From the IMG/VR virus record IMGVR_UViG_3300031647_000750, positions 128,025-192,024 of that record: a DNA stretch of 64,000 nucleotides. The stretch is one strand, 5' to 3'. The first letter of the stretch is position 1. Each line of letters begins with the position of its first letter. The notes under the pieces are model-generated. The model saw only the letters and a program-made list of their open reading frames with translations, was not told where the DNA came from and did no database searches. Both the position numbers and the translations under genes were made by a program. This DNA is from a virus. Its lineage: Duplodnaviria; Heunggongvirae; Uroviricota; Caudoviricetes. Below, in pieces: positions 1 to 64,000 of this stretch.

Positions 1-21
1 TTATCATATACCATCAATGAT

Positions 22-2202
22 ATGTTACGACAAGAAGGCATTAGTGTAGACAAAGTTCACTATAGTTGGAAATATCTAAACGGTTGTTACAATACAACTG
101 ACCCTGAAACTGGACACGCAAAGGATTGGTGTACTGACAATATTGGCAACCGCGTTGATCTAGAAACTGGTGAAATACTTGATACTGAATATGCAGAACA
201 ATTTGATTATATAACAGTAACCGTTGAAATTACAAATGCAGCAGGTGAGGTAATTGAAACACGGGTATACGACTATGATACTTGGTATGATTGGAAAAAG
301 CCAAACTCATACAGTGAGAATGAAGAGTTTGATGCGGAAACTGGTGCATATTTTCAAGTAGAAGAAGATTTCATTCAGTTATATGATCATACTACGGGTG
401 TTGGTAGTATATACACACCAGACAGTCTTGGTAGTGCTAATTTTAGAGTAGCAACCAAGGACGGAGCTGCATGGGAAGGACATTATGGTCCGGTGTTCAA
501 AGACGGACAAATCTGGTTTACATATCGTGCTAACCCATGTGCGCAAACAGCATTATACGATCCAAGTTGTGATGGATACGCTGACGCATATGCAACCGCA
601 GAATATGATAATAACTGTAGTGCAGACGCATTATATGATCCTGGTTGTCCAGGATATCAAGCGGCGTACAATCAACAACAGTACGACAACGCTTGTGCAG
701 CAGATGCGACATACGATACAGGTTGTCCAGGATATGCCACAGCATATTATGACCAGCAATGCGAAGCAGATCCGTTGTACGATAGTGGATGCCCTGGATA
801 TGATAACGCACACTTTACTCAACAATGTGAGGCAGACCCATTATACGATAGTAGTTGCGATGGATATGCAAACGCATATTACAATCAACAATGTAGCGCA
901 GATCCTTTATATGATAGCGGCTGTGCTGGGTATGATACTGCATATTACAATCAACAATGTAGCGCAGATCCTTTATATGATAGCGGCTGTGCTGGGTATG
1001 ATACTGCATACTATAACTATCAATGTAATGCTGATCCTTTATATGACAGTGGATGTACGGGATATGATGCTGCATATTACAACTATCAATGCAATGCTGA
1101 TCCTTTATATGACAGTGGATGTACAGGATATGATGCTGCATATTACAACTATCAATGCAATGCTGATCCTTTATATGACAGTGGATGTACAGGATATGAT
1201 GCGGCTTATATGAGTCAGCAGTGTAGTGCTAATGCACTTTATGATAGCACATGTCCTGGTTACAATGCTGCATATTACAGTTATCAATGTAGTGCTGATC
1301 CGCTATATGATAGCGCATGTGATGGACATTTTGATGCACAATGTGATGCTAATACGTTATATAATGCACAATGTGTAGGATATGAAACAGCATACTTTAA
1401 TCAACAATGCTCATATAATCCTCAATACGATAATCAATGCTCTGGTTATATAGCGCCTGTTGTAGCAGATGTTATCACAATAGAAGAAATTATTGCGGCA
1501 CCGTTGCCACAGGCATTTATCATATTACCACAACCGTCGGCACCAGAACCCGCACCAGTTGAAATTATATCAGTGGTGGAAGTTGAAATAGAAATAATTC
1601 CTGAACTTGTTGAAGTAATAGAAGCGCAAGTTGAAGCAGAGATTGCGACTGAGATTGAAGCAGAATTAGAACCAGTGGAAGAAACAACAGAAGAAGTAAC
1701 AGAAGAAGTAACTGATGAAACAACAGAAGAGGTTACAGAAGAGGTTACAGAAGAGGTTACAGAAGAGGTTACAGAAGAGGTTACAGAAGAGGTTACAGAA
1801 GAGGTTACAGAAGAGGTTACAGAAGAGGTTACAGAAGAGGTAGTTGAAGAAATCAAGCCGATAGTTAAGGAGATCACCAAGGAAGAAAAGCAAAAAGCCA
1901 AAGTGAAGAAGATGAAAGAGATTATTAAAAACAAGTTAGCAAAACTAGCAATTGTAATGGGCCAAGCCCAATCATTGTCCGATCAGAAAGCATTACAAGC
2001 ACAAATAAGTGCATTGATTAACTTTGTCCCAGGCTTTAGTGCGTACGGACAACGAGTAATACCCGGCACTGATTTTTACACATCGGGTGGTATTTACAAA
2101 GATAAAAAAGTCCCTGAGAACCAAAGAGGATTATTAAATGGTCTTGCAAGTCAAATACTTCATGAGAAGATGGTAGATGAACAATATAAGGATATGAATT
2201 AA
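22..2202 (+). CDS. Large tandem-repeat protein with ~15-20 copies of a 20-aa Cys-containing repeat, an acidic (TEEV)n tract and a Lys-rich C-terminus. The ORF is open to the window start, so it may be 5'-truncated.
   Basis: Six-frame ORF. Repeats QCxADPLYDSGCxGYDxAYYN are visible in protein and DNA (60-bp units). No stop occurs between nt 1 and 22 in frame. Confidence 0.6.
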   Translation: MLRQEGISVDKVHYSWKYLNGCYNTTDPETGHAKDWCTDNIGNRVDLETGEILDTEYAEQFDYITVTVEITNAAGEVIETRVYDYDTWYDWKKPNSYSENEEFDAETGAYFQVEEDFIQLYDHTTGVGSIYTPDSLGSANFRVATKDGAAWEGHYGPVFKDGQIWFTYRANPCAQTALYDPSCDGYADAYATAEYDNNCSADALYDPGCPGYQAAYNQQQYDNACAADATYDTGCPGYATAYYDQQCEADPLYDSGCPGYDNAHFTQQCEADPLYDSSCDGYANAYYNQQCSADPLYDSGCAGYDTAYYNQQCSADPLYDSGCAGYDTAYYNYQCNADPLYDSGCTGYDAAYYNYQCNADPLYDSGCTGYDAAYYNYQCNADPLYDSGCTGYDAAYMSQQCSANALYDSTCPGYNAAYYSYQCSADPLYDSACDGHFDAQCDANTLYNAQCVGYETAYFNQQCSYNPQYDNQCSGYIAPVVADVITIEEIIAAPLPQAFIILPQPSAPEPAPVEIISVVEVEIEIIPELVEVIEAQVEAEIATEIEAELEPVEETTEEVTEEVTDETTEEVTEEVTEEVTEEVTEEVTEEVTEEVTEEVTEEVTEEVVEEIKPIVKEITKEEKQKAKVKKMKEIIKNKLAKLAIVMGQAQSLSDQKALQAQISALINFVPGFSAYGQRVIPGTDFYTSGGIYKDKKVPENQRGLLNGLASQILHEKMVDEQYKDMN
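540..1440 (+). repeat. Tandem ~60-bp coding repeats; several copies are near-identical, e.g. 896-955 = 956-1015 and 1016-1195 in three copies
   Basis: Direct reading of repeated caatgtagcgcagatcctttatatgatagcggctgtgctgggtatgatactgcatattacaat units. Confidence 0.8.
1684..1850 (+). repeat. 12-bp microsatellite-like repeat (gaagaggttaca)n encoding (TEEV)n
   Basis: About 10 perfect 12-bp tandem copies at 1733-1848. Confidence 0.85.
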
Positions 2203-2531
2203 TGTTTAGTACAATATGTGGCATAGTCTTAACATTGCATATGGGACTTAATGAAGAATATCAATATAATTCTTTTCATCCATATTGTAAAGCAAAAACA
2301 GAAAGTAATGTAATAGCAGGAGCATATTACAACAGTGTTGATAGGGTAAGTTTATTTGTAGGATATGAATATGATATTAACTATCACACATCAATAGAAC
2401 TAGGAGTAGCATCAGGATACGAATATGATGTTACACCAACAGTTAGGGTTAATTATAAAAACCTATTTTTAATGCCAGCACTGGACAACGGTAAAACAGG
2501 CTTGGCGATTGGCCTACAATATAATTTTTAA
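2202..2531 (+). CDS. Small protein with an outer-membrane beta-barrel-like C-terminus (alternating hydrophobic residues ending in ...GLQYNF with terminal Phe); hypothetical
   Basis: ORF with TAATG start overlap. The C-terminal aromatic signature is typical of OMP beta-strands. Confidence 0.35.
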   Translation: MFSTICGIVLTLHMGLNEEYQYNSFHPYCKAKTESNVIAGAYYNSVDRVSLFVGYEYDINYHTSIELGVASGYEYDVTPTVRVNYKNLFLMPALDNGKTGLAIGLQYNF

Positions 2532-2542
2532 GGAGAGTAACA

Positions 2543-3136
2543 ATGAGTGAGAAAACAACAGTAGAAGTAGGTGGAGTTAAGTTTACAGGTGGAAAGATAT
2601 TCCTGTTACTAACAGTATTAAGCACAATGGGTGGTGCAGCGTGGGGTGGATTTGAATTCTACAACGACTATAGAAATATGAAGGCTAAGATTGAAAGTTA
2701 TAAAGCACCCGATCTAAGTGGGTTTGACAAGGATTTAGCAGTACAGCGTGAAAGGTTCGCTATTGTTGATGCACACATGGAATTCGTCAGTAAAGAGATT
2801 GCATTATTTAAAGAAGAAATAGGCATGATCAAAGAAATTAATGATGAACATTATCAATCACTGAAGGATCTAAAACAAACTATGCGCGATGATATAAATC
2901 GTCAAGAAAAGATTATTGATAAAGTAGAAGATGAAGTGCAAAAAACCGAAGAAGATGTTCGTAAGTTAATCAGCATTGCAGATGGTAGATTTGAAAATAA
3001 ACGAAGTCAACTACAGTCAGACTATGAACAGAAAGCAGATAGCATTCGTAAAGATACTGAGCGAAAGTTAAAAGAACTTGAGGCTAGGCTAAACAAGCGG
3101 TTACAACGCGCATTAGATAATCCGTTAGCACAGTAA
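2543..3136 (+). CDS. Membrane-anchored coiled-coil protein (hypothetical)
   Basis: RBS ggagag upstream; N-terminal TM segment and a long charged heptad-like region. Confidence 0.5.
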   Translation: MSEKTTVEVGGVKFTGGKIFLLLTVLSTMGGAAWGGFEFYNDYRNMKAKIESYKAPDLSGFDKDLAVQRERFAIVDAHMEFVSKEIALFKEEIGMIKEINDEHYQSLKDLKQTMRDDINRQEKIIDKVEDEVQKTEEDVRKLISIADGRFENKRSQLQSDYEQKADSIRKDTERKLKELEARLNKRLQRALDNPLAQ

Positions 3137-3140
3137 GTGC

Positions 3141-3169
3141 TTGACATGTATAGATATTTAATGTATACT
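3141..3169 (+). promoter_or_regulatory. sigma70-like promoter (TTGACA-17-TATACT) upstream of dCMP deaminase
   Basis: Consensus -35 and -10 elements with 17-bp spacing. Confidence 0.5.
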
Positions 3170-3198
3170 AGATAGATGACGATAGAGAGTGATACGCA

Positions 3199-3705
3199 AT
3201 GAAGCAAAAGTTTAAAGAAGCATACATGGATACAGCGAAGCGATTCGCTGAATTGAGTCATGCGATAAGATTGAAAGTAGGATCAATCATTGTTAAAGAT
3301 GATAGAATCATATCAATCGGATTCAATGGAACTCCCAAGAACTGGGATAATAATTGTGAACACCGAGAATATCAGAGTGCATCCTCGCGTAATTGGTTAG
3401 ATGCAGAAGATAATATAGATCAGTGGCCATACGAAGATGATAAGGGTCGTTATCGTTTGACTACTAAGCAAGAGGTATTGCACGCAGAGATGAATGCGAT
3501 TTCAAAGATTGCAAAAACTACTGAATCAGCAGACGGTGCAACAATGTTTGTAACGCATCAACCATGTATTCATTGTGCTAAGATCATATATCAATCTGGT
3601 ATTACCGCAGTATATTATGGTGCTGAATATCGTGATCCAGCAGGTGTACGCTTTCTAGAAGAATGTGGTGTATTAGTCGAGAAAATTGAGGATAGTTCTT
3701 TATGA
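3199..3705 (+). CDS. cd: dCMP deaminase
   Basis: Zinc-binding motifs HAEMNAI and PCIHCAKII. The size and motifs match the cytidine/deoxycytidylate deaminase family. Confidence 0.8.
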   Translation: MKQKFKEAYMDTAKRFAELSHAIRLKVGSIIVKDDRIISIGFNGTPKNWDNNCEHREYQSASSRNWLDAEDNIDQWPYEDDKGRYRLTTKQEVLHAEMNAISKIAKTTESADGATMFVTHQPCIHCAKIIYQSGITAVYYGAEYRDPAGVRFLEECGVLVEKIEDSSL

Positions 3706-3927
3706 AGACAATAATTGTCGTAGGTCATGGTCATGGATTGGGATGAAATTAAACAAATAGGAAACAATATACATTGATGAATGAAATTACAATAGAGCAG
3801 ATAGAAGAATTTGATGAGATGTATGGCGATGAGTTACCAAGTTATACACATGAGCCAATTAAATTTAAGTATTACTGGGACATGTATTTACAAGTAAAAA
3901 ATAATGAATCAGAAATCAAATAAACTG

Positions 3928-3956
3928 TTGACAACGTATTAGATGTATAGTATAAT
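3928..3956 (+). promoter_or_regulatory. sigma70-like promoter TTGACA-17-TATAAT
   Basis: Consensus hexamers upstream of ORF 3989. Confidence 0.5.
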
Positions 3957-3988
3957 TAATACATAAGTTAATTTTATAGGTAAATGAT

Positions 3989-5266
3989 ATGTCTACAGCA
4001 GTAGCAGAGAAGTTAGAAGTATGTCCTAAGATGTCAGCGACTGTACGTGAGCGCATGACTAAATCACGTGTTCGATTTCTATTAACTAAACCGTTCTATG
4101 GAACACTTGCATCACGATTAGTTCTTACTGAGGCTAATTATATGCCTACGGCTGCAACCGACGGGCGTCGTTTGTTGTACAATGTTGAGTTTGTAAATAA
4201 ATTGTCAGATTCAGAACTTGACTTTTTGGTTGCTCACGAAGTATTACATTGTGTGTACGATCATATGGCGGCACGTGGTGATCGTAATCCTCAAGTATAT
4301 AATGCTGCATGTGATTACAATATAAACCTCACACTAGTTGATAACAAGATTGGTACTATTATTGGTTCTGATAAATTAGATGGTGGTGAACCTTGTTATG
4401 ATACTAAGTATCGTGATATGGGTAGTTATGAGATTTATGAAAAGTTGATGGAAGATTACGATGGAAAGAGTTACACTGTTAATGCAGACGGTACTATCAC
4501 TGATGAAGATGGCAATGTAGTTGGCAATATTAGTGGCATGGACGTTCATTTAGAGCCTTCACAAGGTGATGAAAATGGCAATGATGCTAACGGGAACCCA
4601 GTTGATGGTATGTCAGCAGATGAACGTAAGGCATTACAAGATGAAATCAAGCAAGCAGTGATCAATGCAGCACAATCAGCGGGCGACGAAGTACCTGATG
4701 ATATCAAGCGAATGATTGGTGAATTGACATCGCCTAAGATGGATTGGCGTGATGTGTTGCGCACTCAATTGGAAAGTTCATTGAAGCGTGATTTCACATT
4801 CATGCGTCCTAGTAAGCGTTCTGGTGAGGTTATCTTCCCAGGCATGTCACGAGATGAAGAATTGAAAGTGACAGTTGCTATCGATACATCTGGTAGTATT
4901 AGTACAGAGATGTTGCGTGACTTCGTAAGTGAAGTGCAAGGTATCATGGATCAGTATCAAGATTACGAGGTGACTATGATGCAGTTTGACACTGGTGTAT
5001 ATGGTGTTGAAGTATTTACCGCAGACGGCGGCGAGGATATCTCTGAGTATGATATTCGCGGTGGTGGTGGTACAGAATTCGATGCAGTATGGAATTACAT
5101 GAAAGAAAACGACATGGAGCCTGATCAGTTAATTATGTTCACTGATGGTTATCCATTTGGTTCATGGGGTGATGAAGATTATTGTGATACATTGTTTGTA
5201 ATTCACGGTGATACTGAGCATCGCATTGAATCACCATTTGGAGTTACAATTCATTATGATGCATAA
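3989..5266 (+). CDS. Putative metallopeptidase-like N-domain (HEVLH motif, DUF2201-like) fused to a VWA-like C-domain
   Basis: HExxH motif in the N-terminal third and Asp-rich VWA/MIDAS-like segments (DTSGS). Resembles the VWA proteins that pair with MoxR ATPases. Confidence 0.45.
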   Translation: MSTAVAEKLEVCPKMSATVRERMTKSRVRFLLTKPFYGTLASRLVLTEANYMPTAATDGRRLLYNVEFVNKLSDSELDFLVAHEVLHCVYDHMAARGDRNPQVYNAACDYNINLTLVDNKIGTIIGSDKLDGGEPCYDTKYRDMGSYEIYEKLMEDYDGKSYTVNADGTITDEDGNVVGNISGMDVHLEPSQGDENGNDANGNPVDGMSADERKALQDEIKQAVINAAQSAGDEVPDDIKRMIGELTSPKMDWRDVLRTQLESSLKRDFTFMRPSKRSGEVIFPGMSRDEELKVTVAIDTSGSISTEMLRDFVSEVQGIMDQYQDYEVTMMQFDTGVYGVEVFTADGGEDISEYDIRGGGGTEFDAVWNYMKENDMEPDQLIMFTDGYPFGSWGDEDYCDTLFVIHGDTEHRIESPFGVTIHYDA

Positions 5267-5555
5267 TGTAAAGATTATAAATAATGCAGGCAGTCTAAGT
5301 GAAAGTGACTTAGTACTGCTTGCAGGAACAGATATTATTCTGTCGATGTTGCGAAATCGTATACTTATTCTAGTTGAAAAGAAACAAGTATGTGATTGGA
5401 GCAGATTAACAGAAGATATGACGGGATTGTACTATATTAGAACAATCGATCACAATAGTAATTTATTTCAATTATGGTTTGAGACTCCAGTAGACTTGAC
5501 CCAGTTTGAAAAGAATTTAGCAATGGCGAAGATCGCCGGAAATGTTTACGAATAG
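5208..5555 (+). CDS. Hypothetical protein
   Basis: ORF only; start uncertain; overlaps the end of the previous gene. Confidence 0.3.
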   Translation: MILSIALNHHLELQFIMMHNVKIINNAGSLSESDLVLLAGTDIILSMLRNRILILVEKKQVCDWSRLTEDMTGLYYIRTIDHNSNLFQLWFETPVDLTQFEKNLAMAKIAGNVYE

Positions 5556-5622
5556 TAATCATCATTTATCTGTAATAATATAGATAAATAAACATAGTAG
5601 TTAATTAAATAAAGGAAGTAAA

Positions 5623-5832
5623 ATGACTGAAGCAACACAAGAAGTACCAACACTAACATTGCAGGACTTAACATTGACAGCGAATATTATCGATTTGTCA
5701 GTACAACGTGGCGCATTTAAAGGCGCAGAAGCAGAACAAGTTGGACAAATGTTCAATCGTTTAGTTGCGATTATCAAATCAATTGCACCACCAACTGACG
5801 AATCTGCTACGGAAACAGAAGGCGAGGTTTAA
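5623..5832 (+). CDS. Hypothetical small acidic protein
   Basis: ORF with RBS aaaggaag upstream. Confidence 0.45.
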   Translation: MTEATQEVPTLTLQDLTLTANIIDLSVQRGAFKGAEAEQVGQMFNRLVAIIKSIAPPTDESATETEGEV

Positions 5833-5836
5833 TCTC

Positions 5837-6433
5837 ATGTCTACAAATAATCTAAAACATGTAGGTCAATTGATCAACACACAACGTAGATGTGTTATCA
5901 TGTTTCGTGAAATTCCAGATGATGAAAGTAATTGTCTAGTAGTGGACACCGATGCATTGGTAGATTGGATGCACGATGATGTTATTAATGCAGTAGAATC
6001 TCCTGGCGCTCAAGCATCAGTGGATTTCTCTGAATTTGCACAGCGTAGAGTAATGACAGATGGCACTAACATGCTGCAATCATTGCACGCAAAAGGTTTT
6101 TTGCAAAAGCAAAAAGCGTCAAATGTGATGATGACACCAAATCGTGAAACTCAGATCCGTTTAGACGAATTGAATAAAATCATTCGCGAGCAGTCTGGAC
6201 AGGACACCATTCATAAGCAACCTGTTGAAACTCCTGAGTCACTGTCAACTCCGTCAACCGAGTCGACTGGCAATGAAGTTATCGATGATATTGCGATTGC
6301 ATCTAACATGATTGCACAAGCAAAGCAATTTGAAGAGGAAGCAGCAACATTGCGTGAAAATGCATATGCATTGTCTCCTGAACTGAAACCAAAACGTGGT
6401 CGACCGGCTGCTAAAAAGACAGCAACTGCGTAA
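5837..6433 (+). CDS. Hypothetical protein with a basic AT-hook-like C-terminus (KPKRGRPAAKK)
   Basis: In-frame ATG at 5837 immediately after the stop of the upstream gene. The track ORF from 5765 probably over-extends. Confidence 0.45.
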   Translation: MSTNNLKHVGQLINTQRRCVIMFREIPDDESNCLVVDTDALVDWMHDDVINAVESPGAQASVDFSEFAQRRVMTDGTNMLQSLHAKGFLQKQKASNVMMTPNRETQIRLDELNKIIREQSGQDTIHKQPVETPESLSTPSTESTGNEVIDDIAIASNMIAQAKQFEEEAATLRENAYALSPELKPKRGRPAAKKTATA

Positions 6434-6460
6434 ATTAGATTATGACTGGGAGTAATAATA

Positions 6461-7204
6461 ATGAACGATGAGCCTACCGCATTTATATTTGATGTAGATG
6501 GCACACTTACTCCCAGTCGTTCTTTAATTGACCCAGTATTCGAAGCATGGTTTGTGGATTTTTGTACTCATAATGATGTATATATTGTCACTGGAAGTGA
6601 TCGTACAAAAACATTAGAGCAAATACACGGTACATTATATGATCTTATAGTTAAAGTATATCAATGTAGTGGTAATAATGTGTGGATCAAAGATGTAGAA
6701 ATCGAATGCAATGAATGGGTACTTGGTGACGAAGAGAGAGAATTCCTAAACGCTAAATTAGAGGAATCTGAATTTAGTATTAAGACAGGAATGCATATTG
6801 AAGATCGTCCAGGAATGGCGAATTTCAGTATAGTGGGTAGAGGTGCAACAGTGGAAGATCGCGCAGCCTATGTAGAATATGAATTTGTACATAAAGAGCG
6901 TAAACTAATTGCTGAAGCGTTCAACTTTAAATTTAAAGAGTCTGGGATAACTGCACATGTTGCAGGTGAGACGGGTCTTGATATACTACCCAATGGGAAA
7001 GACAAAGGTCAGATCATTCATGATTTTGACGAACAAACTATTTATTTCTTTGGTGATAGGATGGAAGAAGGTGGCAATGATGCTCCTCTTAAACAAGCCA
7101 TCATTGGCAGAAGAAACACAAGTGATAAGTGCTTTACAGTAGAGGGATGGGAACATACATGGAATCTACTACAGGAACTATCTAAGCAAGGATTATGTTA
7201 TTAA
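6461..7204 (+). CDS. Phosphomannomutase, eukaryotic-type HAD-IIB family
   Basis: N-terminal FDVDGTLT HAD motif. The C-terminal KDKGQ...TIYFFGDRMEEGGNDAPL matches the eukaryotic PMM signature DGWDK...IYFFGDK..GGNDHEI. Confidence 0.65.
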   Translation: MNDEPTAFIFDVDGTLTPSRSLIDPVFEAWFVDFCTHNDVYIVTGSDRTKTLEQIHGTLYDLIVKVYQCSGNNVWIKDVEIECNEWVLGDEEREFLNAKLEESEFSIKTGMHIEDRPGMANFSIVGRGATVEDRAAYVEYEFVHKERKLIAEAFNFKFKESGITAHVAGETGLDILPNGKDKGQIIHDFDEQTIYFFGDRMEEGGNDAPLKQAIIGRRNTSDKCFTVEGWEHTWNLLQELSKQGLCY

Positions 7205-7263
7205 ATAGCATAAATATAATTAGAATACTTACAATTTACAAGTACACTTGGAATAAATAAATC

Positions 7264-7557
7264 ATGGCAATTGAACAAAACGATAGATCATTTAGTAAGA
7301 TTTTTGATGAGATCGACATACAAACTATACCTCCCAAATATATACAAGCAATCATCCTTACATTAGTAGGTGGTGAGAAGATAGAAATATCAGATGAAAT
7401 GCTAGATTCTATTACATCGGCAGAAGATGTATTCGCAGGAATCGAGCGAGAAGATGTCATGAACGTTGATATTGCTCTTGATTATGAAGCAATCGAATAT
7501 GATGTAAGCACCGATGTGAAGAGCGTGCTAGACGGTCTATTCGGCAATCATGACTGA
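7264..7557 (+). CDS. Hypothetical acidic protein
   Basis: ORF. Confidence 0.4.
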   Translation: MAIEQNDRSFSKIFDEIDIQTIPPKYIQAIILTLVGGEKIEISDEMLDSITSAEDVFAGIEREDVMNVDIALDYEAIEYDVSTDVKSVLDGLFGNHD

Positions 7558-8206
7558 TAGTGCAACCAGAATATGGATGTGCGGTATACCCGGATCTAAA
7601 TGGTCTGGAATAGATATGCATATGCGTCAAGTGTTACCATGTGATCAGACTGATGAATCAGATGAACGCACATGTTATCATAGAGCGTATTCACCAACCG
7701 ATACTAACAACGGACATCGTGGTAGTTATTGGGGACCAGGAATGGGATGTGGTGAAGATTGGATAGACTTCAATTTTATGGATAAATCAAAAATAATCAA
7801 CGACATAGATACAGTATTCACTGGTACTGGTTACAAAATAATAAAAGATCATTTCTTGGCTAGACAATTTAATCTAGATTACGTGTGGAATAATTTTTCT
7901 GGTGATTATATAGTTCTTGTATATAGAGAACCACAGAAATCATTTGCATGGTGGTCAGAAGTTATGGATTTTGGCGAGGGACATTATCCAGATTATGCGC
8001 CTGGATATACTGATTATAATACAATGAGAAAGTTGCTGTGGACTGAATCTGCAAAGATAACAGACTTCGCAGTTCGTAAAGATATGAATTTCTCACTATA
8101 TAACAATCAAGCATTCCAATCAATTGATGGATTTGCTTGGAAAACGGCTAATAAACTTGACATTATGACCAATGACACATATATATCTGTAAAGCGAATA
8201 CCATAA
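7550..8206 (+). CDS. Hypothetical protein. The N-terminal GIPGSKWSG is weakly reminiscent of a sulfotransferase PAPS-binding loop.
   Basis: ORF; the motif resemblance alone is not decisive. Confidence 0.35.
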   Translation: MTDSATRIWMCGIPGSKWSGIDMHMRQVLPCDQTDESDERTCYHRAYSPTDTNNGHRGSYWGPGMGCGEDWIDFNFMDKSKIINDIDTVFTGTGYKIIKDHFLARQFNLDYVWNNFSGDYIVLVYREPQKSFAWWSEVMDFGEGHYPDYAPGYTDYNTMRKLLWTESAKITDFAVRKDMNFSLYNNQAFQSIDGFAWKTANKLDIMTNDTYISVKRIP

Positions 8207-8910
8207 TGTCAAGTCCGTTTAAAACACCTTGGCACTTTGATAAATTTCGCACAGATGAAGAAGGTGAGTATGTTAAGATTGTTGGAATAGTCAATGGTGA
8301 CTGGACAACAGAGATAGATCATGCTCGTTCAAAAGACTTCAATGTTCAAAATTATAATGAACAGCGTTATGAACATGCTGCTAACAAAAAAAGTAAAAAC
8401 CATATAGAAGAAGATAAAGAGAATCCTGATGGTAAACCTGGATCTACTATGTTTCGTAAAATTAATTACGATAAGTTCCCTAGCGAGTTCCCAAAATTAA
8501 ATGCGATCACAGATTTATTACAACTTGATAAAGATGAAAAGTTAACATGTAAGTTCAATGAGCAGTTCCCTAACGATCAACTTATGTGGCATATTGATAA
8601 CTTGCCGGGAAACCCACGTAAAGAGCGTGTGATAGATAATCCCGAATTCAAGCATTCAAACGACAATAAAATACGCTTCTTGATCACATTAGAAGATTGG
8701 GAACCAGGACAAGTCTTTCAGTTTGGTAATAGAGTATACACCCAATGGAAAGCAGGTACTATATTTACATGGGAATGGAGTACATTGCCTCATTTAACAT
8801 GGAATGGTAGTTGGTCAAAGCGTCCTTGTTTACAGATCACAGGTACAGCAACACCATCAACATGGGATATTGTGCGTAACGGTAATGCAGATACCATCTA
8901 TAACATATAA
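8206..8910 (+). CDS. Hypothetical protein
   Basis: ORF translationally coupled to the upstream gene (ATAATG). Confidence 0.4.
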   Translation: MSSPFKTPWHFDKFRTDEEGEYVKIVGIVNGDWTTEIDHARSKDFNVQNYNEQRYEHAANKKSKNHIEEDKENPDGKPGSTMFRKINYDKFPSEFPKLNAITDLLQLDKDEKLTCKFNEQFPNDQLMWHIDNLPGNPRKERVIDNPEFKHSNDNKIRFLITLEDWEPGQVFQFGNRVYTQWKAGTIFTWEWSTLPHLTWNGSWSKRPCLQITGTATPSTWDIVRNGNADTIYNI

Positions 8911-8948
8911 ATAAAAGAGTGTCATAAATCGACACAAAGGAAACTAAA

Positions 8949-10382
8949 ATGACAGAAAAGAAATTACCATCAGATACGTTTTGTATTCTACCTTGGATAC
9001 ATTTGAGTACTCGCCCAGACGGCAGTATGAGAGTATGTTGTACAGCAAATGCAAGTAGTGTTGGTGCAACAAATGATAAAGTTCACGGTGGGCGAGTTGG
9101 CATTGTTAAGACAGATGATGGTAAGCCTGCAAACCTAAACAACAGTGACTTGTCTAGTGCATGGAACAATAGTTACATGCGTGGTGTACGTCAACAAATG
9201 CTTGCAGGAGAAAAGCCTGCTAGTTGTTTGAAATGTTACAAAGAAGAAGATGCAGGACATCGATCTAAGCGACAGTGGGAAACCCAGTACTGGATGCGTG
9301 ATGGAATTGATGTTGATGAACTTGTTAAAGAAACATATGAAGACGGTTCAACTGATTCAAAACTACGATACATTGATATCCGTATGGGTACTAAATGCCA
9401 ACTTGGTTGCGTTATGTGTAGTCCACACGATTCATCAGGATGGGTAAAAGATTGGAATAAGTTGTATCCACAGATTACCAATGAGTCACTAAAAGAAACA
9501 ATGTCTTGGGATGATAAAGGCAAGCAGTTTGGTGCTAATTATAACTGGCATAAAAACAACCCACAGTTTTGGGAACAATTTTATGCTCAAATTCCATTCA
9601 TGCGTCAACTATACTTTGCAGGCGGCGAATCGACGGTTATCGAAGAGCATTATGAAATCCTAGATAAAGTTATTGAAATGGGTTATGCATCTCAGATTGA
9701 GTTGCGTTACAACAGTAATGGCATTGAATTGCCTGATCGTCTACTAGAGCAATGGAAGCATTTCCAAAAGGTACGTTTCCATTATAGTATTGACAGTATT
9801 GGTGAAATGAATGATTATATTCGTTACCCAAGTGAATGGTCACATCAACTTGCAATGTTTGAGCGTCTTGATACACAGACTTCTAACAACGTAGAGATTA
9901 CAATCGCGTGTGCAGTTAACGCACTAAACATTCACTACATTCCAGACTTCCTTAAATGGAAACTGCAATCAGACTTGAAGAAGACAAACATGTGGCCCTT
10001 TGGCGCTGGTGGCATTAACTATCACTTTGTATACTGGCCAGGACATTTGAATGTCAAGGTATTGCCAGATGAGTTCTTAGACAAAACCGAAGCGAAGTAT
10101 GAAGAGTTCATTGCATGGTGGAAAGAGAATTGGGAACTAGGTGTTCCAAGTTGGCACAAGGGTAAAGTAGATTATCAGAAATGGGAAGATGCTGAATATG
10201 GCATCAAGCGTTTACGTGGTATGATTAGTTTTGCTCGTAGTGAAGATTGGAGTCAGCGATTACCAGAGTTTAGAGAATACATTAACAAACTAGACGAGAT
10301 GCGCGGCACCGATTTCAGAAAAACATTTGCAGACATGGCTTACTTATTAGACGAGCCTACAGAGGACAATGATAGTGACTGA
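8949..10382 (+). CDS. Radical SAM enzyme, long form (paralog A), with an N-terminal RxCC motif and a central CxxxCxxC motif
   Basis: KCQLGCVMC is a C-x3-C-x2-C motif; FAGGESTV is a GGE motif; the N-terminal LPWIH..DGSMRVCC is shared with paralog B. Confidence 0.7.
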   Translation: MTEKKLPSDTFCILPWIHLSTRPDGSMRVCCTANASSVGATNDKVHGGRVGIVKTDDGKPANLNNSDLSSAWNNSYMRGVRQQMLAGEKPASCLKCYKEEDAGHRSKRQWETQYWMRDGIDVDELVKETYEDGSTDSKLRYIDIRMGTKCQLGCVMCSPHDSSGWVKDWNKLYPQITNESLKETMSWDDKGKQFGANYNWHKNNPQFWEQFYAQIPFMRQLYFAGGESTVIEEHYEILDKVIEMGYASQIELRYNSNGIELPDRLLEQWKHFQKVRFHYSIDSIGEMNDYIRYPSEWSHQLAMFERLDTQTSNNVEITIACAVNALNIHYIPDFLKWKLQSDLKKTNMWPFGAGGINYHFVYWPGHLNVKVLPDEFLDKTEAKYEEFIAWWKENWELGVPSWHKGKVDYQKWEDAEYGIKRLRGMISFARSEDWSQRLPEFREYINKLDEMRGTDFRKTFADMAYLLDEPTEDNDSD

Positions 10383-10923
10383 TGTAATACCAGTATTAAT
10401 TGCGTTAGAAGTGGAATTGCCCTATGAATTACCGACACCATATGTTAAAATAGTAACAGGTGTCGGTAAGATCAAAGCGACAATGGCAGCAATGGAAGCA
10501 GTATTTAAGTACAATCCTCATACCATTATCAATATGGGTACTGCGGGCAGTTTAGATCCTGATTTAGCACTAGGTGTACATGAAGTTAGTACCGTAGGTC
10601 AACGAGATATGGATGCATCGCCTTTAGGTTGGAAAGTAGGACAGACTCCGTTCACTGGTGAATTATGGATAGATCTAAAACTTAGTGGTGTTTCATTGAC
10701 TAGTGGTGATAACTTTGTCACAAGTCAGCCACCATTGAGTAGTACACTGGTTGATATGGAAGCATATGGTATTGCAATGGTATGCAAAAAGTATAAAGTT
10801 ATCTTTGATTGCTATAAGTACGTATCAGACTTTGCAGATGAAGATTCAACTACAGACTGGGAACAGAATTGCTCCGATGGTGCAAATGAATTCATGAAAA
10901 TATTATCAAATCGTAGCGAGTAA
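10369..10923 (+). CDS. 5'-methylthioadenosine/S-adenosylhomocysteine/5'-deoxyadenosine nucleosidase (Pfs/MtnN, PNP_UDP_1 family)
   Basis: TGVGKIKATMAAMEAV...INMGTAGSL and MEAYGIAMVCKKY align with Pfs GIGKVNAA..INTGSAGGL and EMEAAAIAQV. Confidence 0.6.
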   Translation: MIVTDVIPVLIALEVELPYELPTPYVKIVTGVGKIKATMAAMEAVFKYNPHTIINMGTAGSLDPDLALGVHEVSTVGQRDMDASPLGWKVGQTPFTGELWIDLKLSGVSLTSGDNFVTSQPPLSSTLVDMEAYGIAMVCKKYKVIFDCYKYVSDFADEDSTTDWEQNCSDGANEFMKILSNRSE

Positions 10924-10926
10924 ATA

Positions 10927-12492
10927 ATGTTAGATGTTGTCATGTTGGCGTATGGTGAACCAAACGCTGATCAAAATTTCAAAAGAATACAGAAATTAGC
11001 ACCCAATGCGAAGAGGGTAGATAATGTCGTCGGGATTTTAGAGGCACATCAAGCAGCAGCAAAATTGGCAACTACTGATAATTTTTATGTAGTAGATGCT
11101 GACGCGGTGTTATCTGAGCATTTTAATTTCTCATTCACACCTGATATCATTAAAGAATCGTATCCGGGTGTGAATGAATCAAGTTGTGTATTCGTATGGC
11201 AGAGTGTTAATGCAGTCAATGGATTGATTTATGGTTATGGTGGAGTAAAGTTATTCCCTAGACATAAGTTATTGAATGCGAAATCATTTCAGATAGATAT
11301 GACCACAACAATAGATGCACCATTAGTAGTGAAGCAACAAATATCTAATATAACCGAATTCAATACAGATGAATTCAGTACATGGCGCAGTGCATTCCGT
11401 GAGTGTACAAAACTAGCATCTAACCCCACTCCAGATATGGATGATCGATACAGATTAGATGTATGGTGTACTCGTGGAGATAGCAGTGCCCATGGAAAAT
11501 ATGCTATAATGGGTGCTAGACAAGGACGAGAGTTCGGTGCATTTTACAAAAATGATAAGAAAACTCTAGATAAAATAAACGATTTCACTTGGTTAACCAC
11601 TACATTTGACAAGTCATCAGTGCATACAATAGATCAGCATCACCCAATTCATTTATCATGGTTTCATGGACTAGAAGAATATTTTACATTGTCATCCGTA
11701 GAATCATACTATGCAGTATTTATTAAACTAAAGAATGCACTGGTATACGGTGATAACTGGGGCATTCGCGATCTTATTTTAGAAGAAGTAAATATAGGTA
11801 AGAATGAAGACACTGAACTTTATGTTAATGTAATACTTCAATCATTATTAATAGATGATTATGTAATACCAGATCATCAAGTATTGGAATATATTAATCG
11901 CAATATTAATGATAATTTTATATATGGATTGATGAAATTGTCTGACCCATCGCATGGTAATATTGATCTAGTAGATTTTATCACACGTGATTCGATGATA
12001 GGCAAGTCTTGGATGATTGAAGAATTAAGTAAGACAACGTTGGAACCATCTGATGTTGTAATATTGGGTGGTAACATATGCACCCATTCATCTATGTTAA
12101 TTAATAATTATGAAACAATTGAATCTATACTTAGTGTGGATATAGATCATAAGACAACAGAGTATGCTCGTTTGTTAAATCATATAGCAGAATCTGACGA
12201 ATTATTCAGTGCACAAACCAATGATGTATCTGATATAATATGGGATGAATCATCTCTGCCTGATTTATTGATAAACACTAGTTGCGCACATATGGATGAT
12301 ACATGGTTTGACAATATACCAGATACTGATGATACTTTGATAGTAATACAGACAAATGATTTTTCAGATAATATGAACTGCGTTAAAGATCTGTCTACCG
12401 CCATGACTAAATACCAAATGAAAGAAGTATTATTTAGTGGTGAACAAAGCACACAGTTATATAATAGATTTATGATTATAGGAATCAAGTAA
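10927..12492 (+). CDS. Two-domain protein: N-terminal GT-A (family 2-like) glycosyltransferase-like domain fused to a conserved C-terminal Rossmann-like (methyltransferase-like) domain
   Basis: N-terminal VVMLAYGEP...VVDADA (DxD). The C-terminal 150 aa are paralogous to the C-terminus of ORF 33512 (VILGGNICTHS / NTSCAHMDD / RFMIIGIK). Confidence 0.5.
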   Translation: MLDVVMLAYGEPNADQNFKRIQKLAPNAKRVDNVVGILEAHQAAAKLATTDNFYVVDADAVLSEHFNFSFTPDIIKESYPGVNESSCVFVWQSVNAVNGLIYGYGGVKLFPRHKLLNAKSFQIDMTTTIDAPLVVKQQISNITEFNTDEFSTWRSAFRECTKLASNPTPDMDDRYRLDVWCTRGDSSAHGKYAIMGARQGREFGAFYKNDKKTLDKINDFTWLTTTFDKSSVHTIDQHHPIHLSWFHGLEEYFTLSSVESYYAVFIKLKNALVYGDNWGIRDLILEEVNIGKNEDTELYVNVILQSLLIDDYVIPDHQVLEYINRNINDNFIYGLMKLSDPSHGNIDLVDFITRDSMIGKSWMIEELSKTTLEPSDVVILGGNICTHSSMLINNYETIESILSVDIDHKTTEYARLLNHIAESDELFSAQTNDVSDIIWDESSLPDLLINTSCAHMDDTWFDNIPDTDDTLIVIQTNDFSDNMNCVKDLSTAMTKYQMKEVLFSGEQSTQLYNRFMIIGIK

Positions 12493-13805
12493 TGAACGAT
12501 GACGATATAAAGAACAATGACACAGATAATGGGTTTTGCGCACTGCCATTTGTACAATATAGTACATTCAATGGGGGTCGTTATCGATTATGTTGTATGG
12601 CAAAGGAACCTAGTGAACTTATTAATCAAGAAGAACTAGGCATAGATGGAACATGGAATCATGATTACATTCGTAGTGTTCGTGAGCGTATGGCTACGGG
12701 CGAATGGCTACCAGAGTGTATAGAATGTAAAAGATTAGAACGTAACGATATTATAAGTTCTCGTCAATGGGAAAACTATTCATGGAAAGATCAGGTTCCA
12801 GATATTGTAGCATTGGCAAGTGCAAATGATTGGAATATAGAACAGCCTCTACAATTTGATTTTAGATTAGGTAATTTGTGTAATCTACAATGTCAGATGT
12901 GTAACAAAGAAGCATCGCATTTAGTAAGTGTTGAGCGTGCCAATATGATTGCAACAGATTTGGGTCCCAAATCTCCTAACTTAGATAGATATGATTGGGA
13001 CAATAATATTGCTAATAAAAAGAAAGCGATAATTCAGCCTGGCATCGATTGGGATAGTTTTGATAAGATGCTGCCATATGCACAGACGATTAAAATGATT
13101 GGCGGCGAACCAACTGTTGTATCTGATATGTTCAAGTTGCTAGACAGAGCAACTGAATCCGGATACGCAAAAAATATTACATTATCGTTCTACACGAACA
13201 TCACCAATATGCAAGATAGATGGTTGAAGCAATTTAGTCAGTTTAAGCAAGTTGTTGTAAATTGCTCATTAGAGGGCATGGGTGATATGAATGATTATTT
13301 ACGTCCGCCATCGCAGTGGGATTCAGTATGGGAAAATTTTGATAAGTTAGTAAAGTATTCAAATACATCAGAAGGAAAGAACATTCGTGTACGTGTCACT
13401 ACGGTGAATCAAGTAACAAACGCGTTGCATTTGGTTCCATTCTGGAGATTTATGCACGATTATCAACAGACTAATGACCGTACCATCGGCATGAGTACGA
13501 ATCAATTGGTAGAACCTGAATATTACTCAATGGCGCATAGTCCCCAATGGTTGCGTGATGAACAGAAATCACAGATACTAGAATTTTTAGAAGAGATAAA
13601 AGATAGTCCTCATTATGAAGATTATTCACGTCCGTTAATGGAAGCATTGCATTTTGGCGAAGATCCAGAAACCAAGTATGATCGTGGATTTATGAGGGAT
13701 TATGTTCAAGTAACAGAAAACTATGATAAGCATCGCGGACATGATGTGATGTCAGTAGCACCTGAATTTAGCCGAATTAAATCAGATTTAGAACTTGACA
13801 AGTAA
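12492..13805 (+). CDS. Radical SAM enzyme, long form (paralog B)
   Basis: LGNLCNLQCQMC is a C-x3-C-x2-C motif; MIGGEPTV is present; the N-terminal LPFVQY..GGRYRLCC is shared with paralog A. Confidence 0.7.
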   Translation: MNDDDIKNNDTDNGFCALPFVQYSTFNGGRYRLCCMAKEPSELINQEELGIDGTWNHDYIRSVRERMATGEWLPECIECKRLERNDIISSRQWENYSWKDQVPDIVALASANDWNIEQPLQFDFRLGNLCNLQCQMCNKEASHLVSVERANMIATDLGPKSPNLDRYDWDNNIANKKKAIIQPGIDWDSFDKMLPYAQTIKMIGGEPTVVSDMFKLLDRATESGYAKNITLSFYTNITNMQDRWLKQFSQFKQVVVNCSLEGMGDMNDYLRPPSQWDSVWENFDKLVKYSNTSEGKNIRVRVTTVNQVTNALHLVPFWRFMHDYQQTNDRTIGMSTNQLVEPEYYSMAHSPQWLRDEQKSQILEFLEEIKDSPHYEDYSRPLMEALHFGEDPETKYDRGFMRDYVQVTENYDKHRGHDVMSVAPEFSRIKSDLELDK

Positions 13806-13813
13806 GGAAATAA

Positions 13814-14482
13814 ATGACATCAACTAATATGGAATATTTAACTGAGATAGATTTTGCATTAACCACATATTGTCAAGCACGATGTAGAAGTTGTGCTAGA
13901 ACGAATCAACATACTGGTGAAAAAGAAGATTGGTTAGAACTCAAGCATATGAATCTAGATGTGTTTAAACGAACTCTTGCAGCATCTACTAATATAAAGT
14001 ATAATCTAATTGAGTTTTGTGGCGAGTTGGGCGATCCCATGATGCATCCACAAGTTGACAAATTTATAGAAACTGCATTAGAATATGCACCATCAATATT
14101 AATATCAACAAATGGTGCGCTTAGAAATGCAAACTGGTATAAGACGATAGCAGAAAAATACACAGACGATGTCTTTATAAATTGGGCAATTGATGGAGCA
14201 ACACATGACACCAATTGGAAGTATAGAGAAGGTGTTGATTTTAATAAAGCTTTTGAAAATATGAAAACTCACACTCAATCAGGTGGGGATGGTGAATGGC
14301 GATATTTAATATTTGAGTGGAATTGGCATGAAATACCGCTAGCACGTCAAATGGCAAAAGAGATTGGAATTAAAATTATTTTTTGCTTCAATAATAGAGA
14401 TTTTGGATTAATAACACCAGATTCTAGATTGGATGCAGAAAAATTATTAATAGGAGTGAGTCCAGATGACATCAAAGGGTAA
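13814..14482 (+). CDS. Radical SAM enzyme, short form (paralog C), N-terminal catalytic part only
   Basis: TTYCQARCRSC is a C-x3-C-x2-C motif and EFCGELGDPMMHP is present. The product ends where paralogs D and E continue into a (W/Y)PCC domain. Confidence 0.6.
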   Translation: MTSTNMEYLTEIDFALTTYCQARCRSCARTNQHTGEKEDWLELKHMNLDVFKRTLAASTNIKYNLIEFCGELGDPMMHPQVDKFIETALEYAPSILISTNGALRNANWYKTIAEKYTDDVFINWAIDGATHDTNWKYREGVDFNKAFENMKTHTQSGGDGEWRYLIFEWNWHEIPLARQMAKEIGIKIIFCFNNRDFGLITPDSRLDAEKLLIGVSPDDIKG

Positions 14483-14876
14483 ATATAATATTGAATGTCA
14501 ATCATTCGAAGCTCTAAATGAATTTACTAACCTCCCTGTAAGAAAATGGGAAGTAACACCAGAAGGAAGAGTGTGGCCATGTTGTTATTTTGCAAATGCA
14601 TGGGATAGACGACATATGATGAGGGCAGATGAATTGGGTCCCGATGAAGATTCTAGTGAAGAAGATTTTCATAATGTAAATGGTGAATCAGCAGAATTAT
14701 TGAATGATGCTAGAATGATGACTATAATAAATGAAGATCCTGATTGGAATAGTTTAGAACATCACTCTATAGAAGAAATCATAGCGCACGAAGTATTCCA
14801 CAGTTACATCTGGACTGAAGGATGGAATAGCGATAATCCTGCGATATTGTGTGTTAATAATTGTAATAAGTGTTGA
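14466..14876 (+). CDS. C-terminal WPCC-motif domain homologous to the C-termini of radical SAM paralogs D and E, encoded as a separate ORF overlapping 13814..14482 by 17 nt
   Basis: TPEGRVWPCCYFANAWD aligns with DGKVYPCCMFYA (22211) and WGTVWPCCHISNHA (37417). Confidence 0.5.
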   Translation: MTSKGKYNIECQSFEALNEFTNLPVRKWEVTPEGRVWPCCYFANAWDRRHMMRADELGPDEDSSEEDFHNVNGESAELLNDARMMTIINEDPDWNSLEHHSIEEIIAHEVFHSYIWTEGWNSDNPAILCVNNCNKC

Positions 14877-14936
14877 CAAGTAAGCCGTATTGTTGTATAA
14901 TAGTTATATAAGTTAATAAAGCGCAAGGAAATGAAT
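14873..14936 (+). promoter_or_regulatory. Conserved promoter plus leader cassette (TTGACAAGTAAG-N-TATAAT-AGTTATATAAGTTAAT-AAAG-AAGGAA)
   Basis: One of at least 6 near-identical cassettes. Others are at 32614, 33280, 51083, 51671 and 59293. Confidence 0.6.
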
Positions 14937-15077
14937 ATGTTAAATTTTTTAGAGACTACTGTTTTGCCAATGACACGTGTTATTGAAGCGAGCGGCTATT
15001 TTGAAATATTGTTATTATGTTTATTGCCAATCATGCTGATTGGTAGTGCGGTATTATTTAAGAAAGGTGAATTATAA
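14937..15077 (+). CDS. Small hydrophobic protein (46 aa)
   Basis: ATG follows the AAGGAA RBS of the conserved leader; one predicted TM segment. Confidence 0.4.
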   Translation: MLNFLETTVLPMTRVIEASGYFEILLLCLLPIMLIGSAVLFKKGEL

Positions 15078-15247
15078 TGGCTAGATTTAGTGAGTTTAAG
15101 CATTGGGTACAATCCATGTGGTATGATCATAAGCGCGAAAAGATTGAGTGGGAAGGTAGTCCACCAGATTACGGTTTTCGTACGTGGGTTAACATGAACA
15201 AATGGTTCATCAAGCGTATGTGGAAAGCACGTAACGAAGAATCATAA
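15077..15247 (+). CDS. Small Trp-rich protein (56 aa)
   Basis: TAATG coupling to the upstream small ORF. Confidence 0.35.
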   Translation: MARFSEFKHWVQSMWYDHKREKIEWEGSPPDYGFRTWVNMNKWFIKRMWKARNEES

Positions 15248-15297
15248 GTTTATATTAGACAGAACTGTAACGTATATCTGACCTTGTTCTAGACAAA

Positions 15298-15421
15298 AGG
15301 GTTTGGGTTGTAGCGCAGTCTGGGAGAAGCGTCTATCCTCGGTGATGTAGCATTAGATTAATTACCTAATACCCTGCATTACATAGATAGAAGGTCGTGG
15401 GTTCGAATCCCTCCAACTCCG
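15298..15421 (+). ncRNA. tRNA-like element with D-arm-like TAGCGCAGTCTGGGAG and T-loop GGTTCGAATCC but ~50 nt of extra internal sequence; the structure is unresolved
   Basis: tRNA-like motifs present; could not be folded into a canonical cloverleaf by hand. Confidence 0.25.
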
Positions 15422-15472
15422 TTAGAGTTTTGTCTAATATAAATATAGTTTAACTAAGCGTAGGGAAAAGTA

Positions 15473-15676
15473 ATGATTGTAGCACTAGCACTAATTGGGG
15501 CATTGTTCACAGTAGACCATGCAGAGTTTTTAAATCAGGTAGAGAAGAATAAAGCAGATGGTATGTCGTGGCATTACATTGGGTCAACTGCACCAAATGC
15601 AAATGATCCGTACATTGCTGCAATTAACAAAGAAACGGGTGAAGAAACTGTTTACTTTAAGATGTTACAGGACTAA
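15473..15676 (+). CDS. Small membrane protein embedded in the tRNA cluster
   Basis: ORF with RBS gggaaaag; hydrophobic N-terminus. Confidence 0.45.
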   Translation: MIVALALIGALFTVDHAEFLNQVEKNKADGMSWHYIGSTAPNANDPYIAAINKETGEETVYFKMLQD

Positions 15677-15707
15677 ATGTAACTAAGTATTTAATTGAAA
15701 ATAAGTG

Positions 15708-15736
15708 TTGACAAGAACGAAATAGTCTGTTACACT
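15708..15736 (+). promoter_or_regulatory. Promoter ATAAGTGTTGACAAG-17-TACACT (tandem copy 1)
   Basis: Extended -35 motif AAGTGTTGACA is repeated at 15822, 18138, 14868, 24966 and 38475. Confidence 0.55.
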
Positions 15737-15821
15737 TATTACATAGGTTTGAGAAGCGTAACTAAGCATTTTGAACCGAAAAAGATAAATAGAATCATAA
15801 GAAATAAAGTTAAAATAAGTG

Positions 15822-15850
15822 TTGACAAGATAGAAATAGTCTGTTATACT
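15822..15850 (+). promoter_or_regulatory. Promoter ATAAGTGTTGACAAG-17-TATACT (tandem copy 2)
   Basis: Near-identical 45-bp repeat of the 15701-15745 segment. Confidence 0.55.
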
Positions 15851-16039
15851 TATAACATAAACAGTTAAAGATAACTGTAATAAACAAGAGAACGAAACGA
15901 TGTTAAACACATTCTGTAATTTACATAGTAAACTAGATAGTCAACGCTGGTATCAGCCGGAGATTATGAATGTGCCCGCGAGTTTCTTAGACGAGGATGA
16001 TGGATTATATTAAGCCATTAAATCCAATAAATTTCTAAG

Positions 16040-16074
16040 AAACCCGCCAAGCGAAAGCAAAGCGGGTTTTTTTA
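16040..16074 (+). terminator. Rho-independent terminator
   Basis: AAACCCGC-loop-GCGGGTTT stem followed by TTTTT. Confidence 0.7.
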
Positions 16075-16238
16075 TGACAGTGTAAAAGTAGAAGCGGAAC
16101 GAGGTCGCTGAGATTACACTTTAAATAATATCTCTAAAATGGCGTGTTGTAGGATTGAAAGTTCTAGTTAGAATGAGTAAAATTATGACAGTATATTTTT
16201 ATACTAAAAAGCATTCATAGAGTGTTTTTCAGTATAAT

Positions 16239-16312
16239 GCTCGGTTAGCTCAAAGGTAGAGCCATCGCTCGATAAGCGATAGACGAAGGATCGTTACCTT
16301 CACTGAGTACCA
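16239..16312 (+). tRNA. tRNA, anticodon GAT (Ile) with atypical C33 and atypical T-loop ATCGTTA
   Basis: Hand-folded cloverleaf: acceptor GCTCGGT/ACTGAGT with G-U pairs, D-stem GCTC/GAGC, anticodon stem ATCGC/GCGAT, encoded CCA. A -10 TATAAT lies immediately upstream. Confidence 0.45.
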
Positions 16313-16359
16313 TTTTAAAATTGGAGATTCACTGCCATAAGTGTGAACTATAAAATTAC

Positions 16360-16436
16360 GGATTGTTAGCATAGTGGCTTAATGCAGCACCTTCATACGG
16401 TGAAGATCAATGGTTCAAATCCATTACAATCCACCA
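16360..16436 (+). tRNA. tRNA-Met (CAT)
   Basis: Acceptor GGATTGT/ACAATCC, D-stem GCAT/ATGC, anticodon loop TTCATAC, T-arm AATGG-TTCAAAT-CCATT, CCA encoded. Confidence 0.7.
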
Positions 16437-16444
16437 CAAGTTTT

Positions 16445-16520
16445 ACAGGGTATAGCTGAGTTTGGTTTAGCACGGGCCTTGGATGCCTGAGACGAGGGTT
16501 CAAGTCCTTCTTCCCTGACC
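16445..16520 (+). tRNA. tRNA-Pro (TGG)
   Basis: Anticodon stem CGGGC/GCCTG with loop CTTGGAT; T-arm GAGGG-TTCAAGT-CCTTC; acceptor with one mismatch; CCA encoded; D-arm irregular. Confidence 0.5.
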
Positions 16521-16574
16521 ATTAGAGATAGTGTATATCTCGTGTCTTTTATTAGATATAAAAATACAATTTAA

Positions 16575-16648
16575 TACTCTTGCCAGTGGAACTGGCAGTT
16601 GGGTTTCGACCCCGACTTGCGAATGTTCGATTCATTCCAGGAGTGCCA
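16575..16648 (+). tRNA. tRNA, probable anticodon TCG (Arg)
   Basis: Acceptor ACTCTTG/CAGGAGT; T-arm GAATG-TTCGATT-CATTC; anticodon loop TTTCGAC; D region atypical. Confidence 0.4.
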
Positions 16649-16794
16649 AATTTACTATGCTGGCTGCCGTCTACGTTTCCGGAAACTGACGTTAAATATT
16701 GAGGTTCAACTCCTCGGATACATTAAGGAAGGCTTGGTGTATCGCGTTACAGGCAACGTAAGGGTTCGACTCCCAAATAGTAAACCGCTTTGAT

Positions 16795-16872
16795 GGTGAT
16801 CGTAGCATAACTGGCAAATGCCCAAGGTTGTGAACCTTGTAGATCCGGGATCATACCCCGGCGATCACACCA
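16795..16872 (+). tRNA. tRNA-His (GTG) with extra G at -1
   Basis: G-1 plus acceptor GTGATCG/CGATCAC; D-stem GCAT/ATGC; anticodon stem CAAGG/CCTTG with loop TTGTGAA; T-stem CCGGG/CCCGG with atypical loop ATCATAC; CCA encoded. Confidence 0.65.
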
Positions 16873-16882
16873 CTTATTTTAT

Positions 16883-16968
16883 GGAAGATGATCTAGTCTG
16901 GGACTAGGATGACTTGCTAAGTCAATCGGCTCGAAAGGGTTTGGGATCGTAACCTACTTCTTCCGCCA
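16883..16968 (+). tRNA. Class II tRNA, probable Ser (GCT)
   Basis: Acceptor GGAAGAT/TTCTTCC; D-stem CTAG/CTAG; anticodon loop TTGCTAA; 86-nt length with a long variable region; CCA encoded. Confidence 0.45.
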
Positions 16969-16974
16969 CTTTTA

Positions 16975-17051
16975 GCGCGGTTGCCAGAGTAGCCAACGGA
17001 GCGGCTTGCAAACCCGTACAACCATCGGTGCAAATCCGATACCGCGCTCCA
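16975..17051 (+). tRNA. tRNA (possibly Cys, GCA); anticodon arm not confidently folded
   Basis: Perfect acceptor GCGCGGT/ACCGCGC; T-arm ATCGG-TGCAAAT-CCGAT; CCA encoded. Confidence 0.45.
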
Positions 17052-17099
17052 ATTTTAAGTTCCGTTCGTCTATCGGTTAGGACATACGGGAAGAATTAC

Positions 17100-17176
17100 A
17101 TCCCCATAGATTACGTTGGTTAAATCACTAGACTTTCACTCTAGCGAACCGGGATCGTCGCCCGGTGGGGATACCA
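17100..17176 (+). tRNA. tRNA-Glu (TTC)
   Basis: Perfect acceptor ATCCCCA/TGGGGAT; D-stem GATT/AATC; anticodon stem CTAGA/TCTAG with loop CTTTCAC; T-stem CCGGG/CCCGG with atypical loop ATCGTCG; CCA encoded. Confidence 0.7.
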
Positions 17177-17181
17177 TTTTT

Positions 17182-17280
17182 GTCTTATAGTTTAATATGG
17201 CATTTGGGTATGACGATACTCAAGAATAGAATCTTGCAATCAGCGAGAGATACAGGTATTGCATAATCCTGTTAAGACAA
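17182..17280 (+). ncRNA. tRNA-like element (~99 nt) with perfect 7-bp terminal pairing TGTCTTA/TAAGACA and stem ACAGG/CCTGT; interior not canonical
   Basis: Terminal helices seen; no CCA. Confidence 0.2.
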
Positions 17281-17292
17281 ATTATTTTTAAT

Positions 17293-17367
17293 GCATCGGT
17301 AGTGTCAATGGAAACACGCGAGATTCCAAACTTCGTATTCTAGGTTCAAGTCCTAGTCGGTGTGCCA
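17293..17367 (+). tRNA. tRNA-Trp (CCA)
   Basis: T-arm CTAGG-TTCAAGT-CCTAG; anticodon loop TTCCAAA; D-stem GTGT/ACAC; acceptor pairs partly through G-U; CCA encoded. Confidence 0.55.
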
Positions 17368-17479
17368 CATTAAGGTAGTTAAGCAGTTGAGAACCATATC
17401 GTGAAACCTACGGGGGAGTTGGTATTGGAACAAATAGTTCGCTGCTCAAGAGGGTGTTGACCTCTACTGCCACCCTTTT

Positions 17480-17578
17480 TATCTTGTTGCTTAATTAAAG
17501 CAGTGGAATCCCTCATACATCGTCAATGCTATGAGAATGATGTTTCCATGCATGTAGGTGCAAATCCTACCAAGATAA
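17480..17578 (+). ncRNA. tRNA-like element (~99 nt) with acceptor-like TATCTTG/CAAGATA and canonical T-arm GTAGG-TGCAAAT-CCTAC but a long unresolved interior (possible intron or long variable arm)
   Basis: Terminal helix and T-arm seen; interior not folded. Confidence 0.25.
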
Positions 17579-17589
17579 ATTATTTTTAA

Positions 17590-17675
17590 GCAGGATACGA
17601 CTCATGGTGAGACAGCGGATTGTAAATCCGTAGCGTGTAATGCGCAAGTAGGTTCAATTCCTTCATCCTGCACCA
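17590..17675 (+). tRNA. tRNA-Tyr (GTA), class II
   Basis: Perfect acceptor GCAGGAT/ATCCTGC; anticodon stem GCGGA/TCCGT with loop TTGTAAA; variable stem-loop; CCA encoded. Confidence 0.6.
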
Positions 17676-17682
17676 CTTTTAA

Positions 17683-17760
17683 GCCGCAGTGACCCAAATA
17701 GGTAGAGGTGCTGGTTTTAGAAACCAGATGTTGTAGGTTCGATCCCTACTTGCGGTACCA
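17683..17760 (+). tRNA. tRNA with anticodon TAG (would read CUA, Leu) but short (class I-like) variable region
   Basis: Anticodon stem CTGGT/ACCAG with loop TTTAGAA; T-arm GTAGG-TTCGATC-CCTAC; acceptor GCCGCAG/TTGCGGT with terminal G-U pairs; CCA encoded. Confidence 0.45.
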
Positions 17761-17795
17761 ACATAAATACAACCATATATAGGAGAAACCATATA

Positions 17796-18119
17796 ATGGC
17801 AATTACATTATCTAAAGAAGCATCAGAGCGCATATCAGATTACATGATCAACAGAGGACCTACGTACGGTGTACGTGTAGGTGTAAGAACAACAGGTTGT
17901 TCTGGTCTTGCATACATAGTAGAGTTTGTCGATAATATTGACGAGAATGATACAGTCTTTGTATCAAATGAAATAAGTATTGTAGTAGATCCTAAAGGTT
18001 TAACATACCTTGACGGTACTGAGTTGGATTATGGACGTGATGGACTCAACGAAGGATTCAGATTTAATAATCCAAACGCAAAAGACGAATGCGGTTGTGG
18101 CGAAAGTTTCACTGTATAA
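17796..18119 (+). CDS. A-type Fe-S cluster carrier (IscA/ErpA/HesB family)
   Basis: 107 aa with the conserved Cys triad (C..GCSG ... C-G-C-G C-terminal motif ECGCGESF). Confidence 0.75.
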   Translation: MAITLSKEASERISDYMINRGPTYGVRVGVRTTGCSGLAYIVEFVDNIDENDTVFVSNEISIVVDPKGLTYLDGTELDYGRDGLNEGFRFNNPNAKDECGCGESFTV

Positions 18120-18137
18120 TATTTTATTAAATAAGTG

Positions 18138-18166
18138 TTGACAAGAGAAGTATAATGCGTTACAAT
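18138..18166 (+). promoter_or_regulatory. Promoter ATAAGTGTTGACAAG-17-TACAAT
   Basis: Third copy of the extended -35 family. Confidence 0.5.
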
Positions 18167-18277
18167 AGCACAACGTTTTGAGAAAGACATAAAGTTTTTT
18201 GATAAATAAATAAGAAGTTTATGCTGACGTATTTCAAGTCACTAATTTAGAAATAGTTTAAAATAGTTTAAAATAGT

Positions 18278-18310
18278 AGTTGACAATAGTTAATAAGTTT
18301 GATATAATAG
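18278..18310 (+). promoter_or_regulatory. Promoter TAGTTGACAATAG-N-GATATAAT driving small-RNA candidate 1
   Basis: Consensus hexamers; similar to the promoter at 18465. Confidence 0.45.
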
Positions 18311-18314
18311 TAGA

Positions 18315-18450
18315 ACAAGTTGAGAGATCAACACGCTCTTTAAAAATAGTTTGTTTTAATATGTATTATTGTTGATGAAAGTAGGGCTTGATGTTGGAAG
18401 TAGAACCATTAAGGTGTCTGACGATAGTTAACAATAATATATTTTAAAAT
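18315..18450 (+). ncRNA. Candidate small RNA 1 (diverged member of a repeat family). It ends in ...GACGATAGTTAAC followed by A/T-rich sequence.
   Basis: No ORF; follows a promoter; shares 3' motif CGATAGTTAA and an internal GGAAGTAG..AAGG core with units at 18556 and 18715. Confidence 0.3.
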
Positions 18451-18464
18451 GAATTAAAATAGTT

Positions 18465-18498
18465 ATTGACATTGTTATGAAACTTTGTTATACTATTA
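18465..18498 (+). promoter_or_regulatory. Promoter TTATTGACATTG-N-TTATACT driving small-RNA candidates 2a and 2b
   Basis: Consensus-like -35 and -10. Confidence 0.45.
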
Positions 18499-18555
18499 AA
18501 GTGTTCTTTTGTATACACATTAGGTAGATACTGATTTTAGTAGGTATGGTGATTC

Positions 18556-18646
18556 GTGCTGAACGTTGAAGGGAATCGCTAAATGACAAGGGACTTGCTG
18601 TGTGGGATTAATCATCCCTGTCGTAGACAAGCGGTTGTTAAATAAT
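18556..18646 (+). ncRNA. Candidate structured small RNA 2a (core GTGCTGAACGTTGAAGGGAATCGCTAAATGACAAGGG...GGGATTAATCATCCC hairpin)
   Basis: Non-coding; near-duplicate of 18715-18812 with compensatory-looking changes. Confidence 0.35.
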
Positions 18647-18714
18647 GTGTATGCAAAAGTGTATTTTAATATATGCTATTGGGTAGAGCCAGATCGTAGT
18701 AAGCATAAGGGTGC

Positions 18715-18812
18715 GTGCTGAAATTTGAAGGGAATCGCTGAACGACAATAGGTTTAATGTATACAGACTAATCCCTGTATATTGGAACCAACGATAGTTA
18801 AACGATAGTATA
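18715..18812 (+). ncRNA. Candidate structured small RNA 2b (core GTGCTGAAATTTGAAGGGAATCGCTGAACGACAATAGG...)
   Basis: Paralog of 18556-18646; ends CGATAGTTAAACGATAG plus A/T-rich sequence. Confidence 0.35.
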
Positions 18813-18842
18813 TTTTAAAGTTTATTTTAAATAAAGTTTAAT

Positions 18843-18918
18843 TCCTGAATAGCTCAGTTGGTAGAGCAGTAGACTGTTAATCTATTTGTCGTTGGTTCGA
18901 GCCCAACTTCAGGAGCCA
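18843..18918 (+). tRNA. tRNA-Asn (GTT)
   Basis: Canonical cloverleaf: acceptor TCCTGAA/TTCAGGA, D-stem GCTC/GAGC, anticodon loop CTGTTAA, T-arm GTTGG-TTCGAGC-CCAAC, CCA. Confidence 0.85.
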
Positions 18919-19018
18919 TTTTCATAGTTAGTTTATTCCTTCTTACAGGATATCCTGAGAAGATACGAAGAAAACTGATAGCATCACATCTGAAACAATG
19001 ACGATGTGGTGCGGTTGC

Positions 19019-19092
19019 GCCCGATTAGTTAAGTGGTATAACAATTGCCTTGTAAGCATTAGTTGGTGGTTCGATTCCATCATTGGGCACCA
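19019..19092 (+). tRNA. tRNA-Thr (TGT)
   Basis: Acceptor GCCCGAT/ATTGGGC; D-stem GTTA/TAAC; anticodon loop CTTGTAA; T-loop TTCGATT; CCA. Confidence 0.7.
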
Positions 19093-19235
19093 TTTTTTAA
19101 AGTAGTATTAAGTAGTTACCCTAGCGGCTCATAAGAGAGAGTCGGTTCATTGCATATAGTTACAGTTATGTGTAGTCAGCGAAATGTGCATCTGTAAGTG
19201 CATGTAGACTCGGCTAACTTCTTAATATTATTTTT

Positions 19236-19311
19236 GCTGACGTAGCTCACTCGGGAGAGCGCGACCCTGTCAAGGTCGAGGTAGTGGGATCGAAACCCAT
19301 CGTTGGCGCCA
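19236..19311 (+). tRNA. tRNA-Asp (GTC)
   Basis: D-stem GCTC/GAGC; anticodon stem CGACC/GGTCG with loop CTGTCAA; T-stem GTGGG/CCCAT with loop ATCGAAA; CCA. Confidence 0.8.
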
Positions 19312-19357
19312 CATTTAAGATCAAATTTCTTGACCAGAAGTTTGAAACAACGTTTTA

Positions 19358-19448
19358 TAGAGAGTTGGCAGAGTGGTCGAATGCACTGGTCTTGAAAACC
19401 AGCAAGGGTTCATAGCCCTTCGAGAGTTCGAACCTCTCACTCTCTGCC
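19358..19448 (+). tRNA. tRNA-Ser (TGA), class II
   Basis: Perfect acceptor AGAGAGT/ACTCTCT; 3-bp D-stem; anticodon stem CTGGT/ACCAG with loop CTTGAAA; variable hairpin AAGGG/CCCTT; T-arm GAGAG-TTCGAAC-CTCTC; CCA. Confidence 0.85.
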
Positions 19449-19516
19449 ATTTTAGATAGTGCTAAATAGATAGTTCGTCAGATGATGTAACTATTTTATA
19501 GGAATAAACCATGTAT

Positions 19517-19591
19517 AATATAATTTGTCCCATTAGCATAATGGATAGTGCAGTGGATTTCTACTCCATAGATCAGGGTTCGACTCCTTGA
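19517..19591 (+). tRNA. tRNA-Arg (TCT)
   Basis: Perfect acceptor GTCCCAT/ATGGGAC; anticodon loop TTTCTAC; T-arm CAGGG-TTCGACT-CCTTG; CCA; -10 TATAAT upstream. Confidence 0.8.
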
Positions 19592-19711
19592 TGGGACACC
19601 AATTTTAAAGAGCGTACAGTATCATCGCTTGTCAAGTAGATACTCAGGTAACATCAGGCATAGCCCCTCATGATGTTATTAGGTGAGGGGGTGAGACAAG
19701 CACATTTTTAT

Positions 19712-19781
19712 ATCATCATTTGCCAATTGGTAAGGTTAGGCGAAGTAGTCGTTACTGGTTCGATTCCAGTTGGTGATACCA
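19712..19781 (+). ncRNA. tRNA-like element (70 nt) with a good acceptor and T-arm (ACTGG-TTCGATT-CCAGT) and CCA but a compressed, unresolved D/anticodon region
   Basis: Partial fold only. Confidence 0.3.
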
Positions 19782-19789
19782 ATTTTAAT

Positions 19790-19861
19790 GCGGGATGCTA
19801 AGGTATGCACTCCGGGCTCATAACCCGCGAGGTTGAGTTTCGATTACTCTTTCCGCTACCA
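19790..19861 (+). ncRNA. tRNA-like element with a CAT anticodon loop (CTCATAA) but an imperfect acceptor and T-stem
   Basis: Anticodon hairpin CCGGG/CCCGC is recognisable; other arms weak. Confidence 0.3.
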
Positions 19862-19866
19862 CATTA

Positions 19867-19944
19867 GGGCCTATAGCTTAGTTGGTTTAAAGCAGACGAC
19901 TCATAATCGTAAGATCCTTGGTTCAAGTCCAAGTAGGCCCACCA
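19867..19944 (+). tRNA. tRNA with CAT anticodon (elongator Met or Ile2-lysidine type)
   Basis: Perfect acceptor GGGCCTA/TAGGCCC; D-stem GCTT/AAGC; anticodon loop CTCATAA; T-arm CTTGG-TTCAAGT-CCAAG; CCA. Confidence 0.8.
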
Positions 19945-20081
19945 CTATAATTTATTTTTGTATAAGATTTGTCTTATACATTTACAGAAATCGCTTCTGT
20001 TATCGTGACATACAACGACAACGATAGCGTTACACTCGTAACAAATACATGTTAATTATGCGAGTTGACGATAACAGAGGC

Positions 20082-20156
20082 GGCGCTATTCGCGAGTATC
20101 GTATAATGGTTATTACGGGAGGTTTCCAACCTTTTGATGTCAGTTCGATTCTGACT
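20082..20156 (+). tRNA. tRNA-Gly (TCC)
   Basis: Perfect acceptor GCGAGTA/TACTCGC; anticodon loop TTTCCAA; T-arm GTCAG-TTCGATT-CTGAC; CCA. Confidence 0.85.
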
Positions 20157-20178
20157 ACTCGCTCCAATATGTAAGAAG

Positions 20179-20264
20179 TAAAGAACATGCCTTGGTGGTG
20201 GAATTAGGTATACACATCAGATTTAAAATCTGACGACTTCGGTCATGCGGGTTCAAGTCCCGCT
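20179..20264 (+). tRNA. tRNA-Leu (TAA), class II
   Basis: Anticodon stem TCAGA/TCTGA with loop TTTAAAA; variable hairpin GAC-TTCG-GTC; T-arm GCGGG-TTCAAGT-CCCGC; CCA. Confidence 0.85.
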
Positions 20265-20296
20265 CAAGGCACCAAAATTAAAATAGAAGATGTAAT

Positions 20297-21028
20297 ATGA
20301 ATAGTTTGTTTGAATACACAGAAGCAGTAGAAGAGTGCAAAGGTTCGTTAGAAGGTGATGGTGATAATAAGTTATTTACCGAAGCAGAGCGTGTTCTATC
20401 TACTGAAATAAACAACGAAGAAAAGATATTAAAGCATCCGATATTACATGAAGCGTTTGATCGCATCGTAGAGCAACATGTACCAAATCAATCAACTGCA
20501 TTTTTATCATTATGCACTGCTACTCGTCCTTATAACAAGAGCAAGAAGTGGAAAGGATTCATCAACAAGTTTGGTGGTAAGGTAGATATGATAGTTGTAT
20601 CTAATGGTGGTATGATGCCACAACAGTTTTGGAAAAGTTGGCCCTATTTGAATTACGATGGGGGTGATCATTATGATGTTAAAATGTATCAAGATATTAT
20701 GCATGAACGATTATTGAAGTTTTTTAGGAAGCACAATTACAGTAATGTTATTGCAAACTTTAGACCTAATTTAATCAATCATCAACCAGCACATGATGCG
20801 CTTTCTATTCTGAAAGAAGAAGGTAGCATTGGTGATTATATTGTAATGCCTAATCAGGAGTTGTATGATAAGGCACAGTCATTAGGTTGGCGACCACCAC
20901 AAGGTCAAGGTGATATGTTCCCTGATTTAACCAATACGATACTGAGTGCATTAACTGCTCAAGTGGAAGAATTCGGGTATGATGAAGATTTATTTACTGT
21001 TCATGAAAAATTAAAGTACAATAAGTAG
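20297..21028 (+). CDS. Hypothetical protein
   Basis: ORF; start immediately downstream of the tRNA cluster. Confidence 0.45.
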   Translation: MNSLFEYTEAVEECKGSLEGDGDNKLFTEAERVLSTEINNEEKILKHPILHEAFDRIVEQHVPNQSTAFLSLCTATRPYNKSKKWKGFINKFGGKVDMIVVSNGGMMPQQFWKSWPYLNYDGGDHYDVKMYQDIMHERLLKFFRKHNYSNVIANFRPNLINHQPAHDALSILKEEGSIGDYIVMPNQELYDKAQSLGWRPPQGQGDMFPDLTNTILSALTAQVEEFGYDEDLFTVHEKLKYNK

Positions 21029-21073
21029 GTTATTTTTATAGTATAAATAATACTATAGACAGGGAGAAAGATA

Positions 21074-21748
21074 TTGTTCAAGGGAATATATAATCTTTTT
21101 AAGCAGAAAGAAGAGCCTATAGCAGAGATGATTGAAATCCCTGTTAAAAACCCAGAATTACCTCATATTGTGTTTATACACGGTGCTGGATGTAGTCATC
21201 GCAGTTGGAATTATATATTAGCAAAACTTAACCCTACCCGTTACACTATGTTAGAGTATTCGGTAGATGATAAGTTTTATACTAATCTAAATAAACTGTC
21301 GACTATTGTTGGTCAAATACATGATAGGGATTTATTTATAATATCTCATTCTATGGGTGGTATATATGCATTGCATTTATGTCAGAGTTTTAGTCATAGA
21401 GTAATTGGTTCAATATCTATCGCGACTCCGTTTGCGGGATCGAGAACAGCAGATTTTGTAAAATATGTATATCCATCGTATATATTGTTTCGAGATGTTG
21501 GAGTAAGAAGTGCGCCTATTATGAGGTGTCATGATATTACAATCAATGTACCTTGGACACAGATAGTTACGACAGATGGGCATGTACCGTGGCATAAGGG
21601 TGAGAACGATGGTGTTGTGACGGTAGAAAGTCAGCGTCATCGTAAAGATATAGATTATGTAGAAATACATGTAACCCACCATGAAGCGTTGGTGAGTGAT
21701 GAAGCATTAGATATTATAAAAGAAAAATTAGATATCAAAAACGCTTGA
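21074..21748 (+). CDS. Alpha/beta-hydrolase fold protein (GxSxG: SHSMGG)
   Basis: HGAG..SW oxyanion-type motif plus nucleophile elbow ISHSMGGIYALHL. TTG start after RBS GGGAGAAAG; an alternative ATG exists at 21128. Confidence 0.5.
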   Translation: MFKGIYNLFKQKEEPIAEMIEIPVKNPELPHIVFIHGAGCSHRSWNYILAKLNPTRYTMLEYSVDDKFYTNLNKLSTIVGQIHDRDLFIISHSMGGIYALHLCQSFSHRVIGSISIATPFAGSRTADFVKYVYPSYILFRDVGVRSAPIMRCHDITINVPWTQIVTTDGHVPWHKGENDGVVTVESQRHRKDIDYVEIHVTHHEALVSDEALDIIKEKLDIKNA

Positions 21749-21822
21749 CAGAACACGTTACATAGTGTATAATAATTTATTAGATAAATAAAGTAGTAAG
21801 TATGAAGTGGTTACATAATCGT

Positions 21823-21898
21823 GGGGATATAGCTCAGTTGGGAGAGCGACTGCCTTGCACGCAGTAGGTCGTAGGTTCGATCCCTATTATCTCCACCA
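21823..21898 (+). tRNA. tRNA-Ala (TGC), copy 1
   Basis: GGGGATATAGCTCAGTTGGGAGAGC...CTTGCAC...GGTTCGATCC...TATCTCCACCA canonical. Confidence 0.9.
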
Positions 21899-21947
21899 TT
21901 ATGTGACTATTAGTCTAATAAATAAAGTAGCAAGTATGAAGTACAAT

Positions 21948-22023
21948 GGGGATATAGCTCAGTTGGGAGAGCGACTGCCTTGCACGCAGTAGGTCGTAGG
22001 TTCGATCCCTATTATCTCCACCA
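21948..22023 (+). tRNA. tRNA-Ala (TGC), copy 2, identical to copy 1 and part of a ~120-bp segmental duplication
   Basis: Identical sequence; the upstream flank AAATAAAGTAG(T/C)AAGTATGAAGT is also duplicated. Confidence 0.9.
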
Positions 22024-22058
22024 TTTTAAAATTAAAGAGATATCAAATTTCTTTAAAA

Positions 22059-22134
<76 letters not shown>

Positions 22135-22142
22135 AATAATCA

Positions 22143-22167
22143 GACTCCCTTCGGGGAGTTTTTTGTT
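22143..22167 (+). terminator. Rho-independent terminator ending the tRNA cluster
   Basis: GACTCCC-TTCG-GGGAGT followed by TTTTTTG. Confidence 0.75.
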
Positions 22168-22210
22168 TCTGCAATAAATACAATTATGAAAATTTATAAG
22201 AATAATCCGA

Positions 22211-23236
22211 ATGTATGACATTAAAACAATAGAATTGGAATTAGCAACTGTGTGCAATGCATATTGTCCCGTATGTATTCGCTATGATGCAAGAGACGAA
22301 GGTTTATTTTTAAACCCCAAAGCCAATCTTAATCAATTGATAGATCTAGATACTATCGACAAATGTTTTAAATCAGACAAAATACCCGATGACGTAGAAG
22401 TGAGTCTAGTTGGTACTTCTGGCGATCCACTTGCTCATCCTAAAATTTTAGATATTATCAAATTGATATTACATCATAAGTCGCATGCAACATTTAATAT
22501 CCATACTAATGGTGGACTTAGATCAACAAAATTATTCGCTGAACTTGCACATATATTAGGAGATGGCGATAGGTTTTGTTTTAGTTTAGATGGGTTAGCA
22601 GATACCAACCATATATATCGAATAGGGGTTGACTTCAAGAAAGTAATATCTAATATGACTGCATTCATTGAAGCGGGCGGCACACCAATTTGGCAATTTG
22701 TGATATTTGATTGGAACAAACATCAGATAGAAGAATGTAGAAAATATGCATTTGATTTAGGCTGTAGAGCATTTGAGTCTCGCGAAAATGTCAATCCCGG
22801 GCTTATAGATGTCGCCATCGCATCTGCAAATAAGCAGATAGTTAATGCTGTATCTCCATCGTTTTATTCTGATAGTATGGTCGAGTCTGATGATTATGAT
22901 TACATAGACGATGCGTGTATTCAAGAACAAGGAATATTCATGGCACCAGATGGTAAAGTATATCCTTGTTGTATGTTCTATGCGGAACGTGCGGGTCCAG
23001 GTTCTACATTGGTGTACGATACCATGTATAAGAAGTTTGGATATGATTGGAATGATTTAACTATATATTCACTAGATCAGATTCTAGATCATGCTTGGTG
23101 GGATGAACTACATACCAGCATAGTTAAAAGTCCATGTGTTACATGCATCAATAACTGTGGTGCTGTTCGTGATGAACGTAGTAATTCTGACATAAACGAA
23201 AAGGCATATCAAAATATTTCAAGGACATTAATATGA
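22211..23236 (+). CDS. Radical SAM enzyme, short form (paralog D), with a C-terminal YPCC domain
   Basis: ATVCNAYCPVC is a C-x3-C-x2-C motif; LVGTSGDPLAHP is present; C-terminal DGKVYPCCMFY plus CVTCINNC. Confidence 0.7.
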   Translation: MYDIKTIELELATVCNAYCPVCIRYDARDEGLFLNPKANLNQLIDLDTIDKCFKSDKIPDDVEVSLVGTSGDPLAHPKILDIIKLILHHKSHATFNIHTNGGLRSTKLFAELAHILGDGDRFCFSLDGLADTNHIYRIGVDFKKVISNMTAFIEAGGTPIWQFVIFDWNKHQIEECRKYAFDLGCRAFESRENVNPGLIDVAIASANKQIVNAVSPSFYSDSMVESDDYDYIDDACIQEQGIFMAPDGKVYPCCMFYAERAGPGSTLVYDTMYKKFGYDWNDLTIYSLDQILDHAWWDELHTSIVKSPCVTCINNCGAVRDERSNSDINEKAYQNISRTLI

Positions 23237-23583
23237 CAGTACCATTATTCAATAAGACATTCAAATTATTTGTATTTAAGGGTGATAACGAAGTAAGTAT
23301 ATCACTTAGAATCACCGATAAATGTTGTAGATCATTCATGATGCCATTAGAAGATTTCACGTATATCATTAACAATTGGCGCACAGGTGTTGATGGTAGA
23401 AACATAGATGGTAATCGTTGGTGGTGGGAATACAGAGATTGTGGTCCGAGACCAGAAATAGCCCCAGCAGATTTTGTATCTATTAGTGTACATGGATGGA
23501 ACTGGCGCGTTACGGTAGCAGAGATGGAAGAGTTAGAAAGTGCATTTAATTTTCAGTTAATCAATAAAAATCATTGGGATTAA
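23233..23583 (+). CDS. Hypothetical protein (Trp-rich)
   Basis: ORF coupled to the upstream gene (ATGA overlap). Confidence 0.4.
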   Translation: MTVPLFNKTFKLFVFKGDNEVSISLRITDKCCRSFMMPLEDFTYIINNWRTGVDGRNIDGNRWWWEYRDCGPRPEIAPADFVSISVHGWNWRVTVAEMEELESAFNFQLINKNHWD

Positions 23584-23595
23584 CTAAATAAGTGT

Positions 23596-24087
23596 ATGGG
23601 AAAAATAATAAAATCAATTAGTCTAACACAACTCGTATTTACGTTGATATTTTTATCTATGTTTACGGCTATTGGCTTAAATATATATCTATATGTGAAG
23701 TTACATCAAGCATGGCCATTAGAACATTTCAATGGTAATATAGAAACTCCTGTTGATATATCGGTTGATAAAACGATTGTTGCATCTGGTACATTTAATC
23801 GTCGTGTGGCATGTGAAATGTATAATTTCAGTTTGCAGTTACGAAATGTAGACACGAGAGATATAATTATATTAAATCCCGAACATTTAGCAACGGCACC
23901 TACCACTACGATGTCACCAGCGAAAGATATAGATGTTAATTTTTCGCTACATATTCCAAGTAATCTATATGTTGGATTTTGGACACCTACATTCACTGGG
24001 CACTATATCTGTAAAAGCGGTATGTTCACACAAAATAAGACTCAGCGCATCGTCGTTGATTCATTCGAAGTAATCAAATCTAAATAA
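23596..24087 (+). CDS. Hypothetical membrane-anchored protein
   Basis: N-terminal TM helix. Confidence 0.4.
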   Translation: MGKIIKSISLTQLVFTLIFLSMFTAIGLNIYLYVKLHQAWPLEHFNGNIETPVDISVDKTIVASGTFNRRVACEMYNFSLQLRNVDTRDIIILNPEHLATAPTTTMSPAKDIDVNFSLHIPSNLYVGFWTPTFTGHYICKSGMFTQNKTQRIVVDSFEVIKSK

Positions 24088-24104
24088 TCAAAAATAGGTA
24101 ATAT

Positions 24105-24968
24105 ATGAACTTATTAAAAAATATTGAATTGAAAGAAATTCAATCTACTGGTAGACCAGTGATTTTTAAGCACCCATCATTAATCGCCAACTTTCCTGAC
24201 AGACTAGACAAAGCAAAAACACTATTTGATCAGATGACAGTACCAATGTGTGAAAAATATAATAAATTTGATTTTGAAGATGAACATTTCAGAACAGATC
24301 ATTGGGAAGACGAAGAAGTACCTGATAAGATCTACGCACATCGCTATGGTGGTCCTGCATTCAGTTATGACATAGATACTATGGTAGGTCCTCAAGATTG
24401 GGAAGGTGATGGCGATGCTACCAAAGTAGGCGATCATGTGCTAAGACGTAAGATTTATCTGTATGATTGGACACGCGAGCGTATGAAAGATGGCAACATA
24501 CAACCAACCGCAGAAATGGAATATTTCTTGGACTTGCTTGATGTAGTTAAACCTATATTAGAACATTATAACAAAGAATGTTTATCAGATCAAACAGATA
24601 AAGTTAAGTTTTATCTTATTAAGATGATGTTGATCGAGTATAGCACACCGTGTGCGACAGATGATAATGTAGTAGAGCATAGGAAATTTAACACTGATCG
24701 TTTCGGTCCGTCTCATTGCGATGAAGCATTGTTGGGATTGCACGTTGGTGAGAGTATTAAAGAAATACAGACACGAAACCATGTTACTGGTGAATGGACT
24801 TATTTACCAGATAATGAGACATCACTTCTATTGTTTGGCGAAGATGCTGCAAAGAGTGACTGGGACCCGACCTATCATCGTATGATTCACAATCCAAATG
24901 GTGGGTCATCAGATTCACGTTATGTGATTCTAATAGATTATCAAGCACGTTACAAAAATAATGATTAA
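24105..24968 (+). CDS. Hypothetical protein, possibly of the 2OG-Fe(II) oxygenase fold (H-x-D...H pattern PSHCDE...YHRMIH)
   Basis: Motif-level resemblance only. Confidence 0.3.
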   Translation: MNLLKNIELKEIQSTGRPVIFKHPSLIANFPDRLDKAKTLFDQMTVPMCEKYNKFDFEDEHFRTDHWEDEEVPDKIYAHRYGGPAFSYDIDTMVGPQDWEGDGDATKVGDHVLRRKIYLYDWTRERMKDGNIQPTAEMEYFLDLLDVVKPILEHYNKECLSDQTDKVKFYLIKMMLIEYSTPCATDDNVVEHRKFNTDRFGPSHCDEALLGLHVGESIKEIQTRNHVTGEWTYLPDNETSLLLFGEDAAKSDWDPTYHRMIHNPNGGSSDSRYVILIDYQARYKNND

Positions 24969-24971
24969 GTG

Positions 24972-25000
24972 TTGACAAACAGCCACTTAGTTGATATAAT
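24972..25000 (+). promoter_or_regulatory. Promoter AAGTGTTGACAAAC-17-TATAAT upstream of clpP
   Basis: Consensus hexamers; member of the AAGTGTTGACA family. Confidence 0.55.
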
Positions 25001-25032
25001 AGTTCATAACCTAAATCGGAGTAGTAAATAAT

Positions 25033-25647
25033 ATGTTAGTACCAACAGTAGTAGAATCAACAGGACGTGGAGAACGCGCTTATGATATTTATAGTCGCTT
25101 GCTTCGTGATCGGATTATTATGCTCAATGGAGAAGTAAACGATCACACCGCAAACCTAATCGTAGCACAGATGTTATTTTTGGAATCAGAAAATCCATCA
25201 GAAGACATCAATTTTTACATCAATAGTGGCGGTGGTTCTGTCACCGCTGGACTTAGTATCTATGATACTATGCAGTATATCAATTCACCAGTGTCTACCA
25301 TCGTAATGGGACAAGCGTGTTCAATGGGATCATTGTTATCGCAAGCGGGCGCTCCAGGAAAGCGATTTGTTTTACCTAACAGTCGTACTATGATTCATCG
25401 TGTTAGTTCGGGCACTCAGGGTACACGTGGTAGTATTCATGTACAAGAACTTGAGTTTGAAGATGCAAAGCGACATATGGATGAGTCAGTTAATTTGAAC
25501 AATCGTCTTACGCAGTTGTATGTAGATCATAGCAGCAAAGGAAAATCATTTGATGAGTTTTATGCTACTATGAAGCACGACACTTTCATGTCAGCACCAG
25601 AAGCAGTTGAATTTGGTCTTGCTGATAAAGTGATTGCTAAGATCTAG
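25033..25647 (+). CDS. clpP: ATP-dependent Clp protease proteolytic subunit ClpP
   Basis: Full-length ClpP homology: YINSPGGSVTAG, catalytic [12 protein letters not shown](V) His. Confidence 0.85.
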
Positions 25648-25753
25648 ATTGATCAGAAGTTGGACAGTCAGTTCAACTTCATTTAGTCCCGCCAATGATA
25701 AATATGTATATCAGTCATATTATTGTGACATTAATATAAAAGGAATTTAATCA

Positions 25754-26602
25754 ATGACGTACAGACACGACAACAAAGATCCCAATATGAGTGGATCACA
25801 AAAAGCATTAAAATATGACGTAGATGGTGAACCATCATTGCGCGTAAGCATTAAGGAGACTTCTAATTTGGTTACGCCTGTTGGCTCAAACAAGCCATAC
25901 TTGCTAGAAGTAGCACAGGGATTAATTCCAGGATACGGTTGCAACCACAAGTTTGGTGCAGTGCCCTCTATGAGTAATAACACCCAAGGTAGTGTATGGG
26001 ATGTTTCTGACACAGTATACCCATTTAACGCATTTGGTGCTGGTAGTGTTATCAACGTTGAACGTACTAATGCAGCAGATGTAGGTAGTGTAATTAGAAT
26101 GCAAGGCTTAGATGTAAACTTTAATTTCATCGAAGAAGACATCCCACTTAATGCGAGTGACCAAGTAGGCACACTGGTATTCATTAGATTAAACAGAGCG
26201 TTCATGGTTACTGATGGTGGATCAAACATTGGCGACATTAATTTTGAAATTGGGGTACCAGGCGGTGTAACGATTGCTCGTATAACAGAAGGTTATGGAC
26301 AGACGCTTATGGCAGTGTACACAGTGCCTGCAGGCGTAACAGCATATTTACTTAATATTTCTGCTACTGCATCAGATGACGCAGATGCCACAATCTCACT
26401 ATTAAAACGTGAGGCTTCTAGTGACGTTTTTAGAATAATGACAACATTTGAATTACAAAAACGTGGCGGCGGATTTACACAAGAGTTCCCTTGTGCACTA
26501 ACGATCGCAGAAATGACAGACATTGATTTGAGAGTTATTTCACGTGCACGTGACAAGCGTTTCACGGGAACATTTGATATGCTATTAGTAGATAATGTAT
26601 AA
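25754..26602 (+). CDS. Hypothetical protein
   Basis: ORF with RBS aaaggaat upstream. Confidence 0.4.
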   Translation: MTYRHDNKDPNMSGSQKALKYDVDGEPSLRVSIKETSNLVTPVGSNKPYLLEVAQGLIPGYGCNHKFGAVPSMSNNTQGSVWDVSDTVYPFNAFGAGSVINVERTNAADVGSVIRMQGLDVNFNFIEEDIPLNASDQVGTLVFIRLNRAFMVTDGGSNIGDINFEIGVPGGVTIARITEGYGQTLMAVYTVPAGVTAYLLNISATASDDADATISLLKREASSDVFRIMTTFELQKRGGGFTQEFPCALTIAEMTDIDLRVISRARDKRFTGTFDMLLVDNV

Positions 26603-26610
26603 ATAAGTAT

Positions 26611-27297
26611 ATGAGATTACATAATTTATTTGAAAACAACAAACCAATATTAGATGAGGGTCCAAAAGATCCTCATATCTTTAAATCAGTATTTCTTGCG
26701 GGCGGACCAGGTTCTGGTAAAAGTTTTGTAGCAGGTAAATTACTTAAAGGCGGCGGTCTTAAAGTAGTTAATTCTGATGATATTTACGAATACTTAATGA
26801 AACAGCAGAACTTAGAAATGGACCCAGAGACTATTTTTAGTCCTCAAGGTCAAGCAATTCGTGATAAAGCGAAAGGTCTAACAGGCATCCGTCAAGGCGG
26901 ATTTCTAGATGGTCGTTTAGGTCTTGTTGTAGACGGAACTGGTAAAGATACTGGTAAAGTAAAAAAGGAAAGTGATAAACTACGTGATTTAGGTTATGAT
27001 ACGATGATGGTATTCGTTAATACTAGTTTAGAAGTAGCACAAGCGCGAAATCAAGCACGATCTAGAAAACTTGCACCAGAAGTAGTTGAGGCGATGTGGA
27101 ATAAAGTTCAACAGAACATAATGAAATTCCAGCAAATCTTTGGCTCGGCGAACTTCCATGTTATTGATAATTCTGGTGGATTAGAAGACCCAGATAGAGC
27201 AGAGAATTTCGATACCGTATATAAAGAAATACAAAAGTTTATTAATACACCACCATCAAGTCATATTGCTAAAAAATGGCTAGATAATAATAAATAA
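26611..27297 (+). CDS. P-loop NTPase, putative nucleotide or nucleoside kinase
   Basis: Walker A GGPGSGKSF near the N-terminus; size typical of small kinases. Confidence 0.45.
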   Translation: MRLHNLFENNKPILDEGPKDPHIFKSVFLAGGPGSGKSFVAGKLLKGGGLKVVNSDDIYEYLMKQQNLEMDPETIFSPQGQAIRDKAKGLTGIRQGGFLDGRLGLVVDGTGKDTGKVKKESDKLRDLGYDTMMVFVNTSLEVAQARNQARSRKLAPEVVEAMWNKVQQNIMKFQQIFGSANFHVIDNSGGLEDPDRAENFDTVYKEIQKFINTPPSSHIAKKWLDNNK

Positions 27298-27401
27298 TTC
27301 TATAACATATTAAACCATCTTATAACTAAGAACTCATGTATTGCTAAATATAGATATATGGGTTTTTTTATGCCTGTAACATAATAAGAGGAACACATAT
27401 C

Positions 27402-27746
27402 ATGTATACATATCGTGTTAAATTAGTAAGAGTAATAGACGGTGACACCATTGATGCAGAAATCGATCTAGGCTTCAATGTGGTGATGAGACAGCGAATT
27501 AGATTGTACGGTATAGCGACACCAGCGACTCACACAAAAGATTTAGAAGAAAAAGAGCGTGGTCTAGCATCAAAGCAGCGCCTGACCGAACTATTACCAA
27601 AAGAGTTTACTGTTGAAACAATATTAAACAAGCGTGGAAAGATTGGTAGAATAATGGGCATCGTGTATGTAGAAGAATATGATACGTCTATCAATATCAA
27701 TGATGTAATGGTTGAAGAAGGTCACGCAATTAGGTATAATAAGTAG
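27402..27746 (+). CDS. SNase (thermonuclease)-fold protein with substituted catalytic residues
   Basis: VIDGDTID and IRLYGIATPATH resemble the SNase DGDT and R-x-x-G-(I/V)-D-(A/T)-P-E motifs, but the Asp/Glu are replaced (A-T-P-A). Confidence 0.45.
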   Translation: MYTYRVKLVRVIDGDTIDAEIDLGFNVVMRQRIRLYGIATPATHTKDLEEKERGLASKQRLTELLPKEFTVETILNKRGKIGRIMGIVYVEEYDTSININDVMVEEGHAIRYNK

Positions 27747-27756
27747 AGGATAAATT

Positions 27757-29313
27757 ATGAGATATTTTGGTATTTGGACAGTTTTTGTAGCATTAACTAT
27801 TAGCGTAGTAGCAGCGTATTATTCAATCATTGGACTAGTTGCTATATTCGCCGCATCAATGGTTCCTGTCATAATCATGGGCAGTGTATTAGAAGTAGGC
27901 AAAATAACAACCGCAGTATGGTTACATAAGTACTGGGATAAAGCAACATTCTTGATGAAATCTTATTTAACTATTGCTGTACTGTTACTCATGTTTATTA
28001 CTAGTATGGGTATTTTTGGTTTCCTATCTAAAGCACATATTGAACAGACAGCAATGGCTGGTGAAGGTGTAGCACAATTGGAACGTGTGGAAGCAGATAT
28101 TGCACGAAATCAATCAGTTATCGCTCGTGCAGATGATAAGATGATCAAACTAGAATCATCAGATGAAACAATAGATACCAATATTCAAACAAAGATTGCG
28201 ACAGAAGAAAATCGTATCACAGGGAAGTCACAGAGATTACAAACAGCAATAGCAGAACAAACAGCAGCGATAGAGTTAGCAGTTGCACCGTATATGACAC
28301 AGCAACAAGCAGCAGACAATGCACTCGCATTAATGAATGGGTTTGTTCAGAATAATGAAATTAAGAAGATACAAGGATTAATTGGCGAAGTACAAGATGG
28401 TTCATATGGAACAAAGACTGCCAATGGAGTGAAGGAATATAGAAATAACCTACTTGATGAACGTGCGACAGCATTGTCTATTGTCAATGAATTACGAGCA
28501 GATACCAGAACTGAAATCGCTAGACTACGTGCAAATTTTGAACAACAGGTAGAATCATCGAATGCACTGATTAGTCGAATGACAACTGAACTTAGCGTAG
28601 TTGAACGTGTAGACACAGAAGCAGACATAACTGCATTGCAATTGAAAATTAAGAATTCAGAAGAATCACTTGACAAACTCTATGAAACAAAGTATACTAT
28701 AGAGACTAAAAGCAGAAAGTTAGAAGCCGAAGTAGGACCTGTTAAATACATAGCAGCATTAATATATGGTGATGATCCTACTAAAGACACATTGGAAGAT
28801 GCTGTACGATGGATTATTATGATACTTGTAGTTGTGTTTGATCCGTTAGCCGTTGTATTAGTAATTGCGGGCATTTCTATTCTTGAGCAAAAGAAAGTGA
28901 ACGTAGTACGCGATGATCAGGCTGAATACGATAGAGCAAGAGTACAGCGTATGGTTGATAATACACCTCATAAAGAAGTGGTGGTTGAGCCAATTGAAGT
29001 TGCTGAAAAAGAAACTTCAAAAGTAGAAACAGAATTAGAGCGTGAGATTCGTGAATTAAATGAACAACGTGAATTAAATGAATCAAGTCGTAGCATACAA
29101 AAAGAAGCAAATCAGCAAGCATTATTGCTTGTTAAAGATATATCAAATCGCATGATTCAAAGCGGAAGCAATATCACATGTATCAGTGATGTAATAGCAT
29201 CAGACGATACAGGAACCCTGAAGCAGTTATTAGAGGGTGCTGATAAAGACACATTGAATGATGTACAAACTATTATAGCAAACACAATTAATCAAATACA
29301 GGAAAGTAAATGA
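27757..29313 (+). CDS. Polytopic membrane protein (about 4 N-terminal TM helices) with a long coiled-coil domain
   Basis: Hydrophobic segments at the N-terminus and around residue 350; extensive heptad-like Q/E/A-rich region. Confidence 0.45.
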   Translation: MRYFGIWTVFVALTISVVAAYYSIIGLVAIFAASMVPVIIMGSVLEVGKITTAVWLHKYWDKATFLMKSYLTIAVLLLMFITSMGIFGFLSKAHIEQTAMAGEGVAQLERVEADIARNQSVIARADDKMIKLESSDETIDTNIQTKIATEENRITGKSQRLQTAIAEQTAAIELAVAPYMTQQQAADNALALMNGFVQNNEIKKIQGLIGEVQDGSYGTKTANGVKEYRNNLLDERATALSIVNELRADTRTEIARLRANFEQQVESSNALISRMTTELSVVERVDTEADITALQLKIKNSEESLDKLYETKYTIETKSRKLEAEVGPVKYIAALIYGDDPTKDTLEDAVRWIIMILVVVFDPLAVVLVIAGISILEQKKVNVVRDDQAEYDRARVQRMVDNTPHKEVVVEPIEVAEKETSKVETELEREIRELNEQRELNESSRSIQKEANQQALLLVKDISNRMIQSGSNITCISDVIASDDTGTLKQLLEGADKDTLNDVQTIIANTINQIQESK

Positions 29314-29753
29314 AGCAAGACAACAGTAGTTATACAATAACAAATCCTGATCTATTTTTAACAAATGATGGGATTTCTGTATTAATCACGAGTACTAACA
29401 AAGAATTCATTGACGAAGTAAAATTAATAGTAGAGCATCACATTGAACATAGTATTGTGTTTAATGTGCAGCCTTCTAGCACCACCGAAACAGGTGTTCC
29501 CTGGATGTGGTATGTGAGTCGTGCAGTTGACATTATGTTTGTTGATTTAGACACATGTGCTTGGGTAGACATTTGTACTGCATTGACAAAAGAACAGGAT
29601 GATAATCATGTTGTTGTGTTTTTTAGTGACAGGAACAAAAAACGCGATGCTATTAAATTGATAAATGCAACGAGTAAGTATATTATACTGAAAGATATTA
29701 AAGAGATCAGTGCATACATGGAAACACATGTTCAACTGTCTGCTCCTTTATGA
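29310..29753 (+). CDS. Hypothetical protein
   Basis: ORF with ATGA coupling on both sides. Confidence 0.4.
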   Translation: MKQDNSSYTITNPDLFLTNDGISVLITSTNKEFIDEVKLIVEHHIEHSIVFNVQPSSTTETGVPWMWYVSRAVDIMFVDLDTCAWVDICTALTKEQDDNHVVVFFSDRNKKRDAIKLINATSKYIILKDIKEISAYMETHVQLSAPL

Positions 29754-30979
29754 CAGAAATGTTAAAATGCGCATTTTGTCATAAGACACAAAAGCAAGTT
29801 TCTAAGTTACTTGCTGGCATAGACGAGCACATTTATATTTGTAATAAATGTGTTCATTTGTCGCACAGCATTTTAGAGAAAGAAGATAAAACAAAAACAC
29901 TCAAAGATAAGAAACGTAAGTTACGTGATATTTTTGATACTGTCCCACCTAAACAAGTCCATGAATATTTAAACGAACATGTGATTGGTCAAGAAAAAGT
30001 TAAGAAAGGAATTAGTGTAGCAATATACAATCATTGTAAGCGAATCTTTAATGACACCACTGTAAAAGTACAAAAATCAAATGTATTACTATTGGGTCCT
30101 ACAGGTGTTGGTAAAACACTTATTGCACAAACGCTAGCAAGTTCAATGGATGTGCCATTCGTCATTACAGATGCAACTACGATTACTGAAAGTGGTTATG
30201 CTGGAGATGATGCAGAAGTATTGATACATAAGTTATTCCAAAATTCTGATTATGATATTGCACGAACCGAGATTGGTATCATCTACGTAGATGAGATAGA
30301 CAAGAAAGCCAAGCGTAATGACATGGTAAGTTTAAGTCGTGATGTATCAGGCGAAGGTGTTCAACAAAGTTTACTGAAACTCATGGAAGGCACCACCATC
30401 GCAGTACCTAATAAACATGATAGATCTCCTGAAAAAATAGATATAAATACAGAGAACATCTTATTCATTGTGGGCGGTGCTTTTATTGGATTAGAGAAAG
30501 TAGTTGAGCAGCGTCTAGGTAAATCAAAAATAGGATTTACTGGAAAAATGGCAAGCAAAGATTATAATTGGGAAGATGAACTTGAAACGAGTGATCTAGT
30601 TCAATATGGTCTAATACCAGAATTCTTAGGAAGATTACCATCAGTTAATGTATTACATGAATTATCTAAAGATGATTTGGTGCGTGTGTTGACTGAACCG
30701 AAAAATAGTATTGTAAAGCAATATCAAGCATTATTTGAATTAGATAATGTTAGTTTAGAATTTAAGCCATCTGCATTAAGAGCAATCGCAGAGACTTCTA
30801 TTAAGCAAGATCTAGGTGCAAGGGGATTACGCAAAATAATCGACAATGCACTCATTGATACACAATATGAATTACCCGATCTTGTAAGACAGGGCGTTCA
30901 GAAGATTATTATTAGTGAAGAAACTATAACTAGAGGAACAACACCACACATGATCAAAGGATCCATAAGTGAAAAATAA
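29750..30979 (+). CDS. clpX: ATP-dependent Clp protease ATP-binding subunit ClpX
   Basis: N-terminal C4 zinc-binding domain (CAFCHK...CNKC), Walker A LLLGPTGVGKT, Walker B IIYVDEIDK, GYVG-like pore region. Confidence 0.85.
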   Translation: MTEMLKCAFCHKTQKQVSKLLAGIDEHIYICNKCVHLSHSILEKEDKTKTLKDKKRKLRDIFDTVPPKQVHEYLNEHVIGQEKVKKGISVAIYNHCKRIFNDTTVKVQKSNVLLLGPTGVGKTLIAQTLASSMDVPFVITDATTITESGYAGDDAEVLIHKLFQNSDYDIARTEIGIIYVDEIDKKAKRNDMVSLSRDVSGEGVQQSLLKLMEGTTIAVPNKHDRSPEKIDINTENILFIVGGAFIGLEKVVEQRLGKSKIGFTGKMASKDYNWEDELETSDLVQYGLIPEFLGRLPSVNVLHELSKDDLVRVLTEPKNSIVKQYQALFELDNVSLEFKPSALRAIAETSIKQDLGARGLRKIIDNALIDTQYELPDLVRQGVQKIIISEETITRGTTPHMIKGSISEK

Positions 30980-31475
30980 AAAACCAATGTTGATGTTTAA
31001 TCAATTCATAACATTTCGTGAAGTACGTGTCAATTTTGAAGACGGCGAAAGTAAAGTACTAAATACAGTAGAGGCATTATCTATCGCAGAAGGTAGAGGA
31101 CTGGATTTGATTGTTATCAATGAAATTGCAGTTCCACCAGTATGTAAGATTGCTGATAAAAATAAGTTTTTGTATGAACAGAAACAAAAACAAAAAGACA
31201 CTGCAAAAAAGGCAAGAGCCAGTACAGTAGAACATAAAGAAATCCGTATGGGTTTGAATATCGAAGAAAATGATATTACTGTTAAATCTAATAAGATTAA
31301 AACATTATTGGAAAAGAAATGCAGAGTTACTATTACCGTGACCTTGAAGGGTCGTGAACGAAGTAAGCAACATATAGCACGTGAACTAATCCAATCTATT
31401 GCAGATCGATTAGGTGTTGAGTTGGAATTATTCGGTGCAAGTGGTAATAGAGTTAGTGCGAAAATAAAAGGTTAA
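30969..31475 (+). CDS. infC: Translation initiation factor IF-3; start codon uncertain (GTG at 30969, ATG at 30987 or 30993), overlapping the clpX stop
   Basis: REVRVNFEDGE...LDLIVINEIAVPPVCKIADKNKFLYEQKQ and the C-terminal domain align along their length with bacterial IF3. Confidence 0.75.
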   Translation: MKNKKPMLMFNQFITFREVRVNFEDGESKVLNTVEALSIAEGRGLDLIVINEIAVPPVCKIADKNKFLYEQKQKQKDTAKKARASTVEHKEIRMGLNIEENDITVKSNKIKTLLEKKCRVTITVTLKGRERSKQHIARELIQSIADRLGVELELFGASGNRVSAKIKG

Positions 31476-31477
31476 GA

Positions 31478-31720
31478 ATGGCATATAATAGAAATGAGCG
31501 TCAAGGTTTGACGGTTGCAGTATACAATGATAACATCGAACAAGCGTTGCGTAAATTTAAGAAGAAGATGACCACAGACGGTAAACTTCAAGAAGTAAAG
31601 GATCGTGCAGAATTTACACCAAAATTTGAAAAGCGTAAAGCATCACAAGCAGCAGCAAAGGCACGATTGCGCAAGCAATTGGCACAAGAGAATAATGTTA
31701 CTAAAAAGCGTTTATTCTAA
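31478..31720 (+). CDS. rpsU: 30S ribosomal protein bS21
   Basis: 80 aa, basic, with the MAYNRNERQGLTVAVYNDNIEQALRKFKKK...RLF pattern characteristic of S21. Confidence 0.75.
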   Translation: MAYNRNERQGLTVAVYNDNIEQALRKFKKKMTTDGKLQEVKDRAEFTPKFEKRKASQAAAKARLRKQLAQENNVTKKRLF

Positions 31721-31747
31721 ATAGACAACTGGTAACTTTACACTAAC

Positions 31748-31773
31748 AAAGGAGCATTAAATGCTCCTTTTTG
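31748..31773 (+). terminator. Rho-independent terminator after rpsU
   Basis: AAAGGAGCAT-TAA-ATGCTCCTTT followed by TTG. Confidence 0.7.
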
Positions 31774-31830
31774 CTTGCTTTATTATTAATTCCGTAGTAT
31801 AATATATGTTAACCAATAAAGGAAATACCA

Positions 31831-32139
31831 ATGACACAATCATCAGCATCAACATCATCCGAACTAACACACACACGACTACGTGGCCCATCAAAGTATA
31901 ATGTTATCTTTTTAAATGATGACGCAACCTCTATGGAATTTGTTATTTCGGTACTAACTGCTATCTTTCATAAAGATGCAACAGAAGCACAAGAAGTAGC
32001 AACACACATTCACGAGAAAGGGAAAGCAATCGCTGGAACCTATATCTACGAAGTTGCAGAACAAAAAGTAACCGAGACTGTATCTAATGCCCGAACCGCA
32101 GGGTTTCCACTGTCATTGACATTGGAAGAAGTTGAATAA
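31831..32139 (+). CDS. clpS: ClpS adaptor protein (N-degron recognition)
   Basis: YNVIFLNDDATSMEFVISVL...HEKGKAIAGTYIYEVAE matches the ClpS core [20 protein letters not shown]...HYQGKAICGVFTAEVAE. Confidence 0.75.
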   Translation: MTQSSASTSSELTHTRLRGPSKYNVIFLNDDATSMEFVISVLTAIFHKDATEAQEVATHIHEKGKAIAGTYIYEVAEQKVTETVSNARTAGFPLSLTLEEVE

Positions 32140-32164
32140 AAGAATAATACAATAGGAAACAATC

Positions 32165-32623
32165 ATGACCACTATGACTTCGATCTCTGAAATTGTCTCA
32201 TTTTATAATATACTAATAGGACCTGTGACAACGTTTGAAGGGTTGCAAGGACGCATGTTATCAAAAATTGAACAGTCTGATGATGAAATTAAATTTTACT
32301 TAACTGACACTAATTATGTGCGTATGTACCACCAGCAAGATTGCTGTGAGTCAGTATATATCGAGGATATCGTAGGTGACTTAGACGACTTGGTAGGCAC
32401 TCAATTATTGTTAGTTGAGGAAGTGCAAAACTATGAACCATCTAATGAAACAACGTATGACTCAACCGAAGATCATTATGAACCAGAGAGTGAAACTTGG
32501 ACATATTACCGTTTTAACACTGAAAAAGGTGATGTATCTATTCGTTGGTGTGGAAGCAGTAATGGTTATTACTCAGAAAGTGTAGATATTGAAGTTATCG
32601 ACGAAAAAACACTTGACAAGTAA
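32165..32623 (+). CDS. Hypothetical acidic protein
   Basis: ORF. Confidence 0.4.
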   Translation: MTTMTSISEIVSFYNILIGPVTTFEGLQGRMLSKIEQSDDEIKFYLTDTNYVRMYHQQDCCESVYIEDIVGDLDDLVGTQLLLVEEVQNYEPSNETTYDSTEDHYEPESETWTYYRFNTEKGDVSIRWCGSSNGYYSESVDIEVIDEKTLDK

Positions 32624-32675
32624 GAAGCCTTGGTATATAATAGTTATATAAGTTAATTAAAGCAAGGAAGTTATT
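32614..32675 (+). promoter_or_regulatory. Conserved promoter plus leader cassette (TTGACAAGTAAG...TATAAT AGTTATATAAGTTAATTAAAGCAAGGAAG)
   Basis: Near-identical to the cassettes at 14873, 51083 and 51671. Confidence 0.6.
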
Positions 32676-33041
32676 ATGGGTATGTTAGTCAGTGTTTATC
32701 GTAGTAATAAATTAGTCGATTGTACAAATGGCGGAGTATCTGCTAAGTTAGACCGATTCATCGTAGCGAATGTTGAAGGACCGTTTATGTCAGAACCGAC
32801 TGCAACAGATGTGTTGGTTCTTGTACAAGGTCCGTTAGATAGTGCACGTTTAATTCCAGCAGTATATAATGACTCAACTGATGCGTGGGAACCTATTAAT
32901 AAGGCACTAGGTGAATGGGTAATGTTTGGTGGCAATTACGCTGGTACATCTGATTCACGATTCTGTGAGGCTACTAGTTTTCTCACTGGTGGTACACGAC
33001 TTGATATTGTTAAAGTATTTGATAGGATTGAGGCTTTTTAA
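32676..33041 (+). CDS. Hypothetical protein
   Basis: ORF downstream of the conserved leader. Confidence 0.45.
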   Translation: MGMLVSVYRSNKLVDCTNGGVSAKLDRFIVANVEGPFMSEPTATDVLVLVQGPLDSARLIPAVYNDSTDAWEPINKALGEWVMFGGNYAGTSDSRFCEATSFLTGGTRLDIVKVFDRIEAF

Positions 33042-33262
33042 TGGAACAATCATTTAAGAAAGCAGTATGTTATGCATTTCATGGCGAATCTGATGACGCT
33101 ATTCTTGAAAGCGGATTCGTTGGCGATTTGATAGAAGTACATGAGTACGCACTAATGCTTGCTGAAAAACTTTATGAAACAGATTATGATTTGCTTGAAG
33201 TATACGACTTTGTATATGCATGGTCTAAAAACGACGACATTAAATTTCCTTGGGAAACGTAA
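33041..33262 (+). CDS. Hypothetical protein
   Basis: ORF with TAATG coupling. Confidence 0.4.
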   Translation: MEQSFKKAVCYAFHGESDDAILESGFVGDLIEVHEYALMLAEKLYETDYDLLEVYDFVYAWSKNDDIKFPWET

Positions 33263-33279
33263 TCAATTACATTAAACCC

Positions 33280-33339
33280 TTGACAAGTAAGGCTTATTGT
33301 TATATAATATTTATATAATTTAATCAAAAGGAAGTTATC
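33280..33339 (+). promoter_or_regulatory. Conserved promoter plus leader cassette variant (TTGACAAGTAAGG-17-TATAAT ...AAAAGGAAG)
   Basis: Family member. Confidence 0.55.
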
Positions 33340-33483
33340 ATGGAATTATCAAACGCAGATCTTTTATCATATGTAATGGTTTCAGCAATTCTTACGTATG
33401 CACTGTTTTGGATGCCTTATGTTATCATCAAGTCGATGTCGGCAAAGTGGAAACAAATCACTCAAGGAAAAGTAACAGAATAA
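33340..33483 (+). CDS. Small membrane protein (47 aa)
   Basis: ATG after the leader RBS; single TM segment. Confidence 0.35.
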   Translation: MELSNADLLSYVMVSAILTYALFWMPYVIIKSMSAKWKQITQGKVTE

Positions 33484-33511
33484 TGTACATTTTAACTCAA
33501 GGAATCATTTA

Positions 33512-34762
33512 ATGCAACCGTTTGAACTATTGGATAGGTTTGAACTGATGTACCCTAACAACAGTAAGTTATCAGATCTGCGTAGGGCATACATTGACAA
33601 AGATCTAAGTAGTATCTTTCGATTACTACCAGCAGGACATAACGACTTACGTAAGGCAGTGATAGAACAAAACTTACATAGTATCTTTCGATTACTACCA
33701 GAAAAACATGAAGACTTACGTAAGGCGGTGATAGAACAAAACTTACATAGTATCTTTCGTTTGCTACCAGCAGAGCATGAAGAACTAGGCAGAGCAGTGA
33801 TAGAACAAAACTTGCATAGTATCTTTCGATTACTACCAAATGTTAGTAATGATGATCTTGAAGACTTACGTAAGGCAGTGATAGAACAAAACTTGCATAG
33901 TATCTTTCGTTTGCTACCAGACGAGCATGAAGAACTAGGTAGAGCAGCAATAGAACAAAACTTACATAGTATCTTTAGACTAGTAGACGATGAAGACTTG
34001 CGTAGAGCAGTGATAGAACAAAACTTGCATAGTATCTTTAGACTAGTAGATGATGAAGAATTACGCAAACTACTATTAGAAGATAATATTTGGAAGTTAT
34101 GGCCTGTACTATCTAGATACACTGATACACAGTTCGTTGAAGCATTCAAAAACTTCTTTGTCAATGATACTGAGATATGGGATGATTGTTTCGCAAGAGG
34201 ACAGTTAGAAAGTAAACTATGGTTAGTGCGTGAATTGCAACAATGTAATATACCACTAGGCACTGTGTTTATTTGTGCGGGCTGGTATGCAACTATCGCT
34301 ACTATGTTGTTTGAGAGCGACATGGAAATAGATAAGATTCGCAGTTTTGATATTGATACTACTTGTGCAGAAATCGCAGAAGTGTTTAATAAGCCTTGGG
34401 TAGTAGATGGATGGAAGTTTAAAGCGGCTTACAAAGATATACACGATATTGATTTCACAGGAAAAACACCCTATAGTGTTTATAAATCAAATGGCGAAGA
34501 GCAATTGTTATGTGATAGTCCAGACACTGTTATAAACACAAGTTGTGAGCATATTGATAACTTTGAAGCATGGTATTCCAAGATACCAGATGGTAAATTG
34601 GTGATATTACAAAGTAATAACTTCTATGAAGTGGATGAACACGTAAATTGTGTTGCAGATGTTGATGAATTTATTGACACTGCGCCTATGAGTACTGTAT
34701 TGTACAGTGGAGAATTAGAGTTGCCTAAGTATACTAGGTTTATGATAATTGGATATAAGTAA
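33512..34762 (+). CDS. Two-domain protein: an N-terminal array of about 8 tandem 19/20-aa helical repeats (DLRKAVIEQNLHSIFRLLP) fused to the conserved C-terminal Rossmann-like domain shared with ORF 10927
   Basis: Protein and DNA repeats visible. The C-terminal VFICAGWYATIA / VINTSCEHIDN / RFMIIGYK is collinear with the ORF 10927 C-terminus. Confidence 0.5.
   Translation: MQPFELLDRFELMYPNNSKLSDLRRAYIDKDLSSIFRLLPAGHNDLRKAVIEQNLHSIFRLLPEKHEDLRKAVIEQNLHSIFRLLPAEHEELGRAVIEQNLHSIFRLLPNVSNDDLEDLRKAVIEQNLHSIFRLLPDEHEELGRAAIEQNLHSIFRLVDDEDLRRAVIEQNLHSIFRLVDDEELRKLLLEDNIWKLWPVLSRYTDTQFVEAFKNFFVNDTEIWDDCFARGQLESKLWLVRELQQCNIPLGTVFICAGWYATIATMLFESDMEIDKIRSFDIDTTCAEIAEVFNKPWVVDGWKFKAAYKDIHDIDFTGKTPYSVYKSNGEEQLLCDSPDTVINTSCEHIDNFEAWYSKIPDGKLVILQSNNFYEVDEHVNCVADVDEFIDTAPMSTVLYSGELELPKYTRFMIIGYK
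33590..34080 (+). repeat. Tandem 57-63-bp coding repeats (about 8 units)
   Basis: Repeated gtgatagaacaaaacttacatagtatctttcgattactacca units. Confidence 0.8.
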
Positions 34763-34788
34763 ATTAATCAATAATATTGGAGAGTAAC

Positions 34789-34905
34789 ATGGATGACAAA
34801 CATTTAATATGGGGTACTATTGTACTGTTTATTGCATTTTGGGGTGAGCCTGACTTGCTTGATAGTGCGATTTCTTATTTAACCTATGCATCTGGCGGTA
34901 GGTAG
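34789..34905 (+). CDS. Small membrane protein (38 aa)
   Basis: RBS ggagag; hydrophobic core. Confidence 0.3.
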   Translation: MDDKHLIWGTIVLFIAFWGEPDLLDSAISYLTYASGGR

Positions 34906-34906
34906 T

Positions 34907-35227
34907 ATGGACGAGTTAAAGAATGCAGGTGATGTGGTAGAGAGAGCATTATTACATGCATACCAGCAGTCGAGTCATAACATGGAGTCTACTATGCAAA
35001 TAGACGCAATGTACCCACAAACTATTTATAATAGTGATGGTGTATCAGTTCAAAGATATACTGTCGTGGCTTCTACATTATCTGCATCTGGTAATACCAC
35101 AGTGGTATGCTTTGGTATGGTTTTACAGTATGTTATTACAACTCCTAATACCAAATTTTATGAAGACTTAAAAGATAATATATTGGTGCTGGATCAAGAT
35201 GTTGCAGGATGGTTATATAATGATTGA
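34907..35227 (+). CDS. Hypothetical protein
   Basis: In-frame ATG right after the upstream stop (track ORF 34886). Confidence 0.35.
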   Translation: MDELKNAGDVVERALLHAYQQSSHNMESTMQIDAMYPQTIYNSDGVSVQRYTVVASTLSASGNTTVVCFGMVLQYVITTPNTKFYEDLKDNILVLDQDVAGWLYND

Positions 35228-35504
35228 TCTAATGCAAGCGAATCCGCGATTAACTATTGTTTTACTTGCTACAATTGTATATGCATTGGCTTACTGGATG
35301 GGACGAAATTCTTGTCAAAGTATGATTGACGATGCGGTGCAAGCATCTGTTGCAGTCTCAATAAAAATAACAACAGAAACGGTAGTCAATGAACTTATTG
35401 ATGCTGGTTATATTTGCTGTCGTGAGGAAGAAGAAGATGGTGAGATTGTATCTTACATGATTACATATGAAGAATATATTGCTTCAAATCCTCAAACTAA
35501 ATAA
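35199..35504 (+). CDS. Hypothetical protein with an N-terminal TM segment
   Basis: ORF. Confidence 0.35.
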   Translation: MLQDGYIMIDLMQANPRLTIVLLATIVYALAYWMGRNSCQSMIDDAVQASVAVSIKITTETVVNELIDAGYICCREEEEDGEIVSYMITYEEYIASNPQTK

Positions 35505-35508
35505 TACT

Positions 35509-36345
35509 ATGACAAGACTAGCAAAAGATAGTGTCGCACAAGATGACATTAAAGTAACCATTTTCAATCCAACCGATATTACTGAAATAGCAGATACAGA
35601 CGAATTATATAATGCGTTTGAATCTGGTTGGCCCGTGGTCATATCTGGATTAAAGATCCCTGGCATTGATTACGATTATTATAACGATTTGCCAGATTGG
35701 GTAATCGAAGATAATAAATGGATTGCACCTTGGTATCCAAGTGATATTCGTAAACGAGATAGGTTACGCAACGAGCGAGATTGGTCAGAAGAACAGATTG
35801 ATGAATTCGCACAGCAACACAAAGAATCAAATAAAGCATGGAATAATTTCTTTGCTGAGTTGATGCCTCGTTATGCAAATGCAACGGGTAAAAGTGTTAG
35901 TCACCGATACAATATGTTAGTTGAAAACAATTTACACTTCGACGAACTAGACCAAGAGCATACTGGACAAGAACAACAGATTCGTGTATTGACTAACATG
36001 GATAAACAACGCTGTCGTATTACTGCGGTAGGTCCTAACATAGAACAATTGTATAATAAATACTATGATGAATTTAAGTTATGGGAATTAGATAAAGAAG
36101 ACCCGCACGCATTCATTACAGAAATGCGCAATCGTTGTATTTGGAACGATAAAAATTGGTCACATTTCCACCACCCATTGCATTATATAACATGTGATCC
36201 AGGTGATATTTGGTTACTCAATGCACAGTGGGTATCACATCAAATTGTATTCGGAGCAAAGTTACAAGTATTCGAAGCAGATATTCAGAAAGAACACATG
36301 CTAAACCCAGAGTTGGTTATGGCAGAACGTATTAAAAATTTATAA
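35509..36345 (+). CDS. Hypothetical protein
   Basis: ATG at 35509 after the upstream stop; the track ORF from 35467 overlaps the previous gene. Confidence 0.4.
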   Translation: MTRLAKDSVAQDDIKVTIFNPTDITEIADTDELYNAFESGWPVVISGLKIPGIDYDYYNDLPDWVIEDNKWIAPWYPSDIRKRDRLRNERDWSEEQIDEFAQQHKESNKAWNNFFAELMPRYANATGKSVSHRYNMLVENNLHFDELDQEHTGQEQQIRVLTNMDKQRCRITAVGPNIEQLYNKYYDEFKLWELDKEDPHAFITEMRNRCIWNDKNWSHFHHPLHYITCDPGDIWLLNAQWVSHQIVFGAKLQVFEADIQKEHMLNPELVMAERIKNL

Positions 36346-36355
36346 GGAATAACAT

Positions 36356-37420
36356 ATGAACGCAGTTAACGCTTGGACAGAGTTTCAACCATTGAAGAAA
36401 GTAGTATTGGGTGCACCATTCCCAGAAACTGCATTTGATTGGCACGAAGATGAAGAGACACGAGACACTATGCGACAAATCTTCCGTGAAACAGCCGAAG
36501 ATATTGAAGTATTAGCACAACTATTAGAAGCACGTGGAATTGAAGTGGTACGTCCCAAGAACATCTTTACAATCACTGGTGAAGAACAGATTCAATTACC
36601 GTGGGCTCATTGTGCGTTTCCGAACCATCCATTAATGCCGCGCGATACGTTGATGCCATATGGTCATTCAATTTTTGAATGCTTTACAGGCGGTGACAAT
36701 CGTTACTTTGAAAACCTAGCATACTATGATCACGTAGTAGAATGGTTTAAACAAGGTGCTGATTGGATTTCAATGCCTGGCTGCATGGTAGAAACTGGTA
36801 AAGGATATGATGAATACGTAGCAGAGCAGCGTGTACTGTATCATGCTGCAAATATGATCAAGTGTGGTGATACTATCTTATTCAGTCAACCATACGAAGG
36901 TGACAACAAGCGTGGACGTGGTACGAATTTGGGCAAGGAATGGATGCAAAGAGAAATCAAACAGCGTTATCCTGATACTAAATTTATTGATATTCCAATT
37001 GGTGGTCACATAGATGGTAAGATTGCATTATTGAAGCCGGGTGTTCTTATGACGTGGAACAAAGCATGGGTCCCAGAAGAATTCAAGAATTGGACAATCA
37101 TTGAAGTAGAAGATGATTTTGACATGCCAGCAGATTTTCAAAATACACGTAAGCGTAGATACTATAAAGAGTATGTACAGAAGTGGTTAAGTCATTGGGT
37201 AGGTTATGCAGACGAGTCTGTATTTGATGTTAATGTATTATCATTGGATGAAAAGACGGTAATCTGTACAGGTAAAAACGATGCAGCATTTGCTGAAATG
37301 GAAGCAAACGGAATTGAACCAATTGTTTGGCGATTCCGTCATCAGTATTTTTGGGATGGTGGTATCCATTGCTTGACTAGTGATATCGTACGTGAAGGTA
37401 ATTGTGAGAATTATTTATGA
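36356..37420 (+). CDS. Amidinotransferase-fold (pentein superfamily) enzyme, agmatine/arginine deiminase-like
   Basis: C-terminal WDGGIHCLTSD matches the catalytic-Cys signature GG(N/G)IHC(I/M)T of agmatine and peptidylarginine deiminases; upstream Asp/His-rich segments. Confidence 0.45.
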   Translation: MNAVNAWTEFQPLKKVVLGAPFPETAFDWHEDEETRDTMRQIFRETAEDIEVLAQLLEARGIEVVRPKNIFTITGEEQIQLPWAHCAFPNHPLMPRDTLMPYGHSIFECFTGGDNRYFENLAYYDHVVEWFKQGADWISMPGCMVETGKGYDEYVAEQRVLYHAANMIKCGDTILFSQPYEGDNKRGRGTNLGKEWMQREIKQRYPDTKFIDIPIGGHIDGKIALLKPGVLMTWNKAWVPEEFKNWTIIEVEDDFDMPADFQNTRKRRYYKEYVQKWLSHWVGYADESVFDVNVLSLDEKTVICTGKNDAAFAEMEANGIEPIVWRFRHQYFWDGGIHCLTSDIVREGNCENYL

Positions 37421-38475
37421 GTATGCTATGGCGTGATAATATACAAAGCCTACAAGTAGATGTTACTAGTTATTGTAATGCTAAGTGTGGTGGATGCGCT
37501 AGAAATGACGACGGTCATGAAACAAGACCGGGTCTTATTCTTGAAAACTTTGATGTTGATGTATGGAATCGTATGGCAGAGCATGATACCAAAGATATTT
37601 TTATTAATGAACTGGTATTAAACGGGAATTGGGGTGACTCTATGATGCATCCTAAAATTAAAGATATGGTTACAACATTTGCAAAATTTCATCCAGAAGC
37701 GAGTTTATATATTCATACCAATGGCAGTATGCGCACGACCAAATTCTGGGCTTCTTTTGCCAAAGTTTGTCGTCAATTCTCAAATCATCGTGTAGTTTTT
37801 GCAGTAGACGGTCTAGAAGATACACATGCGATATATCGTCGTAATACCGACTTTCTTAAAATTATGGAGAATATTAAAGCATTCACCGATGCGAATGGAC
37901 GAGCGAGTGTAACCATGACCCTATTTGAACACAATAAACATCAAGTAGAAGAAGTTAAAAAATTAGCACAATCGCTTAATGCAGATTTTGCCTTACGTTA
38001 CAGTCATGGAGATGAACTAGAAGTAATTGCGCCTGGCGAAAATTATATGATATATGCATGTGATGAATTGCCCGAAGAGGAGGTAGAAGTAGAAGTAGAG
38101 CATGATAATGAAGTAGAGCATGATAATTATAGATTAAGTGATTTACCAAATTATATGGATAATCTAATTATATCAGATGCAATAGAACCTGTCGCATCAA
38201 CATGTCCGTGGTTAGCAGATCGTCAAGTGCAAATTGATCCATGGGGTACGGTGTGGCCATGTTGTCATATTAGTAATCATGCAAATTCCTTTTCATCAGA
38301 GTATACTGGGATCGCCGCAACTGATGATAATTTCGATGAAGGTAAACTAGCAAATAACCTGAAGCATACGCCGTTATATGATATCCTTAGTAATCGGTGG
38401 TATGCGGATGTGTTACCTGATGCGGTAAAACATGAAAAATGGCTAGTTTGTCGTGATTCATGCTTTAGTGATTAA
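37417..38475 (+). CDS. Radical SAM enzyme, short form (paralog E), with a C-terminal WPCC domain and an acidic (EVEVEHDN)2 insert
   Basis: VTSYCNAKCGGC is a C-x3-C-x2-C motif; LNGNWGDSMMHP is present; C-terminal WGTVWPCCHISNHA...CRDSC. Confidence 0.7.
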   Translation: MSMLWRDNIQSLQVDVTSYCNAKCGGCARNDDGHETRPGLILENFDVDVWNRMAEHDTKDIFINELVLNGNWGDSMMHPKIKDMVTTFAKFHPEASLYIHTNGSMRTTKFWASFAKVCRQFSNHRVVFAVDGLEDTHAIYRRNTDFLKIMENIKAFTDANGRASVTMTLFEHNKHQVEEVKKLAQSLNADFALRYSHGDELEVIAPGENYMIYACDELPEEEVEVEVEHDNEVEHDNYRLSDLPNYMDNLIISDAIEPVASTCPWLADRQVQIDPWGTVWPCCHISNHANSFSSEYTGIAATDDNFDEGKLANNLKHTPLYDILSNRWYADVLPDAVKHEKWLVCRDSCFSD

Positions 38476-38479
38476 AGTG

Positions 38480-38508
38480 TTGACATACACCACCAATTGC
38501 TGTATAAT
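38480..38508 (+). promoter_or_regulatory. Promoter AAGTGTTGACATAC-17-TATAAT
   Basis: Consensus hexamers. Confidence 0.5.
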
Positions 38509-38538
38509 ATGTATATACATTAATAACTTGAGAGAAAT

Positions 38539-38892
38539 ATGAAGAATTATATAATAATTAACACTGTATTTGCACTCGCAATCTACTTAGGATTATACAG
38601 TGGACTTGACAATGTGTTATCAAGTCTTGCGATTGGATACGCATATGCAACCGCATGGATCGCCATTGTGCTTGGTTTGCTTGTTGGTTGGTTTTTGTAT
38701 GATGAAATGGTTGAACAAATACAAAATTCCGATGGTTGGAAACCACCTCTTTATTTTGATACATTATTCGACATAGCAGTTATCATAGCCTTTGCATATG
38801 TGGAATCTTATGTTACTGCGGTATTATATACGGCGCATTTACTTATGTGGAACGATATGCACAATACTGCAAGAAAATTAAATCTTAAATAG
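38539..38892 (+). CDS. Small polytopic membrane protein
   Basis: 3-4 hydrophobic segments. Confidence 0.4.
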   Translation: MKNYIIINTVFALAIYLGLYSGLDNVLSSLAIGYAYATAWIAIVLGLLVGWFLYDEMVEQIQNSDGWKPPLYFDTLFDIAVIIAFAYVESYVTAVLYTAHLLMWNDMHNTARKLNLK

Positions 38893-38956
38893 TATGTTAT
38901 TAACTTGACATAATATATAAATAATAGTATAATAACTTCTACGATAGGAATTACGA

Positions 38957-39403
38957 ATGGCATATTTTTCAAAAAAACACTATGGTCATAGCATTGGGTT
39001 ATCCTCAGTATTCAGGCAGCCGAATGCAGATCATTCACATTGTCACCTACTACATGGGTATAGTTTAGCATTTACATTTACATTCGGTTGTACCGAACTA
39101 GATGATAAGAACTGGGCTGTTGACTTCGGTGGATTAAAACCATTGAAGAAATGGCTTGAAGACAACTTTGATCATAAGACTGCAATTGACAAAGATGATC
39201 CGTTCTTAGCAAAGTTTATGGAACTTGAAGAATTAGGATTAGCAGAGATTGTAGTAATGAATGGTGTTGGTACAGAGAAGTTTGCTGAACATGCATTTAA
39301 CTTTGCAGATGATCTTGTTCGCAAGATGACTAGTGATCGTTGTTATTGTGTACGGGTAGAATGTGCAGAACATGACTCAAATTCAGCAGTATACGAACGA
39401 TAG
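38957..39403 (+). CDS. 6-pyruvoyl-tetrahydropterin synthase / QueD-like (6-carboxytetrahydropterin synthase family)
   Basis: HCHLLHGY aligns with QueD C-x3-H-G-H, and AVDFGGLK with IDFAELK. The third His is replaced by Tyr. Confidence 0.55.
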   Translation: MAYFSKKHYGHSIGLSSVFRQPNADHSHCHLLHGYSLAFTFTFGCTELDDKNWAVDFGGLKPLKKWLEDNFDHKTAIDKDDPFLAKFMELEELGLAEIVVMNGVGTEKFAEHAFNFADDLVRKMTSDRCYCVRVECAEHDSNSAVYER

Positions 39404-39437
39404 AAGTATTAATTAATAATATATTAGGAGAAGTAAA

Positions 39438-39659
39438 ATGTTACAAGCAATTTTAAAATGGTTAGGATTCCCATCAGCAAATACAATGAATAAGGTTGAA
39501 CCTACATTCACATCATTACACACAGAAGATAGTTTATCTGGACTAACAAAGTCAAAATTAAAGACACTGGGTGAGACTAAATTTGATGTTGAATTCAAAT
39601 CAAGTGATCGTAAAGTTGAAATGATTATGCGTATCTTAGCAGCACAATCGGAAAAATAA
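39438..39659 (+). CDS. Hypothetical protein
   Basis: ORF with RBS aggagaag. Confidence 0.4.
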   Translation: MLQAILKWLGFPSANTMNKVEPTFTSLHTEDSLSGLTKSKLKTLGETKFDVEFKSSDRKVEMIMRILAAQSEK

Positions 39660-40025
39660 ATGACATATATCGTAGATGATTCTTGCATTAAATGTAAGTA
39701 CACGGACTGCGTAAGTGTGTGTCCCGTTGATTGCTTTTATGAAGGTGAAAACACTCTTGTAATTAATCCAGACGAATGTATCGACTGTGGTGTATGTGAA
39801 CCCGAATGTCCAGCAGGTGCAATTCATCCTGATACTAACTTAGATCCCACGGGACCTGATTGGGTGGAGATTAATCGTAAGTATAGCGAAGATCATAACT
39901 GGCCTGTTCTAACCGTACAGAAAGATGCATTACCAGATGCTGATTTGTTTAATCCAAAGAAAGGATACACGGGTCCAAGTAAGTTGATTGATTTAATTGA
40001 AATGGCTGGTCCTGGAGATCAGTAA
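39660..40025 (+). CDS. fdxA: 7Fe ferredoxin (FdxA, Azotobacter-type [3Fe-4S][4Fe-4S])
   Basis: [28 protein letters not shown]...[14 protein letters not shown] is nearly collinear with the FdxA consensus. Confidence 0.8.
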
Positions 40026-40546
40026 TGAAATATAGTAACTTTATTAGAACAGTACCAAATTATCCAATTGATGGTGTTAATTTCTATGATGTGAATAGTC
40101 TATTCGCTGATAACAAACTGTTCAGTGTGATGATAGATGATATGGCAGATAAGTTATCACTTGTTGATGATAAGTACCCAACGCATATCGCAGGATTAGA
40201 AAGTCGTGGTTTTGTAATAGGTGCTGCATTGGCATACAAAATGGGATTACCATTCGTAATGATTCGAAAGAAAGGTGCGAAATATCCTGGCGATCTATTA
40301 GAACAAAGTTATGGTACAGAATATTCAACAGATACCATTGTATTACAAGAAGGGTTGCTAAGTCACACTGATCGTGTTATACTAGCAGATGATCTAATCG
40401 CAACAGGCGGTAGTATGATGGCAGCACGCTCACTGGTTGAATCAACTGGCGCTAAAGTAGTAGGCATTGGTGTAATCATTGATCTATTTTATGTGCATTG
40501 CAAAGAATATGACTTATTAAATGTCATAGCATTAGACACTGTATAA
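40025..40546 (+). CDS. apt: Adenine phosphoribosyltransferase
   Basis: IAGLESRGFVIGAALA and VILADDLIATGGS (PRPP-binding motif) match Apt. Confidence 0.75.
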   Translation: MKYSNFIRTVPNYPIDGVNFYDVNSLFADNKLFSVMIDDMADKLSLVDDKYPTHIAGLESRGFVIGAALAYKMGLPFVMIRKKGAKYPGDLLEQSYGTEYSTDTIVLQEGLLSHTDRVILADDLIATGGSMMAARSLVESTGAKVVGIGVIIDLFYVHCKEYDLLNVIALDTV

Positions 40547-40581
40547 GGAAGACAGTGAGTAGTATATAAGGGAGAACGATC

Positions 40582-40983
40582 ATGATTGAAATAACAAAAA
40601 AAGCACAAGAGTATATGACCACTATCGCGACAGGTGACAATGAAATAGTTAAACTTGCGCTTGAAGGTGGTGGTTGTTCTGGATTCCAATATTCGTGGAA
40701 CATCATCGATAAAGATGGTATCGATGAAATGAGCGATGAGGTTATGACGTTTGAAGATGGTGGTGGACTAATCATAGACGGTATGAGTCTGATGTATTTG
40801 TTCGGTAGTGAAATTTCATTAGAATCAAATCTAATGGGTACAAAACTAATCATAAGCAATCCACAAGTAACCAGTTCATGTGGTTGTGGCGATAGCGTCA
40901 ACATAGATACTGGAGCAGCATCTTGTCCCAAAGAAGAACCAGCAGCATATAATGCGGATATGTTTTACGATCCCTCAGAGTAG
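40582..40983 (+). CDS. A-type Fe-S cluster carrier (IscA/HesB family), second copy with a C-terminal extension
   Basis: C-S-G...S-S-C-G-C-G cysteine triad. Confidence 0.65.
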   Translation: MIEITKKAQEYMTTIATGDNEIVKLALEGGGCSGFQYSWNIIDKDGIDEMSDEVMTFEDGGGLIIDGMSLMYLFGSEISLESNLMGTKLIISNPQVTSSCGCGDSVNIDTGAASCPKEEPAAYNADMFYDPSE

Positions 40984-40989
40984 TAAAAA

Positions 40990-41751
40990 ATGAAGAAAAT
41001 AGCAATTATCGGTTGCTCACATAGTTATTATCTCGAATGTGATAAGAACTGGACAACTATGTTTCCAGAAGATTACATTATTCACAACTATTCAGCGGCT
41101 GGTCATGGCGTTCAATATTTTGATTTTGTACTAAAGTATATTGTTGCAAATAAACTAGATTACGATTGCGTAATCATTCAACTGACAAGTAGTACACGTT
41201 GGCAATTTCCTATTACAGGACATACCTCAGATAAGTTACGAACAGATGAGATATCTGATAGATATATAAATTATTCATTTAACTATGCACATGTACTCGC
41301 ACATGAATCAATGGATTTTGAAGATTTATACGAAAATCATGAACTATCATTTCTCGATGACATTTCAATAATTAATGACAGCATGATACAACCATGTGAT
41401 AATATAGAAGATACCAATTTTAAAGAGTTCCCGATTAATAGGTCTACTAGCGACACATGGACCTCTGAATATTATAATTTATTCACACAAACATTGCATA
41501 TGTATGAACATCATTTTCCTAATGTATTTTGGTGGAGATTTGCAAATGAATCTATTAATAATATTGGTCATGATACCACCGCATTAGAAACAGTAATAAA
41601 ACATGAAGAATTATATGGTGATTTGAATGATATCATTGATGATACATTACATTTAACACCACTAGGATATCGTATTCTATTTGATGAATACATAATGAAG
41701 AGTAAAATTGGCGATTACGTAAGGAGTAATACAAATGACAAATCCATTTAA
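40990..41751 (+). CDS. Hypothetical protein, paralog of ORF 43515 (shared N-terminal IAIIGCSHS/ILIVGTSHS and C-terminal L(T/N)P(L/E)G(Y/H) motifs)
   Basis: Pairwise similarity visible by eye at both termini. Confidence 0.4.
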   Translation: MKKIAIIGCSHSYYLECDKNWTTMFPEDYIIHNYSAAGHGVQYFDFVLKYIVANKLDYDCVIIQLTSSTRWQFPITGHTSDKLRTDEISDRYINYSFNYAHVLAHESMDFEDLYENHELSFLDDISIINDSMIQPCDNIEDTNFKEFPINRSTSDTWTSEYYNLFTQTLHMYEHHFPNVFWWRFANESINNIGHDTTALETVIKHEELYGDLNDIIDDTLHLTPLGYRILFDEYIMKSKIGDYVRSNTNDKSI

Positions 41752-42091
41752 CGATGTAGACATGTTCCAAGAAGCATGTGATCAAGCACCAAGTGAAGCA
41801 AACTATAAAATGTATCTTGGTTTGATTGAAGAAGAAGTTGGTGAACTAAATGATGCGGTAGCAGATGATGATACTGTAGAACAATTAGATGCATTAGTAG
41901 ACATTTTGGTCGTTACCATGGGCGCTATACGTGCCGCAGGGTGGGATGGCGAAGGTGCGTGGAAAGAAGTAATGAACACTAACTTTGCGAAGGTAGATCC
42001 TACAACTGGTAAAGTTATTAAACGTGAAGACGGTAAAGTACTAAAACCAGAAGGCTGGTTAGCACCTCAACTTGCAAAATTTGTATACTAA
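41735..42091 (+). CDS. mazG: MazG-like nucleoside triphosphate pyrophosphohydrolase
   Basis: EEEVGELNDA ... LDALVDILVV pattern (EExxE/D...D) typical of the all-alpha NTP-PPase family. Confidence 0.55.
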   Translation: MTNPFNDVDMFQEACDQAPSEANYKMYLGLIEEEVGELNDAVADDDTVEQLDALVDILVVTMGAIRAAGWDGEGAWKEVMNTNFAKVDPTTGKVIKREDGKVLKPEGWLAPQLAKFVY

Positions 42092-42100
42092 TACTAGATT

Positions 42101-42307
42101 ATGAAATTACTATCAGAGTATTATAGAGAAGATGGTGCAAGTGCAGAAGTACTTGCAATTGATGGTTTTTATGCTATAATGTACTATAACGATGAAAACA
42201 TGTTATGTGAACTATTAGAATTTAAAAACAGTTCATTGGTGCAAGTTGAAGAAGTCGCAGAAGATTGGGCTTTGGGAATTAATAAGGAACCTATAGTACT
42301 ATGTTAG
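42101..42307 (+). CDS. Hypothetical protein
   Basis: ORF. Confidence 0.35.
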   Translation: MKLLSEYYREDGASAEVLAIDGFYAIMYYNDENMLCELLEFKNSSLVQVEEVAEDWALGINKEPIVLC

Positions 42308-42570
42308 AATATGAAGGTAAGTCACTTGATACATTATCATTAGAAGACACAATCGAGTTTGAGAAAGTTTTATTGAAACGATTGCGTAGTGCTGGTATGA
42401 TGAGTGAGCAAGTTCAAGATCAACTACAAATGTATGTTGAAGAAATTAGAATTCATAAGTCAGAGATGATTGCTCATTTACAATTTGATAATGCTACTAC
42501 TAAAGATAAAGTAGAGACTACACTGAACATTGGCGATATCGATGGTGAATTCGATGATGATGAACAGTAA
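42301..42570 (+). CDS. Hypothetical protein
   Basis: ORF. Confidence 0.35.
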   Translation: MLEYEGKSLDTLSLEDTIEFEKVLLKRLRSAGMMSEQVQDQLQMYVEEIRIHKSEMIAHLQFDNATTKDKVETTLNIGDIDGEFDDDEQ

Positions 42571-43060
42571 TCAACAAATGGTATTGACAGAGCGCGATGT
42601 AATTAGATCTTGGCTCTCAGATATACGCATCAACAAGGCACAGTTTGAAGATATTGAACCAATTAATATCTATAATGAATGGTGTGTCGAGTATGAAATA
42701 GGAAATCCTATTGATGCTACCATAGCAGATGATTCAGATGGTTACGTTGAGAAATGCATTAACAATTGGCATATGCCCGATGAGTATCATCAATATAACA
42801 TTCGCAATCATTTAGAGAATCTATGTAAAACAAAAGAAGAATTAACACGTGTTCGATATGAATTAGAATTGTATGAAGATCGTGGATTGATAATTGCTCT
42901 TAATTTTCTAAGATATCTTGAACGAGTATGTGATGATAATGATATTGTATTGGGCGTAGGTCGTGGTAGTAGTGTATCTAGTTATTGTCTATATCTTCTA
43001 GGAATTCATAGAGTAAATAGTATTAAGTACGAACTAGACATAAAGGAGTTTTTAAAATGA
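42530..43060 (+). CDS. Hypothetical protein
   Basis: ORF. Confidence 0.4.
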   Translation: MAISMVNSMMMNSNQQMVLTERDVIRSWLSDIRINKAQFEDIEPINIYNEWCVEYEIGNPIDATIADDSDGYVEKCINNWHMPDEYHQYNIRNHLENLCKTKEELTRVRYELELYEDRGLIIALNFLRYLERVCDDNDIVLGVGRGSSVSSYCLYLLGIHRVNSIKYELDIKEFLK

Positions 43061-43515
43061 AAAGTGCAAAAACAGCGTTAGGTAGAACGATCAACATGGC
43101 AGCGTTAGCCTCTAAAAATGAAACAACTCGTGCAGTGAGTAATATCCCTGTAAATGCGAGGGGTGATATTATTGATAATCGTGGTAATGTTAAAATATCA
43201 AAAGAAACAATTGCTAAAGAATTCAATAAAGATGTTCTTACTGGTGTAGAAGAGAACATTAGCATCAAAGATGAAAATTCAACTACCACACCTAAACAGA
43301 AAAAAACAGAATCCGCTATTGACACGGATGTGCTTGACGTGTATAATGATGATAGACTAAGTACACCAACTGATATAAGTAATTTATCACTTGATGAAAC
43401 AGTTATCGAAGTGAATCGTACGCTACGTACACGTGAAGATGGTGCATCATATCATGAAATCGAATACTCAGATGGTAGCATGACAGAAGAGTTCTACACA
43501 GACGGTCCCATTTAA
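43057..43515 (+). CDS. Hypothetical protein
   Basis: ORF. Confidence 0.4.
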   Translation: MKSAKTALGRTINMAALASKNETTRAVSNIPVNARGDIIDNRGNVKISKETIAKEFNKDVLTGVEENISIKDENSTTTPKQKKTESAIDTDVLDVYNDDRLSTPTDISNLSLDETVIEVNRTLRTREDGASYHEIEYSDGSMTEEFYTDGPI

Positions 43516-44285
43516 TGACAAAGCGAATACTAATCGTTGGCACAAGTCATAGCATGGGTTGTTGTGAGGGGTATCGGTCTGACACTGAATACCTTAAACA
43601 TGATGAGAGATGGCATGATTACTTTAAATCAGAGTTCGGATATGAAGTAGTAAATATTAGTATGAGTGGCTGTACTGTTCAACAACAAGTACTAGCAGTA
43701 TACGCATATTTTCAAGATAATCCAACTGCTCATTTTGACTTAGCAATAGTTGAAGGTCGTGGAATTGAAGGAACTGTATCAGACCCTATGCATTTTTTGG
43801 GCGGACCCCCATATGATATATTAAATCATCCGTCTGACGATGTATATGAGTTTGAAACGTATTATGCAAAGTGGTTAGATTCATCAGTAGAAAACTTCTA
43901 CTCTCCAACCACTGCATTGCCACCAGATCATGCTTATGATTATCAAAAGCGATACATGGCTTGGTATATTGAATATGTTTATAGCATGAATCATGCAGTT
44001 GATACATGGAGTGCAAATGTAACATTATGTAACTATATATCAAAATATAGCGATATAGTTAAATGGTTTACTTGGTCATACTCAATAGATGAAGTGAGTG
44101 ATCTAAAATTATCATTAGGTAAAGATTTATTATCCGAATATGCCATTGACTGGCCCATATTAGATAAAATGGAAGATATTGGAACATATGATGTATCATG
44201 TGACTGTGGTCATTTCAATCCCGAAGGACATAAGATGGTTTGGGAACAAATTAAAGATAAACTAGAGAGAAGTAATATATTATGA
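43515..44285 (+). CDS. Hypothetical protein, paralog of ORF 40990
   Basis: Shared terminal motifs. Confidence 0.4.
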   Translation: MTKRILIVGTSHSMGCCEGYRSDTEYLKHDERWHDYFKSEFGYEVVNISMSGCTVQQQVLAVYAYFQDNPTAHFDLAIVEGRGIEGTVSDPMHFLGGPPYDILNHPSDDVYEFETYYAKWLDSSVENFYSPTTALPPDHAYDYQKRYMAWYIEYVYSMNHAVDTWSANVTLCNYISKYSDIVKWFTWSYSIDEVSDLKLSLGKDLLSEYAIDWPILDKMEDIGTYDVSCDCGHFNPEGHKMVWEQIKDKLERSNIL

Positions 44286-44614
44286 AAGCAAAAGCAGTAG
44301 GTAATTGTGTGTTAGCGTCAATGGTTAAGGTAACTGGCGGACATAGAGTATTAGCAAGCGGTATTTTATTAGCAGATAAAGACATGACAGAATCGGGTAT
44401 TCGTCCACGATGGTTTAAAGTAGAATCAGTTGGACCCAATGTGACATTCGTTGAGGAAGGACAGTTTGTATATGTTGAACACGGTCGTTGGAGTAACGAG
44501 ATCAAGATTCAACAGGGCAACGGTAACGAATCTACTAGCGTATGGTTATTAGATAATGAGAAGTGTCTGTTAGTATCAGATGATGACCCAGTAAACAGCG
44601 GATATGAGATGTAA
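44282..44614 (+). CDS. GroES-like co-chaperonin (T4 gp31-like)
   Basis: Length ~110 aa. GIRPRWFKVESVGP and VEEGQFVYVE segments parallel the GroES mobile-loop/roof pattern; sits beside the clamp-loader region as in T4-like phages. Confidence 0.45.
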   Translation: MKAKAVGNCVLASMVKVTGGHRVLASGILLADKDMTESGIRPRWFKVESVGPNVTFVEEGQFVYVEHGRWSNEIKIQQGNGNESTSVWLLDNEKCLLVSDDDPVNSGYEM

Positions 44615-44616
44615 AT

Positions 44617-45297
44617 ATGCTATTTAATAAAGATGAAAAGAAGAAAAAGAAGTCACCAAAAAAAGAGATTCCTTCAGTAATTCCAGTACCCAAACAAGAA
44701 CCAATGATGCCACCGCAGCCTGCTATGCCGATGCCTCCTGGACCTCCAAAGCAGCCGGGTGAACATTTACGCGATAATGGTGTATTGTTCATGGATAAAG
44801 AATTCAATCAAGATAACTGTATGCCATTGGTAAAGATGATCATGGAATACAATCTCATGCCAGCAGATAAAGCACCACAAGTTATTCACTTATATATCAA
44901 TTCGCCTGGCGGGTATGTAGATTCGTGTATGCATCTGATTGATGTTGTAAAGCAATCCCGCATCCCTGTATATACATACGGCATGGGTTCTATCGCTAGT
45001 TGTGGTGTAATGCTGATGATGTCTGGCGTTAAAGGACATCGTTATCTAACCCATAATACAGCAGTCATGTCACATGAATTTAGTGGTGGCACTCGTGGTC
45101 AATATCACGATATGGTTGACAGTCAAAAACATATGGATTGGACAAATAAAAAATTGCTAGAACATTACAAGAAATGCACTGGTAAGAATGAAAAATATAT
45201 CCGTGAGTTTACACTAGCACCTAAGACAGATCATTGGTTAACACCAGAGCAAGCAGTAAAGCATGGTATCGCAGATCATGTGATCGCAACATACTAA
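44617..45297 (+). CDS. ClpP-family serine peptidase, second paralog, with a Pro-rich N-terminal extension
   Basis: IHLYINSPGGYV, GMGSIASCG (Ser) and MSHEFSGG (His) align with ClpP catalytic regions. Confidence 0.6.
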   Translation: MLFNKDEKKKKKSPKKEIPSVIPVPKQEPMMPPQPAMPMPPGPPKQPGEHLRDNGVLFMDKEFNQDNCMPLVKMIMEYNLMPADKAPQVIHLYINSPGGYVDSCMHLIDVVKQSRIPVYTYGMGSIASCGVMLMMSGVKGHRYLTHNTAVMSHEFSGGTRGQYHDMVDSQKHMDWTNKKLLEHYKKCTGKNEKYIREFTLAPKTDHWLTPEQAVKHGIADHVIATY

Positions 45298-45307
45298 AGG
45301 TAGAATA

Positions 45308-45685
45308 ATGTTAAATAAAATATACAGCGTCATTGGTAACTTTTTTCTGAAACGTACTGATGAATATTGGCAAGAACGTGATTACGGCGAATGTGACGAT
45401 GTTCCATTTAGTACTAGTAGGTTTGGGCGTAACGTTGGTGCTGGTGCCACTACTACGAAGTTGAAGAATCAAAGTCACCATCAACTCACACCTGACACAG
45501 ACCCATCATTCAATATCCGTATATATTCTGCAAAAGGTGGTCGCGTAGTTGAATGTCATACAACTACTAATCACGCTAATCAGCAATTCCAAGGTAGTAG
45601 TACAGACTTATATGTAATACCAGATGGTACTGATTTAGTTGATGAACTTGGTAAAATCTTAATGATGCACTCCTTGACAAAGTAG
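45308..45685 (+). CDS. Hypothetical protein
   Basis: ORF. Confidence 0.4.
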   Translation: MLNKIYSVIGNFFLKRTDEYWQERDYGECDDVPFSTSRFGRNVGAGATTTKLKNQSHHQLTPDTDPSFNIRIYSAKGGRVVECHTTTNHANQQFQGSSTDLYVIPDGTDLVDELGKILMMHSLTK

Positions 45686-45702
45686 TAAAACTAGTGTATA
45701 AT
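45674..45702 (+). promoter_or_regulatory. Promoter TTGACAAAG-17-TATAAT upstream of the clamp loader gene
   Basis: Consensus hexamers. Confidence 0.5.
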
Positions 45703-45734
45703 ATCTTATTAACAACTTAAATTAGGAATAGCAT

Positions 45735-46658
45735 ATGGCTAAGGAATTATGGGTAGAAAAGTATCGTCCCAATACAGTAAAAGAATACGTATTCAAAGAT
45801 AATACCCAACGTAAACAGGTACAGAACTGGATCAATGATGGTGGTATTCCACACTTATTGTTCAGTGGTAGTCCGGGAACTGGTAAGACGACAATTGCAA
45901 AAGTGCTTATCAATGAACTTTCTATTCAAGATGCTGATGTACTATATATTAACGCTAGTCGTGATAACGGTGTTGAAATGATTCGTAAGAAGATCACCGC
46001 ATTCAGTGAGACTATGCCTTGGGGTGATTTCAAGGTTATCTTATTAGATGAGGCTGATCATATTTCACCAGAAGGTCAAGCAGCATTGCGTGGCGTTATG
46101 GAACAATATCATGCGAGTGTTCGGTTTATCTTAACATGTAACTATCCTAACATGATTATTCCAGCATTGCATAGTCGTTGTCAAGGTTTCCATATTGAGA
46201 AACTAGATCAAACAGATTTCACAGTGCGTGTTGCAGAGATTTTAGCAGACAATAATATTGAATTTGATATTGATACATTAGATGCAATGGTTCGTGCGAA
46301 TTATCCCGACTTGCGTAAAACGATTAATACGGTACAGATGAGTATCGCAGACAATCTATTACAGAAGCCTGTTGATGATAGTGGTGCTAGTGCAGTCTGG
46401 CGTATGGAAATGATTGATCTATTCAAATCTGGTGACATCAAAAAAGCGCGTAAATTGATTGTGTCTAAAGCGCGTGCAGATGAGTATAATGAAATTTATA
46501 CTTGGCTATATCGCAATATTGATTTGTATACATCAAATGATGACCAGTATGATGCGTGTGTTCTTGCAATCCGTAATGGTTTAGTAAAGCATACTCAAGT
46601 GGCTGATGTAGAGATTAATTTATCTGCGACAATGATTGAACTAGCACGCGCATTATAA
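45735..46658 (+). CDS. 44: Sliding clamp loader large subunit (T4 gp44-like, RFC small-subunit family AAA+)
   Basis: LWVEKYRP, Walker A SGSPGTGKTT, Walker B LLDEAD, SRC motif (SRCQ). Confidence 0.85.
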   Translation: MAKELWVEKYRPNTVKEYVFKDNTQRKQVQNWINDGGIPHLLFSGSPGTGKTTIAKVLINELSIQDADVLYINASRDNGVEMIRKKITAFSETMPWGDFKVILLDEADHISPEGQAALRGVMEQYHASVRFILTCNYPNMIIPALHSRCQGFHIEKLDQTDFTVRVAEILADNNIEFDIDTLDAMVRANYPDLRKTINTVQMSIADNLLQKPVDDSGASAVWRMEMIDLFKSGDIKKARKLIVSKARADEYNEIYTWLYRNIDLYTSNDDQYDACVLAIRNGLVKHTQVADVEINLSATMIELARAL

Positions 46659-46660
46659 TA

Positions 46661-47161
46661 ATGAAGTATGTAGATATCGTTAAATCTTTCATTAGCAATC
46701 ATACATTAAATGTGATCGCAATCACCATGATGTTTATTTCTTTATGTATGATTGATGATAATAAAACTATTGTGTCATTATGGGACGGGTTTGCATTTTT
46801 TATGTATATGCTAGGTATTATACTTATGATTAGCCCACTTCATTATAAATCATATAGAATATTATACAATATCTACAGTAGATTTCCAACTTGGTTACAG
46901 ATTCATTCACCATCTATACCGATACATTTGCGTAGAACTTATCAGACTGGCATACCTGATGCGTGGAGTACAGTTGTACTACCAGAAAGAAATATACATG
47001 ATGATTACATCTCGTACGCTGATTGGTGTGCTGAAAACGTGATAGGTAGATATTATGTGGGACAGTGTTATCTCAATCCAGATAATGCAAGATTACATGG
47101 ATTTAAGGTTTATTTTGAATGTGAAAAAGAAGCATTCATGTTTAGAATGGCAAATACATAA
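46661..47161 (+). CDS. Hypothetical membrane protein; its C-terminal ...EKEAFMFRMANT is shared with ORF 53539
   Basis: ORF; 2 TM segments; conserved C-terminal motif. Confidence 0.4.
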   Translation: MKYVDIVKSFISNHTLNVIAITMMFISLCMIDDNKTIVSLWDGFAFFMYMLGIILMISPLHYKSYRILYNIYSRFPTWLQIHSPSIPIHLRRTYQTGIPDAWSTVVLPERNIHDDYISYADWCAENVIGRYYVGQCYLNPDNARLHGFKVYFECEKEAFMFRMANT

Positions 47162-47162
47162 C

Positions 47163-47187
47163 AAGGCTCCTACGGGAGTTTTTTTGC
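47163..47187 (+). terminator. Putative rho-independent terminator
   Basis: GGCTCCTACGGGAG hairpin followed by TTTTTTT. Confidence 0.5.
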
Positions 47188-47225
47188 GTCTTAAACATAA
47201 ATACTATTAACGGGAGAATATTGCA

Positions 47226-47663
47226 GTGACAAAAGATTTTTTATTATGGTGGTTGATTTTTGTAATTCAATTGCTTGCACTTGGTACGGCATACTATTAT
47301 GATTTACATATATATGCATTTGAAAATGACCAAACATATATAACTTTTGTATTGTTGGCACTATGGTTTTTAACAAGTTTGAAAATTGGTCATAGAATCT
47401 ATAAAAATTCTACCACATCAGATGAAACATATTGGTTCATCGCAGAAACATGTATGTCTATTGGTATGATGGGCACAGTTCTTGGATTCATCCTCATGTT
47501 AGATGGTAGCGAATTAGGTTCGTTAGATCCATCAAATATTCAAGCAATGAAAGGCGTAATCGGACAATTGGCGAATGGCATGGCAACAGCATTGTTGACT
47601 ACATTGGTTGGATTGATCGTGTCTGTTTCATTGCGATCTCAACTTATCTTACAGGATAGATAA
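47226..47663 (+). CDS. MotA/TolQ/ExbB-family proton-channel-like membrane protein
   Basis: C-terminal GMMGTVLGFILM...MATALLTTLVGLIVSV matches the conserved ExbB/TolQ/MotA TM2-TM3 signature; GTG start after a GGGAGAA RBS. Confidence 0.45.
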   Translation: MTKDFLLWWLIFVIQLLALGTAYYYDLHIYAFENDQTYITFVLLALWFLTSLKIGHRIYKNSTTSDETYWFIAETCMSIGMMGTVLGFILMLDGSELGSLDPSNIQAMKGVIGQLANGMATALLTTLVGLIVSVSLRSQLILQDR

Positions 47664-47665
47664 AA

Positions 47666-48289
47666 ATGAGAGAAAGATATAGTTCTAATCTCGCATTCAA
47701 TGATATATTATTCAATGCATTGTTAGGCTTTGTAACTTTATTCATTCTAGTACTAGTTCTAGTAAATCCTATTTCAAAACAAAATGATATACCTGCATAT
47801 GCAGAAATAATGATAATACTTGAATGGGATGGTGAAGTGGTCGATGATCTAGATATATGGGTCATAGGTCCTGGCATGGAATTCCCATTGAGTTTCCAAA
47901 ATAAAACTAGTGGCTTCATGCATCTTGATAGAGATGATTTGGGAACCTCATCTGATACAGTACTGATTGACGGTGTTACACAGATAATAAAAATTAATAG
48001 AGAAGTAGTTAACATGCGTGGTATAATGCCAGGCGACTATTTTGTTAATGTACATGTATACAGTAGACCGACTACAACAGAACCAACATCATTCACAGTA
48101 TCGTTAATAGATATTAATCCATATAAAGAAGCAATTCATGTACAGCATCATGTAACCATGCGTAACGAAGTATTCAAAATACCAGCGTTTACAGTAGACG
48201 CTGAAGGTAATATATCAGATATTTTTATTAGTGATAGGTTGATACCACGACTAAGTGCTGCAATTGAGTCTTCAAATGGAAGGGGATAA
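47666..48289 (+). CDS. ExbD/TolR-like N-terminal TM protein with a larger C-terminal domain
   Basis: N-terminal NDILFNALLGFVTLFILVLVLV resembles ExbD/TolR DVMLVLLIIFMV; immediately follows the MotA/ExbB-like gene. Confidence 0.35.
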   Translation: MRERYSSNLAFNDILFNALLGFVTLFILVLVLVNPISKQNDIPAYAEIMIILEWDGEVVDDLDIWVIGPGMEFPLSFQNKTSGFMHLDRDDLGTSSDTVLIDGVTQIIKINREVVNMRGIMPGDYFVNVHVYSRPTTTEPTSFTVSLIDINPYKEAIHVQHHVTMRNEVFKIPAFTVDAEGNISDIFISDRLIPRLSAAIESSNGRG

Positions 48290-48291
48290 TT

Positions 48292-48810
48292 ATGTATAAT
48301 ATAATAGACACAATGAATATAGATACCATGATCATGTTGTATGTAATTGGCTTGTTTTTATTAGTAGTAATATGTGTATATGCATTAATACAGAGCAAAG
48401 CAAATAGATTATACACATTTATCATTATACCAGCATCACTGGTAATGTCACTATATAGTTGGCAAGCGATTACCGCGTTACAAGGACTCCCAATATACGG
48501 ATTGCCATATGATAAAGAGATACAGATATTATATACATATGACGAAAAGCCTTGGATATACATCCTATTGTCAGAACCAAATAAAGGACCTATATTATAT
48601 AAAACAGATTGGAGTAAAGCCAATTTGCAGAAGTTAAATGAATTATCAGGAGACAATGGTCAATCACAGGCTCAAGGTAAATTCAACAAAGGGTTAAATG
48701 GTGAAGCAGTATCATTTGAAATGTCAAACATATTGCCTAATGGTCAGAGCGCACTTAAACGACCACCCAAACCCCGTAGTATAACAATAAACGAAGGAGG
48801 AGGTCTATAA
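48292..48810 (+). CDS. Hypothetical membrane protein
   Basis: 2 TM segments. Confidence 0.4.
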   Translation: MYNIIDTMNIDTMIMLYVIGLFLLVVICVYALIQSKANRLYTFIIIPASLVMSLYSWQAITALQGLPIYGLPYDKEIQILYTYDEKPWIYILLSEPNKGPILYKTDWSKANLQKLNELSGDNGQSQAQGKFNKGLNGEAVSFEMSNILPNGQSALKRPPKPRSITINEGGGL

Positions 48811-49061
48811 TGGATGCACCACAAGCAGTATTATTAGTAGCACATTATGTAGTATCATTATTCGGAATGCAATTAGGCGGACCAGTAATGAAATCATATC
48901 CATATCCAACAATGGAAATTTGCGAAATATATAAAAAAGAGATGGAAGGTGATTTTAAACTTGACATGGAATATAGCCTAATCACACGAACAGATTGTGT
49001 TACTATAGCAAAATTCAAAGAGATAACCGCGCCTAAGAAACAGGAGACTACTGATGAATAA
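48810..49061 (+). CDS. Hypothetical protein
   Basis: ORF. Confidence 0.35.
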   Translation: MDAPQAVLLVAHYVVSLFGMQLGGPVMKSYPYPTMEICEIYKKEMEGDFKLDMEYSLITRTDCVTIAKFKEITAPKKQETTDE

Positions 49062-49938
49062 AATAATGAACGTATTCAAGATTGTGCTTGGATACATTAA
49101 ACATATACCATTGGTTACATTGATAATCAGGTTATACAATAAAATATCACATAGTGTACCATTAGTAATAATGGCGATAATCATATTATTATTCTCTGCT
49201 AATCAAATACATACATGGTATTCCCATTACATGGTTCTTTATATTGAAGCAAATAAAGATAAAGAATCAGAAGAATCTAAGAAAGAACCTGGACTTGTAT
49301 TCACTCAAATAGATGATAACTTATATACATTGACAGGCGCAGTGGGTGAAGGAGATTGCGAACGCATTGTTCCTGACTTACCACAATCATTTACTGTTAT
49401 TTTAGAAAGCCCAGGCGGTAGTCTATCAGAAGGTTCATGTCTTGCTGCACATTTTAAGTTACGTGATGTAGTTACAGTAGTACGTGGAACAGAAGTATTT
49501 AATGAAAATGGCAAAGTAATATACACGCCAGGCACAGTGAATTTAAACAGTGAAAATACAAAAGATAGCAACAAAGATAAGTCAATGTGTGCATCTGCAT
49601 GTGGTCTTTTATTTCTAGCAGGCGATAAACGATACTTAATAGGTGATGTCTTGTTCGGCATACACGGTCCACGCACACCATTAGAATCTATTACTAAAAT
49701 GCATCCAGCAGCACTAGAAGCATCTGCATATCGTACAGCGGCAGCATTAATAAAACTATTAGAAAGACTAGGAGTTGATGAAGCATTAAGATTGCTATTC
49801 ATACAAATTCCATCCGCGTCAATGTATTGGTTACATCCAAGAGATTTTAACGCAAAACCAGAATTAGTTACAATTGCAACTAATTACAAAAACTTCTGGA
49901 GTTATTCAGCATCAAACTCAGAAGCAGCCCTAAAATAG
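49054..49938 (+). CDS. Membrane-anchored ClpP/SppA-like (S14/S49 clan SK) serine peptidase
   Basis: N-terminal TM helices; VILESPGGSLSEG and MCASACGLLFLAGDKRY correspond to the ClpP NSPGG and GxAASMG regions. Confidence 0.45.
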   Translation: MNKIMNVFKIVLGYIKHIPLVTLIIRLYNKISHSVPLVIMAIIILLFSANQIHTWYSHYMVLYIEANKDKESEESKKEPGLVFTQIDDNLYTLTGAVGEGDCERIVPDLPQSFTVILESPGGSLSEGSCLAAHFKLRDVVTVVRGTEVFNENGKVIYTPGTVNLNSENTKDSNKDKSMCASACGLLFLAGDKRYLIGDVLFGIHGPRTPLESITKMHPAALEASAYRTAAALIKLLERLGVDEALRLLFIQIPSASMYWLHPRDFNAKPELVTIATNYKNFWSYSASNSEAALK

Positions 49939-49949
49939 GAGAAGATTAA

Positions 49950-51017
49950 ATGTTAAAAAGTTTCTTTGGAACTAAAGAAAGCGCAGTATATGCATGGGTA
50001 ATGCTTGCATTCTTGTTAGTTATTACTTGGTACAATGTACAAATATTAGTAGCATACAACTTGTGGAACAAAGAGTTCTATGATTCAATTCAAACTCTTC
50101 AACAAGAAAGATTTTGGCAACTACTATGGGGATTTGATATGATCAGATTTACCGAGTTGCTAACATTAAAAGAAGACACCGTACCATCATTCTTGGAAAT
50201 TATAATCCTATATACACCAATGGCTACATACGTTATATGGCAGACACAGAGATATACATTCAGATGGCGTGAAGCGAATACACATCACTATCTTAAACGA
50301 TGGGAGAAATCTACCGCTAAGATAGAAGGTGGTTCACAGCGTATTCAAGAAGATTTAATGGTATTCGGTAAAACATTACAAGGTCTATTCACTGGATTCT
50401 TTAGTGCAATACTTGTATTATTTGCATTCTTACCTATCTTATGGGAATTATCAGAAGGTCTACCAGTTTGGAATGGTCAAATCATTCCAGGATTCTTAGT
50501 GTGGGTAGCACTGACTATCTCAATCGGTGGCACATTGATCTCATTCATATTGGGTATGAAATTGCCTGGACTAGAATACAATAACCAAGTGGTAGAAGCA
50601 AAATTCAGAAAGAAATTAGTTCATTCAGAAGATGATATAACGCAGCGTGTAACTGATGATTTATTTCCAATGTTCGCAGCAGTCAAGAAAAACTATTATC
50701 GCTTATTTAACTGGTATATGGGTTTTGGTGTGTGGTCAACTGCATTCGGTTTAGCAGCAGGAAACATAGCAATCATCGTATTAGCACCAAGTTACTTTGA
50801 ACAGTTAATCACATTAGGTGTTCTATTCCAAGTACTTAACGCATTTGGTAGAGTAGAAGGTTCAATGACATTCTTCATTGATAGATGGACAACCATTGTT
50901 GACTTCCAATCAGTGATTAAGCGTCTACGTGAATTCAATAAGGTGTTAGATGAAGCAGAACTAATTGAAGCAGCAGCACCAGTAAAGAAGAAACGAGCAT
51001 ATCGTAAGAAGACATAA
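49950..51017 (+). CDS. Polytopic membrane protein (hypothetical)
   Basis: At least 6 hydrophobic segments. Confidence 0.45.
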   Translation: MLKSFFGTKESAVYAWVMLAFLLVITWYNVQILVAYNLWNKEFYDSIQTLQQERFWQLLWGFDMIRFTELLTLKEDTVPSFLEIIILYTPMATYVIWQTQRYTFRWREANTHHYLKRWEKSTAKIEGGSQRIQEDLMVFGKTLQGLFTGFFSAILVLFAFLPILWELSEGLPVWNGQIIPGFLVWVALTISIGGTLISFILGMKLPGLEYNNQVVEAKFRKKLVHSEDDITQRVTDDLFPMFAAVKKNYYRLFNWYMGFGVWSTAFGLAAGNIAIIVLAPSYFEQLITLGVLFQVLNAFGRVEGSMTFFIDRWTTIVDFQSVIKRLREFNKVLDEAELIEAAAPVKKKRAYRKKT

Positions 51018-51034
51018 TACAACTTATGTAAAAA

Positions 51035-51057
51035 AAGACGCTAAATGCGTCTTTTTT
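51035..51057 (+). terminator. Rho-independent terminator
   Basis: AAGACGC-TAAAT-GCGTCTT followed by TTTTT. Confidence 0.75.
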
Positions 51058-51082
51058 ATTGCATTTATTTTACAAAAAGACT

Positions 51083-51145
51083 TGACAACCAAGGCTCCTT
51101 ACGATATAATAGTTATATAAGTTAATCAAGAGAAGGAAGTAATCA
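51083..51145 (+). promoter_or_regulatory. Conserved promoter plus leader cassette
   Basis: TTGACAACC-16-TATAAT AGTTATATAAGTTAATCAAG..AAGGAAG. Confidence 0.6.
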
Positions 51146-51667
51146 ATGAAAAAGTTTATATTAGCCGCTGCTGCTGTCTTAACATTATCTGGATGTCAGA
51201 CAACTCCAGCCATCACTCAGTATGACTCATTTGATAACGTAACTGAAATAAAGTCTCCAGAGGGGTGTTCATATAGTATAAAGCGTACTCTAGATAGTCT
51301 ATGTATTAGAATGTCAATGAAACTTAAAGGCAATACTACGATTGATCAATTAAAAGGTATGTCAAAGAGTCAAGGTGAAAAATTCATAGAAGGCAGATAT
51401 GTAGAATGGCGATATAGTAGCGACAACTGGTTGTTTGTTGAAAATATTGTTATTAAAGTCGATGGTATTAAATATGATGCATTCGGTGCATTAGACAACC
51501 GTGAAGTAAGATATGGTGGTAATATCACTGAGTGGAAGAAAGTAAAACTTGTTAACAACAGTAGGCTGCATCAGTTCTATCGTGATGTCGCCAACGGTAA
51601 ATTCGCAGGAAAAAAAGTTACAGCGAGAGTATATGGTAAAAATTATTATACTGATTTTAACCTTTAG
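51146..51667 (+). CDS. Lipoprotein (signal peptide with lipobox LSGC)
   Basis: MKKFILAAAAVLTLSGCQ. Confidence 0.55.
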   Translation: MKKFILAAAAVLTLSGCQTTPAITQYDSFDNVTEIKSPEGCSYSIKRTLDSLCIRMSMKLKGNTTIDQLKGMSKSQGEKFIEGRYVEWRYSSDNWLFVENIVIKVDGIKYDAFGALDNREVRYGGNITEWKKVKLVNNSRLHQFYRDVANGKFAGKKVTARVYGKNYYTDFNL

Positions 51668-51670
51668 TAC

Positions 51671-51732
51671 TTGACTACCAAGGCTTCTTGTTGTATAATG
51701 GTTATATAAGTTAATTAAAGCGAGAAAGATTC
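51671..51732 (+). promoter_or_regulatory. Conserved promoter plus leader cassette
   Basis: TTGACTACC-17-TATAAT GGTTATATAAGTTAATTAAAGCGAGAAAG. Confidence 0.6.
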
Positions 51733-52044
51733 ATGAAAGCAGTAGTTCGTATTGAAGTTTCAAAAGCCCATCCAACTGCAAAGTTTTTAACTGTTCGTGA
51801 TTACCCTGTGCTAGTTGCAAATATCAAAGGCAAAGGTAAGGATGACATTCAGCGTAAAGTAGATCGTTTAACAGATAAAGTTCGTCGTGAAGAAGGTGTT
51901 CAGTATATGGGTTCTACTACTCTGTTCAACAAAGAAATGTCTGGGCTTGGCTTTATTAAGTACAGTAACAAAAACGGATTTACTGGTAACTGGAGTAAGT
52001 GCAAAAAAGATTTGGAAATGTTTTCCACACTAAGGAGAGCATAA
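51733..52044 (+). CDS. Hypothetical basic protein
   Basis: ORF after the leader. Confidence 0.45.
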   Translation: MKAVVRIEVSKAHPTAKFLTVRDYPVLVANIKGKGKDDIQRKVDRLTDKVRREEGVQYMGSTTLFNKEMSGLGFIKYSNKNGFTGNWSKCKKDLEMFSTLRRA

Positions 52045-52928
52045 TGATAACAAATATTAATTCTAAAGACGATATCGCTAATCATAAAGATTACATACTT
52101 GAACAAGAACATTGGCTTGCTGATTTAAAAGATCCCGTCATACAACAACATATGGCAAAAAACTTTCAAAGTGCCGCAGTCTTTGACGAAGCATTCACCA
52201 AAGAAGAAATAGAGTGGATTTATGGCTTCGCTTTCAGTCGTTGTACCACAGTAAGACATAATGATAACGGTACTATGTTTATCAGTGGTAACTTACAAGG
52301 TGTTTATGAAAAGTTTGCTGATAGAATTAATCAAATGATTCCTGGAGCAGAAAACTCACCATGTGTAGGAGGTAACTTTTTCATTACTCCTAGTCAGTAT
52401 GGTTTACACAATGATAGCACACGTGAAAGCGATTGGGTTCAAAGTTTAGAAAGAACACCTCGCGATAGCGATAGACGTAAATGGATTCCGTGGCGCAACA
52501 TGATCATTCCACTATTTACTGCACCTAGTGGCATTGATAGTCATGCTACATTCTTTGATCAACGACATGCTGATTTTGCACACGTATATCATCATGGTAA
52601 GAAAGCAAATCAAACAGTTGCTACCACATATCCCATAGCAGATGATCACGGTAAACTAGATTTCCGCTTATTGGATGGTACAGTGCAATCAACAGAAGAT
52701 AATCTACGTAAGTATAATGTTGAACACCATGAAGAGTATCTATATTATACCCCTTACAGGAGATTGACAGGACTTACACCAGAGTTAACATGCGAATGGA
52801 AACCAGCAAGTCCTATTGTATTTGATGCTGTACAATTACATGCAACCAATAAAGGATTCAAAGATCAAACTCATTGGACTACTAAAATGGGATTGTTACT
52901 TACATTTATGAAAGAAGTACCACAATAA
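52044..52928 (+). CDS. Hypothetical protein
   Basis: ATG overlapping the upstream stop (ATAATGA) with a strong RBS TAAGGAGAG; the track ORF from 51999 is over-extended. Confidence 0.5.
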   Translation: MITNINSKDDIANHKDYILEQEHWLADLKDPVIQQHMAKNFQSAAVFDEAFTKEEIEWIYGFAFSRCTTVRHNDNGTMFISGNLQGVYEKFADRINQMIPGAENSPCVGGNFFITPSQYGLHNDSTRESDWVQSLERTPRDSDRRKWIPWRNMIIPLFTAPSGIDSHATFFDQRHADFAHVYHHGKKANQTVATTYPIADDHGKLDFRLLDGTVQSTEDNLRKYNVEHHEEYLYYTPYRRLTGLTPELTCEWKPASPIVFDAVQLHATNKGFKDQTHWTTKMGLLLTFMKEVPQ

Positions 52929-52946
52929 ATTAAAGAGAGCATTATT

Positions 52947-53186
52947 ATGACTGAATTTATATTATTAATTTTTTTGACAGTGTCGTCCGAAGGGCATGAT
53001 ACCGCTTTAAACAAACTATATCCTCGTACGTTCGTGTCAAGAGAAGAATGTATCGCAATGACAGTCGATACTACCGCAAGAACACACCTTTATCGTTATT
53101 TGACAGAACAAATTATTGGTACTCAAACTATTGTTGATATGCGATTCAGTTGTCTACCAGTAACGAAGAAATCAGCCAATGGCTAG
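52947..53186 (+). CDS. Hypothetical small protein with an N-terminal TM segment
   Basis: ORF. Confidence 0.35.
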   Translation: MTEFILLIFLTVSSEGHDTALNKLYPRTFVSREECIAMTVDTTARTHLYRYLTEQIIGTQTIVDMRFSCLPVTKKSANG

Positions 53187-53542
53187 ATCTCCAAAAACTG
53201 ATAAAAAGTTTTCAGTGTGTCGCACTATGGAAGAAGCACGTGGATAACATTAGAACACAATATATATGCAGACTATTCCCGAACGGTGTAATTAGAGAAG
53301 AGCAATGGGGATATGATCCGATAAATGCCGAGAATCATCGTGGAGACTATGAATACATAGTTAGGTGGCATCGCCTAGATGGACCGGCACATATCGTGTA
53401 TAATAAGTTGGGTTATATCACGCGATATAAATGGTGGGTCAATGGTGAACTAATAACTAGTGACGTATTAGAAAAATACTTTGTGGATGCACTAAACCCA
53501 ACAGACGAAGAGATATTTATATTTAAAATGGCTAAAGTATGA
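53150..53542 (+). CDS. Hypothetical protein
   Basis: ORF. Confidence 0.35.
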   Translation: MSTSNEEISQWLDLQKLIKSFQCVALWKKHVDNIRTQYICRLFPNGVIREEQWGYDPINAENHRGDYEYIVRWHRLDGPAHIVYNKLGYITRYKWWVNGELITSDVLEKYFVDALNPTDEEIFIFKMAKV

Positions 53543-53736
53543 TTAAAAATAAAATAAATCCTAGATGGTTTCGTGTAACACGACCTATTGGTAGTTTGAT
53601 AAGTCGTTCGGCAGATGTAGATGAGCATTGGTGCGAAAAAAATTGCATCGGTAAATTCACAAACTCTCCGATGGGATCGAACTTCTGGTTTGAGAAAGAA
53701 GAAGATGCAATGATGTTTAAAATGGCAAACAGTTAA
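53539..53736 (+). CDS. Hypothetical small protein; its C-terminal FEKEEDAMMFKMANS is shared with ORF 46661
   Basis: ORF plus conserved motif. Confidence 0.35.
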   Translation: MIKNKINPRWFRVTRPIGSLISRSADVDEHWCEKNCIGKFTNSPMGSNFWFEKEEDAMMFKMANS

Positions 53737-53742
53737 AACTAG

Positions 53743-53771
53743 TTGACAAGTAACACTCGTCATGCTATAAT
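53743..53771 (+). promoter_or_regulatory. Promoter TTGACAAGTAAC-17-TATAAT upstream of prs
   Basis: Consensus hexamers. Confidence 0.55.
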
Positions 53772-53804
53772 AACTGACATCATGAATATAAAGGATTTAA
53801 TAAA

Positions 53805-54776
53805 ATGAAAATTATTGCAGGTAACAGTAACAAAAAAATGGCACTTGCCATTGCAGAAAGGTGCTTTGCGTCACTCGTATCCGCAGATATCAAAACATTT
53901 GCAGATGGTGAATCAAGTGTACAGTTTAACGAGAACATTCGTGGCGAAGATGTTTTCATCATTCAATCAACGTCTACTCCTGTTAATGACAATCTTATGG
54001 AATTGTTGGTTATGATTGACGCTGCAAAACGTAGCAGTGCAACTCGCATTACCGCAGTAATGCCATACTTTGGATATGCACGCCAAGATCGTAAGAGTGC
54101 ATCCCGTACTCCCATCACAGCAAAACTAGTAGCAGACTTACTAACAACAGCGGGCGCAGACAGAATCCTTACAATGGACTTACACGCAGGACAAATACAG
54201 GGATTCTTTGATATTCCAGTCGATGATCTAACATCCCGTATTGCGTTTGCTAAAGATATTAAGAAGCAATTCTTCAAAGAAGGTGCTGACGTAACCGAGA
54301 TTGAAACTGTATTTGTAAGCCCAGATGCAGGCGGTACAGTTCGTGCACGTAAGTTTGCTGACATGTTTGGTGGTGATATTGCCATTGTAGACAAGCGCAG
54401 ACCACGTGCTGGTGAAAGTGAAGTTATGGGATTAATTGGCGATGTCAAAGGACAACACGCTATTCTAGTAGACGACATTATTGACTCAGGTGGTACATTA
54501 TGTAATGCTGCTCAAGCAATCATGGATGCTGGTGCACTTAGTGTTAGGGCATATATTACACATGGTGTACTTAGTGGTACTGCTTGTCAACAAGTTGAAA
54601 AGAGTGTACTCACTGAACTAGTAATCACTGACAGCATTGAATTTAATTGTCCAGCAGATCATACAAAAACTAGAACAGTAAGTGTAAGTCAAATGTTTGG
54701 TGAAGCAATTCGTCGTGTCACTAACGAAGAAAGTGTCAGTAGTTTATTCACCCAACTAGTAAGACCTATAGTATGA
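53805..54776 (+). CDS. prs: Ribose-phosphate pyrophosphokinase (PRPP synthetase)
   Basis: Full-length homology, including the [11 protein letters not shown] and PRPP-binding [10 protein letters not shown] motifs. Confidence 0.85.
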
Positions 54777-55516
54777 AGATTAAGTATATGAGCGATCTTC
54801 ATTTGGAGTTCGGTCAACTAAATGAAGAACCAACTGATAATGCAGATGTATTAATATTAGCAGGCGATATTAATATTAAGGGAAGAGTAGGTTGGATTAA
54901 TGAACAAATTGAAAAATATAAGCACGTTATCTATGTTACTGGCAACCACGAATATTATAACTCTAATATTTCTCATCTCGATAGTAGATTAGAAGAAAAT
55001 TTAGATCCACGTATACATTTCCTACAAAATAAATCAGTGAAGATAGAAGACACTATGTTTCATGGTTCTACTCTTTGGACTGATATGACATTAGCTGATG
55101 AATACTTCATTAATAGAGGTATGTCGGATTTTAACGTCATTAGTATTAATAATGATGATGTAATTAATAATGGTTTTCGTAAATTCAGAACACATGACTC
55201 TAAAGTAGAACATTATGCTGCTATGGAATATCTAAAAGCGAATGTAAAGAAAGGTGATGTAGTGATTACTCACCATGCTCCATCATTCAAATCGTCGTTG
55301 GATTGCTTTATAGGAAGCACATTAAATCCTGCTTTCGCAACTGATTTATCAGCATTCATTATGGACTACAGGCCTAAGTTCTGGATTCATGGTCATATGC
55401 ATAATACATCAGATTATATGATTAGTGGCACTCGTATATTGTGTAATCCTAGAGGGTACATTCATGAAGAAAATCATGAATTTGATGTTAACAAAACATT
55501 TGAAATAGGAGAATAG
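54773..55516 (+). CDS. Calcineurin-like metallophosphoesterase
   Basis: DLHLEF, LAGDIN, GNHEYY, ITHHAP and GHMH motifs. Confidence 0.65.
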
Positions 55517-55517
55517 T

Positions 55518-55733
55518 ATGATAACAATTTTTGAATTTTTAGCATTTGGTGTAGTTAGTGTTATGTGGTTTATGGTGGTTACATCATTAAGCACCATAAT
55601 ATATGGTAATAGGCCCACAGATAAACAAGTTCTTATTATATCAGTATTTGCAGGTCCATTTGCGTGGGCAATATTCGCCTCAATATACGCATATGAATAT
55701 TATGATAAGATAGTATCAAAACTAGGTGAATAA
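55518..55733 (+). CDS. Small membrane protein
   Basis: 2 TM segments. Confidence 0.4.
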   Translation: MITIFEFLAFGVVSVMWFMVVTSLSTIIYGNRPTDKQVLIISVFAGPFAWAIFASIYAYEYYDKIVSKLGE

Positions 55734-55971
55734 TCGTAGTAAAGCACGCAGTAAGAAACAAGAAAAACTACGTATTGAGCGAGAATATCCAATCATCATG
55801 GAAATTAATGTTGGTCAACATAGATCGATTGATTGGCGAGCAATTGATAAAGTAGTTGATTGTGTCTTTATATCTTATGCATCTACTCGCATGCAGGCAT
55901 CTTATCTACCATATGGTGTAATACGATTTAAAACAATACAAGATATGTTTCTAGTAAAACTAATATTATGA
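55726..55971 (+). CDS. Hypothetical small basic protein
   Basis: ORF. Confidence 0.35.
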   Translation: MNNRSKARSKKQEKLRIEREYPIIMEINVGQHRSIDWRAIDKVVDCVFISYASTRMQASYLPYGVIRFKTIQDMFLVKLIL

Positions 55972-55989
55972 AAAAAGAGATATAATTTA

Positions 55990-56451
55990 ATGCACGATAA
56001 GATGTTTGACCACGTAGTTGCTAGTACTATACTTGCTGATTTATGTGATGAAAGTTATTATGATGTATGTCCGTGTACGATGACTGCTCCATTGATTAAT
56101 ACTAATGAGTGCCCATTATGTAATGGACATGGTGTGTTGATTATGACTGACTACGATGTCATATTAGCAGATACTTATTTTACCAAAAAATCACTCACGC
56201 CAATTAACAAAGTGAGTCGCGCAGAAGTTGGTAGGTTTGATACGGTCACAATTGATGGTGTAGAACATGAATTTCATAAGCCTATAACGCAAAACGAACA
56301 AACGGTTCGACTGCGCATAGAGGTCAGACACGATGAATTGGAAGACAAGTATGAAGATCTATTGAACGAAGGTAACAAATTAATGTTAGCAGAAAACGCA
56401 TATAAGGATTTACTAGAAAAATGTGAATTACTTGAGAAATTAAAAAACTAG
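55990..56451 (+). CDS. Hypothetical protein
   Basis: ORF. Confidence 0.4.
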   Translation: MHDKMFDHVVASTILADLCDESYYDVCPCTMTAPLINTNECPLCNGHGVLIMTDYDVILADTYFTKKSLTPINKVSRAEVGRFDTVTIDGVEHEFHKPITQNEQTVRLRIEVRHDELEDKYEDLLNEGNKLMLAENAYKDLLEKCELLEKLKN

Positions 56452-56524
56452 ACTTGACTTATCTTAAAGTCTTTGCTATACTACTACATAAGCAATATCG
56501 CTTATTAAAACTAAGGAATTAAAA

Positions 56525-57436
56525 ATGAACGAAACAACTCGAACACGTAGGTCCCCAGGAGCCAAAATCGCCATTGGTGCATTCGCCGCAATCGTTGCAA
56601 TTGTTGTGCTTATAGTCGCATTCAATGCATGGACAATTGTAGGTGTAGGTAAAGAGAAAGTAGGTGCTACTTTTGGTAAAGTGCACGAGTCTGCACTAGG
56701 ATCAGGCTTCTATATTGTTAACCCACTTGCAGACTTTGAACGTTACGACTTGCAAGAAGTTACGTATACATGGGAAGACTTGGGTGTACCAGCACAAGAT
56801 AATCTAAAAACATCAATGGACGTTGCTATTACTGGTCATTTTATATCTGGTATGACAGCAAATGTACGTGAAAATATTGGTTCTAGCGATGGATTTATGG
56901 CATCACAAGTAAATCGCAGGGTGCCTGCTATGATTGTTGAAGTAGGTAAAGAACTTGCTGTTGTTTCACAAGACTTTTATGGTGAAACTACTCTTGCACG
57001 TATGGAAACTGAAATCAAGTTCCGACTTAATAAAGAACTACAGCAACGTGGATATCAAATTACTACTGTGAAGTTCTCAGATATCAACTTACCACAAGTA
57101 GTAACAGCAGCAATCGTAAAAACTAAGCAACGTCAACAAGAAGTTAACGAGCAGTTGGCTAAGTTGAAAATCGCTGACTTGCAAGCACAAGAGAAGACAG
57201 CAGAAGCACAGGCTGCATCTAAGTCTGCCGCATTTAATGCAACAGCAGCAGAGTTAACAGCAGATGCAGAATTATATCGCATTCAACGGGTCGCAGAAGG
57301 TAACTTAGCACTATCAGCGTCAGTTACAGACAAATTGATTGAATTGAAAGAAGCAGAGGCAGGTCTATTGTGGAATGGTGTTATGCCAACTACCATGCTA
57401 GGTGCAACTCCAAATGTATTAATGAATCTTAAATAA
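56525..57436 (+). CDS. SPFH/band-7 (stomatin/prohibitin/HflKC-like) membrane protein
   Basis: N-terminal TM helix, SPFH-like core and Ala/Gln-rich coiled-coil tail. Confidence 0.5.
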   Translation: MNETTRTRRSPGAKIAIGAFAAIVAIVVLIVAFNAWTIVGVGKEKVGATFGKVHESALGSGFYIVNPLADFERYDLQEVTYTWEDLGVPAQDNLKTSMDVAITGHFISGMTANVRENIGSSDGFMASQVNRRVPAMIVEVGKELAVVSQDFYGETTLARMETEIKFRLNKELQQRGYQITTVKFSDINLPQVVTAAIVKTKQRQQEVNEQLAKLKIADLQAQEKTAEAQAASKSAAFNATAAELTADAELYRIQRVAEGNLALSASVTDKLIELKEAEAGLLWNGVMPTTMLGATPNVLMNLK

Positions 57437-57450
57437 AAAGGAACTGTAAC

Positions 57451-57825
57451 ATGACAGAAGAGAATACCGAAGTTAAGTCAGTAGGTGAAATGATTAAAGA
57501 GGGTTCAATGAATCCTCGCGATATTCACTCAGAATGGGAAAATAACAAAGATGCACTCATTACAAAACTACAAGAAAGTATTGTAGAAGTTACATTCCTA
57601 AAAGTGAATGGTGACGAACGAGTTATGACGTGTACACTGCGCAACGATATTAAGCCTGCTGCAACTAAAAAAGATCCATTGTCACAAGAAAAAGTTCGTA
57701 AGATTAGCGAAGAAGTTCTTAGTGTATGGGATGTTAAAGCAGAAGGTTGGCGATCATTTCGCTGGGGTTTAATTCGCGCTGTAAATGAAGCATCTAACGT
57801 AATTGTAGAAAAGGAACTAGTATAA
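57451..57825 (+). CDS. Hypothetical protein
   Basis: ORF. Confidence 0.4.
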   Translation: MTEENTEVKSVGEMIKEGSMNPRDIHSEWENNKDALITKLQESIVEVTFLKVNGDERVMTCTLRNDIKPAATKKDPLSQEKVRKISEEVLSVWDVKAEGWRSFRWGLIRAVNEASNVIVEKELV

Positions 57826-58070
57826 TGGGTAAAGTATTTACTATCATGAGTGAACAGAATCAGAATCCAGTGGCTACACAATGTATTGACACTGATGATT
57901 CTACTAAATCTTGGACAGAAGCAGGTCAACAACGTACACGAAATGCACGTGACAAAATTCGTCTTGCACTAATTCAATCTAGGAAAGACGGCGAAGCAGG
58001 TAACGAAGCGAAGGTATTAGAAGCAGCAGAATTGCGATTGCAACTAGTGGCATTTGATGCTGGTAAGTAA
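57825..58070 (+). CDS. Hypothetical protein
   Basis: ORF. Confidence 0.35.
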   Translation: MGKVFTIMSEQNQNPVATQCIDTDDSTKSWTEAGQQRTRNARDKIRLALIQSRKDGEAGNEAKVLEAAELRLQLVAFDAGK

Positions 58071-58130
58071 CCGTAACACATAAATTCGCAAAGAATTGCG
58101 ATGTAATTAAATTAAAAAAGGTAGAATACA

Positions 58131-58310
58131 ATGAACGAAATTCATCAACAAATCGTAGAAGCATATGAAGCATACTTAACAGAACATGCATCATGGGAAG
58201 ATAAAGGCGTTAAGGCAGCAGCAGCGCGTGCACGTAAAGCACTTGGCGATCTTGGTAAACTTACCAAATCTCGACGCAGCGAAATACAAGACAAAAAGAA
58301 CGCAATGTAA
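58131..58310 (+). CDS. Small basic Ala/Lys-rich protein (59 aa)
   Basis: ATG with RBS aaggtag; not in the track because it is under 60 aa. Confidence 0.35.
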   Translation: MNEIHQQIVEAYEAYLTEHASWEDKGVKAAAARARKALGDLGKLTKSRRSEIQDKKNAM

Positions 58311-58586
58311 TTTACAGCAAATGATAAATATGAGGGTCAGTAATATGATCCTTATACAATCAAATTGCAACTCGACACATTCGAGTGAAGGATCACTGAT
58401 AATATAGTGAGGTTGAATTTAAAAAAGGTTATGAATTTTTTAGAAGTGGCATTTCTGGTGTCTGGTTGTGGTGGAGTTATAGCATTACATGAGTATGTAA
58501 TATATAGAGAAGATATCGATGAACACGATCGATATGATGAAGAAGATCAATACGAAGATTGATAAATAATTATATAGGTATATAAT

Positions 58587-59048
58587 ATGAAATTAAGTAA
58601 AAATTTCACAGTAAGTGAATACACAAAATCATCAACTGCAACTCGTAGATGCATTGATAATTCAATGACTCCAGAACATCTAGTAAGTGCTAAAGCCTTA
58701 TTTGAAAATGTAGTTCAACCAGTAAGAGATCACTTTGGTCCTACTGTTATTACATCTGGATACCGATCAGATGCATTAAATGATGCAATTGGCGGTGCAC
58801 GTGGTTCTCAGCATTCAAAAGCAGAAGCCGCAGATTTTGAAACAAAATATTCTACAGTAGAAACTGCACAATGGATTGCAGATACTTTAGACTTTGATCA
58901 ACTAATCTTGGAATTTTATGTTCCCGGTGACCCTAACTCAGGTTGGACTCATTGTAGTTATAAATCAAAGGCGGAAAATAGAAACCAAATCTTAACCGCA
59001 GTCAAGGAAGATGGTAAAACCGTTTATAAACATGGAATCGTAACATAA
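58587..59048 (+). CDS. Peptidase M15 family (L-Ala-D-Glu / D-Ala-D-Ala peptidase-like) cell-wall hydrolase
   Basis: SGYRS...SQHSKAEAADF...WTHCSY corresponds to the M15 zinc ligands H-x6-D and H. Confidence 0.55.
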   Translation: MKLSKNFTVSEYTKSSTATRRCIDNSMTPEHLVSAKALFENVVQPVRDHFGPTVITSGYRSDALNDAIGGARGSQHSKAEAADFETKYSTVETAQWIADTLDFDQLILEFYVPGDPNSGWTHCSYKSKAENRNQILTAVKEDGKTVYKHGIVT

Positions 59049-59082
59049 TTAGAATTGGTATAATAACCCAAGGAAATAAAAT

Positions 59083-59289
59083 ATGAGTACATTAGATAGT
59101 TTAACACACCATAAAGAAGTACTAGAACAACGTCATCGTTTATTAGATAAGGTCATTGCTGACATGTATAAACAAAATTCAGATGATGTATTACTACATA
59201 CTATGAAAAAAGAAAAGTTACAACTACGTGACGAAATTGAAGTAATGAATATTCAATTGGAACAAAATAAATCAAAAACTTTCAATTAA
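59083..59289 (+). CDS. Hypothetical small coiled-coil protein
   Basis: ORF. Confidence 0.4.
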   Translation: MSTLDSLTHHKEVLEQRHRLLDKVIADMYKQNSDDVLLHTMKKEKLQLRDEIEVMNIQLEQNKSKTFN

Positions 59290-59292
59290 CAC

Positions 59293-59346
59293 TTGACAAG
59301 TAACTCATATTGTTATATAATATCTATATTAAATAAGGAAGTAATT
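59293..59346 (+). promoter_or_regulatory. Conserved promoter plus leader cassette variant
   Basis: TTGACAAGTAAC-17-TATAAT ... AAGGAAG. Confidence 0.55.
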
Positions 59347-59439
59347 ATGTTTTGGTTATTACACGCAGCAGCATTAATCGTTATGCCTCTTGCATTATTT
59401 GTGACTATACCACTACATCTCATTTCTAATCAACTATAG
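59347..59439 (+). CDS. Very small membrane protein (30 aa)
   Basis: ATG after the leader RBS; hydrophobic. Confidence 0.3.
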   Translation: MFWLLHAAALIVMPLALFVTIPLHLISNQL

Positions 59440-59455
59440 TTAAGGAATTAACAAT

Positions 59456-60109
59456 ATGAAATTTTTACTTGTATGTTCATTTTTGACGTTATTAGGTGCA
59501 GCGGCTTACGGTGAATTTGGAATGGCATCAGGAAAATTGCTCGTACCTGCAAAGATTGATTTATCAGAAGATGAGTCTTGGATAAAGATTCAAGGTCGTT
59601 CTGATAGAAAATTCTTTCTGACTAATCCAGAGAAGCATCCCCAAATCTTTTGCCTTGCAAAGAATATATATTTTGAAGCAGGTATTGATAGTCGCGCTGG
59701 CATGTACGCTGTGGCAGATGTAACATTAAATCGTGTAACAGACTCACGATGGGGTAATACAGTATGTGATGTTGTTCATCATGGAGCAAAAAAAGAGAGT
59801 TGGAAAACAAAGCAAGATCCTACTCTTCCTGATTCATTACGAATATATTATCCTGTTAAGAACAAGTGTGCATTTTCATGGTATTGTGACGGCAAGCCAG
59901 ACACCATCCCTTATGGAAGCACCAACTGGATTAAATCACAACACATAGCATGGGATATTTACATGAATGGTAATTATAGTGGAATCACAGAAGGATCTAC
60001 CCACTACCATGCATCGTATGCTACATTCGGACAAGGTGATTGGCGCAAAGATCGTGGCATGCAATTCATAAGTCTTATAGGACAGCACATCTTTTATCGG
60101 TGGAACTAA
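59456..60109 (+). CDS. Secreted cell-wall hydrolase of the SleB / Hydrolase_2 family
   Basis: Signal peptide MKFLLVCSFLTLLGAAAYG; NIYFEAGIDSRAGMYAVADVTLNRV and CAFSWYCDG match the SleB C-terminal domain signature. Confidence 0.65.
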   Translation: MKFLLVCSFLTLLGAAAYGEFGMASGKLLVPAKIDLSEDESWIKIQGRSDRKFFLTNPEKHPQIFCLAKNIYFEAGIDSRAGMYAVADVTLNRVTDSRWGNTVCDVVHHGAKKESWKTKQDPTLPDSLRIYYPVKNKCAFSWYCDGKPDTIPYGSTNWIKSQHIAWDIYMNGNYSGITEGSTHYHASYATFGQGDWRKDRGMQFISLIGQHIFYRWN

Positions 60110-60285
60110 TGAGTATTGAAAATAGTGACGACGAAGCAGTAACCACAATTAATAAAGTGATCAAGTTAGTATATGCACGATGGGACAATGGTCACATTGA
60201 CGCAATGCAACGAGACATCTTAATAAATCAATTAAAAAATACATTATATGCCTTAACAGGCAGTGATGATGATAAATATTACTAA
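60109..60285 (+). CDS. Hypothetical small protein
   Basis: TAATG-coupled ATG; the track ORF from 60040 overlaps the upstream gene. Confidence 0.35.
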   Translation: MSIENSDDEAVTTINKVIKLVYARWDNGHIDAMQRDILINQLKNTLYALTGSDDDKYY

Positions 60286-60318
60286 ATACAACAGTATTAC
60301 AATTTAAAGGAGAAACTT

Positions 60319-60636
60319 ATGTTTACTACAACAACAACTTATGAAAACAACGCAGGATGGGATACCATAGAAGAAGCACTCACTGAAATTAATGAACTAA
60401 TGACTGCAACAAAAACTGAACAGGATCAGATTAAACTCGATGAGTTAGAGTCTACTAATGATTTGATCTGGGGTGTACCTACGCTAAGCAGTGATGGAGT
60501 CACATATACATCGGTGATAACTGCAAGTCAACATGCACTGGATGTAATGGAAAGCATGTCTGCTGATTCTGGAGCAACCACTATGTATGATACAATTCAA
60601 AAATTTCAGTCTGACTGGACACCAGTGGTCGAATAA
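60319..60636 (+). CDS. Hypothetical acidic protein
   Basis: ORF with RBS aaggagaa. Confidence 0.45.
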   Translation: MFTTTTTYENNAGWDTIEEALTEINELMTATKTEQDQIKLDELESTNDLIWGVPTLSSDGVTYTSVITASQHALDVMESMSADSGATTMYDTIQKFQSDWTPVVE

Positions 60637-60971
60637 TGACTCAATGGCATGGCGGCAAAGGTGATTTAAGACGCGCTTCTACCTACGGTTCTAAATTTGG
60701 TGATAATTATGACAAAATTTGGGGCAAAAAAGAAGCGACATTTGAGAAGACGAAGTCATCAGTGTCAGATGATGACTTACGTCCAATCGATGGAAGACTT
60801 GTCGAAGCAGATGAATGTGTGTGTCATAAATGTATTACGGACAATAAATTAATTGATTCTAGTGGATTCTTAATAAGCGTCTCTGGTAGGGTAGTATGCC
60901 CAGAGTGCAAATCAACACGATGTACTCACGCACAAGATCATAATAACAAATGTGGTGGTTGGTCACTGTAA
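60636..60971 (+). CDS. Cys-rich (zinc-ribbon-like) protein
   Basis: CVCHKC ... CPECKSTRCTH ... CGGW. Confidence 0.45.
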   Translation: MTQWHGGKGDLRRASTYGSKFGDNYDKIWGKKEATFEKTKSSVSDDDLRPIDGRLVEADECVCHKCITDNKLIDSSGFLISVSGRVVCPECKSTRCTHAQDHNNKCGGWSL

Positions 60972-61016
60972 TAGGTACCGTGACAGTACACCATGTATGA
61001 ATAATGGGAAATTAGT

Positions 61017-61580
61017 ATGCAAGGAAGAACAGAATACACGCACGACAAATTACATGAGACAATTCGATGCCAACGAAATTGGGATTGGGATAATCAAGTA
61101 ACACCAGAGCATTTAGCAATTCTTGATGAATATGTAGCAAAGCCTGCGCAACAACAAGGTGAACGAATGTTTAGTGTTGCACGAATTCATAATGATATGG
61201 AAAAAATATCTGACATACATGACAATTTAAACAAAAGTAATACTCAAGTACTGGCCCCTTTGGTGTATATTTGGTTTCCACTTGACGAACACGTCTGGGA
61301 TCACCACCTTCAAGCAGGGTTTCATGCAGGAATTATATCTAAATTAGCAAACGAGTTGGGGTATGCTACTGGGTTTTGTGGTTGTGGAGCAAGTGAAAAT
61401 AGTGAATGGTCTAGTATTACAGAAAAATATAACCTAACACCAGTAGAAGATTATAAAGATCCTATTTTTATATTAAGTATAGGACACGGAAAACCTGATA
61501 CTCCATACAACAAAGACCATCTTGAAAATTTTATTCATACGCACCATCGATATGATCACGCACCAGTAAAAACAGTATAA
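61017..61580 (+). CDS. Hypothetical protein, possibly nitroreductase-like; flanked by a 31-bp perfect direct repeat
   Basis: ORF; weak fold-level resemblance only. Confidence 0.35.
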   Translation: MQGRTEYTHDKLHETIRCQRNWDWDNQVTPEHLAILDEYVAKPAQQQGERMFSVARIHNDMEKISDIHDNLNKSNTQVLAPLVYIWFPLDEHVWDHHLQAGFHAGIISKLANELGYATGFCGCGASENSEWSSITEKYNLTPVEDYKDPIFILSIGHGKPDTPYNKDHLENFIHTHHRYDHAPVKTV

Positions 61581-61699
61581 TTTAATATAGGCATATGCTA
61601 CGTGACACTAGTATATCATAATAACAAATGTGGTGGTTGGTCACTTTAAGATAAGTGGTCGACGATTCACAAAATTCGCAGTTACTAATGGAGATTAAA

Positions 61700-62914
61700 A
61701 TGTCGAATCCAACATATATGGATTATTCATCAACGACCCCAGTTGATCCACGGGTCGCCAAAAAAATGGCAGATTGTTTAACAATGGAAGGCAACTTTGG
61801 CAATCCTGCATCACGTTCACATACGTACGGATGGGAAGCAGAAGCAGCCGTTGATAAAGCACGCAAACAAGTGGCAGATTTGATTGGAGCAGATACACGA
61901 GAGATTGTATGGACATCAGGCGCAACTGAATCAAACAATCTAGCACTTAAAGGCATTGCTCAGTTTTATGCAAAACGTGGTAAGCATATTATTACGTTAC
62001 GAACAGAACATAAAGCAATACTAGATACTTGTCGTCAACTTGAGCGTGAGGGATTTGAAGTAACTTACTTAGACCCAATGCCCAACGGTTTACTAGACAT
62101 TGAAGTGTTTAAAAATACAATCAGAGAAGACACCATTTTAGCATCATTTATGCATGTTAATAATGAGATTGGTGTTATACAAGACTTACACGCCATTGGT
62201 GATATCTGTAGAGAACATAAAGTATTCTTCCATGTTGACGCTGCTCAATCAGTAGGCAAAATGCCAATTGACTTAGCAACGCTCCCAGTAGATTTAATGA
62301 GTTTTTCCGCACATAAGATATACGGACCTAAAGGCATGGGTGCATTGTATGTATCACGTAAACCTAGAGTTCGTCTTGAAGCACAAATGCATGGTGGTGG
62401 TCATGAACGCGGTATGCGTTCTGGTACATTAGCAACACATCAAATTGTTGGCATGGGCGAAGCATTTGCTATCGCACAAGAAATGATGGCAGAAGAAGAA
62501 GTTAGAACACGCGCACTTAGAGATAGGTTATACGCAGGCTTTTCAGATATGGAAGAAGTAGTAGTTAATGGTGATTTTGAACAGCGTATTGGCAGCAACT
62601 TAAATATCAGTTTCAATTACGTAGAGGGTGAATCTCTATTAATGGCAATCTCTAATATTGCAGTATCTTCTGGTTCTGCATGTACATCTGCAAGTCTTGA
62701 ACCATCATACGTTCTTAGAGCGTTAGGACTTAGTGACGAATTAGCACACAGTTCAATTCGATTTAGTGTTGGTCGTTATACAACAGAAAAAGATGTAGAT
62801 GATGCAATTATTCTAGTACGACAGAAAGTAGAAAAATTAAGAGACTTATCACCATTATGGGACATGTACAAAGATGGTGTTGATTTAAGTACGGTACAAT
62901 GGGCTGCTCACTAA
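61700..62914 (+). CDS. iscS: Cysteine desulfurase IscS
   Basis: 404 aa from the ATG at 61700 (RBS GGAG). [19 protein letters not shown]-Lys [11 protein letters not shown] and active-site SSGSACTS match IscS. Confidence 0.9.
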
Positions 62915-62959
62915 TAAGCAACCCTAAATAATAGTAAATTAACTAAGGAATATAATTAT

Positions 62960-63343
62960 ATGAGTTACAGTAAGGCAGTATTAGATCATTACGAAAACCC
63001 ACGCAACGTAGGTAAGATGGATGAATCTGATGAAAATGTAGGTACAGGAATGGTAGGTGCACCAGCATGTGGTGACGTAATGCGTCTACAAATCAAGGTT
63101 AGCGATGAAGGCATCATTGAAGATGCTAAGTTCAAAACCTATGGGTGTGGTTCTGCAATTGCATCAAGTTCATTGGTGACAGAAATATTAAAAGGTATGG
63201 ATTTAGACGAAGCAGTTTCTATTTCTAATAGTGAAATTGCACAAGAACTTGCATTACCACCTGTTAAAATTCACTGTTCTGTATTAGCAGAAGACGCTAT
63301 CAAAGCAGCAGTCGCAGATTATAAAGAAAAGCACGCCATCTAA
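62960..63343 (+). CDS. iscU: Fe-S cluster scaffold IscU
   Basis: About 75% identical by eye to enterobacterial IscU over 127 aa (GAPACGDVM, YGCGSAIASSS, PPVKIHCS). Confidence 0.9.
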   Translation: MSYSKAVLDHYENPRNVGKMDESDENVGTGMVGAPACGDVMRLQIKVSDEGIIEDAKFKTYGCGSAIASSSLVTEILKGMDLDEAVSISNSEIAQELALPPVKIHCSVLAEDAIKAAVADYKEKHAI

Positions 63344-63639
63344 TGTGGGACATCATACAAAGCATGTCATCAGATAGACTCTGGATATGGACTGCATTGG
63401 CTGGTAGTATTTTCGGTGCATTGTTTATAGCATGGATTACTGATACTCGTGTCGCTCTATGGACTTATGGTAAATGGTCTACATTACTAAATTATCTAGT
63501 AACTAAATGGGGTTGGACATGGTTTCAAGAAGATCCCAATGCATGGAAAAAACTAAACCCTAATCTATCTAATAAGATAGTTGATCTAGAATCTCGCATT
63601 ATCGAACTAGAAAACAAAAAAACATTAGAGGACAAGTAA
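63343..63639 (+). CDS. Hypothetical Trp-rich membrane protein
   Basis: ORF with ATGTG overlap with iscU. Confidence 0.4.
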   Translation: MWDIIQSMSSDRLWIWTALAGSIFGALFIAWITDTRVALWTYGKWSTLLNYLVTKWGWTWFQEDPNAWKKLNPNLSNKIVDLESRIIELENKKTLEDK

Positions 63640-64000
63640 TTGGCAACCACATATGAAACTGTGTTAGAAGTAATTCATTACACAGACGAATTATTTTATT
63701 TCAAAACAACACGTAATCCAGGATTCAGATTTAAAGATGGTGAATTCGTTATGATGGGTTTAGATCATTTCTCAGAAAAACTTCAAAAGAATAAACCTAT
63801 ATTGAGAGCATACAGTATTGCTTCTCCATCGTACGCTGAATACTTAGAATTCTATAGTATCAAAGTACAAGATGGTCCGTTAACAAGTAAATTACAGCAT
63901 GTTAAAGTAGGTGACAAAATCCTAGTAGGTACTAAACCAACTGGTACATTAGTCCCAGATAATGTCAAGCCAGGTCGTAATCTATATATGTTAAGTTCGG
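63640..64000 (+). CDS. fpr: Ferredoxin/flavodoxin-NADP+ reductase (Fpr-like), 3'-truncated by the window end; probable TTG start
   Basis: TYETVLEVIHYTDELFYFKTTR...RAYSIAS...LEFYSIKVQDGPLTS parallels E. coli Fpr VTKVQNWTDALFSLTV...RAYSYVN...LEFYLVTVPDGKLSP. Confidence 0.6.
   Translation, partial: MATTYETVLEVIHYTDELFYFKTTRNPGFRFKDGEFVMMGLDHFSEKLQKNKPILRAYSIASPSYAEYLEFYSIKVQDGPLTSKLQHVKVGDKILVGTKPTGTLVPDNVKPGRNLYMLSS

Follow-up and report, generated by a model that had tools for sequence, protein, structure and literature searches.

What, if not a protein, is encoded in the long promoter-bearing stretch that precedes a tRNA cluster in the genome of a marine tailed phage? The stretch lies within 64,000 nt of IMG/VR record IMGVR_UViG_3300031647_000750 (Caudoviricetes), referred to here as the window. 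It is a non-coding gap of 723 nt, bounded by the end of IscA at 18119 and the start of tRNA-Asn at 18843. The first-pass annotation had recognised this gap, although as one of 600 bp, and had placed in it two consensus-like promoters and a promoter-driven family of paired, structured small RNAs. Both promoters are real (12/12 and 11/12 consensus positions), but a third, directly behind IscA, had been missed (Table 1). All three are near-consensus sigma-70 promoters and have an A/T-rich upstream sequence in common (repeat family D5). P2 is conserved in relatives L051-L068 (the L numbers denote the sequences compared), P3 is invariant in L052, L054, L055 and L059, and the motif that follows P2 in the window, CACGCTCTTTAAAAAT, also precedes the unit in L080a, L074 and L069. 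No terminator-like site was found between 18100 and 18900, and the operon amounts to several kb of untranslated RNA, its first terminator-like site being at 22142. Apart from the putative minus-strand small ORFs discussed below, all genes of the window are on the plus strand. With no terminator before tRNA-Asn, the elements in the gap are better read as the 5' leader of the tRNA operon than as free-standing genes.

Three tandem paralogs, all of one RNA family, occupy the stretch: U3 is largely intact, U2 degenerate and U1 truncated. They were recovered by a covariance model built from eight relatives with the window sequences excluded, with E-values of 9e-18 for U3 (over the whole window), 3e-09 for U2 and 0.012 for U1, and likewise by nhmmer from non-window relatives, which bears out the proposal of three related units. 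Nothing else in the 64-kb window scored above 12.8 bits, hence there is a single locus. The near-duplicate core GTGCTGAAnnTTGAAGGGAATCGCTnAAnGACAA is present in U2 and U3 as annotated, but the units themselves are larger, at about 165 nt, since the earlier coordinates missed the long-range helix that bounds each unit. The hairpin described as GGGATTAATC(AT)CCCTGT is literal in U2 but not in U3, whose counterpart has a different stem with a related loop. Similarly, the ending CGATAGTTAA that all units were thought to have is found in U1 (18422-18431) and U3 (18793-18802), but has diverged to GCGGTTGTTAAA in U2. U1 has no P2-P3 arm, with 56 model positions deleted in the covariance-model alignment, and the junction motifs of U2 are mutated to TGACAAGGG and GCGGTTG. 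U2 and U3 can be aligned over about 165 nt, and the 15-mer TTGAAGGGAATCGCT of their core occurs exactly twice in the window. Recent gene conversion accounts in part for this exact identity; in the sister lineage (L052, L054, L055, L059) the U2 core reads TTGTTGAACGTTGTATGAAATCGCT.

Table 1. Features of the stretch between IscA and tRNA-Asn, in window coordinates.
Feature	Position	Strand	Remarks
Promoter P1, TTGACA-17-TACAAT (11/12)	18138..18166	+	directly 3' of the IscA stop codon
Promoter P2, TTGACA-17-TATAAT (12/12), TG before the -10	18280..18308	+	upstream of U1, which it would drive
Leader after P2	18319..18347	+	hairpin GTTGA-GAGA-TCAAC (18319-18332), then CACGCTCTTTAAAAAT; read from the sequence
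U1, truncated copy	18352..18457	+	covariance model 19.5 bits
U1 closing helix	18354-18373 with 18430-18449	+	20 bp, one U-U mismatch
U1 3' junction motif, retained	18420-18427	+	GACGATAG
Promoter P3, TTGACA-17-TATACT (11/12), TG	18466..18494	+	would drive U2-U3-tRNA-Asn; U2 starts 7 nt after the end of its -10
U2, degenerate copy	18502..18659	+	covariance model 47.7 bits
U2 closing helix	18506-18522 with 18643-18659	+	17 bp
U2 P3 hairpin	18543-18560	+	loop L3 GGTGATTC at 18548-18555
U2 core	18556-18589	+	GTGCTGAAnnTTGAAGGGAATCGCTnAAnGACAA
U2 P5 hairpin	18604-18618	+	loop ATTAATCAT
U3, most complete copy	18660..18828	+	covariance model 84.1 bits
U3 helix P1	18664-18679 with 18805-18820	+	plus G18681-C18803
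U3 P2a	18682-18687 with 18735-18739	+	
U3 P3	18702-18706 with 18715-18719	+	loop AAGGGTGC
U3 core	18715-18748	+	GTGCTGAAnnTTGAAGGGAATCGCTnAAnGACAA
U3 junction	18743-18752	+	CGACAATAGG
U3 P4/P5 arm	18751-18789	+	loop L5 ACTAATCC at 18767-18774
U3 counterpart of the U2 P5 hairpin	18759-18766 with 18775-18782	+	loop ACTAATCC
U3 junction	18790-18797	+	AACGATAG; second occurrence at 18801-18808
tRNA-Asn (GTT)	18843..18918	+	14 nt after U3

The units are not a pair of separate small RNA genes but tandem paralogs within a family that is single-copy in most relatives. Related marine phage contigs mostly carry one copy of about 165 nt each (L056-L067, L080-L082, L069, L073 and L074), typically with a consensus promoter 7-58 nt upstream and a tRNA, most often tRNA-Asn, 2-14 nt downstream. 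When non-divergent loci were counted and the downstream copies of tandem arrays left out, a promoter with 11-12 of the 12 consensus positions ended 7-58 nt upstream at 10 of 12 loci. Of the 19 tabulated units, 11 are followed at a distance of 2-14 nt by a tRNA (Asn in nine, Ser in two), and in L080a one copy precedes an ORF, not a tRNA. The element is dispensable and variable in dosage, because L051 lacks exactly 18334-18827 (deletion breakpoint 18333/18334), U2 and U3 are fused to a single unit in L053, and no copy was found in the stretches of L076 and L089-L091 that were examined. Few members of the family are known. The neighbouring IscA variant is indexed in 287 blocks of an assembly collection, including TARA samples, and IscA homologs at about 65% identity were found in bacterial isc operons, not in phages.

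Comparison of 12-14 distinct copies gave one architecture, in which the ancestral, usually single-copy RNA is modelled as a three-way junction of about 165 nt. A closing helix P1 of 16-23 bp pairs both ends of the RNA, the arm P2a-P2-P3 is capped by loop L3, GGUGAUUC, and the arm P4-P5 is capped by loop L5, AyUwAAUCAC, with the terminal-loop string AUUAAUCAC. L3 and L5 are predicted to be capable of a 5-6 bp kissing interaction. Little or no change is seen in the junction strings GGGUAG, CGACAAUAGG and GACGAUAG; P4 is missing from copies of the L056 type and the L080b type, and L080b also has an imperfect P3. Helices P1, P2, P3 and P5 were recovered by single-sequence folds (z = -4.1 for L073, -2.3 for L056 and -2.5 for U3), the fold of U3 giving P1, P3, P4 and P5. 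Early folds of U1, U2 and U3 with shorter boundaries gave z-scores of 0 to -1.8, and RNAalifold on two copies yielded little; both are uninformative because the wrong boundaries had cut off the closing helices.

The first-pass annotation had also noted that substitutions between copies preserve pairing. This observation is confirmed, mainly through the relatives. In the alignment fitted to the model, which comprised 12 distinct sequences, pairing was found in 82.1% of pair cells compared to 66.0% in shuffles, 36 pairs had changed on both sides compared to 23.2 expected, and the covariation score was 0.464 compared to 0.185; none of 500 shuffles reached the observed value for any of the three measures, and slid-partner controls were 34-43% paired. 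The MAFFT alignment, which was not fitted to the structure, showed 80.2% paired compared to 69.6% in shuffles (0/500) and both-side changes in 23 pairs compared to 14.6 expected (0/500). About 12-14 distinct sequences underlie these values, and several of these are paralogs or closely related; of the two alignments, one was fitted to the model. The kissing helix between L3 and L5 was 91-97% paired over the five pairs scored, and L069 has a compensatory change there (GUGGUU/GACCAC in place of GUGAUU/AAUCAC). An adjacent sixth pair, outside the five scored, is A-U in one and G-U in the other of L082 and L080b. Compensatory changes were found in five helices as well as in the loop-loop contact.

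The paired positions contain 75 G-U or U-G cells and only 10 A-C or C-A cells, therefore the fold belongs to the plus-strand transcript. The covariance model agrees with this, scoring U2 at no more than 5.7 bits on the minus strand against 47.7 on the plus strand and L073 at 24 against 138 bits, and unit orientation is strictly that of the operon. A small protein gene, such as one for a hydrophobic, type I toxin-like peptide beginning MSFSDSLQ on the minus strand (18589-18488 and 18748-18638), would be an alternative use of the same sequence. On the minus strand, TTG-initiated ORFs of 33 and 36 aa do have their first eight residues in common, and in several relatives this strand is stop-free across the unit. 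However, neither ORF has a Shine-Dalgarno sequence, and both oppose the plus-strand direction of the other genes in the window. When followed from the conserved junction string, the frame runs for just 2-10 codons in L056, L080b, L080a and L069, and no homologous minus-strand frame is open in L056, L080b or L073. Indels between homologs are of 1-2 nt, and substitutions are spread evenly over the three phases without codon periodicity. The interrupted frames, small indels and phase-even substitutions refute a conserved small ORF, which the first-pass annotation had named as the finding that would speak against an RNA, and make a coding function highly improbable.

A further possibility is that the repeats are non-functional debris or act at the DNA level, be it as a recombination hotspot, as a MITE-like insertion bounded by terminal inverted repeats or as an A/T-rich repeat resembling an origin, with the structure being incidental. 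The locus is a rearrangement hotspot, where close strains differ by presence or absence of units, the U2-U3 fusion, a 10-bp repeat indel, a tRNA stub and, nearby, a GIY-YIG-like insertion. Decay is visible in U1 and U2, and the arms of helix P1 resemble terminal inverted repeats. Nevertheless, compensatory changes in five helices and a loop-loop contact, and a 75 to 10 ratio of G-U to A-C that fits RNA from one strand only, are not what debris would leave. The unit is also 100% identical in L056 and L063 although their flanking promoter regions and IscA proteins differ. As regards a MITE-like element, no dispersed copies were found in the pattern scans of IMG/VR and of species genomes, in the latter of which the strict motif pattern gave no true match, and the window has its single locus. 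This reading is disfavoured, and we give it little credence.

The RNA family appears to be previously undescribed as judged from searches of Rfam, IMG/VR, phage records and species genomes, although it may already be listed among the roughly 10,000 candidate structured RNAs of viruses catalogued in PMC10690425. The cmscan search suggested by the first-pass annotation was run against Rfam 15 (4227 models): at the gathering score it matched only tRNAs in the window, at E <= 10 it gave only two chance matches (10.6-14.6 bits) in 18100-18860, and no match overlapped the canonical units in L073, L074 and L056. Blastn and megablast searches against 50,697 phage records, run with the region and with 16 kb of flank, found no match; for the canonical units, blastn matches were limited to the tRNA-Asn part or absent. 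The proposed motif search in other phage genomes gave chance matches only, none of the 44 matches of the 15-mer in IMG/VR extending beyond about 20 nt. The pattern CGACAATAG..ACGATAG..CAGTAT, searched in IMG/VR and the species genomes, returned the known members and four chance matches (L084-L087), and one strict motif pattern had no true match in 185,579 species genomes. Within the window, complements of the junction strings and other GACRATAG sites occurred at chance level, and among those of its ORFs that were compared with Pfam and PHROGs there was no obvious RNA-binding or RNA-processing protein. A decayed tRNA or tRNA mimic was rejected, with no cloverleaf and no T-arm plus acceptor module detected by ARAGORN or Rfam RF00005; the divergent L070 type is the only variant with a T-arm-like hairpin. 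Loop L5 (ACUAAUC) resembles the tRNA-Asn anticodon arm, too weakly for the resemblance to be of use.

Purine riboswitches and natural hammerheads share the design of this RNA, in which P1 carries two arms in loop-loop contact and the junction strands are conserved. The 'tuning fork' RNAs of the purine riboswitches also have two roughly parallel arms with pairing terminal loops and are most conserved at the junction. The RNA could therefore sense a ligand or be catalytic, with the junction as pocket or active site; the fold is compatible with an aptamer, and CGACAAUAGG and GACGAUAG hardly vary among divergent members. However, no riboswitch or ribozyme family of Rfam was matched even at E <= 10. 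The RNA is more than twice as long as purine riboswitches, and its P1 of 16-23 bp is far too stable for switching. It precedes tRNAs, not metabolic genes, and has no expression platform, as the tRNA follows P1 by 2-14 nt and neither a terminator nor a ribosome-binding site is present for it to control. A riboswitch or ribozyme is improbable, if less so than mere debris.

The position of the units is open to two interpretations. The first, which we favour while giving it slightly less than an even chance, is that they are the promoter-proximal 5' leader of the phage tRNA operon and are released as a stable, trans-acting RNA. Host RNA polymerase would start at promoter P2 or P3 and transcribe the unit or units, tRNA-Asn and the later tRNAs in one precursor. 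RNase P release at the tRNA 5' end is established tRNA processing, in which paired 3' ends resist exonucleases. The 5' end of tRNA-Asn is the expected RNase P site and would define the 3' terminus of the leader RNA; this cut, possibly together with an RNase III cut in helix P1, would free the folded RNA. As both ends of the freed RNA would be buried in P1, we propose that it persists as a stable species. It may then act in trans, its conserved junction binding a protein or a small ligand, and tandem duplication would raise its dose. With two of the three window copies being degenerate, however, this dose amplification may be no more than duplication followed by decay.

Under the second interpretation the nascent RNA, once folded, remains associated with the transcribing polymerase or with the transcript, or exerts an effect on one of them. 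It could serve in put-like processive antitermination, counteract Rho along a long untranslated tRNA operon, or form a 5' structure by which the precursor is protected and its processing organised. The constant position right behind a promoter suits such a cis role equally well: where upstream sequence exists, the unit usually comes just after a consensus promoter and before tRNA-Asn, tRNA-Ser or, in L080a, an ORF. The strict orientation, the lack of a terminator 3' of the unit and the length of the untranslated operon are also in its favour. HK022 put-type antiterminators are, like the new RNA, promoter-proximal, orientation-specific structured phage RNAs that head a long operon. However, put RNAs are two-hairpin elements of about 70 nt, and a three-way junction of about 165 nt with kissing loops is unlike them in size and fold; the new RNA also differs in occurring in tandem and without terminators immediately downstream. 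Tandem copies and a closing helix that sequesters the ends look more like a released, self-contained RNA, and L051 and L076 show no evident compensating change for the missing element in the stretches seen. A cis-acting leader is a serious alternative, although a somewhat unlikely one, and a stable RNA released from the tRNA precursor would be the most likely role.

Such a released RNA would have its closest parallel, in context, in rnaC and rnaD of T4, the species 1 and 2 stable RNAs, whose function is unassigned (PMC3014915, PMC9697503). All are small non-coding RNAs in a phage tRNA cluster, on the tRNA strand, adjoining a tRNA (rnaD is 1 nt from tRNA-Arg) and without a terminator of their own. 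The first-pass annotation had drawn this comparison, and the likeness of context holds, but homology does not. The family model R1 found no match at rnaC or rnaD of T4 (L088:2909-3172), where the best score in the region was at most 12.4 bits and lay elsewhere. T4 rnaC folds with a tRNA-like T-arm, CCGGGUUCGAAUCCCGG, which the new RNA does not have, and the T4 RNAs are at the distal end of their cluster whereas the new RNA is a promoter-proximal leader. The GOLLD and ROOL RNAs are likewise phage-borne with a complex, tertiary-looking structure, and often adjoin tRNA genes. However, they are about 580-800 nt long and are in Rfam, and neither was found by the Rfam scans of the window and the canonical units; both form large, ornate structures (bioRxiv 10.1101/2024.12.08.627333). 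The bacterial Y RNA-like YrlA, which can be phage-encoded, also has a long end-pairing helix around a structured module, but the new RNA has no tRNA-like T-arm or D-arm module. The YrlA model gave only weak matches outside the units (L073:158-276, 25.8 bits, and L074:128-233, 23.2 bits, against a threshold of 69), and no Ro/TROVE protein was present among the ORFs scanned.

Conserved structured RNA elements on the tRNA strand, behind consensus promoters in a tRNA cluster, as the first-pass annotation had suspected, are therefore what this locus contains. In many cases, structured RNAs that combine kissing loops with an invariant junction core have proved to be riboswitches, ribozymes or specific protein-binding RNAs. 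It is possible, though we consider it rather unlikely, that the family is a new class of tertiary-structured phage RNA with a specific molecular activity, encoded by an abundant marine phage group and matured through the tRNA-processing machinery; candidate activities would be the binding and redirection of a host protein or RNA polymerase, metabolite sensing, or action as an anti-defence decoy. The RNA belongs to an uncultured marine phage group that is present in many ocean metagenomes, and its locus shows that tRNA-operon leaders evolve fast, by tandem duplication, gene conversion, decay and loss. Its place within the tRNA operon means that maturation by host tRNA-processing enzymes would cost the phage nothing extra. 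For decades no function has been assigned to the stable RNAs encoded in the T4 tRNA region; now that the same niche has yielded another family, unrelated to them and with a well-defined fold that can be tested, the roles of RNAs in phage tRNA clusters can be approached from a new side.

The phage genome to which the window belongs is large, uncultured and A+T-rich (~36% G+C), with all sizeable ORFs on the + strand, and no nucleotide match to the window was found among 50,697 deposited phage records. Its tRNA cluster (18 tRNAs called by ARAGORN) is split by an IscA-type gene, and between this gene and tRNA-Asn (18120-18842) neither a credible ORF nor an Rfam family match, even at E <= 10, was found. 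Three of the best sigma-70 matches within the 7.5 kb scanned are located here, at 18138 (11/12), 18280 (12/12) and 18466 (11/12); the promoters claimed by the first-pass annotation are real, but it had counted two, the one at 18138 being additional. No terminator-like site was found in 18100-18900.

Three tandem homologous units (U1, U2 and U3) follow. The core described as repeated is indeed an exact repeat, but the similarity extends far beyond it, U2 and U3 aligning over ~165 nt. As read from the sequence, both ends of every unit pair via a long-range helix, in which pairing is kept despite the differing sequences of U1, U2 and U3; the first folds were uninformative because the unit boundaries had excluded these closing helices. 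The architecture comes from an alignment of 8 single-copy relatives, later extended to 12-14 copies, and a covariance model built solely from 8 non-window relatives was used to score the window. No score above 12.8 bits was found in the rest of the 64 kb. With U3 largely intact and elements lost from U2 and U1, the window contains one probably functional copy and two decaying copies. By inspection, loop L3 of U3 is AAGGGUGC, and four pairs (GGGU with AUCC) are still possible with its own L5, ACUAAUCC.

Features of the RNA units, their fold and the surrounding locus (window positions unless a contig is named)
Feature	Position	Detail
tRNA cluster	16239-22134	IscA-type gene at 17796-18119
Fe-S toolkit and other ORFs	8949-14482, 17796-18119, 22211-23236, 37417-38475, 61655-62914	
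tRNA-like gene	17590-17672	Rfam tRNA model, 36 bits
T-arm/acceptor-like 3' halves	16763-16794, 16941-16975, 17024-17058, 19757-19788	in repeat families
5' stub of tRNA-Asp gene	18170-18236	GCTGACGTA at 18223-18231
10-bp unit AAATAGTTTA	18251-18277	upstream of promoter 18280
Leader motif CACGCTCTTT(A/G)A(A/T)AAT	18333-18347; L080:2104-2118	also upstream of unit in L074, L069
U1 closing helix	18354-18373 with 18430-18449	19.5 bits; only P1, part of second arm and GACGAUAG left
U2 closing helix	18506-18522 with 18643-18659	47.7 bits; P1, P3/L3, L5 retained; junction strings mutated to UGACAAGGG and GCGGUUG
U3 closing helix	18664-18679 with 18805-18820	84.1 bits; both junction strings and both arms retained
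214-aa ORF insertion	L046:7444-8088, between window 20091 and 20189	GIY-YIG match, weak at 22.0 bits (cut-off 22.6)
tRNA-Ala (TGC) exact duplicate	21784-22030	25-nt upstream blocks 21784-21808, 21918-21942
P1		closing helix, 16-23 bp; conserved internal mismatch; 3' strand starts with CAGUAUGU
P2a		GGGUAG string, its G/U residues pairing with ACGCU
P2		helix between P2a and P3
P3		hairpin, loop L3 = GGUGAUUC
GAAAC		between P3 hairpin and junction string CGACAAUAGG
Junction string CGACAAUAGG		before P4-P5 arm
P4-P5 arm		stem very variable; loop L5 AyUwAAUCAC conserved
Junction string GACGAUAG		after P4-P5 arm

Loops L3 and L5, which cap the two arms, have complementary sequences, GUGAUU and AAUCAC. 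Both sides are changed in the divergent member L069 (GUGGUU with GACCAC), and the relatives L082 and L080b differ, A-U versus G-U, at the sixth L3-L5 pair, which adjoins the five scored. On few, partly paralogous sequences, aligned either with model fitting (12 distinct sequences) or by MAFFT without it (8 sequences), paired cells amounted to 82.1% versus 66.0% in shuffles (MAFFT, 80.2% versus 69.6%), pairs changed on both sides to 36 versus 23.2 (MAFFT, 23 versus 14.6) and the covariation score to 0.464 versus 0.185 (MAFFT, 0.334 versus 0.164). None of 500 shuffles per measure reached the observed value on either alignment, and slid controls left 34-43% (model-fitted) and 32-43% (MAFFT) of cells paired. 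Single-sequence minimum-free-energy folds independently recovered P1, P2, P3 and P5, with z-scores of -4.1 for the divergent member L073, -2.3 for the single-unit relative L056 and -2.5 for U3. Two subtypes have no P4, and in L080b the P3 helix is imperfect. Helix cells contained 75 G-U/U-G versus 10 A-C/C-A, and minus-strand model scores were far below those of the plus strand; therefore, the structure is that of the + strand transcript. The architecture suggests a riboswitch or ribozyme, and its topology resembles the 'tuning fork' of purine riboswitches in design principle only; such a role is improbable, however, given a very long P1 and no expression platform.

On the minus strand, two ORFs with TTG starts begin identically with MSFSDSLQ. 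A small protein gene can be excluded, as no ribosome-binding site was found for either ORF, the frame is broken in several relatives, indels between homologs are of 1-2 nt and substitutions are even across the three codon phases. With no conserved small ORF showing coding-type substitutions, the RNA reading survives.

The exact IscA protein is present on many marine metagenome contigs, most of which match the window identically across the region (L046-L050). One contig, L051, is ~98% identical up to 18333 and wholly lacks 18334-18827, with tRNA-Asn directly next; the leader motif, conserved between promoter and P1 in several family members, coincides with this breakpoint. A motif scan of JGI metagenomes gave four sister contigs of 83-93% identity (L052-L055), three with the full array and one (L053) with U2 and U3 fused as a single unit; in L054 an unrelated hairpin substitutes the U3 hairpin in the same place. 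As the sister U2 core is GTATGAAATCGCT and the sister U3 has a segment found in the window's U2, the identity of the U2 and U3 cores in the window is partly due to gene conversion. Relatives with IscA variants of 86-91% identity (L056-L068, L080-L082) have one unit each, with a consensus promoter directly upstream and a tRNA beginning 2-5 nt downstream; the units of L056 and L063 are 100% identical, yet the two contigs differ in promoter region and IscA protein. Copies of the family are often duplicated, converted, degraded or lost.

A three-block pattern in IMG/VR revealed more divergent members (L069, L073, L074) and, lying between tRNA-Glu and tRNA-Asn, a variant that has diverged strongly (L070-L072, L075). 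The latter (L070:5759-5914, minus strand) belongs to a higher-G+C phage, scores only 15 bits, has a T-arm-like hairpin GGUGGUUCAAUUCCACC as first arm and carries two tandem occurrences of the GACAAUAGG..GACGAUAG pair that no hairpin separates. In L073, ~220 nt upstream of the unit, 158-276 weakly matches the YrlA (Y RNA-like) model (25.8 bits, gathering score 69) and may be a tRNA-like element. A related pattern, CGACAATAG..ACGATAG..CAGTAT, gave only 2 chance matches across one genome for each of 185,579 bacterial/archaeal species, and 2 in IMG/VR. All family members recovered in our searches lie on contigs of uncultured marine phages.

Other features stand out around the units. In L056 and similar relatives, the interval from IscA to the promoter holds tRNA-Val, tRNA-Asp and a glutaredoxin gene; the window therefore bears a deletion here. 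It has one more copy of the 10-bp unit than L049 and L051. tRNA-like genes outnumber the ARAGORN calls, and at positions comparable to the extra ones, relatives encode tRNA-Tyr, Gln, Cys and Lys. The duplicated tRNA-Ala pair sits behind a further 12/12 promoter at 21745. L046-L048, otherwise identical to the window, have a 214-aa ORF between tRNA-Met and tRNA-Gly, recalling the SegB homing endonuclease of the T4 tRNA cluster.

In 10 of 12 loci (non-divergent, excluding second copies of tandem pairs; the exceptions are L073 and L074), the end of an 11-12/12 promoter lies 7-58 nt upstream of the unit, and the next tRNA starts 2-14 nt after 11 of 19 tabulated units (tRNA-Asn in nine, tRNA-Ser in two). 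Therefore, the unit is the 5' leader of an operon, normally a tRNA operon. In L080 the first unit (2134-2301) lies ahead of a 57-aa ORF, not a tRNA, and the 3' end of this unit is partly repeated (2340-2385) just before the start codon. RNase P cleaves at the tRNA 5' end, which would release the leader RNA; pairing of its 3' end in P1 would favour stability, and P1 would be a plausible RNase III substrate. Our favoured reading, held tentatively at slightly under even chances, is that the RNA is released, persists stably and binds a putative partner at the conserved junction. The placement fits a cis-acting role at the operon start (antitermination, anti-Rho or precursor protection) equally well, and we consider this the less likely reading. 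For the released RNA, no evident partner was found in Pfam and PHROGs scans of ~45 window ORFs, whose domains include an Fe-S and radical-SAM toolkit with DUF5591, ClpXP, SbmA/BacA, PRPP synthetase and a gp44-like clamp loader. The toolkit comprises IscA, a class-V aminotransferase (cysteine-desulfurase-like), at least six radical-SAM-type ORFs and the DUF5591 protein; ClpP, ClpX, SbmA/BacA, PRPP synthetase, dCMP deaminase and an HNH endonuclease are also encoded.

No Rfam family, including YrlA, riboswitches, ribozymes, GOLLD and ROOL, matched the units. T4 rnaC and rnaD, of unknown function (PMC3014915, PMC9697503), occupy a similar niche in a phage tRNA region; they are not homologous, since the family model found no match at rnaC or rnaD, and the fold of rnaC includes a tRNA-like T-arm. 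The first-pass annotation was largely right in reading structured RNA here, but not in likening it to a pair of distinct rnaC/rnaD-like small-RNA genes. The units form a tandem series of paralogs of a single structured leader RNA, new as judged by Rfam and the sequence searches above; a published catalogue of ~10,000 viral candidate RNAs (PMC10690425) may list it. The family is new but of a known kind, the structured RNAs of phage tRNA regions with unknown function, and its fold is both ornate and testable.

Follow-up and report, generated by a model that had tools for sequence, protein, structure and literature searches.

Our analysis revealed that the window, i.e. the whole stretch of 64,000 nucleotides analysed here, contains host-type genes for protein turnover and translation that form a conserved set assembled in phages. 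The genes clpP, clpX, infC, rpsU and clpS are real and intact, all lie on the plus strand and each matches its expected protein family, as a preliminary description of this DNA had claimed. That description had presented them as one module. All five are indeed there, but they are not contiguous, with five genes of no matched Clp or translation family separating clpP from clpX. Taken as a whole, the data are probably best explained by a phage-assembled block of ClpXP, ClpS, initiation factor IF3 and ribosomal protein bS21, whose genes would be translationally coupled and transcribed early from a sigma-70 promoter.

Organization and origin of the gene block

The whole block is syntenic in at least 56 uncultivated IMG/VR contigs (loci L003-L058) at 48-79% protein identity, with the conserved gene order orf287-clpP-kinase-SNase-mem518-orf147-clpX-infC-rpsU-clpS. 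The five genes between clpP and clpX showed no match to any Clp or translation family. They are orf282, a P-loop kinase of the AAA_33/zeta-toxin-like type (26611..27297, a conserved member of the block), an SNase-like nuclease (27402..27746) that opens a tightly packed string of genes, a block-conserved 518-aa membrane and coiled-coil protein (27757..29313), whose stop overlaps the next start by 4 nt, and the conserved gene orf147 (29310..29753), all on the plus strand where mapped. Orf147 invariably lies directly upstream of clpX, showed no similarity to PDB entries or receiver domains, and qualifies as a candidate partner of ClpX solely through its position. In cells, the homes of the block genes are four operons, namely tig-clpP-clpX, thrS-infC-rpmI-rplT, rpsU-dnaG-rpoD and clpS-clpA, and therefore the cluster was assembled in phages and not captured whole.

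The source of the window is a large marine tailed phage. Its genes recur identically on contigs of up to 192 kb, and among the cultured phages compared the nearest one is the Pseudomonas jumbo phage PA5oct. All five genes of the set are typical of cells, and some database "phage" records with clpP-clpX resemble bacterial contamination, so that a bacterial or mis-binned sequence with ordinary housekeeping copies might be suspected. We regard this as extremely improbable, because all genes of the window lie on one strand together with 18 clustered tRNAs and a T4-type clamp loader that is 53% identical to the one of PA5oct, no bacterial operon has a matching gene order, the same block occurs in the 56 viral contigs, and ClpX shares only about 45-49% identity with its cellular-type matches.

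ClpXP and additional ClpP-fold proteins

The preliminary description had proposed a complete ClpP and ClpX pair, and both proteins are encoded with intact motifs. ClpP1 (clpP, 25033..25647, plus strand, 204 aa) matched Pfam CLP_protease (7e-64) and the NCBIfam model PRK00277 with 252.8 bits (cutoff 249). In the alignment its catalytic triad Ser97/His122/Asp183 is invariant and the full N-terminal axial-loop (docking) region is kept; an INSGGG motif, which is unusual, and 10 extra residues inserted into the handle region set it apart. ClpX (29750..30979, plus strand, 409 aa) contains the zf-C4_ClpX, AAA_2 and ClpB_D2-small domains and exceeds the NCBIfam ClpX equivalog thresholds (504.8 vs 359 and 473.1 vs 370.75). 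The C4 zinc finger, Walker A and B, IGF loop, arginine finger and sensor-II motifs are all present, and the pore-1 loop reads GYAG, not GYVG. Among relatives the IGF loop was found in 60 of 62 and the zinc finger in 58 of 58 sequences. ClpP1 and ClpX would form a self-sufficient ATP-dependent protease.

Two further ClpP-fold genes lie among different neighbours, 12 and 17 kb farther downstream, and are separate from the clpP-clpS block. The first, ClpP2 (44617..45297, plus strand, 226 aa, CLP_protease 3e-32), is a divergent ClpP-family paralog with a Lys/Pro-rich N-terminal extension and without the canonical axial-loop motif, and it retains the Ser-His-Asp triad. In the window it is flanked by a gp31/GroES-like gene and the clamp loader, and in other phages its homologs lie between primase, PRPP synthetase and helicase genes. 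ClpP2 is a stand-alone, highly conserved ClpP-family peptidase of many marine phages that occurs in other gene contexts.

Some of these features could also be read as signs of virion morphogenesis instead of a takeover of proteostasis, with the ClpP-family proteins acting as capsid (prohead) maturation proteases and ClpX as an assembly chaperone. For ClpP1 as well as ClpP2 the best-scoring PHROG families are named "head maturation protease", RefSeq labels the ClpP of PA5oct and of the Agrobacterium phage Atu_ph07 in the same way, ClpP2 resembles prohead proteases in its missing axial loops and adjoins a "head morphogenesis" gene (gp31/GroES-like), and Iyer et al. proposed that phage ClpA and ClpX may help virion assembly (PMC7824862). 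An ESI-MS/MS note accompanies the PA5oct ClpP as well, but such notes are also given for PA5oct enzymes, e.g. thymidylate synthase and ligase. Moreover, the score of ClpP1 against the cellular ClpP model lies above the subfamily cutoff, whereas the ClpP-related head-maturation model reached only 80.2 vs 120, and the docking region of ClpP1 is retained in full. None of the window genes scanned matched a capsid, portal or scaffold family, the gp31/GroES-like gene being the sole head-related match, and the replication and nucleotide genes around ClpP2 homologs elsewhere likewise argue against a role in the head. We therefore consider capsid maturation unlikely, and a cellular-type ClpXP protease the better reading.

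The second additional protein, p294 (49054..49938, plus strand), had been described as a membrane ClpP/SppA-like protease. It showed no Pfam, PHROG, NCBIfam or PDB sequence match, and its ClpP fold was identified from profile-profile and structure matches. Its family profile matched the ClpP profile with 95.7% probability (E 9e-9), and the top 50 Foldseek matches of its AlphaFold model (pLDDT 87.3) were all ClpP structures (E ~1e-7). A transmembrane helix spans approximately residues 31-53, and the motifs SPGG, C-A-S181-A-C and G-I-H204 are invariant, with no counterpart of the ClpP Asp. Hence both paralogs retain catalytic residues, which in p294 are Ser and His only. The neighbours of p294 form a cluster of membrane-transport-type genes that includes an ExbB-like gene and SbmA/BacA, and we would guess that the protein faces the periplasm.

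ClpS and its unfoldase partner

ClpS (31831..32139, plus strand, 102 aa, Pfam ClpS 5.5e-27) shows a conserved N-degron pocket (N29, D30, D31, T33, M35 and H61), of which N29, D30, T33 and H61 are kept in 55 of 55 relatives, and the ClpA-contact motif E-x-x-E-x-K is conserved as well. ClpS is known to bind ClpA or ClpC at their N-domain and is not an adaptor of ClpX. The earlier view of a complete ClpXP machine with its ClpS adaptor thus holds for the presence of ClpP, ClpX and ClpS, but not for the partnership. Since its contact and pocket residues are retained, the phage ClpS needs a ClpA-type partner that is absent from the window; no ClpA was found there or within 10 kb beyond either end (84 kb of sequence). 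ClpS would accordingly serve as an N-degron adaptor for a ClpA/ClpC-type unfoldase of the host or encoded elsewhere in the phage genome.

A possible though doubtful alternative is that ClpS mainly inhibits or redirects the host ClpA and so spares ssrA-tagged or phage proteins from ClpAP, leaving the phage ClpXP as the productive protease. E. coli ClpS inhibits both ClpA autodegradation and the degradation of ssrA-tagged substrates by ClpAP, and the conserved contact and pocket residues and the lack of a nearby ClpA would fit such a role. However, the intact N-degron pocket argues for selected substrate binding, and the related phages PA5oct and Atu_ph07 encode a ClpA of their own (PMC7824862 for Atu_ph07), which fits a working ClpS-ClpA pair. 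ClpA is also present on a 202-kb marine contig (L148, L067) together with homologs of the ClpP2, p294 and SbmA of the window. We therefore favour an adaptor function, in which phage ClpXP, and ClpS via ClpAP, may reshape protein turnover.

Translation genes and the infC start codon

IF3 and bS21 both exert their effect on the 30S subunit during initiation. The infC gene (30969..31475, plus strand) encodes an IF3 of 168 aa (IF3_N 1e-20, IF3_C 3e-14; TIGR00168 118.1 vs 60). The preliminary description had suggested a GTG start at position 30969 that overlaps clpX, and this start has good support. A Shine-Dalgarno sequence AAGGA (30957..30961, plus strand) lies within the last clpX codons (…MIKG…), 7 nt before the GTG, which is the modal spacing in the window; Shine-Dalgarno motifs of at least 5 nt were found at 1.8% of random positions. 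A TAA in the infC frame directly precedes the GTG (30966-30968), public gene calls give the same 168-aa protein, and no Shine-Dalgarno sequence was found ahead of the internal ATGs at 30987 and 30993. The GTG is thus most likely the true start.

Cellular infC autoregulation depends on an AUU or AUC start codon that is rejected by IF3, and it had been suggested that the unusual start of the phage gene might preserve this loop, with IF3 repressing its own mRNA. The start is indeed GTG, and GTG or TTG starts are seen in 12 of about 36 distinct infC sequences (window included) compared with 10 of 83 first-start codons of window genes; besides the window they occur in 11 sequences, i.e. those of Atu_ph07, the Sinorhizobium phage Phosso and nine distinct marine relatives. 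However, IF3 takes AUG, GUG and UUG as canonical and represses only AUU/AUC-class codons, and added IF3 left translation from a GUG start unaltered in vitro (PMC5499595). About 24 distinct relatives start with ATG, an AUU-class codon was never needed, the stop codon directly before the GTG leaves no room for a hidden AUU start, and the tight coupling to clpX suggests that upstream translation sets expression. The GTG start hence does not imply autoregulation of the infC type, a reading that is already largely refuted and that we consider very unlikely. The similarity to E. coli infC is confined to a non-AUG start in both genes, and the phage infC does not work like it.

The rpsU gene (31478..31720, plus strand, 80 aa; S21 7e-11, TIGR00030 45.4 vs 28.95) starts 2 nt after the infC stop. 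Its product has an N-terminal extension of about 8 aa compared with bacterial bS21 (residue 12 of the query pairs with residue 4 of the chain). Both IF3 and bS21 could enter host 30S subunits and bias initiation. That the phage may reprogram host translation and protein turnover, as the preliminary description had it, is in our view a reasonable suggestion.

Probable transcription and translational coupling

The clpP gene is preceded, at a distance of 33 nt, by a promoter that fits the sigma-70 consensus perfectly (TTGACA-17-TATAAT, a TG ahead of the -10 element; 24972..25000, plus strand). The window contains 14 perfect matches, all on the plus strand, where 0.15 were expected, and there is no further perfect match between 25000 and 32613. 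This is likely the early promoter of the block, a timing that is read from the promoter consensus only. Host sigma-70 RNA polymerase would start there early in infection, and transcription would run across clpP as far as a hairpin that follows rpsU. The hairpin (31748..31772, plus strand) consists of 10 bp (AAAGGAGCAU-UAA-AUGCUCCUUU) running into a U-tract, with a modest fold z-score of -1.89. A pattern scan for terminators did not pick it up; its terminator-like form suggests that it closes the clpX-infC-rpsU string.

The junctions within this string are tight: orf147 and clpX overlap by 4 nt, clpX and infC by 11 nt, and infC and rpsU are separated by 2 nt. The four genes are therefore probably translationally coupled, and with the infC Shine-Dalgarno sequence inside the last clpX codons this would keep IF3 and bS21 in a fixed ratio with ClpX. 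In marine relatives the infC start invariably lies -67 to +13 nt from the clpX stop.

Comparison with known systems

Over its whole length the phage ClpX can be aligned with that of E. coli, with the zinc finger, Walker motifs, IGF loop and sensor-II in common, ClpP1 shares the triad and axial loops with bacterial ClpP, and ClpS aligns with the Caulobacter and E. coli proteins with conserved pocket and ClpA-contact residues. In contrast to the bacterial systems, the phage gene order is a chimera that merges four cellular operons, the ClpX pore-1 loop differs (GYAG) and the RKH loop is cut to KH, ClpP1 carries INSGGG and the handle insertion, and no clpA lies beside clpS.

Phage-encoded bS21 has been described before (Mizuno 2019; Al-Shayeb 2020; Chen 2022), and the N-terminal extension is common to these proteins and the one in the window. 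Neighbours of phage bS21 in 900 genomes include Clp protease and Hsp20 genes (PMC9723584). In freshwater Bacteroidetes phages bS21 lies among structural genes and is expressed late (PMC9723584), whereas the bS21 gene of the window is coupled to clpX and infC and has a sigma-70 consensus promoter upstream, so the timing of the block may differ from early.

The combination of these genes had been called uncommon, which has to be qualified. Besides its retention in the 56 IMG/VR contigs, the linked set, whole or in parts, is already known from the cultured jumbo phages PA5oct, Atu_ph07, Phosso and GAP32, and is thus not new. Huge phages with IF1, IF3 and S21 (PMC7162821) and jumbo-phage ClpP, ClpS, ClpA, ClpX and IF3 (PMC7824862) are on record.

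A third lineage with a physical link between IF3 and a Clp component is that of Cronobacter phage GAP32 and other Rak2-like jumbo phages, where the gene right after infC encodes a ClpS-domain protein (GAP32_313, 314). The GAP32 ClpS-domain protein is longer (177 aa), and its alignment covers only about half of the ClpS from the window; in the 12 kb inspected around the two genes, neither clpX nor rpsU is annotated.

PA5oct (vB_PaeM_PA5oct, Arenbergviridae, MK797984) carries clpX-rpsU…clpS…FtsH…clpP…DnaJ-clpA (EST35_0255-0298), with identities to the window of 63% for ClpP, 43% for ClpS and 40% for ClpX. It resembles the window in its linked clpX, rpsU, clpS and clpP genes; in PA5oct rpsU directly follows and overlaps clpX, clpS comes about 1.5 kb farther on and clpP is not far away. 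A GroES-like gene likewise stands ahead of the clamp loader, with 7-deazaguanine genes in the vicinity. PA5oct differs in that FtsH, Hsp20, DnaJ and ClpA belong to the same region, clpP is downstream and not upstream of clpX, and no ClpP2 separates the GroES-like gene from the clamp loader. No IF3 was found in EST35_0255-0298, and PA5oct is absent from the organisms named in the IF3 search.

Atu_ph07 and Phosso (jumbo phages of ~470-490 kb) differ from the window in a clpX-infC gap of 60-66 nt instead of an overlap, a non-adjacent rpsU, a distant clpP and the canonical GYVG in ClpX, at protein identities of only 35-57%. They share with it an infC directly after clpX, a GTG start behind the Shine-Dalgarno sequence AAGGAG, and ClpS and ClpP on the same genome. 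In Phosso bS21 is encoded 7 kb downstream, hence this cultured phage carries all five genes.

Clp and Translation Genes of the Block

Our analysis did confirm the five genes clpP, clpX, infC, rpsU and clpS, which the preliminary description had reported from this region (25033-32139); all are intact in their places and each matches its own Pfam family. Apart from clpP, their positions are 29750-30979 (clpX), 30969-31475 (infC), 31478-31720 (rpsU) and 31831-32139 (clpS). They had been described as one module, and of this reading the genes stand but the contiguity does not, since clpP and clpX are separated by five genes without a match to any Clp or translation family. The observation itself was real, conserved and correctly placed, and its interpretation was right in part. 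The NCBI curated equivalog cutoffs were passed by ClpX, IF3 and bS21, and the subfamily cutoff by ClpP1, the clpP product (25033-25647).

Specifically, ClpP1 scored 252.8 against a cutoff of 249 for the PRK00277 subfamily and 215.5 against 20.2 in Pfam, and stayed below the TIGR00493 equivalog cutoff (235.2 vs 308.6). In an alignment of ClpP proteins that included E. coli ClpP, its Ser97/His122/Asp183 triad fell on invariant columns, and its N-terminal axial-loop stretch of 23 residues gave a gap-free alignment with the start of the E. coli protein. This region of ClpP is required for docking of ClpX or ClpA and for gating. ClpP1 carries the motif INSGGG, which reads INSPGG in 40 of 41 relatives, and, behind the catalytic His, 10 additional residues in the handle region, an insertion common to the Pseudomonas jumbo phage PA5oct and the closest relatives and missing in other members of the clade. 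Insertion and motif could alter ring stacking.

ClpX aligned to residues 11-414 of E. coli ClpX and passed its NCBIfam cutoffs with 504.8 vs 359 and 473.1 vs 370.75. The four zinc-finger Cys, Walker A and B, IGF loop, Arg finger, sensor-II and GARGLR are kept. The pore-1 loop (around residue 150) reads GYAG instead of the canonical GYVG, with the Tyr retained. Of 58 ClpX proteins from related phages, 48 have GYAG and the other 10 (among them those of the cultured jumbo phages Atu_ph07 and Phosso) GYVG. GYAG is a variant of the loop and not a loss. IF3 contains both the N- and the C-terminal domain (Pfam IF3_N 1e-20, IF3_C 3e-14; TIGR00168 118.1 vs 60) joined by a Lys-rich linker, and was aligned to PDB IF3 over residues 9-145. 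bS21 scored 42.1 vs 27 in Pfam and 45.4 vs 28.95 for TIGR00030, and aligns to PDB bS21 with an N-terminus extended by roughly 8 residues compared to the solved structure.

ClpS and a Possible ClpA Partner

The ClpS protein scored 93.8 against 23 in Pfam and missed the NCBIfam equivalog cutoffs (84.9 vs 149). Its N-degron pocket, NDD-x-T-x-M plus His (N34, D35, D36, T38, M40 and H66 in E. coli numbering), aligns to ClpS of E. coli and Caulobacter, and N29, D30, T33 and H61 of the phage protein are invariant in 55 of 55 relatives. ClpS docks on ClpA (in some phyla on ClpC), at the N-domain, and hands N-degron substrates over to ClpAP; an adaptor of ClpX it is not. The suggestion that ClpS serves ClpXP in this phage is therefore at odds with established biochemistry, and the phage ClpS keeps the ClpA-contact residues E-x-x-E-x-K. 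Neither a ClpA-like ORF nor a large AAA+ ORF was found in the window or within 10 kb of either end. ClpA does occur in relatives, namely in PA5oct and on a 202-kb IMG/VR contig that shares homologs of SbmA and of two further window proteins, ClpP2 and p294 (see below), and it has been reported for Atu_ph07 (PMC7824862). Our scan of IMG/VR for ClpA gave no contig in common with the clpX loci and one contig, 3300047480_000545, in common with the ClpP2 loci.

Conservation, Spacing and Transcription of the Block

A scan of IMG/VR for ClpX yielded 56 loci. Where enough flanking sequence was available, most of them held the ordered block orf287-clpP-(kinase)-SNase-mem518-orf147-clpX-infC-rpsU-clpS, in which mem518 encodes a 518-aa membrane/coiled-coil protein (27757-29313), with protein identities of 36-79% depending on the gene. 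Among the relatives, 60 of 62 retain the IGF loop of ClpX and 58 of 58 its zinc finger. Variants were also found: infC is missing in L014, L021 and L024, several loci gave no rpsU match, and a divergent subgroup (L047-L058) gave no orf147 or clpP match within the fetched stretches. A further gene in the window, orf282 (25754-26602; PHROG 8198), is located between clpP and the kinase gene and is missing from nearly all syntenic relatives; it thus appears to have been inserted into the block in this lineage only.

The genes are tightly spaced. SNase and mem518 are 10 nt apart, mem518 overlaps orf147 and orf147 overlaps clpX by 4 nt each, clpX overlaps infC by 11 nt, and a gap of 2 nt separates infC from rpsU. 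The following 110 nt before clpS contain a 10-bp hairpin running into a U-tract (31748-31772). Perfect TTGACA-17-TATAAT promoters occur 14 times between 3928 and 59321, all on the plus strand (e.g. at 24972, 32613, 33280 and 45674), where 0.15 would be expected, and several of these sigma-70 promoters have in common an extended TTGACAAGTAA… box. Their abundance suggests a strong dependence of early genes on the host RNA polymerase. The start of clpP has a perfect promoter 33 nt upstream, and the next one follows at 32613; clpP through rpsU are probably carried on a transcript made by the host enzyme, presumably early, with translation of clpX, infC and rpsU being coupled. The T4-type late promoter TATAAATA was uninformative because only two copies exist in the region, both within genes.

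The product of orf147 (29310-29753) is encoded directly upstream of clpX in every marine relative where it was detected, and might be a partner or adaptor of ClpX. It contains four invariant residues (D79, D81, C83 and D87) and has no detectable family match. A receiver-domain ClpX adaptor similar to CpdR or RssB was considered, since there was a sub-threshold hit to Pfam Response_reg (E 0.005) and a beta-alpha pattern judged by eye. This identity is rejected on present evidence: a profile search of the PDB returned nothing significant, and hhalign against a receiver-domain alignment gave a probability of 0.9%.

Start Codon of infC

The preliminary description had placed the start of infC at a GTG overlapping clpX and considered a regulation through this codon as in cellular infC. 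The start itself holds. A TAA at 30966-30968 directly precedes the GTG (30969) in the infC frame, so that no start is possible upstream; AAGGA is located 7 nt before the GTG, which is the modal spacing for genes in the window, and the same IF3 product of 168 aa appears in public gene calls. SD motifs of at least 5 nt are found at 1.8% of random positions, and no SD motif precedes the internal ATG 30987, TTG 30990 or ATG 30993, so neither internal ATG comes with a normal ribosome binding site. In the marine relatives, the distance of the infC start from the clpX stop ranges from -67 to +13 nt, with the SD mostly inside the last codons of clpX. Translation of infC begins with GTG or TTG in Atu_ph07, Phosso and nine distinct marine sequences, and with ATG in about 24; AUU or AUC was not found in any of these relatives. 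The autoregulation, in contrast, does not follow from the codon. AUG, GUG and UUG are canonical for IF3, infC autoregulation needs AUU or AUC, and added IF3 leaves translation from GUG unchanged (PMC5499595).

ClpP-Family Proteins Outside of the Block

Two additional proteins, ClpP2 (44617-45297) and the membrane protein p294 (49054-49938), had been described as further ClpP-fold proteases; both are encoded outside of the clpX block. Catalytic residues are kept in both, as had been suspected: ClpP2 has a full triad, and p294 has Ser and His at the ClpP positions with no conserved counterpart of the Asp.

ClpP2 matches Pfam CLP_protease at 3e-32, and its Ser, His and Asp align with those of ClpPs in the PDB, on invariant columns of the ClpP alignment. 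In the same alignment the axial-loop motif GER…DIYSRLL is missing, with a Lys/Pro-rich N-terminal extension in its place, and ClpP2 stays below every NCBIfam cutoff for ClpP or head-maturation proteases (104.8 vs 249; 62.7 vs 120). We therefore regard it as a ClpP-family paralog and not as ClpP proper. Homologs sharing 75-89% identity were found in no fewer than 154 IMG/VR stretches and thus on many other marine viral contigs, of which some measure about 340 kb. Among the 80 loci fetched (L147-L226, e.g. L150 and L172), only four share the neighbouring genes of the window and 29 have a PRPP synthetase homolog nearby; in L150 the ClpP2 homolog is found amid genes for a primase, PRPP synthetase, PsiE and a DnaB-like helicase. 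The conservation of ClpP2 far exceeds that of ClpX or ClpP1, suggesting strong constraint or recent exchange among phage lineages. Directly upstream of ClpP2, at 44282-44614, a gp31/GroES-like "head morphogenesis" protein is encoded (PHROG 931, 1.5e-11), and PA5oct has a "chaperonin" gene at the equivalent place before its clamp loader.

For p294, searches against Pfam, PHROGs, NCBIfam and PDB sequences gave no match, and of ten distant homologs nine were likewise without a match and one had a sub-threshold hit to CLP_protease. By these searches the protein falls outside of the Pfam families CLP_protease and SppA (S49). An exhaustive profile search recovered 221 cluster representatives of the family at E <= 0.001. 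With a shallow alignment, AlphaFold gave a pLDDT of 58.7 and hhalign 28%; distant homologs were then added, and the model reached a pLDDT of 87.3, while hhalign of the p294 family alignment against the ClpP alignment gave a probability of 95.7% (E 9e-9). The top 50 PDB matches of the model in Foldseek were all ClpP (probability 1.00), with TM-scores normalised to the target of 0.58-0.69. The model thus predicts a ClpP/crotonase-type fold (clan SK). Invariant motifs are S-P-G-G, C-A-S181-A-C, in which the Cys residues flanking the catalytic Ser are invariant throughout the family, and G-I-H204. S181 and H204 are invariant in 39 divergent homologs and align to Ser97 and His122 of ClpP. The position of the ClpP Asp is occupied by a non-conserved Ala, which points to a putative Ser/His dyad or another third residue. 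The protein is anchored by a hydrophobic helix that spans residues 31-53 or so. The family, made up of unannotated ClpP-fold membrane proteins, merits a definition of its own. The gene lies in a membrane-transport-like cluster (47226-51017) with a MotA/ExbB-like protein, three small or membrane ORFs and an SbmA/BacA-like transporter; homologs of the ExbB-like gene, orf207, orf83, p294 and SbmA were found in the same order in L147 and L148.

Source Phage and Genome Setting

All substantial ORFs in the window are on the plus strand and the GC content is 35-41%. Upstream of the Clp block, 18 tRNA genes are clustered at 16239-22134, including two each for Met, Thr, Ala and Leu. The clamp-loader gene at 45735 shows 53% identity to its counterpart in PA5oct and 40-45% to the homologs in Phosso, RsoM2USA, XacN1 and Atu_ph07, and no near-identical DNA was found among GenBank phages. 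The exact ClpX protein sequence occurs in 42 collection blocks, and that of p294 on contigs as long as 192 kb; p294 homologs are labelled as marine metagenome and Tara. We therefore assign the window to a large tailed phage of marine origin, uncultivated and related to PA5oct (Arenbergviridae). The "moraphage" lineage (PMC12619734) was set aside as a different lineage with predicted hosts mostly among Bacteroidota.

Several other gene sets were noted in the window. Four radical-SAM proteins are encoded together with a DUF5591 protein, a QueD-like PTPS, a ferredoxin and a phosphoribosyltransferase at 8949-13805, 20297-23236 and 37417-40546, which suggests a pathway for 7-deazaguanine or another nucleotide or tRNA modification; in PA5oct, GTP cyclohydrolase I and QueD genes adjoin clpX. 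Fe-S assembly genes at 40582-40983 and 61655-63343 (an IscA-like Fe-S_biosyn protein, a cysteine desulfurase-like class-V aminotransferase and a NifU_N scaffold) may supply the radical-SAM enzymes. Two more proteins might take part in protein turnover or quality control, namely a DUF2201 metallopeptidase/VWA-like protein and a protein of the Band_7 (SPFH) type, encoded at 3989-5266 and 56525-57436.

Possible Function and Comparison with Known Systems

An unfoldase gene is coupled here to two genes of 30S initiation, and this over deep divergence. Such conserved and tight coupling is a concrete hint, open to testing, at a joint manipulation of protein turnover and translation initiation during infection, for which PA5oct would be a tractable system, as it infects Pseudomonas aeruginosa and has most of the cluster. 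A more far-reaching explanation is that IF3 and bS21 form a single "destroy-and-replace" unit with ClpX and ClpS. The phage Clp machinery would eliminate host initiation components or other ribosome-associated proteins, possibly with the orf147 product as a dedicated ClpX adaptor, and the co-translated phage IF3 and bS21 would substitute for what was removed. The linkage recurs in four jumbo-phage lineages (the marine clade, PA5oct, Atu_ph07/Phosso and Rak2-like phages). We consider this explanation improbable; if true, it would amount to a takeover of the 30S initiation platform.

The cellular counterparts of the block genes are found in four separate operons, and the cluster would therefore have been built in phages. 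In PA5oct, rpsU overlaps clpX and is followed by genes for Hsp20, clpS, FtsH and clpP, and further on by a GroES-like gene beside the clamp loader, DnaJ and clpA. Atu_ph07 and Phosso have clpX and infC linked, with all five genes present in Phosso. In GAP32 a ClpS-domain gene directly follows infC, and in other Rak2-like phages IF3 and ClpS-like matches are a few hundred bases apart. Iyer et al. listed ClpP, ClpS, ClpA, ClpX and IF3 in jumbo phages (PMC7824862), Al-Shayeb et al. listed IF1, IF3 and S21 (PMC7162821), and Chen et al. recorded Clp proteases and Hsp20 near phage bS21 (PMC9723584). The components and their pairwise linkages are thus already known. New in the marine clade is the complete and tightly coupled clpX-infC-rpsU-clpS arrangement, conserved across 56 IMG/VR contigs. 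While cultured jumbo phages show this cluster piecemeal, widespread uncultivated large marine phages hold its most complete version so far, with clpP nearby.

Follow-up and report, generated by a model that had tools for sequence, protein, structure and literature searches.

The stretch from 35509 to 39403 of the window (the whole 64-kb piece of viral DNA that was analysed, from a jumbo-phage-like contig) is best explained, although only tentatively, as two unrelated things: a three-enzyme tailoring cassette and a separately promoted QueD-like gene. The real unit consists of a dioxygenase (35509), an amidinotransferase (36356) and a radical SAM enzyme (37417) and runs from 35509 to 38475. A previous sequence-only reading had taken the whole stretch for a single operon. 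The five ORFs that it listed are all present at the positions given and all on the + strand, but this shared direction is uninformative because every gene of the window lies on that strand, and the single operon was not borne out, since two consensus promoters split the stretch. The features are as follows.

33280..33308, + strand: sigma-70-type promoter, perfect TTGACA-N17-TATAAT, the last perfect one upstream of the cassette
33512..34762, + strand: repeat protein, 416 aa, made up of some eight 24-aa tandem repeats and a C-terminal domain of 230 aa; shares the promoter-defined unit of the cassette
34886..35504, + strand: two small ORFs, 113 aa and 101 aa, which overlap each other and occupy the interval ahead of the dioxygenase; the second has a hydrophobic segment
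35509..36345, + strand: KdoO-like Fe(II)/2-oxoglutarate dioxygenase, 278 aa; the H143-x-D145...H244 motif is invariant
36356..37420, + strand: AGAT/StrB1/HsvA-family amidinotransferase, 354 aa, aligning over its full length to solved family members
37417..38475, + strand: radical SAM enzyme, 352 aa, with a SPASM/twitch-type C-terminal domain (Radical_SAM and SPASM matches)
38480..38508, + strand: perfect sigma-70-type promoter, beginning 5 nt past the radical SAM stop codon
38539..38892, + strand: hydrophobic ORF, 117 aa, with its own promoter, not counted in the cassette
38905..38933, + strand: perfect sigma-70-type promoter directly upstream of the QueD-like gene
38957..39403, + strand: phage-type QueD/PTPS-fold protein, 148 aa (PTPS and phrog_2389 matches)

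The window has 14 perfect sigma-70 matches where 0.04 would be expected, every one of them on the + strand and placed between ORFs. The promoter at 33280 probably starts a transcription unit whose last gene is the radical SAM gene, and the one at 38480 marks the 3' boundary of the cassette. The membrane ORF is set off from the radical SAM gene by the promoter at 38480 and from the QueD-like gene by that at 38905, which implies that both it and the QueD-like gene have their own transcription starts. No terminator was found 3' of the radical SAM gene, so read-through from the cassette into the QueD-like gene is possible. Within the cassette the genes are tightly packed: the amidinotransferase starts after a 10-nt spacer from the dioxygenase stop codon, and its own stop codon overlaps the radical SAM start as ATGA.

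Although the longest ORF at the dioxygenase begins at 35467, alignments to its homologues do not begin until about residue 15 (95% coverage), which supports the start at 35509. The protein has no match by sequence in Pfam or the PDB. Its likeness to KdoO (5y9i; the Fe(II)/2OG lipopolysaccharide Kdo 3-hydroxylase) is structural only, at 14% identity, with JmjC-type protein hydroxylases forming a second tier of matches; unlike the setting of KdoO, no Kdo-pathway genes lie near the cassette in the window.

The second protein had been proposed to be a pentein-fold amidinotransferase with a catalytic cysteine motif, and this is confirmed by full-length alignments to HsvA (5wpi; 1.3e-28), SxtG (6u1r; 1.8e-19), StrB1 (1bwd; 1.9e-18) and human AGAT (1jdw; 3e-14). 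Its C-terminal end reads ...WDGGIHCLTSD; the predicted catalytic residues C339 (in GGIHCLT), H218, D220 and D97 are invariant, and the Cys-His-Asp set and the C-terminal GG-x-HC-x-T motif are shared with the AGAT family. It differs from these four enzymes in its low identity to them and in not matching PF02274, nor was any other Pfam or NCBIfam family matched. At least 562 viral contigs carry relatives, the viral subfamily having its own invariant motifs, RH(Q/R)YFWDG and E(T/S)xFDVN, and Bdellovibrionia genomes carry the subfamily as well. AGAT-type enzymes move an amidino group from arginine to an amine; given the homology and the conserved catalytic set, a ping-pong transfer from arginine is to be expected here.

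This chemistry could also serve simpler ends. Acting on a free amine, the enzyme would be an auxiliary metabolic gene product that makes guanidinoacetate, homoarginine or an amidino-polyamine from host arginine and so redirects nitrogen or polyamine metabolism, with the neighbouring enzymes only loosely related. HsvA, its best solved relative, is a polyamine amidinotransferase, and metagenome annotators label relatives of the protein ‘glycine amidinotransferase’. Furthermore, a strong enrichment of guanidinoacetate methyltransferase in viruses is reported for Arctic viromes (PMC11360552). However, the translational coupling to the radical SAM gene and the conserved adjacency of radical SAM and dioxygenase genes argue for multi-step tailoring, a GAMT-like methyltransferase was not detected among the genes of the window, and the enzyme shares little identity with the solved members, AGAT and HsvA included. 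We regard this alternative as quite unlikely.

The assignment of the third protein as a radical SAM enzyme holds, with Radical_SAM at 35.4 bits (cutoff 29.5) and SPASM at 22.1 (cutoff 21.5). The CX3CX2C motif is formed by C20, C24 and C27 and is followed by five further invariant cysteines. A full SPASM motif has seven cysteines, and in this respect the protein departs from the SPASM/twitch enzymes SuiB, SkfB, anSME, BtrN, BlsE, DesII and MoaA; also unlike them, it stays below the cutoff of every curated NCBIfam family. QueE was considered as an identity and rejected, the protein being of the SPASM/twitch type and not QueE-like.

Conservation of the neighbourhood was assessed in two sets of loci, 85 with a relative of the amidinotransferase and 80 with a QueD-like gene (165 in total). 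The dioxygenase, amidinotransferase and radical SAM genes recur together in many viral contigs. Among ORFs of at least 150 aa within 10 kb, radical SAM-like ORFs made up 128 of 417 (31%) in the 24 non-redundant loci with an amidinotransferase of 33% identity or more; near distant homologues the count was 18 of 463, and near QueD-like genes 9 of 953. The immediate neighbour of the amidinotransferase is a radical SAM gene in 16 of the 24 loci. The dioxygenase adjoins the amidinotransferase, in either orientation, in 14 loci. In a Pfam census of 149 neighbours Radical_SAM was found in 62 and SPASM in 36; the 25 commonest of its 35 families did not include PTPS, QueC, QueE, TGT or FolE. The same pairing with a radical SAM gene is seen in Bdellovibrionia genomes and in Campylobacter phage CP220. 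By contrast, a QueD-like gene lies within 10 kb of the amidinotransferase relative in only 1 of 85 loci, and an amidinotransferase lies near the QueD-like gene in 4 of 80, figures that come close, by our own estimate, to those expected of genes placed at random in a genome of some 300 kb. The functional link between amidinotransferase, radical SAM enzyme and QueD that the sequence-only reading proposed is not supported, in view of both the separate promoters and the conservation. The 117-aa hydrophobic ORF matched no family and nothing in the 165 loci.

That the QueD-like gene encodes a member of the QueD/PTPS family is nevertheless correct (PTPS 57.7 bits, cutoff 22.4; phrog_2389 ‘QueD-like’ 6e-38), and it falls within the phage QueD family. 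The gene is the first of a separate unit, followed there by ferredoxin, apt, IscA-type and MazG-like genes, that extends up to the next perfect promoter at 43319; the neighbours reported earlier were all recovered (ferredoxin FdxA, adenine phosphoribosyltransferase, an IscA/ErpA-type protein, MazG-like (PRA-PH), PRPP synthetase and a metallophosphoesterase). Together with QueD, one further ORF means that the window holds some 7-deazaguanine-related genes:

20297-21028: ArcS-core (DUF5591) ORF

As part of the two-part explanation, the QueD-like gene would be not a partner of the cassette but part of another theme, the supply of a 7-deazaguanine or pterin precursor.

The competing proposal, that amidinotransferase, radical SAM enzyme and QueD-like protein form a non-canonical 7-deazaguanine/pterin pathway, includes a version in which an aminomethyl-deazaguanine is amidinated to a guanidino derivative in phage DNA or tRNA. 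The closest isolate homologues of the QueD-like protein (44-52% identity) do sit in genuine FolE-QueD-QueE(-QueC-DpdA) clusters, and a few viral contigs, which count against the two-part explanation, place distant amidinotransferase relatives beside FolE, QueD or QueE: in loci L053 and L090 beside FolE, XGPRT-like, YhhQ-like and QueE genes, and in L155 and L176 beside FolE, two QueD genes and QueE. The direct flanks of the amidinotransferase in L155, however, are a sugar dehydratase and a DegT aminotransferase, not deazaguanine genes. The nitrile-to-amidine step of archaeosine synthesis differs from AGAT-type transfer, and a phmmer search of all six-frame ORFs of the window did not find FolE, QueE, QueC or DpdA, nor did about 14 kb of extra flank yield them; QueF was not seen in the Pfam annotation. 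Of the earlier interpretation an amidino modification stays plausible; its deazapurine part does not stand. Phage ArcS2 paired with DpdA2 yields dG+, and Firehammerviruses with an amidinotransferase-radical SAM module have dADG in their DNA, but the published dADG pathway of CP220 does not involve the amidinotransferase (PMC10516641). Compared with phage 7-deazaguanine clusters (FolE-QueD-QueE-QueC-DpdA with or without ArcS2; Hutinet/Cui et al., PMC10516641), the window shares a QueD orthologue and an ArcS-core-like ORF, but its QueD lies apart from both that ORF and the cassette. A joint pathway is accordingly very improbable.

It is also conceivable, if unlikely, that the cassette serves in the maturation of a peptide or protein, either RiPP-like or a protein of phage or host, with the radical SAM enzyme making a cross-link or epimerising a residue, the dioxygenase hydroxylating a side chain and the amidinotransferase converting a Lys or Orn side chain to homoarginine or arginine. 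The peptide maturases SuiB, SkfB, anSME, ChlB, PqqE and CteB are among the best matches to the radical SAM enzyme in structure and sequence, and its fold fits such maturases (SuiB, SkfB, anSME) no worse than it fits sugar enzymes. The JmjC-type matches of the dioxygenase, the Asp/Asn beta-hydroxylase-family genes that recur in the islands, and arginyl-transferase-like (ATE_C) genes near distant amidinotransferase homologues point the same way. On the other hand, the surroundings of the cassette yielded no conserved small ORF resembling a precursor, no leader peptidase and no exporter; the small ORFs at 34886..35504 are not conserved, having no homologue in the more distant loci; and no enzyme of the AGAT family is known to us to act on peptides. 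The 416-aa repeat protein, which has no Pfam or PDB match, appears from its sequence to resemble a helical-repeat scaffold and not a multi-core precursor; its homologues lie near the amidinotransferase in 10 of 85 loci, and it may belong to the cassette.

For the tailoring cassette itself, our best guess, of low confidence, is that a small substrate, sugar-type or other, receives a guanidino modification in an arginine-dependent way. The three genes are translationally coupled and would be transcribed early from the 33280 promoter. The amidino group of L-arginine would pass to Cys339 with release of ornithine, and then to a primary amine of the acceptor to give a guanidino group; the dioxygenase may hydroxylate the same scaffold, on which the radical SAM enzyme could carry out a step initiated by H-abstraction (oxidation, epimerisation, decarboxylation or cross-link). 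If we were to guess at the acceptor, a carbohydrate type (amino sugar, aminocyclitol or ulosonic acid) would be preferred, as a free nucleotide sugar or in an envelope glycan. This is hinted at because KdoO is a sugar-acid hydroxylase, because StrB1, BtrN, DesII and BlsE act on amino sugars, aminocyclitols or nucleoside sugars, and because distant amidinotransferase homologues are flanked by NDP-sugar dehydratase, DegT aminotransferase and glycosyltransferases (L053, L155, S-SCSM2R and CP220). Against it, adjacent sugar enzymes occur in few, mostly distant loci and are not prominent in either neighbourhood census, and no glycosyltransferase lies next to the cassette in the window.

As one module, the cassette forms part of a larger accessory island rich in radical SAM genes, which includes the following.

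8949..14876, + strand: first radical SAM block, which adjoins the amidinotransferase in close relatives
22211..23236, + strand: radical SAM/SPASM paralogue, 341 aa

The first block encodes an N-twitch radical SAM protein, an MTA/SAH-nucleosidase-like protein, a 521-aa protein of unknown type, a second N-twitch radical SAM protein and a split radical SAM + SPASM pair. It lies directly next to the amidinotransferase in relatives L010, L013, L018 and L037, and is probably linked in function to the cassette. Support functions for the island are phage-encoded: a 5'-deoxyadenosine/MTA nucleosidase-like enzyme, IscA, NifS, NifU and ferredoxin.

A comparable radical-SAM-rich island with a putative glycine amidinotransferase was noted in 2010 in CP220 (Timms et al. 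2010, PMC2853527). The homologues in CP220/CPt10 (Firehammervirus) are 27% and 21% identical over 96-97% of the query and, as in the window, lie amid several radical SAM genes, in the case of CP220 in a variable accessory part of the genome of a large myovirus. The phages differ in host and in lineage, no homologue of the KdoO-like dioxygenase was detectable in CP220, and the radical SAM genes of the window are split over several blocks; CP220 has in addition two nucleotide-sugar-transferase-like genes and a PAP2 phosphatase.

The region from 35509 to 39403 had been taken, in a sequence-only reading, for a single operon linking a pentein enzyme, a radical SAM enzyme and a QueD-like protein, possibly for a deazapurine/pterin-type or amidino modification. 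The five ORFs it named all exist on the + strand where it had placed them, and the genes it noted nearby (FdxA, adenine phosphoribosyltransferase, IscA/ErpA-type, MazG-like, PRPP synthetase and metallophosphoesterase) were all confirmed. Its interpretation was partly supported: the enzyme identities stood, whereas the single operon and the deazapurine pathway found no support. The genes concerned are:

35509 to 38475, + strand, the cassette: ORF 35509 (dioxygenase), ORF 36356 (amidinotransferase) and ORF 37417 (radical SAM enzyme)
38539 to 38892, + strand, hydrophobic membrane ORF of 117 aa
38957 to 39403, + strand, QueD-like ORF 38957

The three cassette genes are closely coupled; a 10-nt spacer (GGAATAACAT) lies between the stop codon of ORF 35509 and the ATG of ORF 36356, whose own stop codon shares an ATGA with the start codon of ORF 37417. 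All genes of the window are on the + strand, so their shared direction is uninformative as to an operon. An exact search of the window for perfect TTGACA-N17-TATAAT promoters returned 14 sites where 0.04 would be expected by chance, all on the + strand and, as far as they were placed, all intergenic; an extended form, TTGACAAGTAA, is common to many of them. The sites are:

3928, 14873, 18280, 21745, 24972, 32613 and 33280, + strand, perfect promoters
38480, 38905, 43319, 45674, 51082, 53743 and 59293, + strand, perfect promoters

These look like the early promoter set of the phage, and they can be used to delimit transcription units over the entire window. The sites at 33280, 38480 and 38905 were also given by a consensus scan; that at 38480 begins 5 nt past the radical SAM stop codon and that at 38905 lies 24 nt ahead of the QueD-like start. 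From these positions the amidinotransferase unit would be 33280-38475, made up of the three cassette genes preceded by a 416-aa repeat protein and small ORFs. The membrane ORF is predicted to head its own unit and the QueD-like gene another, which continues through the ferredoxin, apt, IscA-type and MazG-like genes. The promoters at 38480 and 38905 therefore divide the proposed operon, and transcription of the QueD-like gene should not depend on the upstream unit. A terminator scan found no convincing + strand terminator after 38475, so read-through could occur.

The pentein assignment of ORF 36356 was correct. In end-to-end alignments with the solved AGAT family it matches HsvA (1.3e-28, query residues 19-354) and SxtG (1.8e-19), and it aligns over its full length with StrB1 (1.9e-18) and human AGAT (3e-14). 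Across 16 relatives, with identity down to 28%, D97 (PRD), H218 and D220 (GH-DG) and C339 (HC) are invariant and line up with the MPRD, HID and FHC motifs of HsvA and StrB1; the cysteine falls within a C-terminal GG-x-HC-x-T motif, with the His/Asp pair and the PRD aspartate also kept. The invariant residues correspond to the catalytic set of the AGAT family. By sequence ORF 36356 is thus an AGAT-type amidinotransferase of the pentein superfamily, for which arginine-dependent amidino transfer is predicted. It matched no Pfam family (E<=0.1, PF02274 Amidinotransf included), no NCBIfam and no named PHROG; a PF02274 match is precomputed for one of its relatives, P0036. Placement in the ArcS family, which the sequence-only reading had listed for checking, was rejected, as the protein is AGAT-like and the DUF5591/C1 domain with its PC-x3-KPY-x2-S-x2-H motif was not found in it. 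The window holds no second amidinotransferase paralogue, though some relatives do.

ORF 35509 is a KdoO-like Fe(II)/2OG dioxygenase and a newly recognised partner in the amidinotransferase/radical SAM module. Its double-stranded beta-helix fold is closest to that of KdoO, the Fe(II)/2OG Kdo 3-hydroxylase of lipopolysaccharide (5y9i; the likeness is structural, at 14% identity), and it carries the HxD...H iron triad as an invariant H143-x-D145...H244 motif. At the sequence level no family was found in Pfam, NCBIfam or PHROG, and searching PDB sequences with a profile gave no match. The longest ORF begins at 35467, but the alignments with its 104 database relatives (95% coverage) start near residue 15, and 35509 is therefore the likely start.

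ORF 37417 is a SPASM/twitch-type radical SAM enzyme, as the Radical_SAM match above the Pfam threshold, a marginal match to SPASM just above it, the CX3CX2C motif and a Cys-rich C-terminal auxiliary-cluster domain together show. It reaches no curated NCBIfam family. A QueE identity was rejected: there is no QueE model among the best 25 of its 26 NCBIfam matches, neither phmmer nor profile searches of the PDB found a QueE chain, the profile, built from 30 relatives, matched only SkfB, MoaA and BtrN among PDB sequences, and the closest structure is not of the QueE type, with three QueE structures scoring only 9.7, 6.8 and 6.1. One relative of the enzyme, P0307, is a 583-aa fusion whose additional N-terminal half is without a Pfam domain.

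Relatives of the amidinotransferase were found in at least 562 viral contigs, and 85 loci were analysed with flanks of up to 10 kb per side. Radical SAM paralogues are matched in up to 47 of these. A close set was defined as 24 non-redundant loci with an amidinotransferase at least 33% identical, in which ORFs of at least 150 aa were counted. Radical SAM-like ORFs make up 128/417 at close loci, 18/463 at distant homologues and 9/953 around QueD-like genes, and the immediate neighbour is a radical SAM gene in 16/24 close loci and in 0/31 distant ones. A Pfam census of 149 neighbours gave Radical_SAM 62 times and SPASM 36 times; PTPS, QueC, QueE, TGT and GTP cyclohydrolase were not among its 25 most frequent families. 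Amidinotransferases of the window's clade are almost always surrounded by radical SAM enzymes. The KdoO-like protein adjoins the amidinotransferase in 14 loci, at times on the opposite strand, which argues for a functional link beyond co-transcription. At 12 loci the second gene downstream of the amidinotransferase belongs to a recurrent family of about 308 aa. This family has no copy in the window and was rejected as a KdoO-like homologue (hhalign probability 0.2%).

As to ORF 38957, the reading as a QueD/PTPS protein was borne out. It scores 57.7 bits against PTPS PF01242 (cutoff 22.4), 6e-38 against phrog_2389 ('QueD-like') and 34.4 bits against NCBIfam QueD TIGR03367 (cutoff 89.25), and it shares 44-52% identity with the QueDs of Cellulophaga phiST, Pseudomonas Iggy and Synechococcus BUCT-ZZ01, which reside in FolE-QueD-QueE(-QueC-DpdA) clusters. 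Its motif is C-HLL-HGY (C-x3-HGY) where the canonical zinc/catalytic motif is C-x3-HGH. Phage QueDs whose deazaguanine clusters are complete carry the same F and Y substitutions, so the difference is probably typical of the phage QueD family and not a mark of decay. By sequence the protein is a T-fold member of that family. The only DNA-level match to isolated phages is 79 nt inside this gene.

QueD-like relatives are present in at least 590 viral contigs, and the best 80 were compared (76-86% identical). Within 10 kb of these genes FolE was found at 21 loci, QueE at about 20, an XGPRT-like gene at 14 and an amidinotransferase at 4; conversely, a QueD-like gene is present at 1/85 amidinotransferase loci. 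Phage FolE, QueE, QueC and DpdA queries had no phmmer match among all six-frame ORFs of the window, nor did Pfam find these families in the window or in its flanks, which were covered for about 4 kb upstream and 10 kb downstream. The search proposed with the sequence-only reading thus returned none of the four in the window and some 14 kb of flank, and a phage 7-deazaguanine DNA-modification system was rejected for this segment. Together with the separate promoters, the rarity of the gene at amidinotransferase loci leaves a deazapurine pathway run jointly by the amidinotransferase, the radical SAM enzyme and QueD unsupported. Rfam at gathering thresholds gave tRNAs only over the whole window and, at E<=1, nothing in 32500-41000; there is therefore no preQ1, guanidine or SAM riboswitch. 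One further ORF bears on nucleoside modification:

20297 to 21028, + strand, ArcS-core ORF of 243 aa (DUF5591 5e-9, PDB 2q07 1.5e-5, NCBIfam ArcS alpha 2e-5)

It has a degenerate motif, LC-TAT-RPY-NK-S-KK-W (LCTATRPYNKSKKW), and sits inside a tRNA array. Phage ArcS2 and DpdA2 make dG+, 2'-deoxyarchaeosine (PMC10516641). Given the QueD-like gene and the DUF5591 ORF, the phage may have some 7-deazaguanine or pterin capability, separate from the cassette. The tRNA array (16239-22134) contains 18 genes by ARAGORN, including His, Asn and Asp with queuosine-type anticodons; a further tRNA-like match lies at 17590-17672 (Rfam), and an IscA-type gene, the DUF5591 ORF and an alpha/beta hydrolase are interspersed.

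The analysis defines a minimal, translationally coupled core of three genes with the neighbouring QueD gene outside it. This core is a small, clean construct for expression and assay, and its definition guards against mis-annotation of the module as a queuosine or archaeosine pathway.

Among distant homologues (below 31% identity) the neighbourhood census is heterogeneous (DUF6614, ATE_C-like, DUF6267), and neither the radical SAM theme nor the sugar theme extends to them generally. Four loci with distant relatives, which speak in favour of the sequence-only reading, place the amidinotransferase near deazaguanine or sugar genes:

L053, 8977 to 11014, distant amidinotransferases (two copies) beside deazaguanine genes
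L090, 10001 to 11023, distant amidinotransferase (one copy) beside deazaguanine genes
L155, 7175 to 8191, distant amidinotransferase beside sugar enzymes
L176, 7191 to 8189, distant amidinotransferase beside sugar enzymes

L053 and L090, with amidinotransferases 27-29% identical, carry FolE, GMP reductase, an XGPRT-like protein, a YhhQ-like transporter, a cupin, the one or two amidinotransferase genes, DUF6614 and QueE. The order in L155 and L176 is NDP-sugar dehydratase, amidinotransferase, DegT aminotransferase, FolE, HIT, two QueD genes and a B12-radical SAM gene; L155 also has QueE, and L176 ends before that point. There may be a real amidination link to amino sugars or deazaguanines in other phages, since these amidinotransferases adjoin FolE, XGPRT-like, YhhQ-like, QueD and QueE genes or sit between the NDP-sugar dehydratase and the DegT aminotransferase. 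The direct flanks in L155 are sugar enzymes. DUF6614 recurs beside distant relatives (6/149 neighbour proteins), and FolE and QueE were found solely at L053-type and L090 loci. We read the four loci as two accessory modules that probably adjoin by chance.

Among isolated phages, homologues of the amidinotransferase occur in Campylobacter Firehammerviruses (27% identity in CP220, 21% in CPt10) and in Synechococcus phage S-SCSM2R, and also in marine single-cell viruses. The CP220 gene has five radical SAM genes around it, along with two sugar-transferase-like genes and a PAP2 phosphatase; the window is similar in that its amidinotransferase is flanked by the overlapping radical SAM gene and accompanied by several radical SAM paralogues. 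Timms et al. 2010 (PMC2853527) described an interchangeable module in which a putative glycine amidinotransferase accompanies five radical SAM genes; apart from suggesting a metabolic benefit when oxygen is low, they assigned it no function. Other reports describe marine T4-like phages whose genomes carry 12 radical SAM genes, and pelagimyophages that have radical SAM cassettes in their variable regions (PMC5332604, PMC7029224). The cassette is a new marine jumbo-phage member of the module that Timms et al. had noticed in Campylobacter phages. This module is widespread, and the present analysis demonstrates no new chemistry. The nearest isolates, with 53% clamp-loader identity, are PA5oct-like Pseudomonas jumbo phages; these have FolE-QueD-x-S21-x-QueD and no amidinotransferase.

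In cellular genomes the subfamily is found mainly in Bdellovibrionales/Bdellovibrionia MAGs, one contig being 917 kb long:

L011 and L093-L101, Bdellovibrionales/Bdellovibrionia MAG contigs with an amidinotransferase of 35-49% identity

The one such locus examined, L011, is rich in radical SAM genes and has Asp/Asn-hydroxylase-family genes in addition. These copies may reflect prophages, gene transfer or a shared prey/host-invasion strategy.

Six radical SAM-type ORFs lie within the window and two more just past its end. They and the associated genes are:

8949 to 14876, + strand, upstream radical SAM block with two N-twitch radical SAM enzymes (NF033640, 422 and 291 bits)
10369 to 10923, + strand, MTA/SAH-nucleosidase-like gene between two radical SAM ORFs
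17796 to 18119, 39660 to 40983 and 61655 to 63343, + strand, Fe-S supply genes (two IscA/ErpA-type, a NifS-like cysteine desulfurase, NifU and ferredoxin FdxA)
about 6-10 kb beyond the right end (L194 16851 to 20384), radical SAM ORFs

The upstream block directly adjoins the amidinotransferase in close relatives. 5'-Deoxyadenosine is an inhibitory by-product of radical SAM enzymes, and the MTA/SAH-nucleosidase-like protein would plausibly clear it. The phage's own Fe-S assembly genes, its ferredoxin and this likely 5'-deoxyadenosine-clearing nucleosidase suggest that radical chemistry matters in early infection. Over the genome segment there are at least eight radical SAM-type ORFs (window 8949-14876, 22211-23236 and the right flank, besides the cassette), one of them divided between a radical SAM ORF and a SPASM ORF; an FNR-like NAD-binding protein is encoded just past the window end.

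Enzymes of the AGAT family move the amidino group of arginine, via a cysteine, onto a primary amine. By analogy, arginine would amidinate Cys339 of ORF 36356 with departure of ornithine, and the amidino group would then pass from Cys339 to the primary amine of an acceptor. Since the genes are coupled and their adjacency is conserved, the scaffold that receives the amidino group is most likely also tailored by the dioxygenase and the radical SAM enzyme. With low confidence, we favour a carbohydrate-type acceptor. The dioxygenase most resembles a sugar-acid hydroxylase; StrB1, BtrN, DesII and BlsE, precedents covering both the amidinotransferase and radical SAM families, act on amino sugars, aminocyclitols or nucleoside sugars; and the homologues in S-SCSM2R, CP220, L053 and L155 are flanked by sugar dehydratases, DegT aminotransferases or glycosyltransferases, with L012 adding a CMP-sugar-synthetase-family gene. 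The radical SAM fold does not separate this reading from maturation of a peptide by the cassette or from free-amine metabolism by the amidinotransferase. Both are live alternatives. Neither a precursor peptide nor an exporter was found.

A broader proposal, which we consider improbable, is that the cassette and the radical SAM island around it build an undescribed guanidino-bearing product during jumbo-phage infection. A candidate for this product would be a guanidino amino sugar or a guanidino ulosonic acid, attached to an envelope glycan or carried as a nucleotide sugar; guanidinomethyl-7-deazaguanine in nucleic acid is less likely. Were the proposal true, phages and predatory Bdellovibrionia would have this chemistry in common as a means of invading Gram-negative cells.

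Several other features of the window were recorded:

33512 to 34762, + strand, 416-aa protein of about eight tandem 24-aa repeats (...LRKAVIEQNLHSIFRLLP...) followed by a 230-aa domain
25033 to 25647, 29750 to 32139 and 44617 to 45297, + strand, two ClpP, ClpX, ClpS, IF3 and ribosomal protein S21

Homologues of the 416-aa protein are near the amidinotransferase in 10/85 loci. Its C-terminal 230 aa match nothing in Pfam and, among PDB sequences, nothing at a significant level (best E=0.5), and its identification as a methyltransferase or GAMT, a by-eye motif guess, was rejected as unconfirmed by either database. A 272-aa antisense ORF (33505-34323) is probably a by-product of the repeats. The dCMP-deaminase-family ORF at 3199-3705 has the anti-phage dCTP deaminase model among its NCBIfam matches, at 8e-21 and far below the cutoff of that model. 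Finally, a fragment of DNA polymerase III alpha (PF07733) is the sole match for the ORF at 42530-43060 (172-176 aa), which may be a split or remnant polymerase gene.
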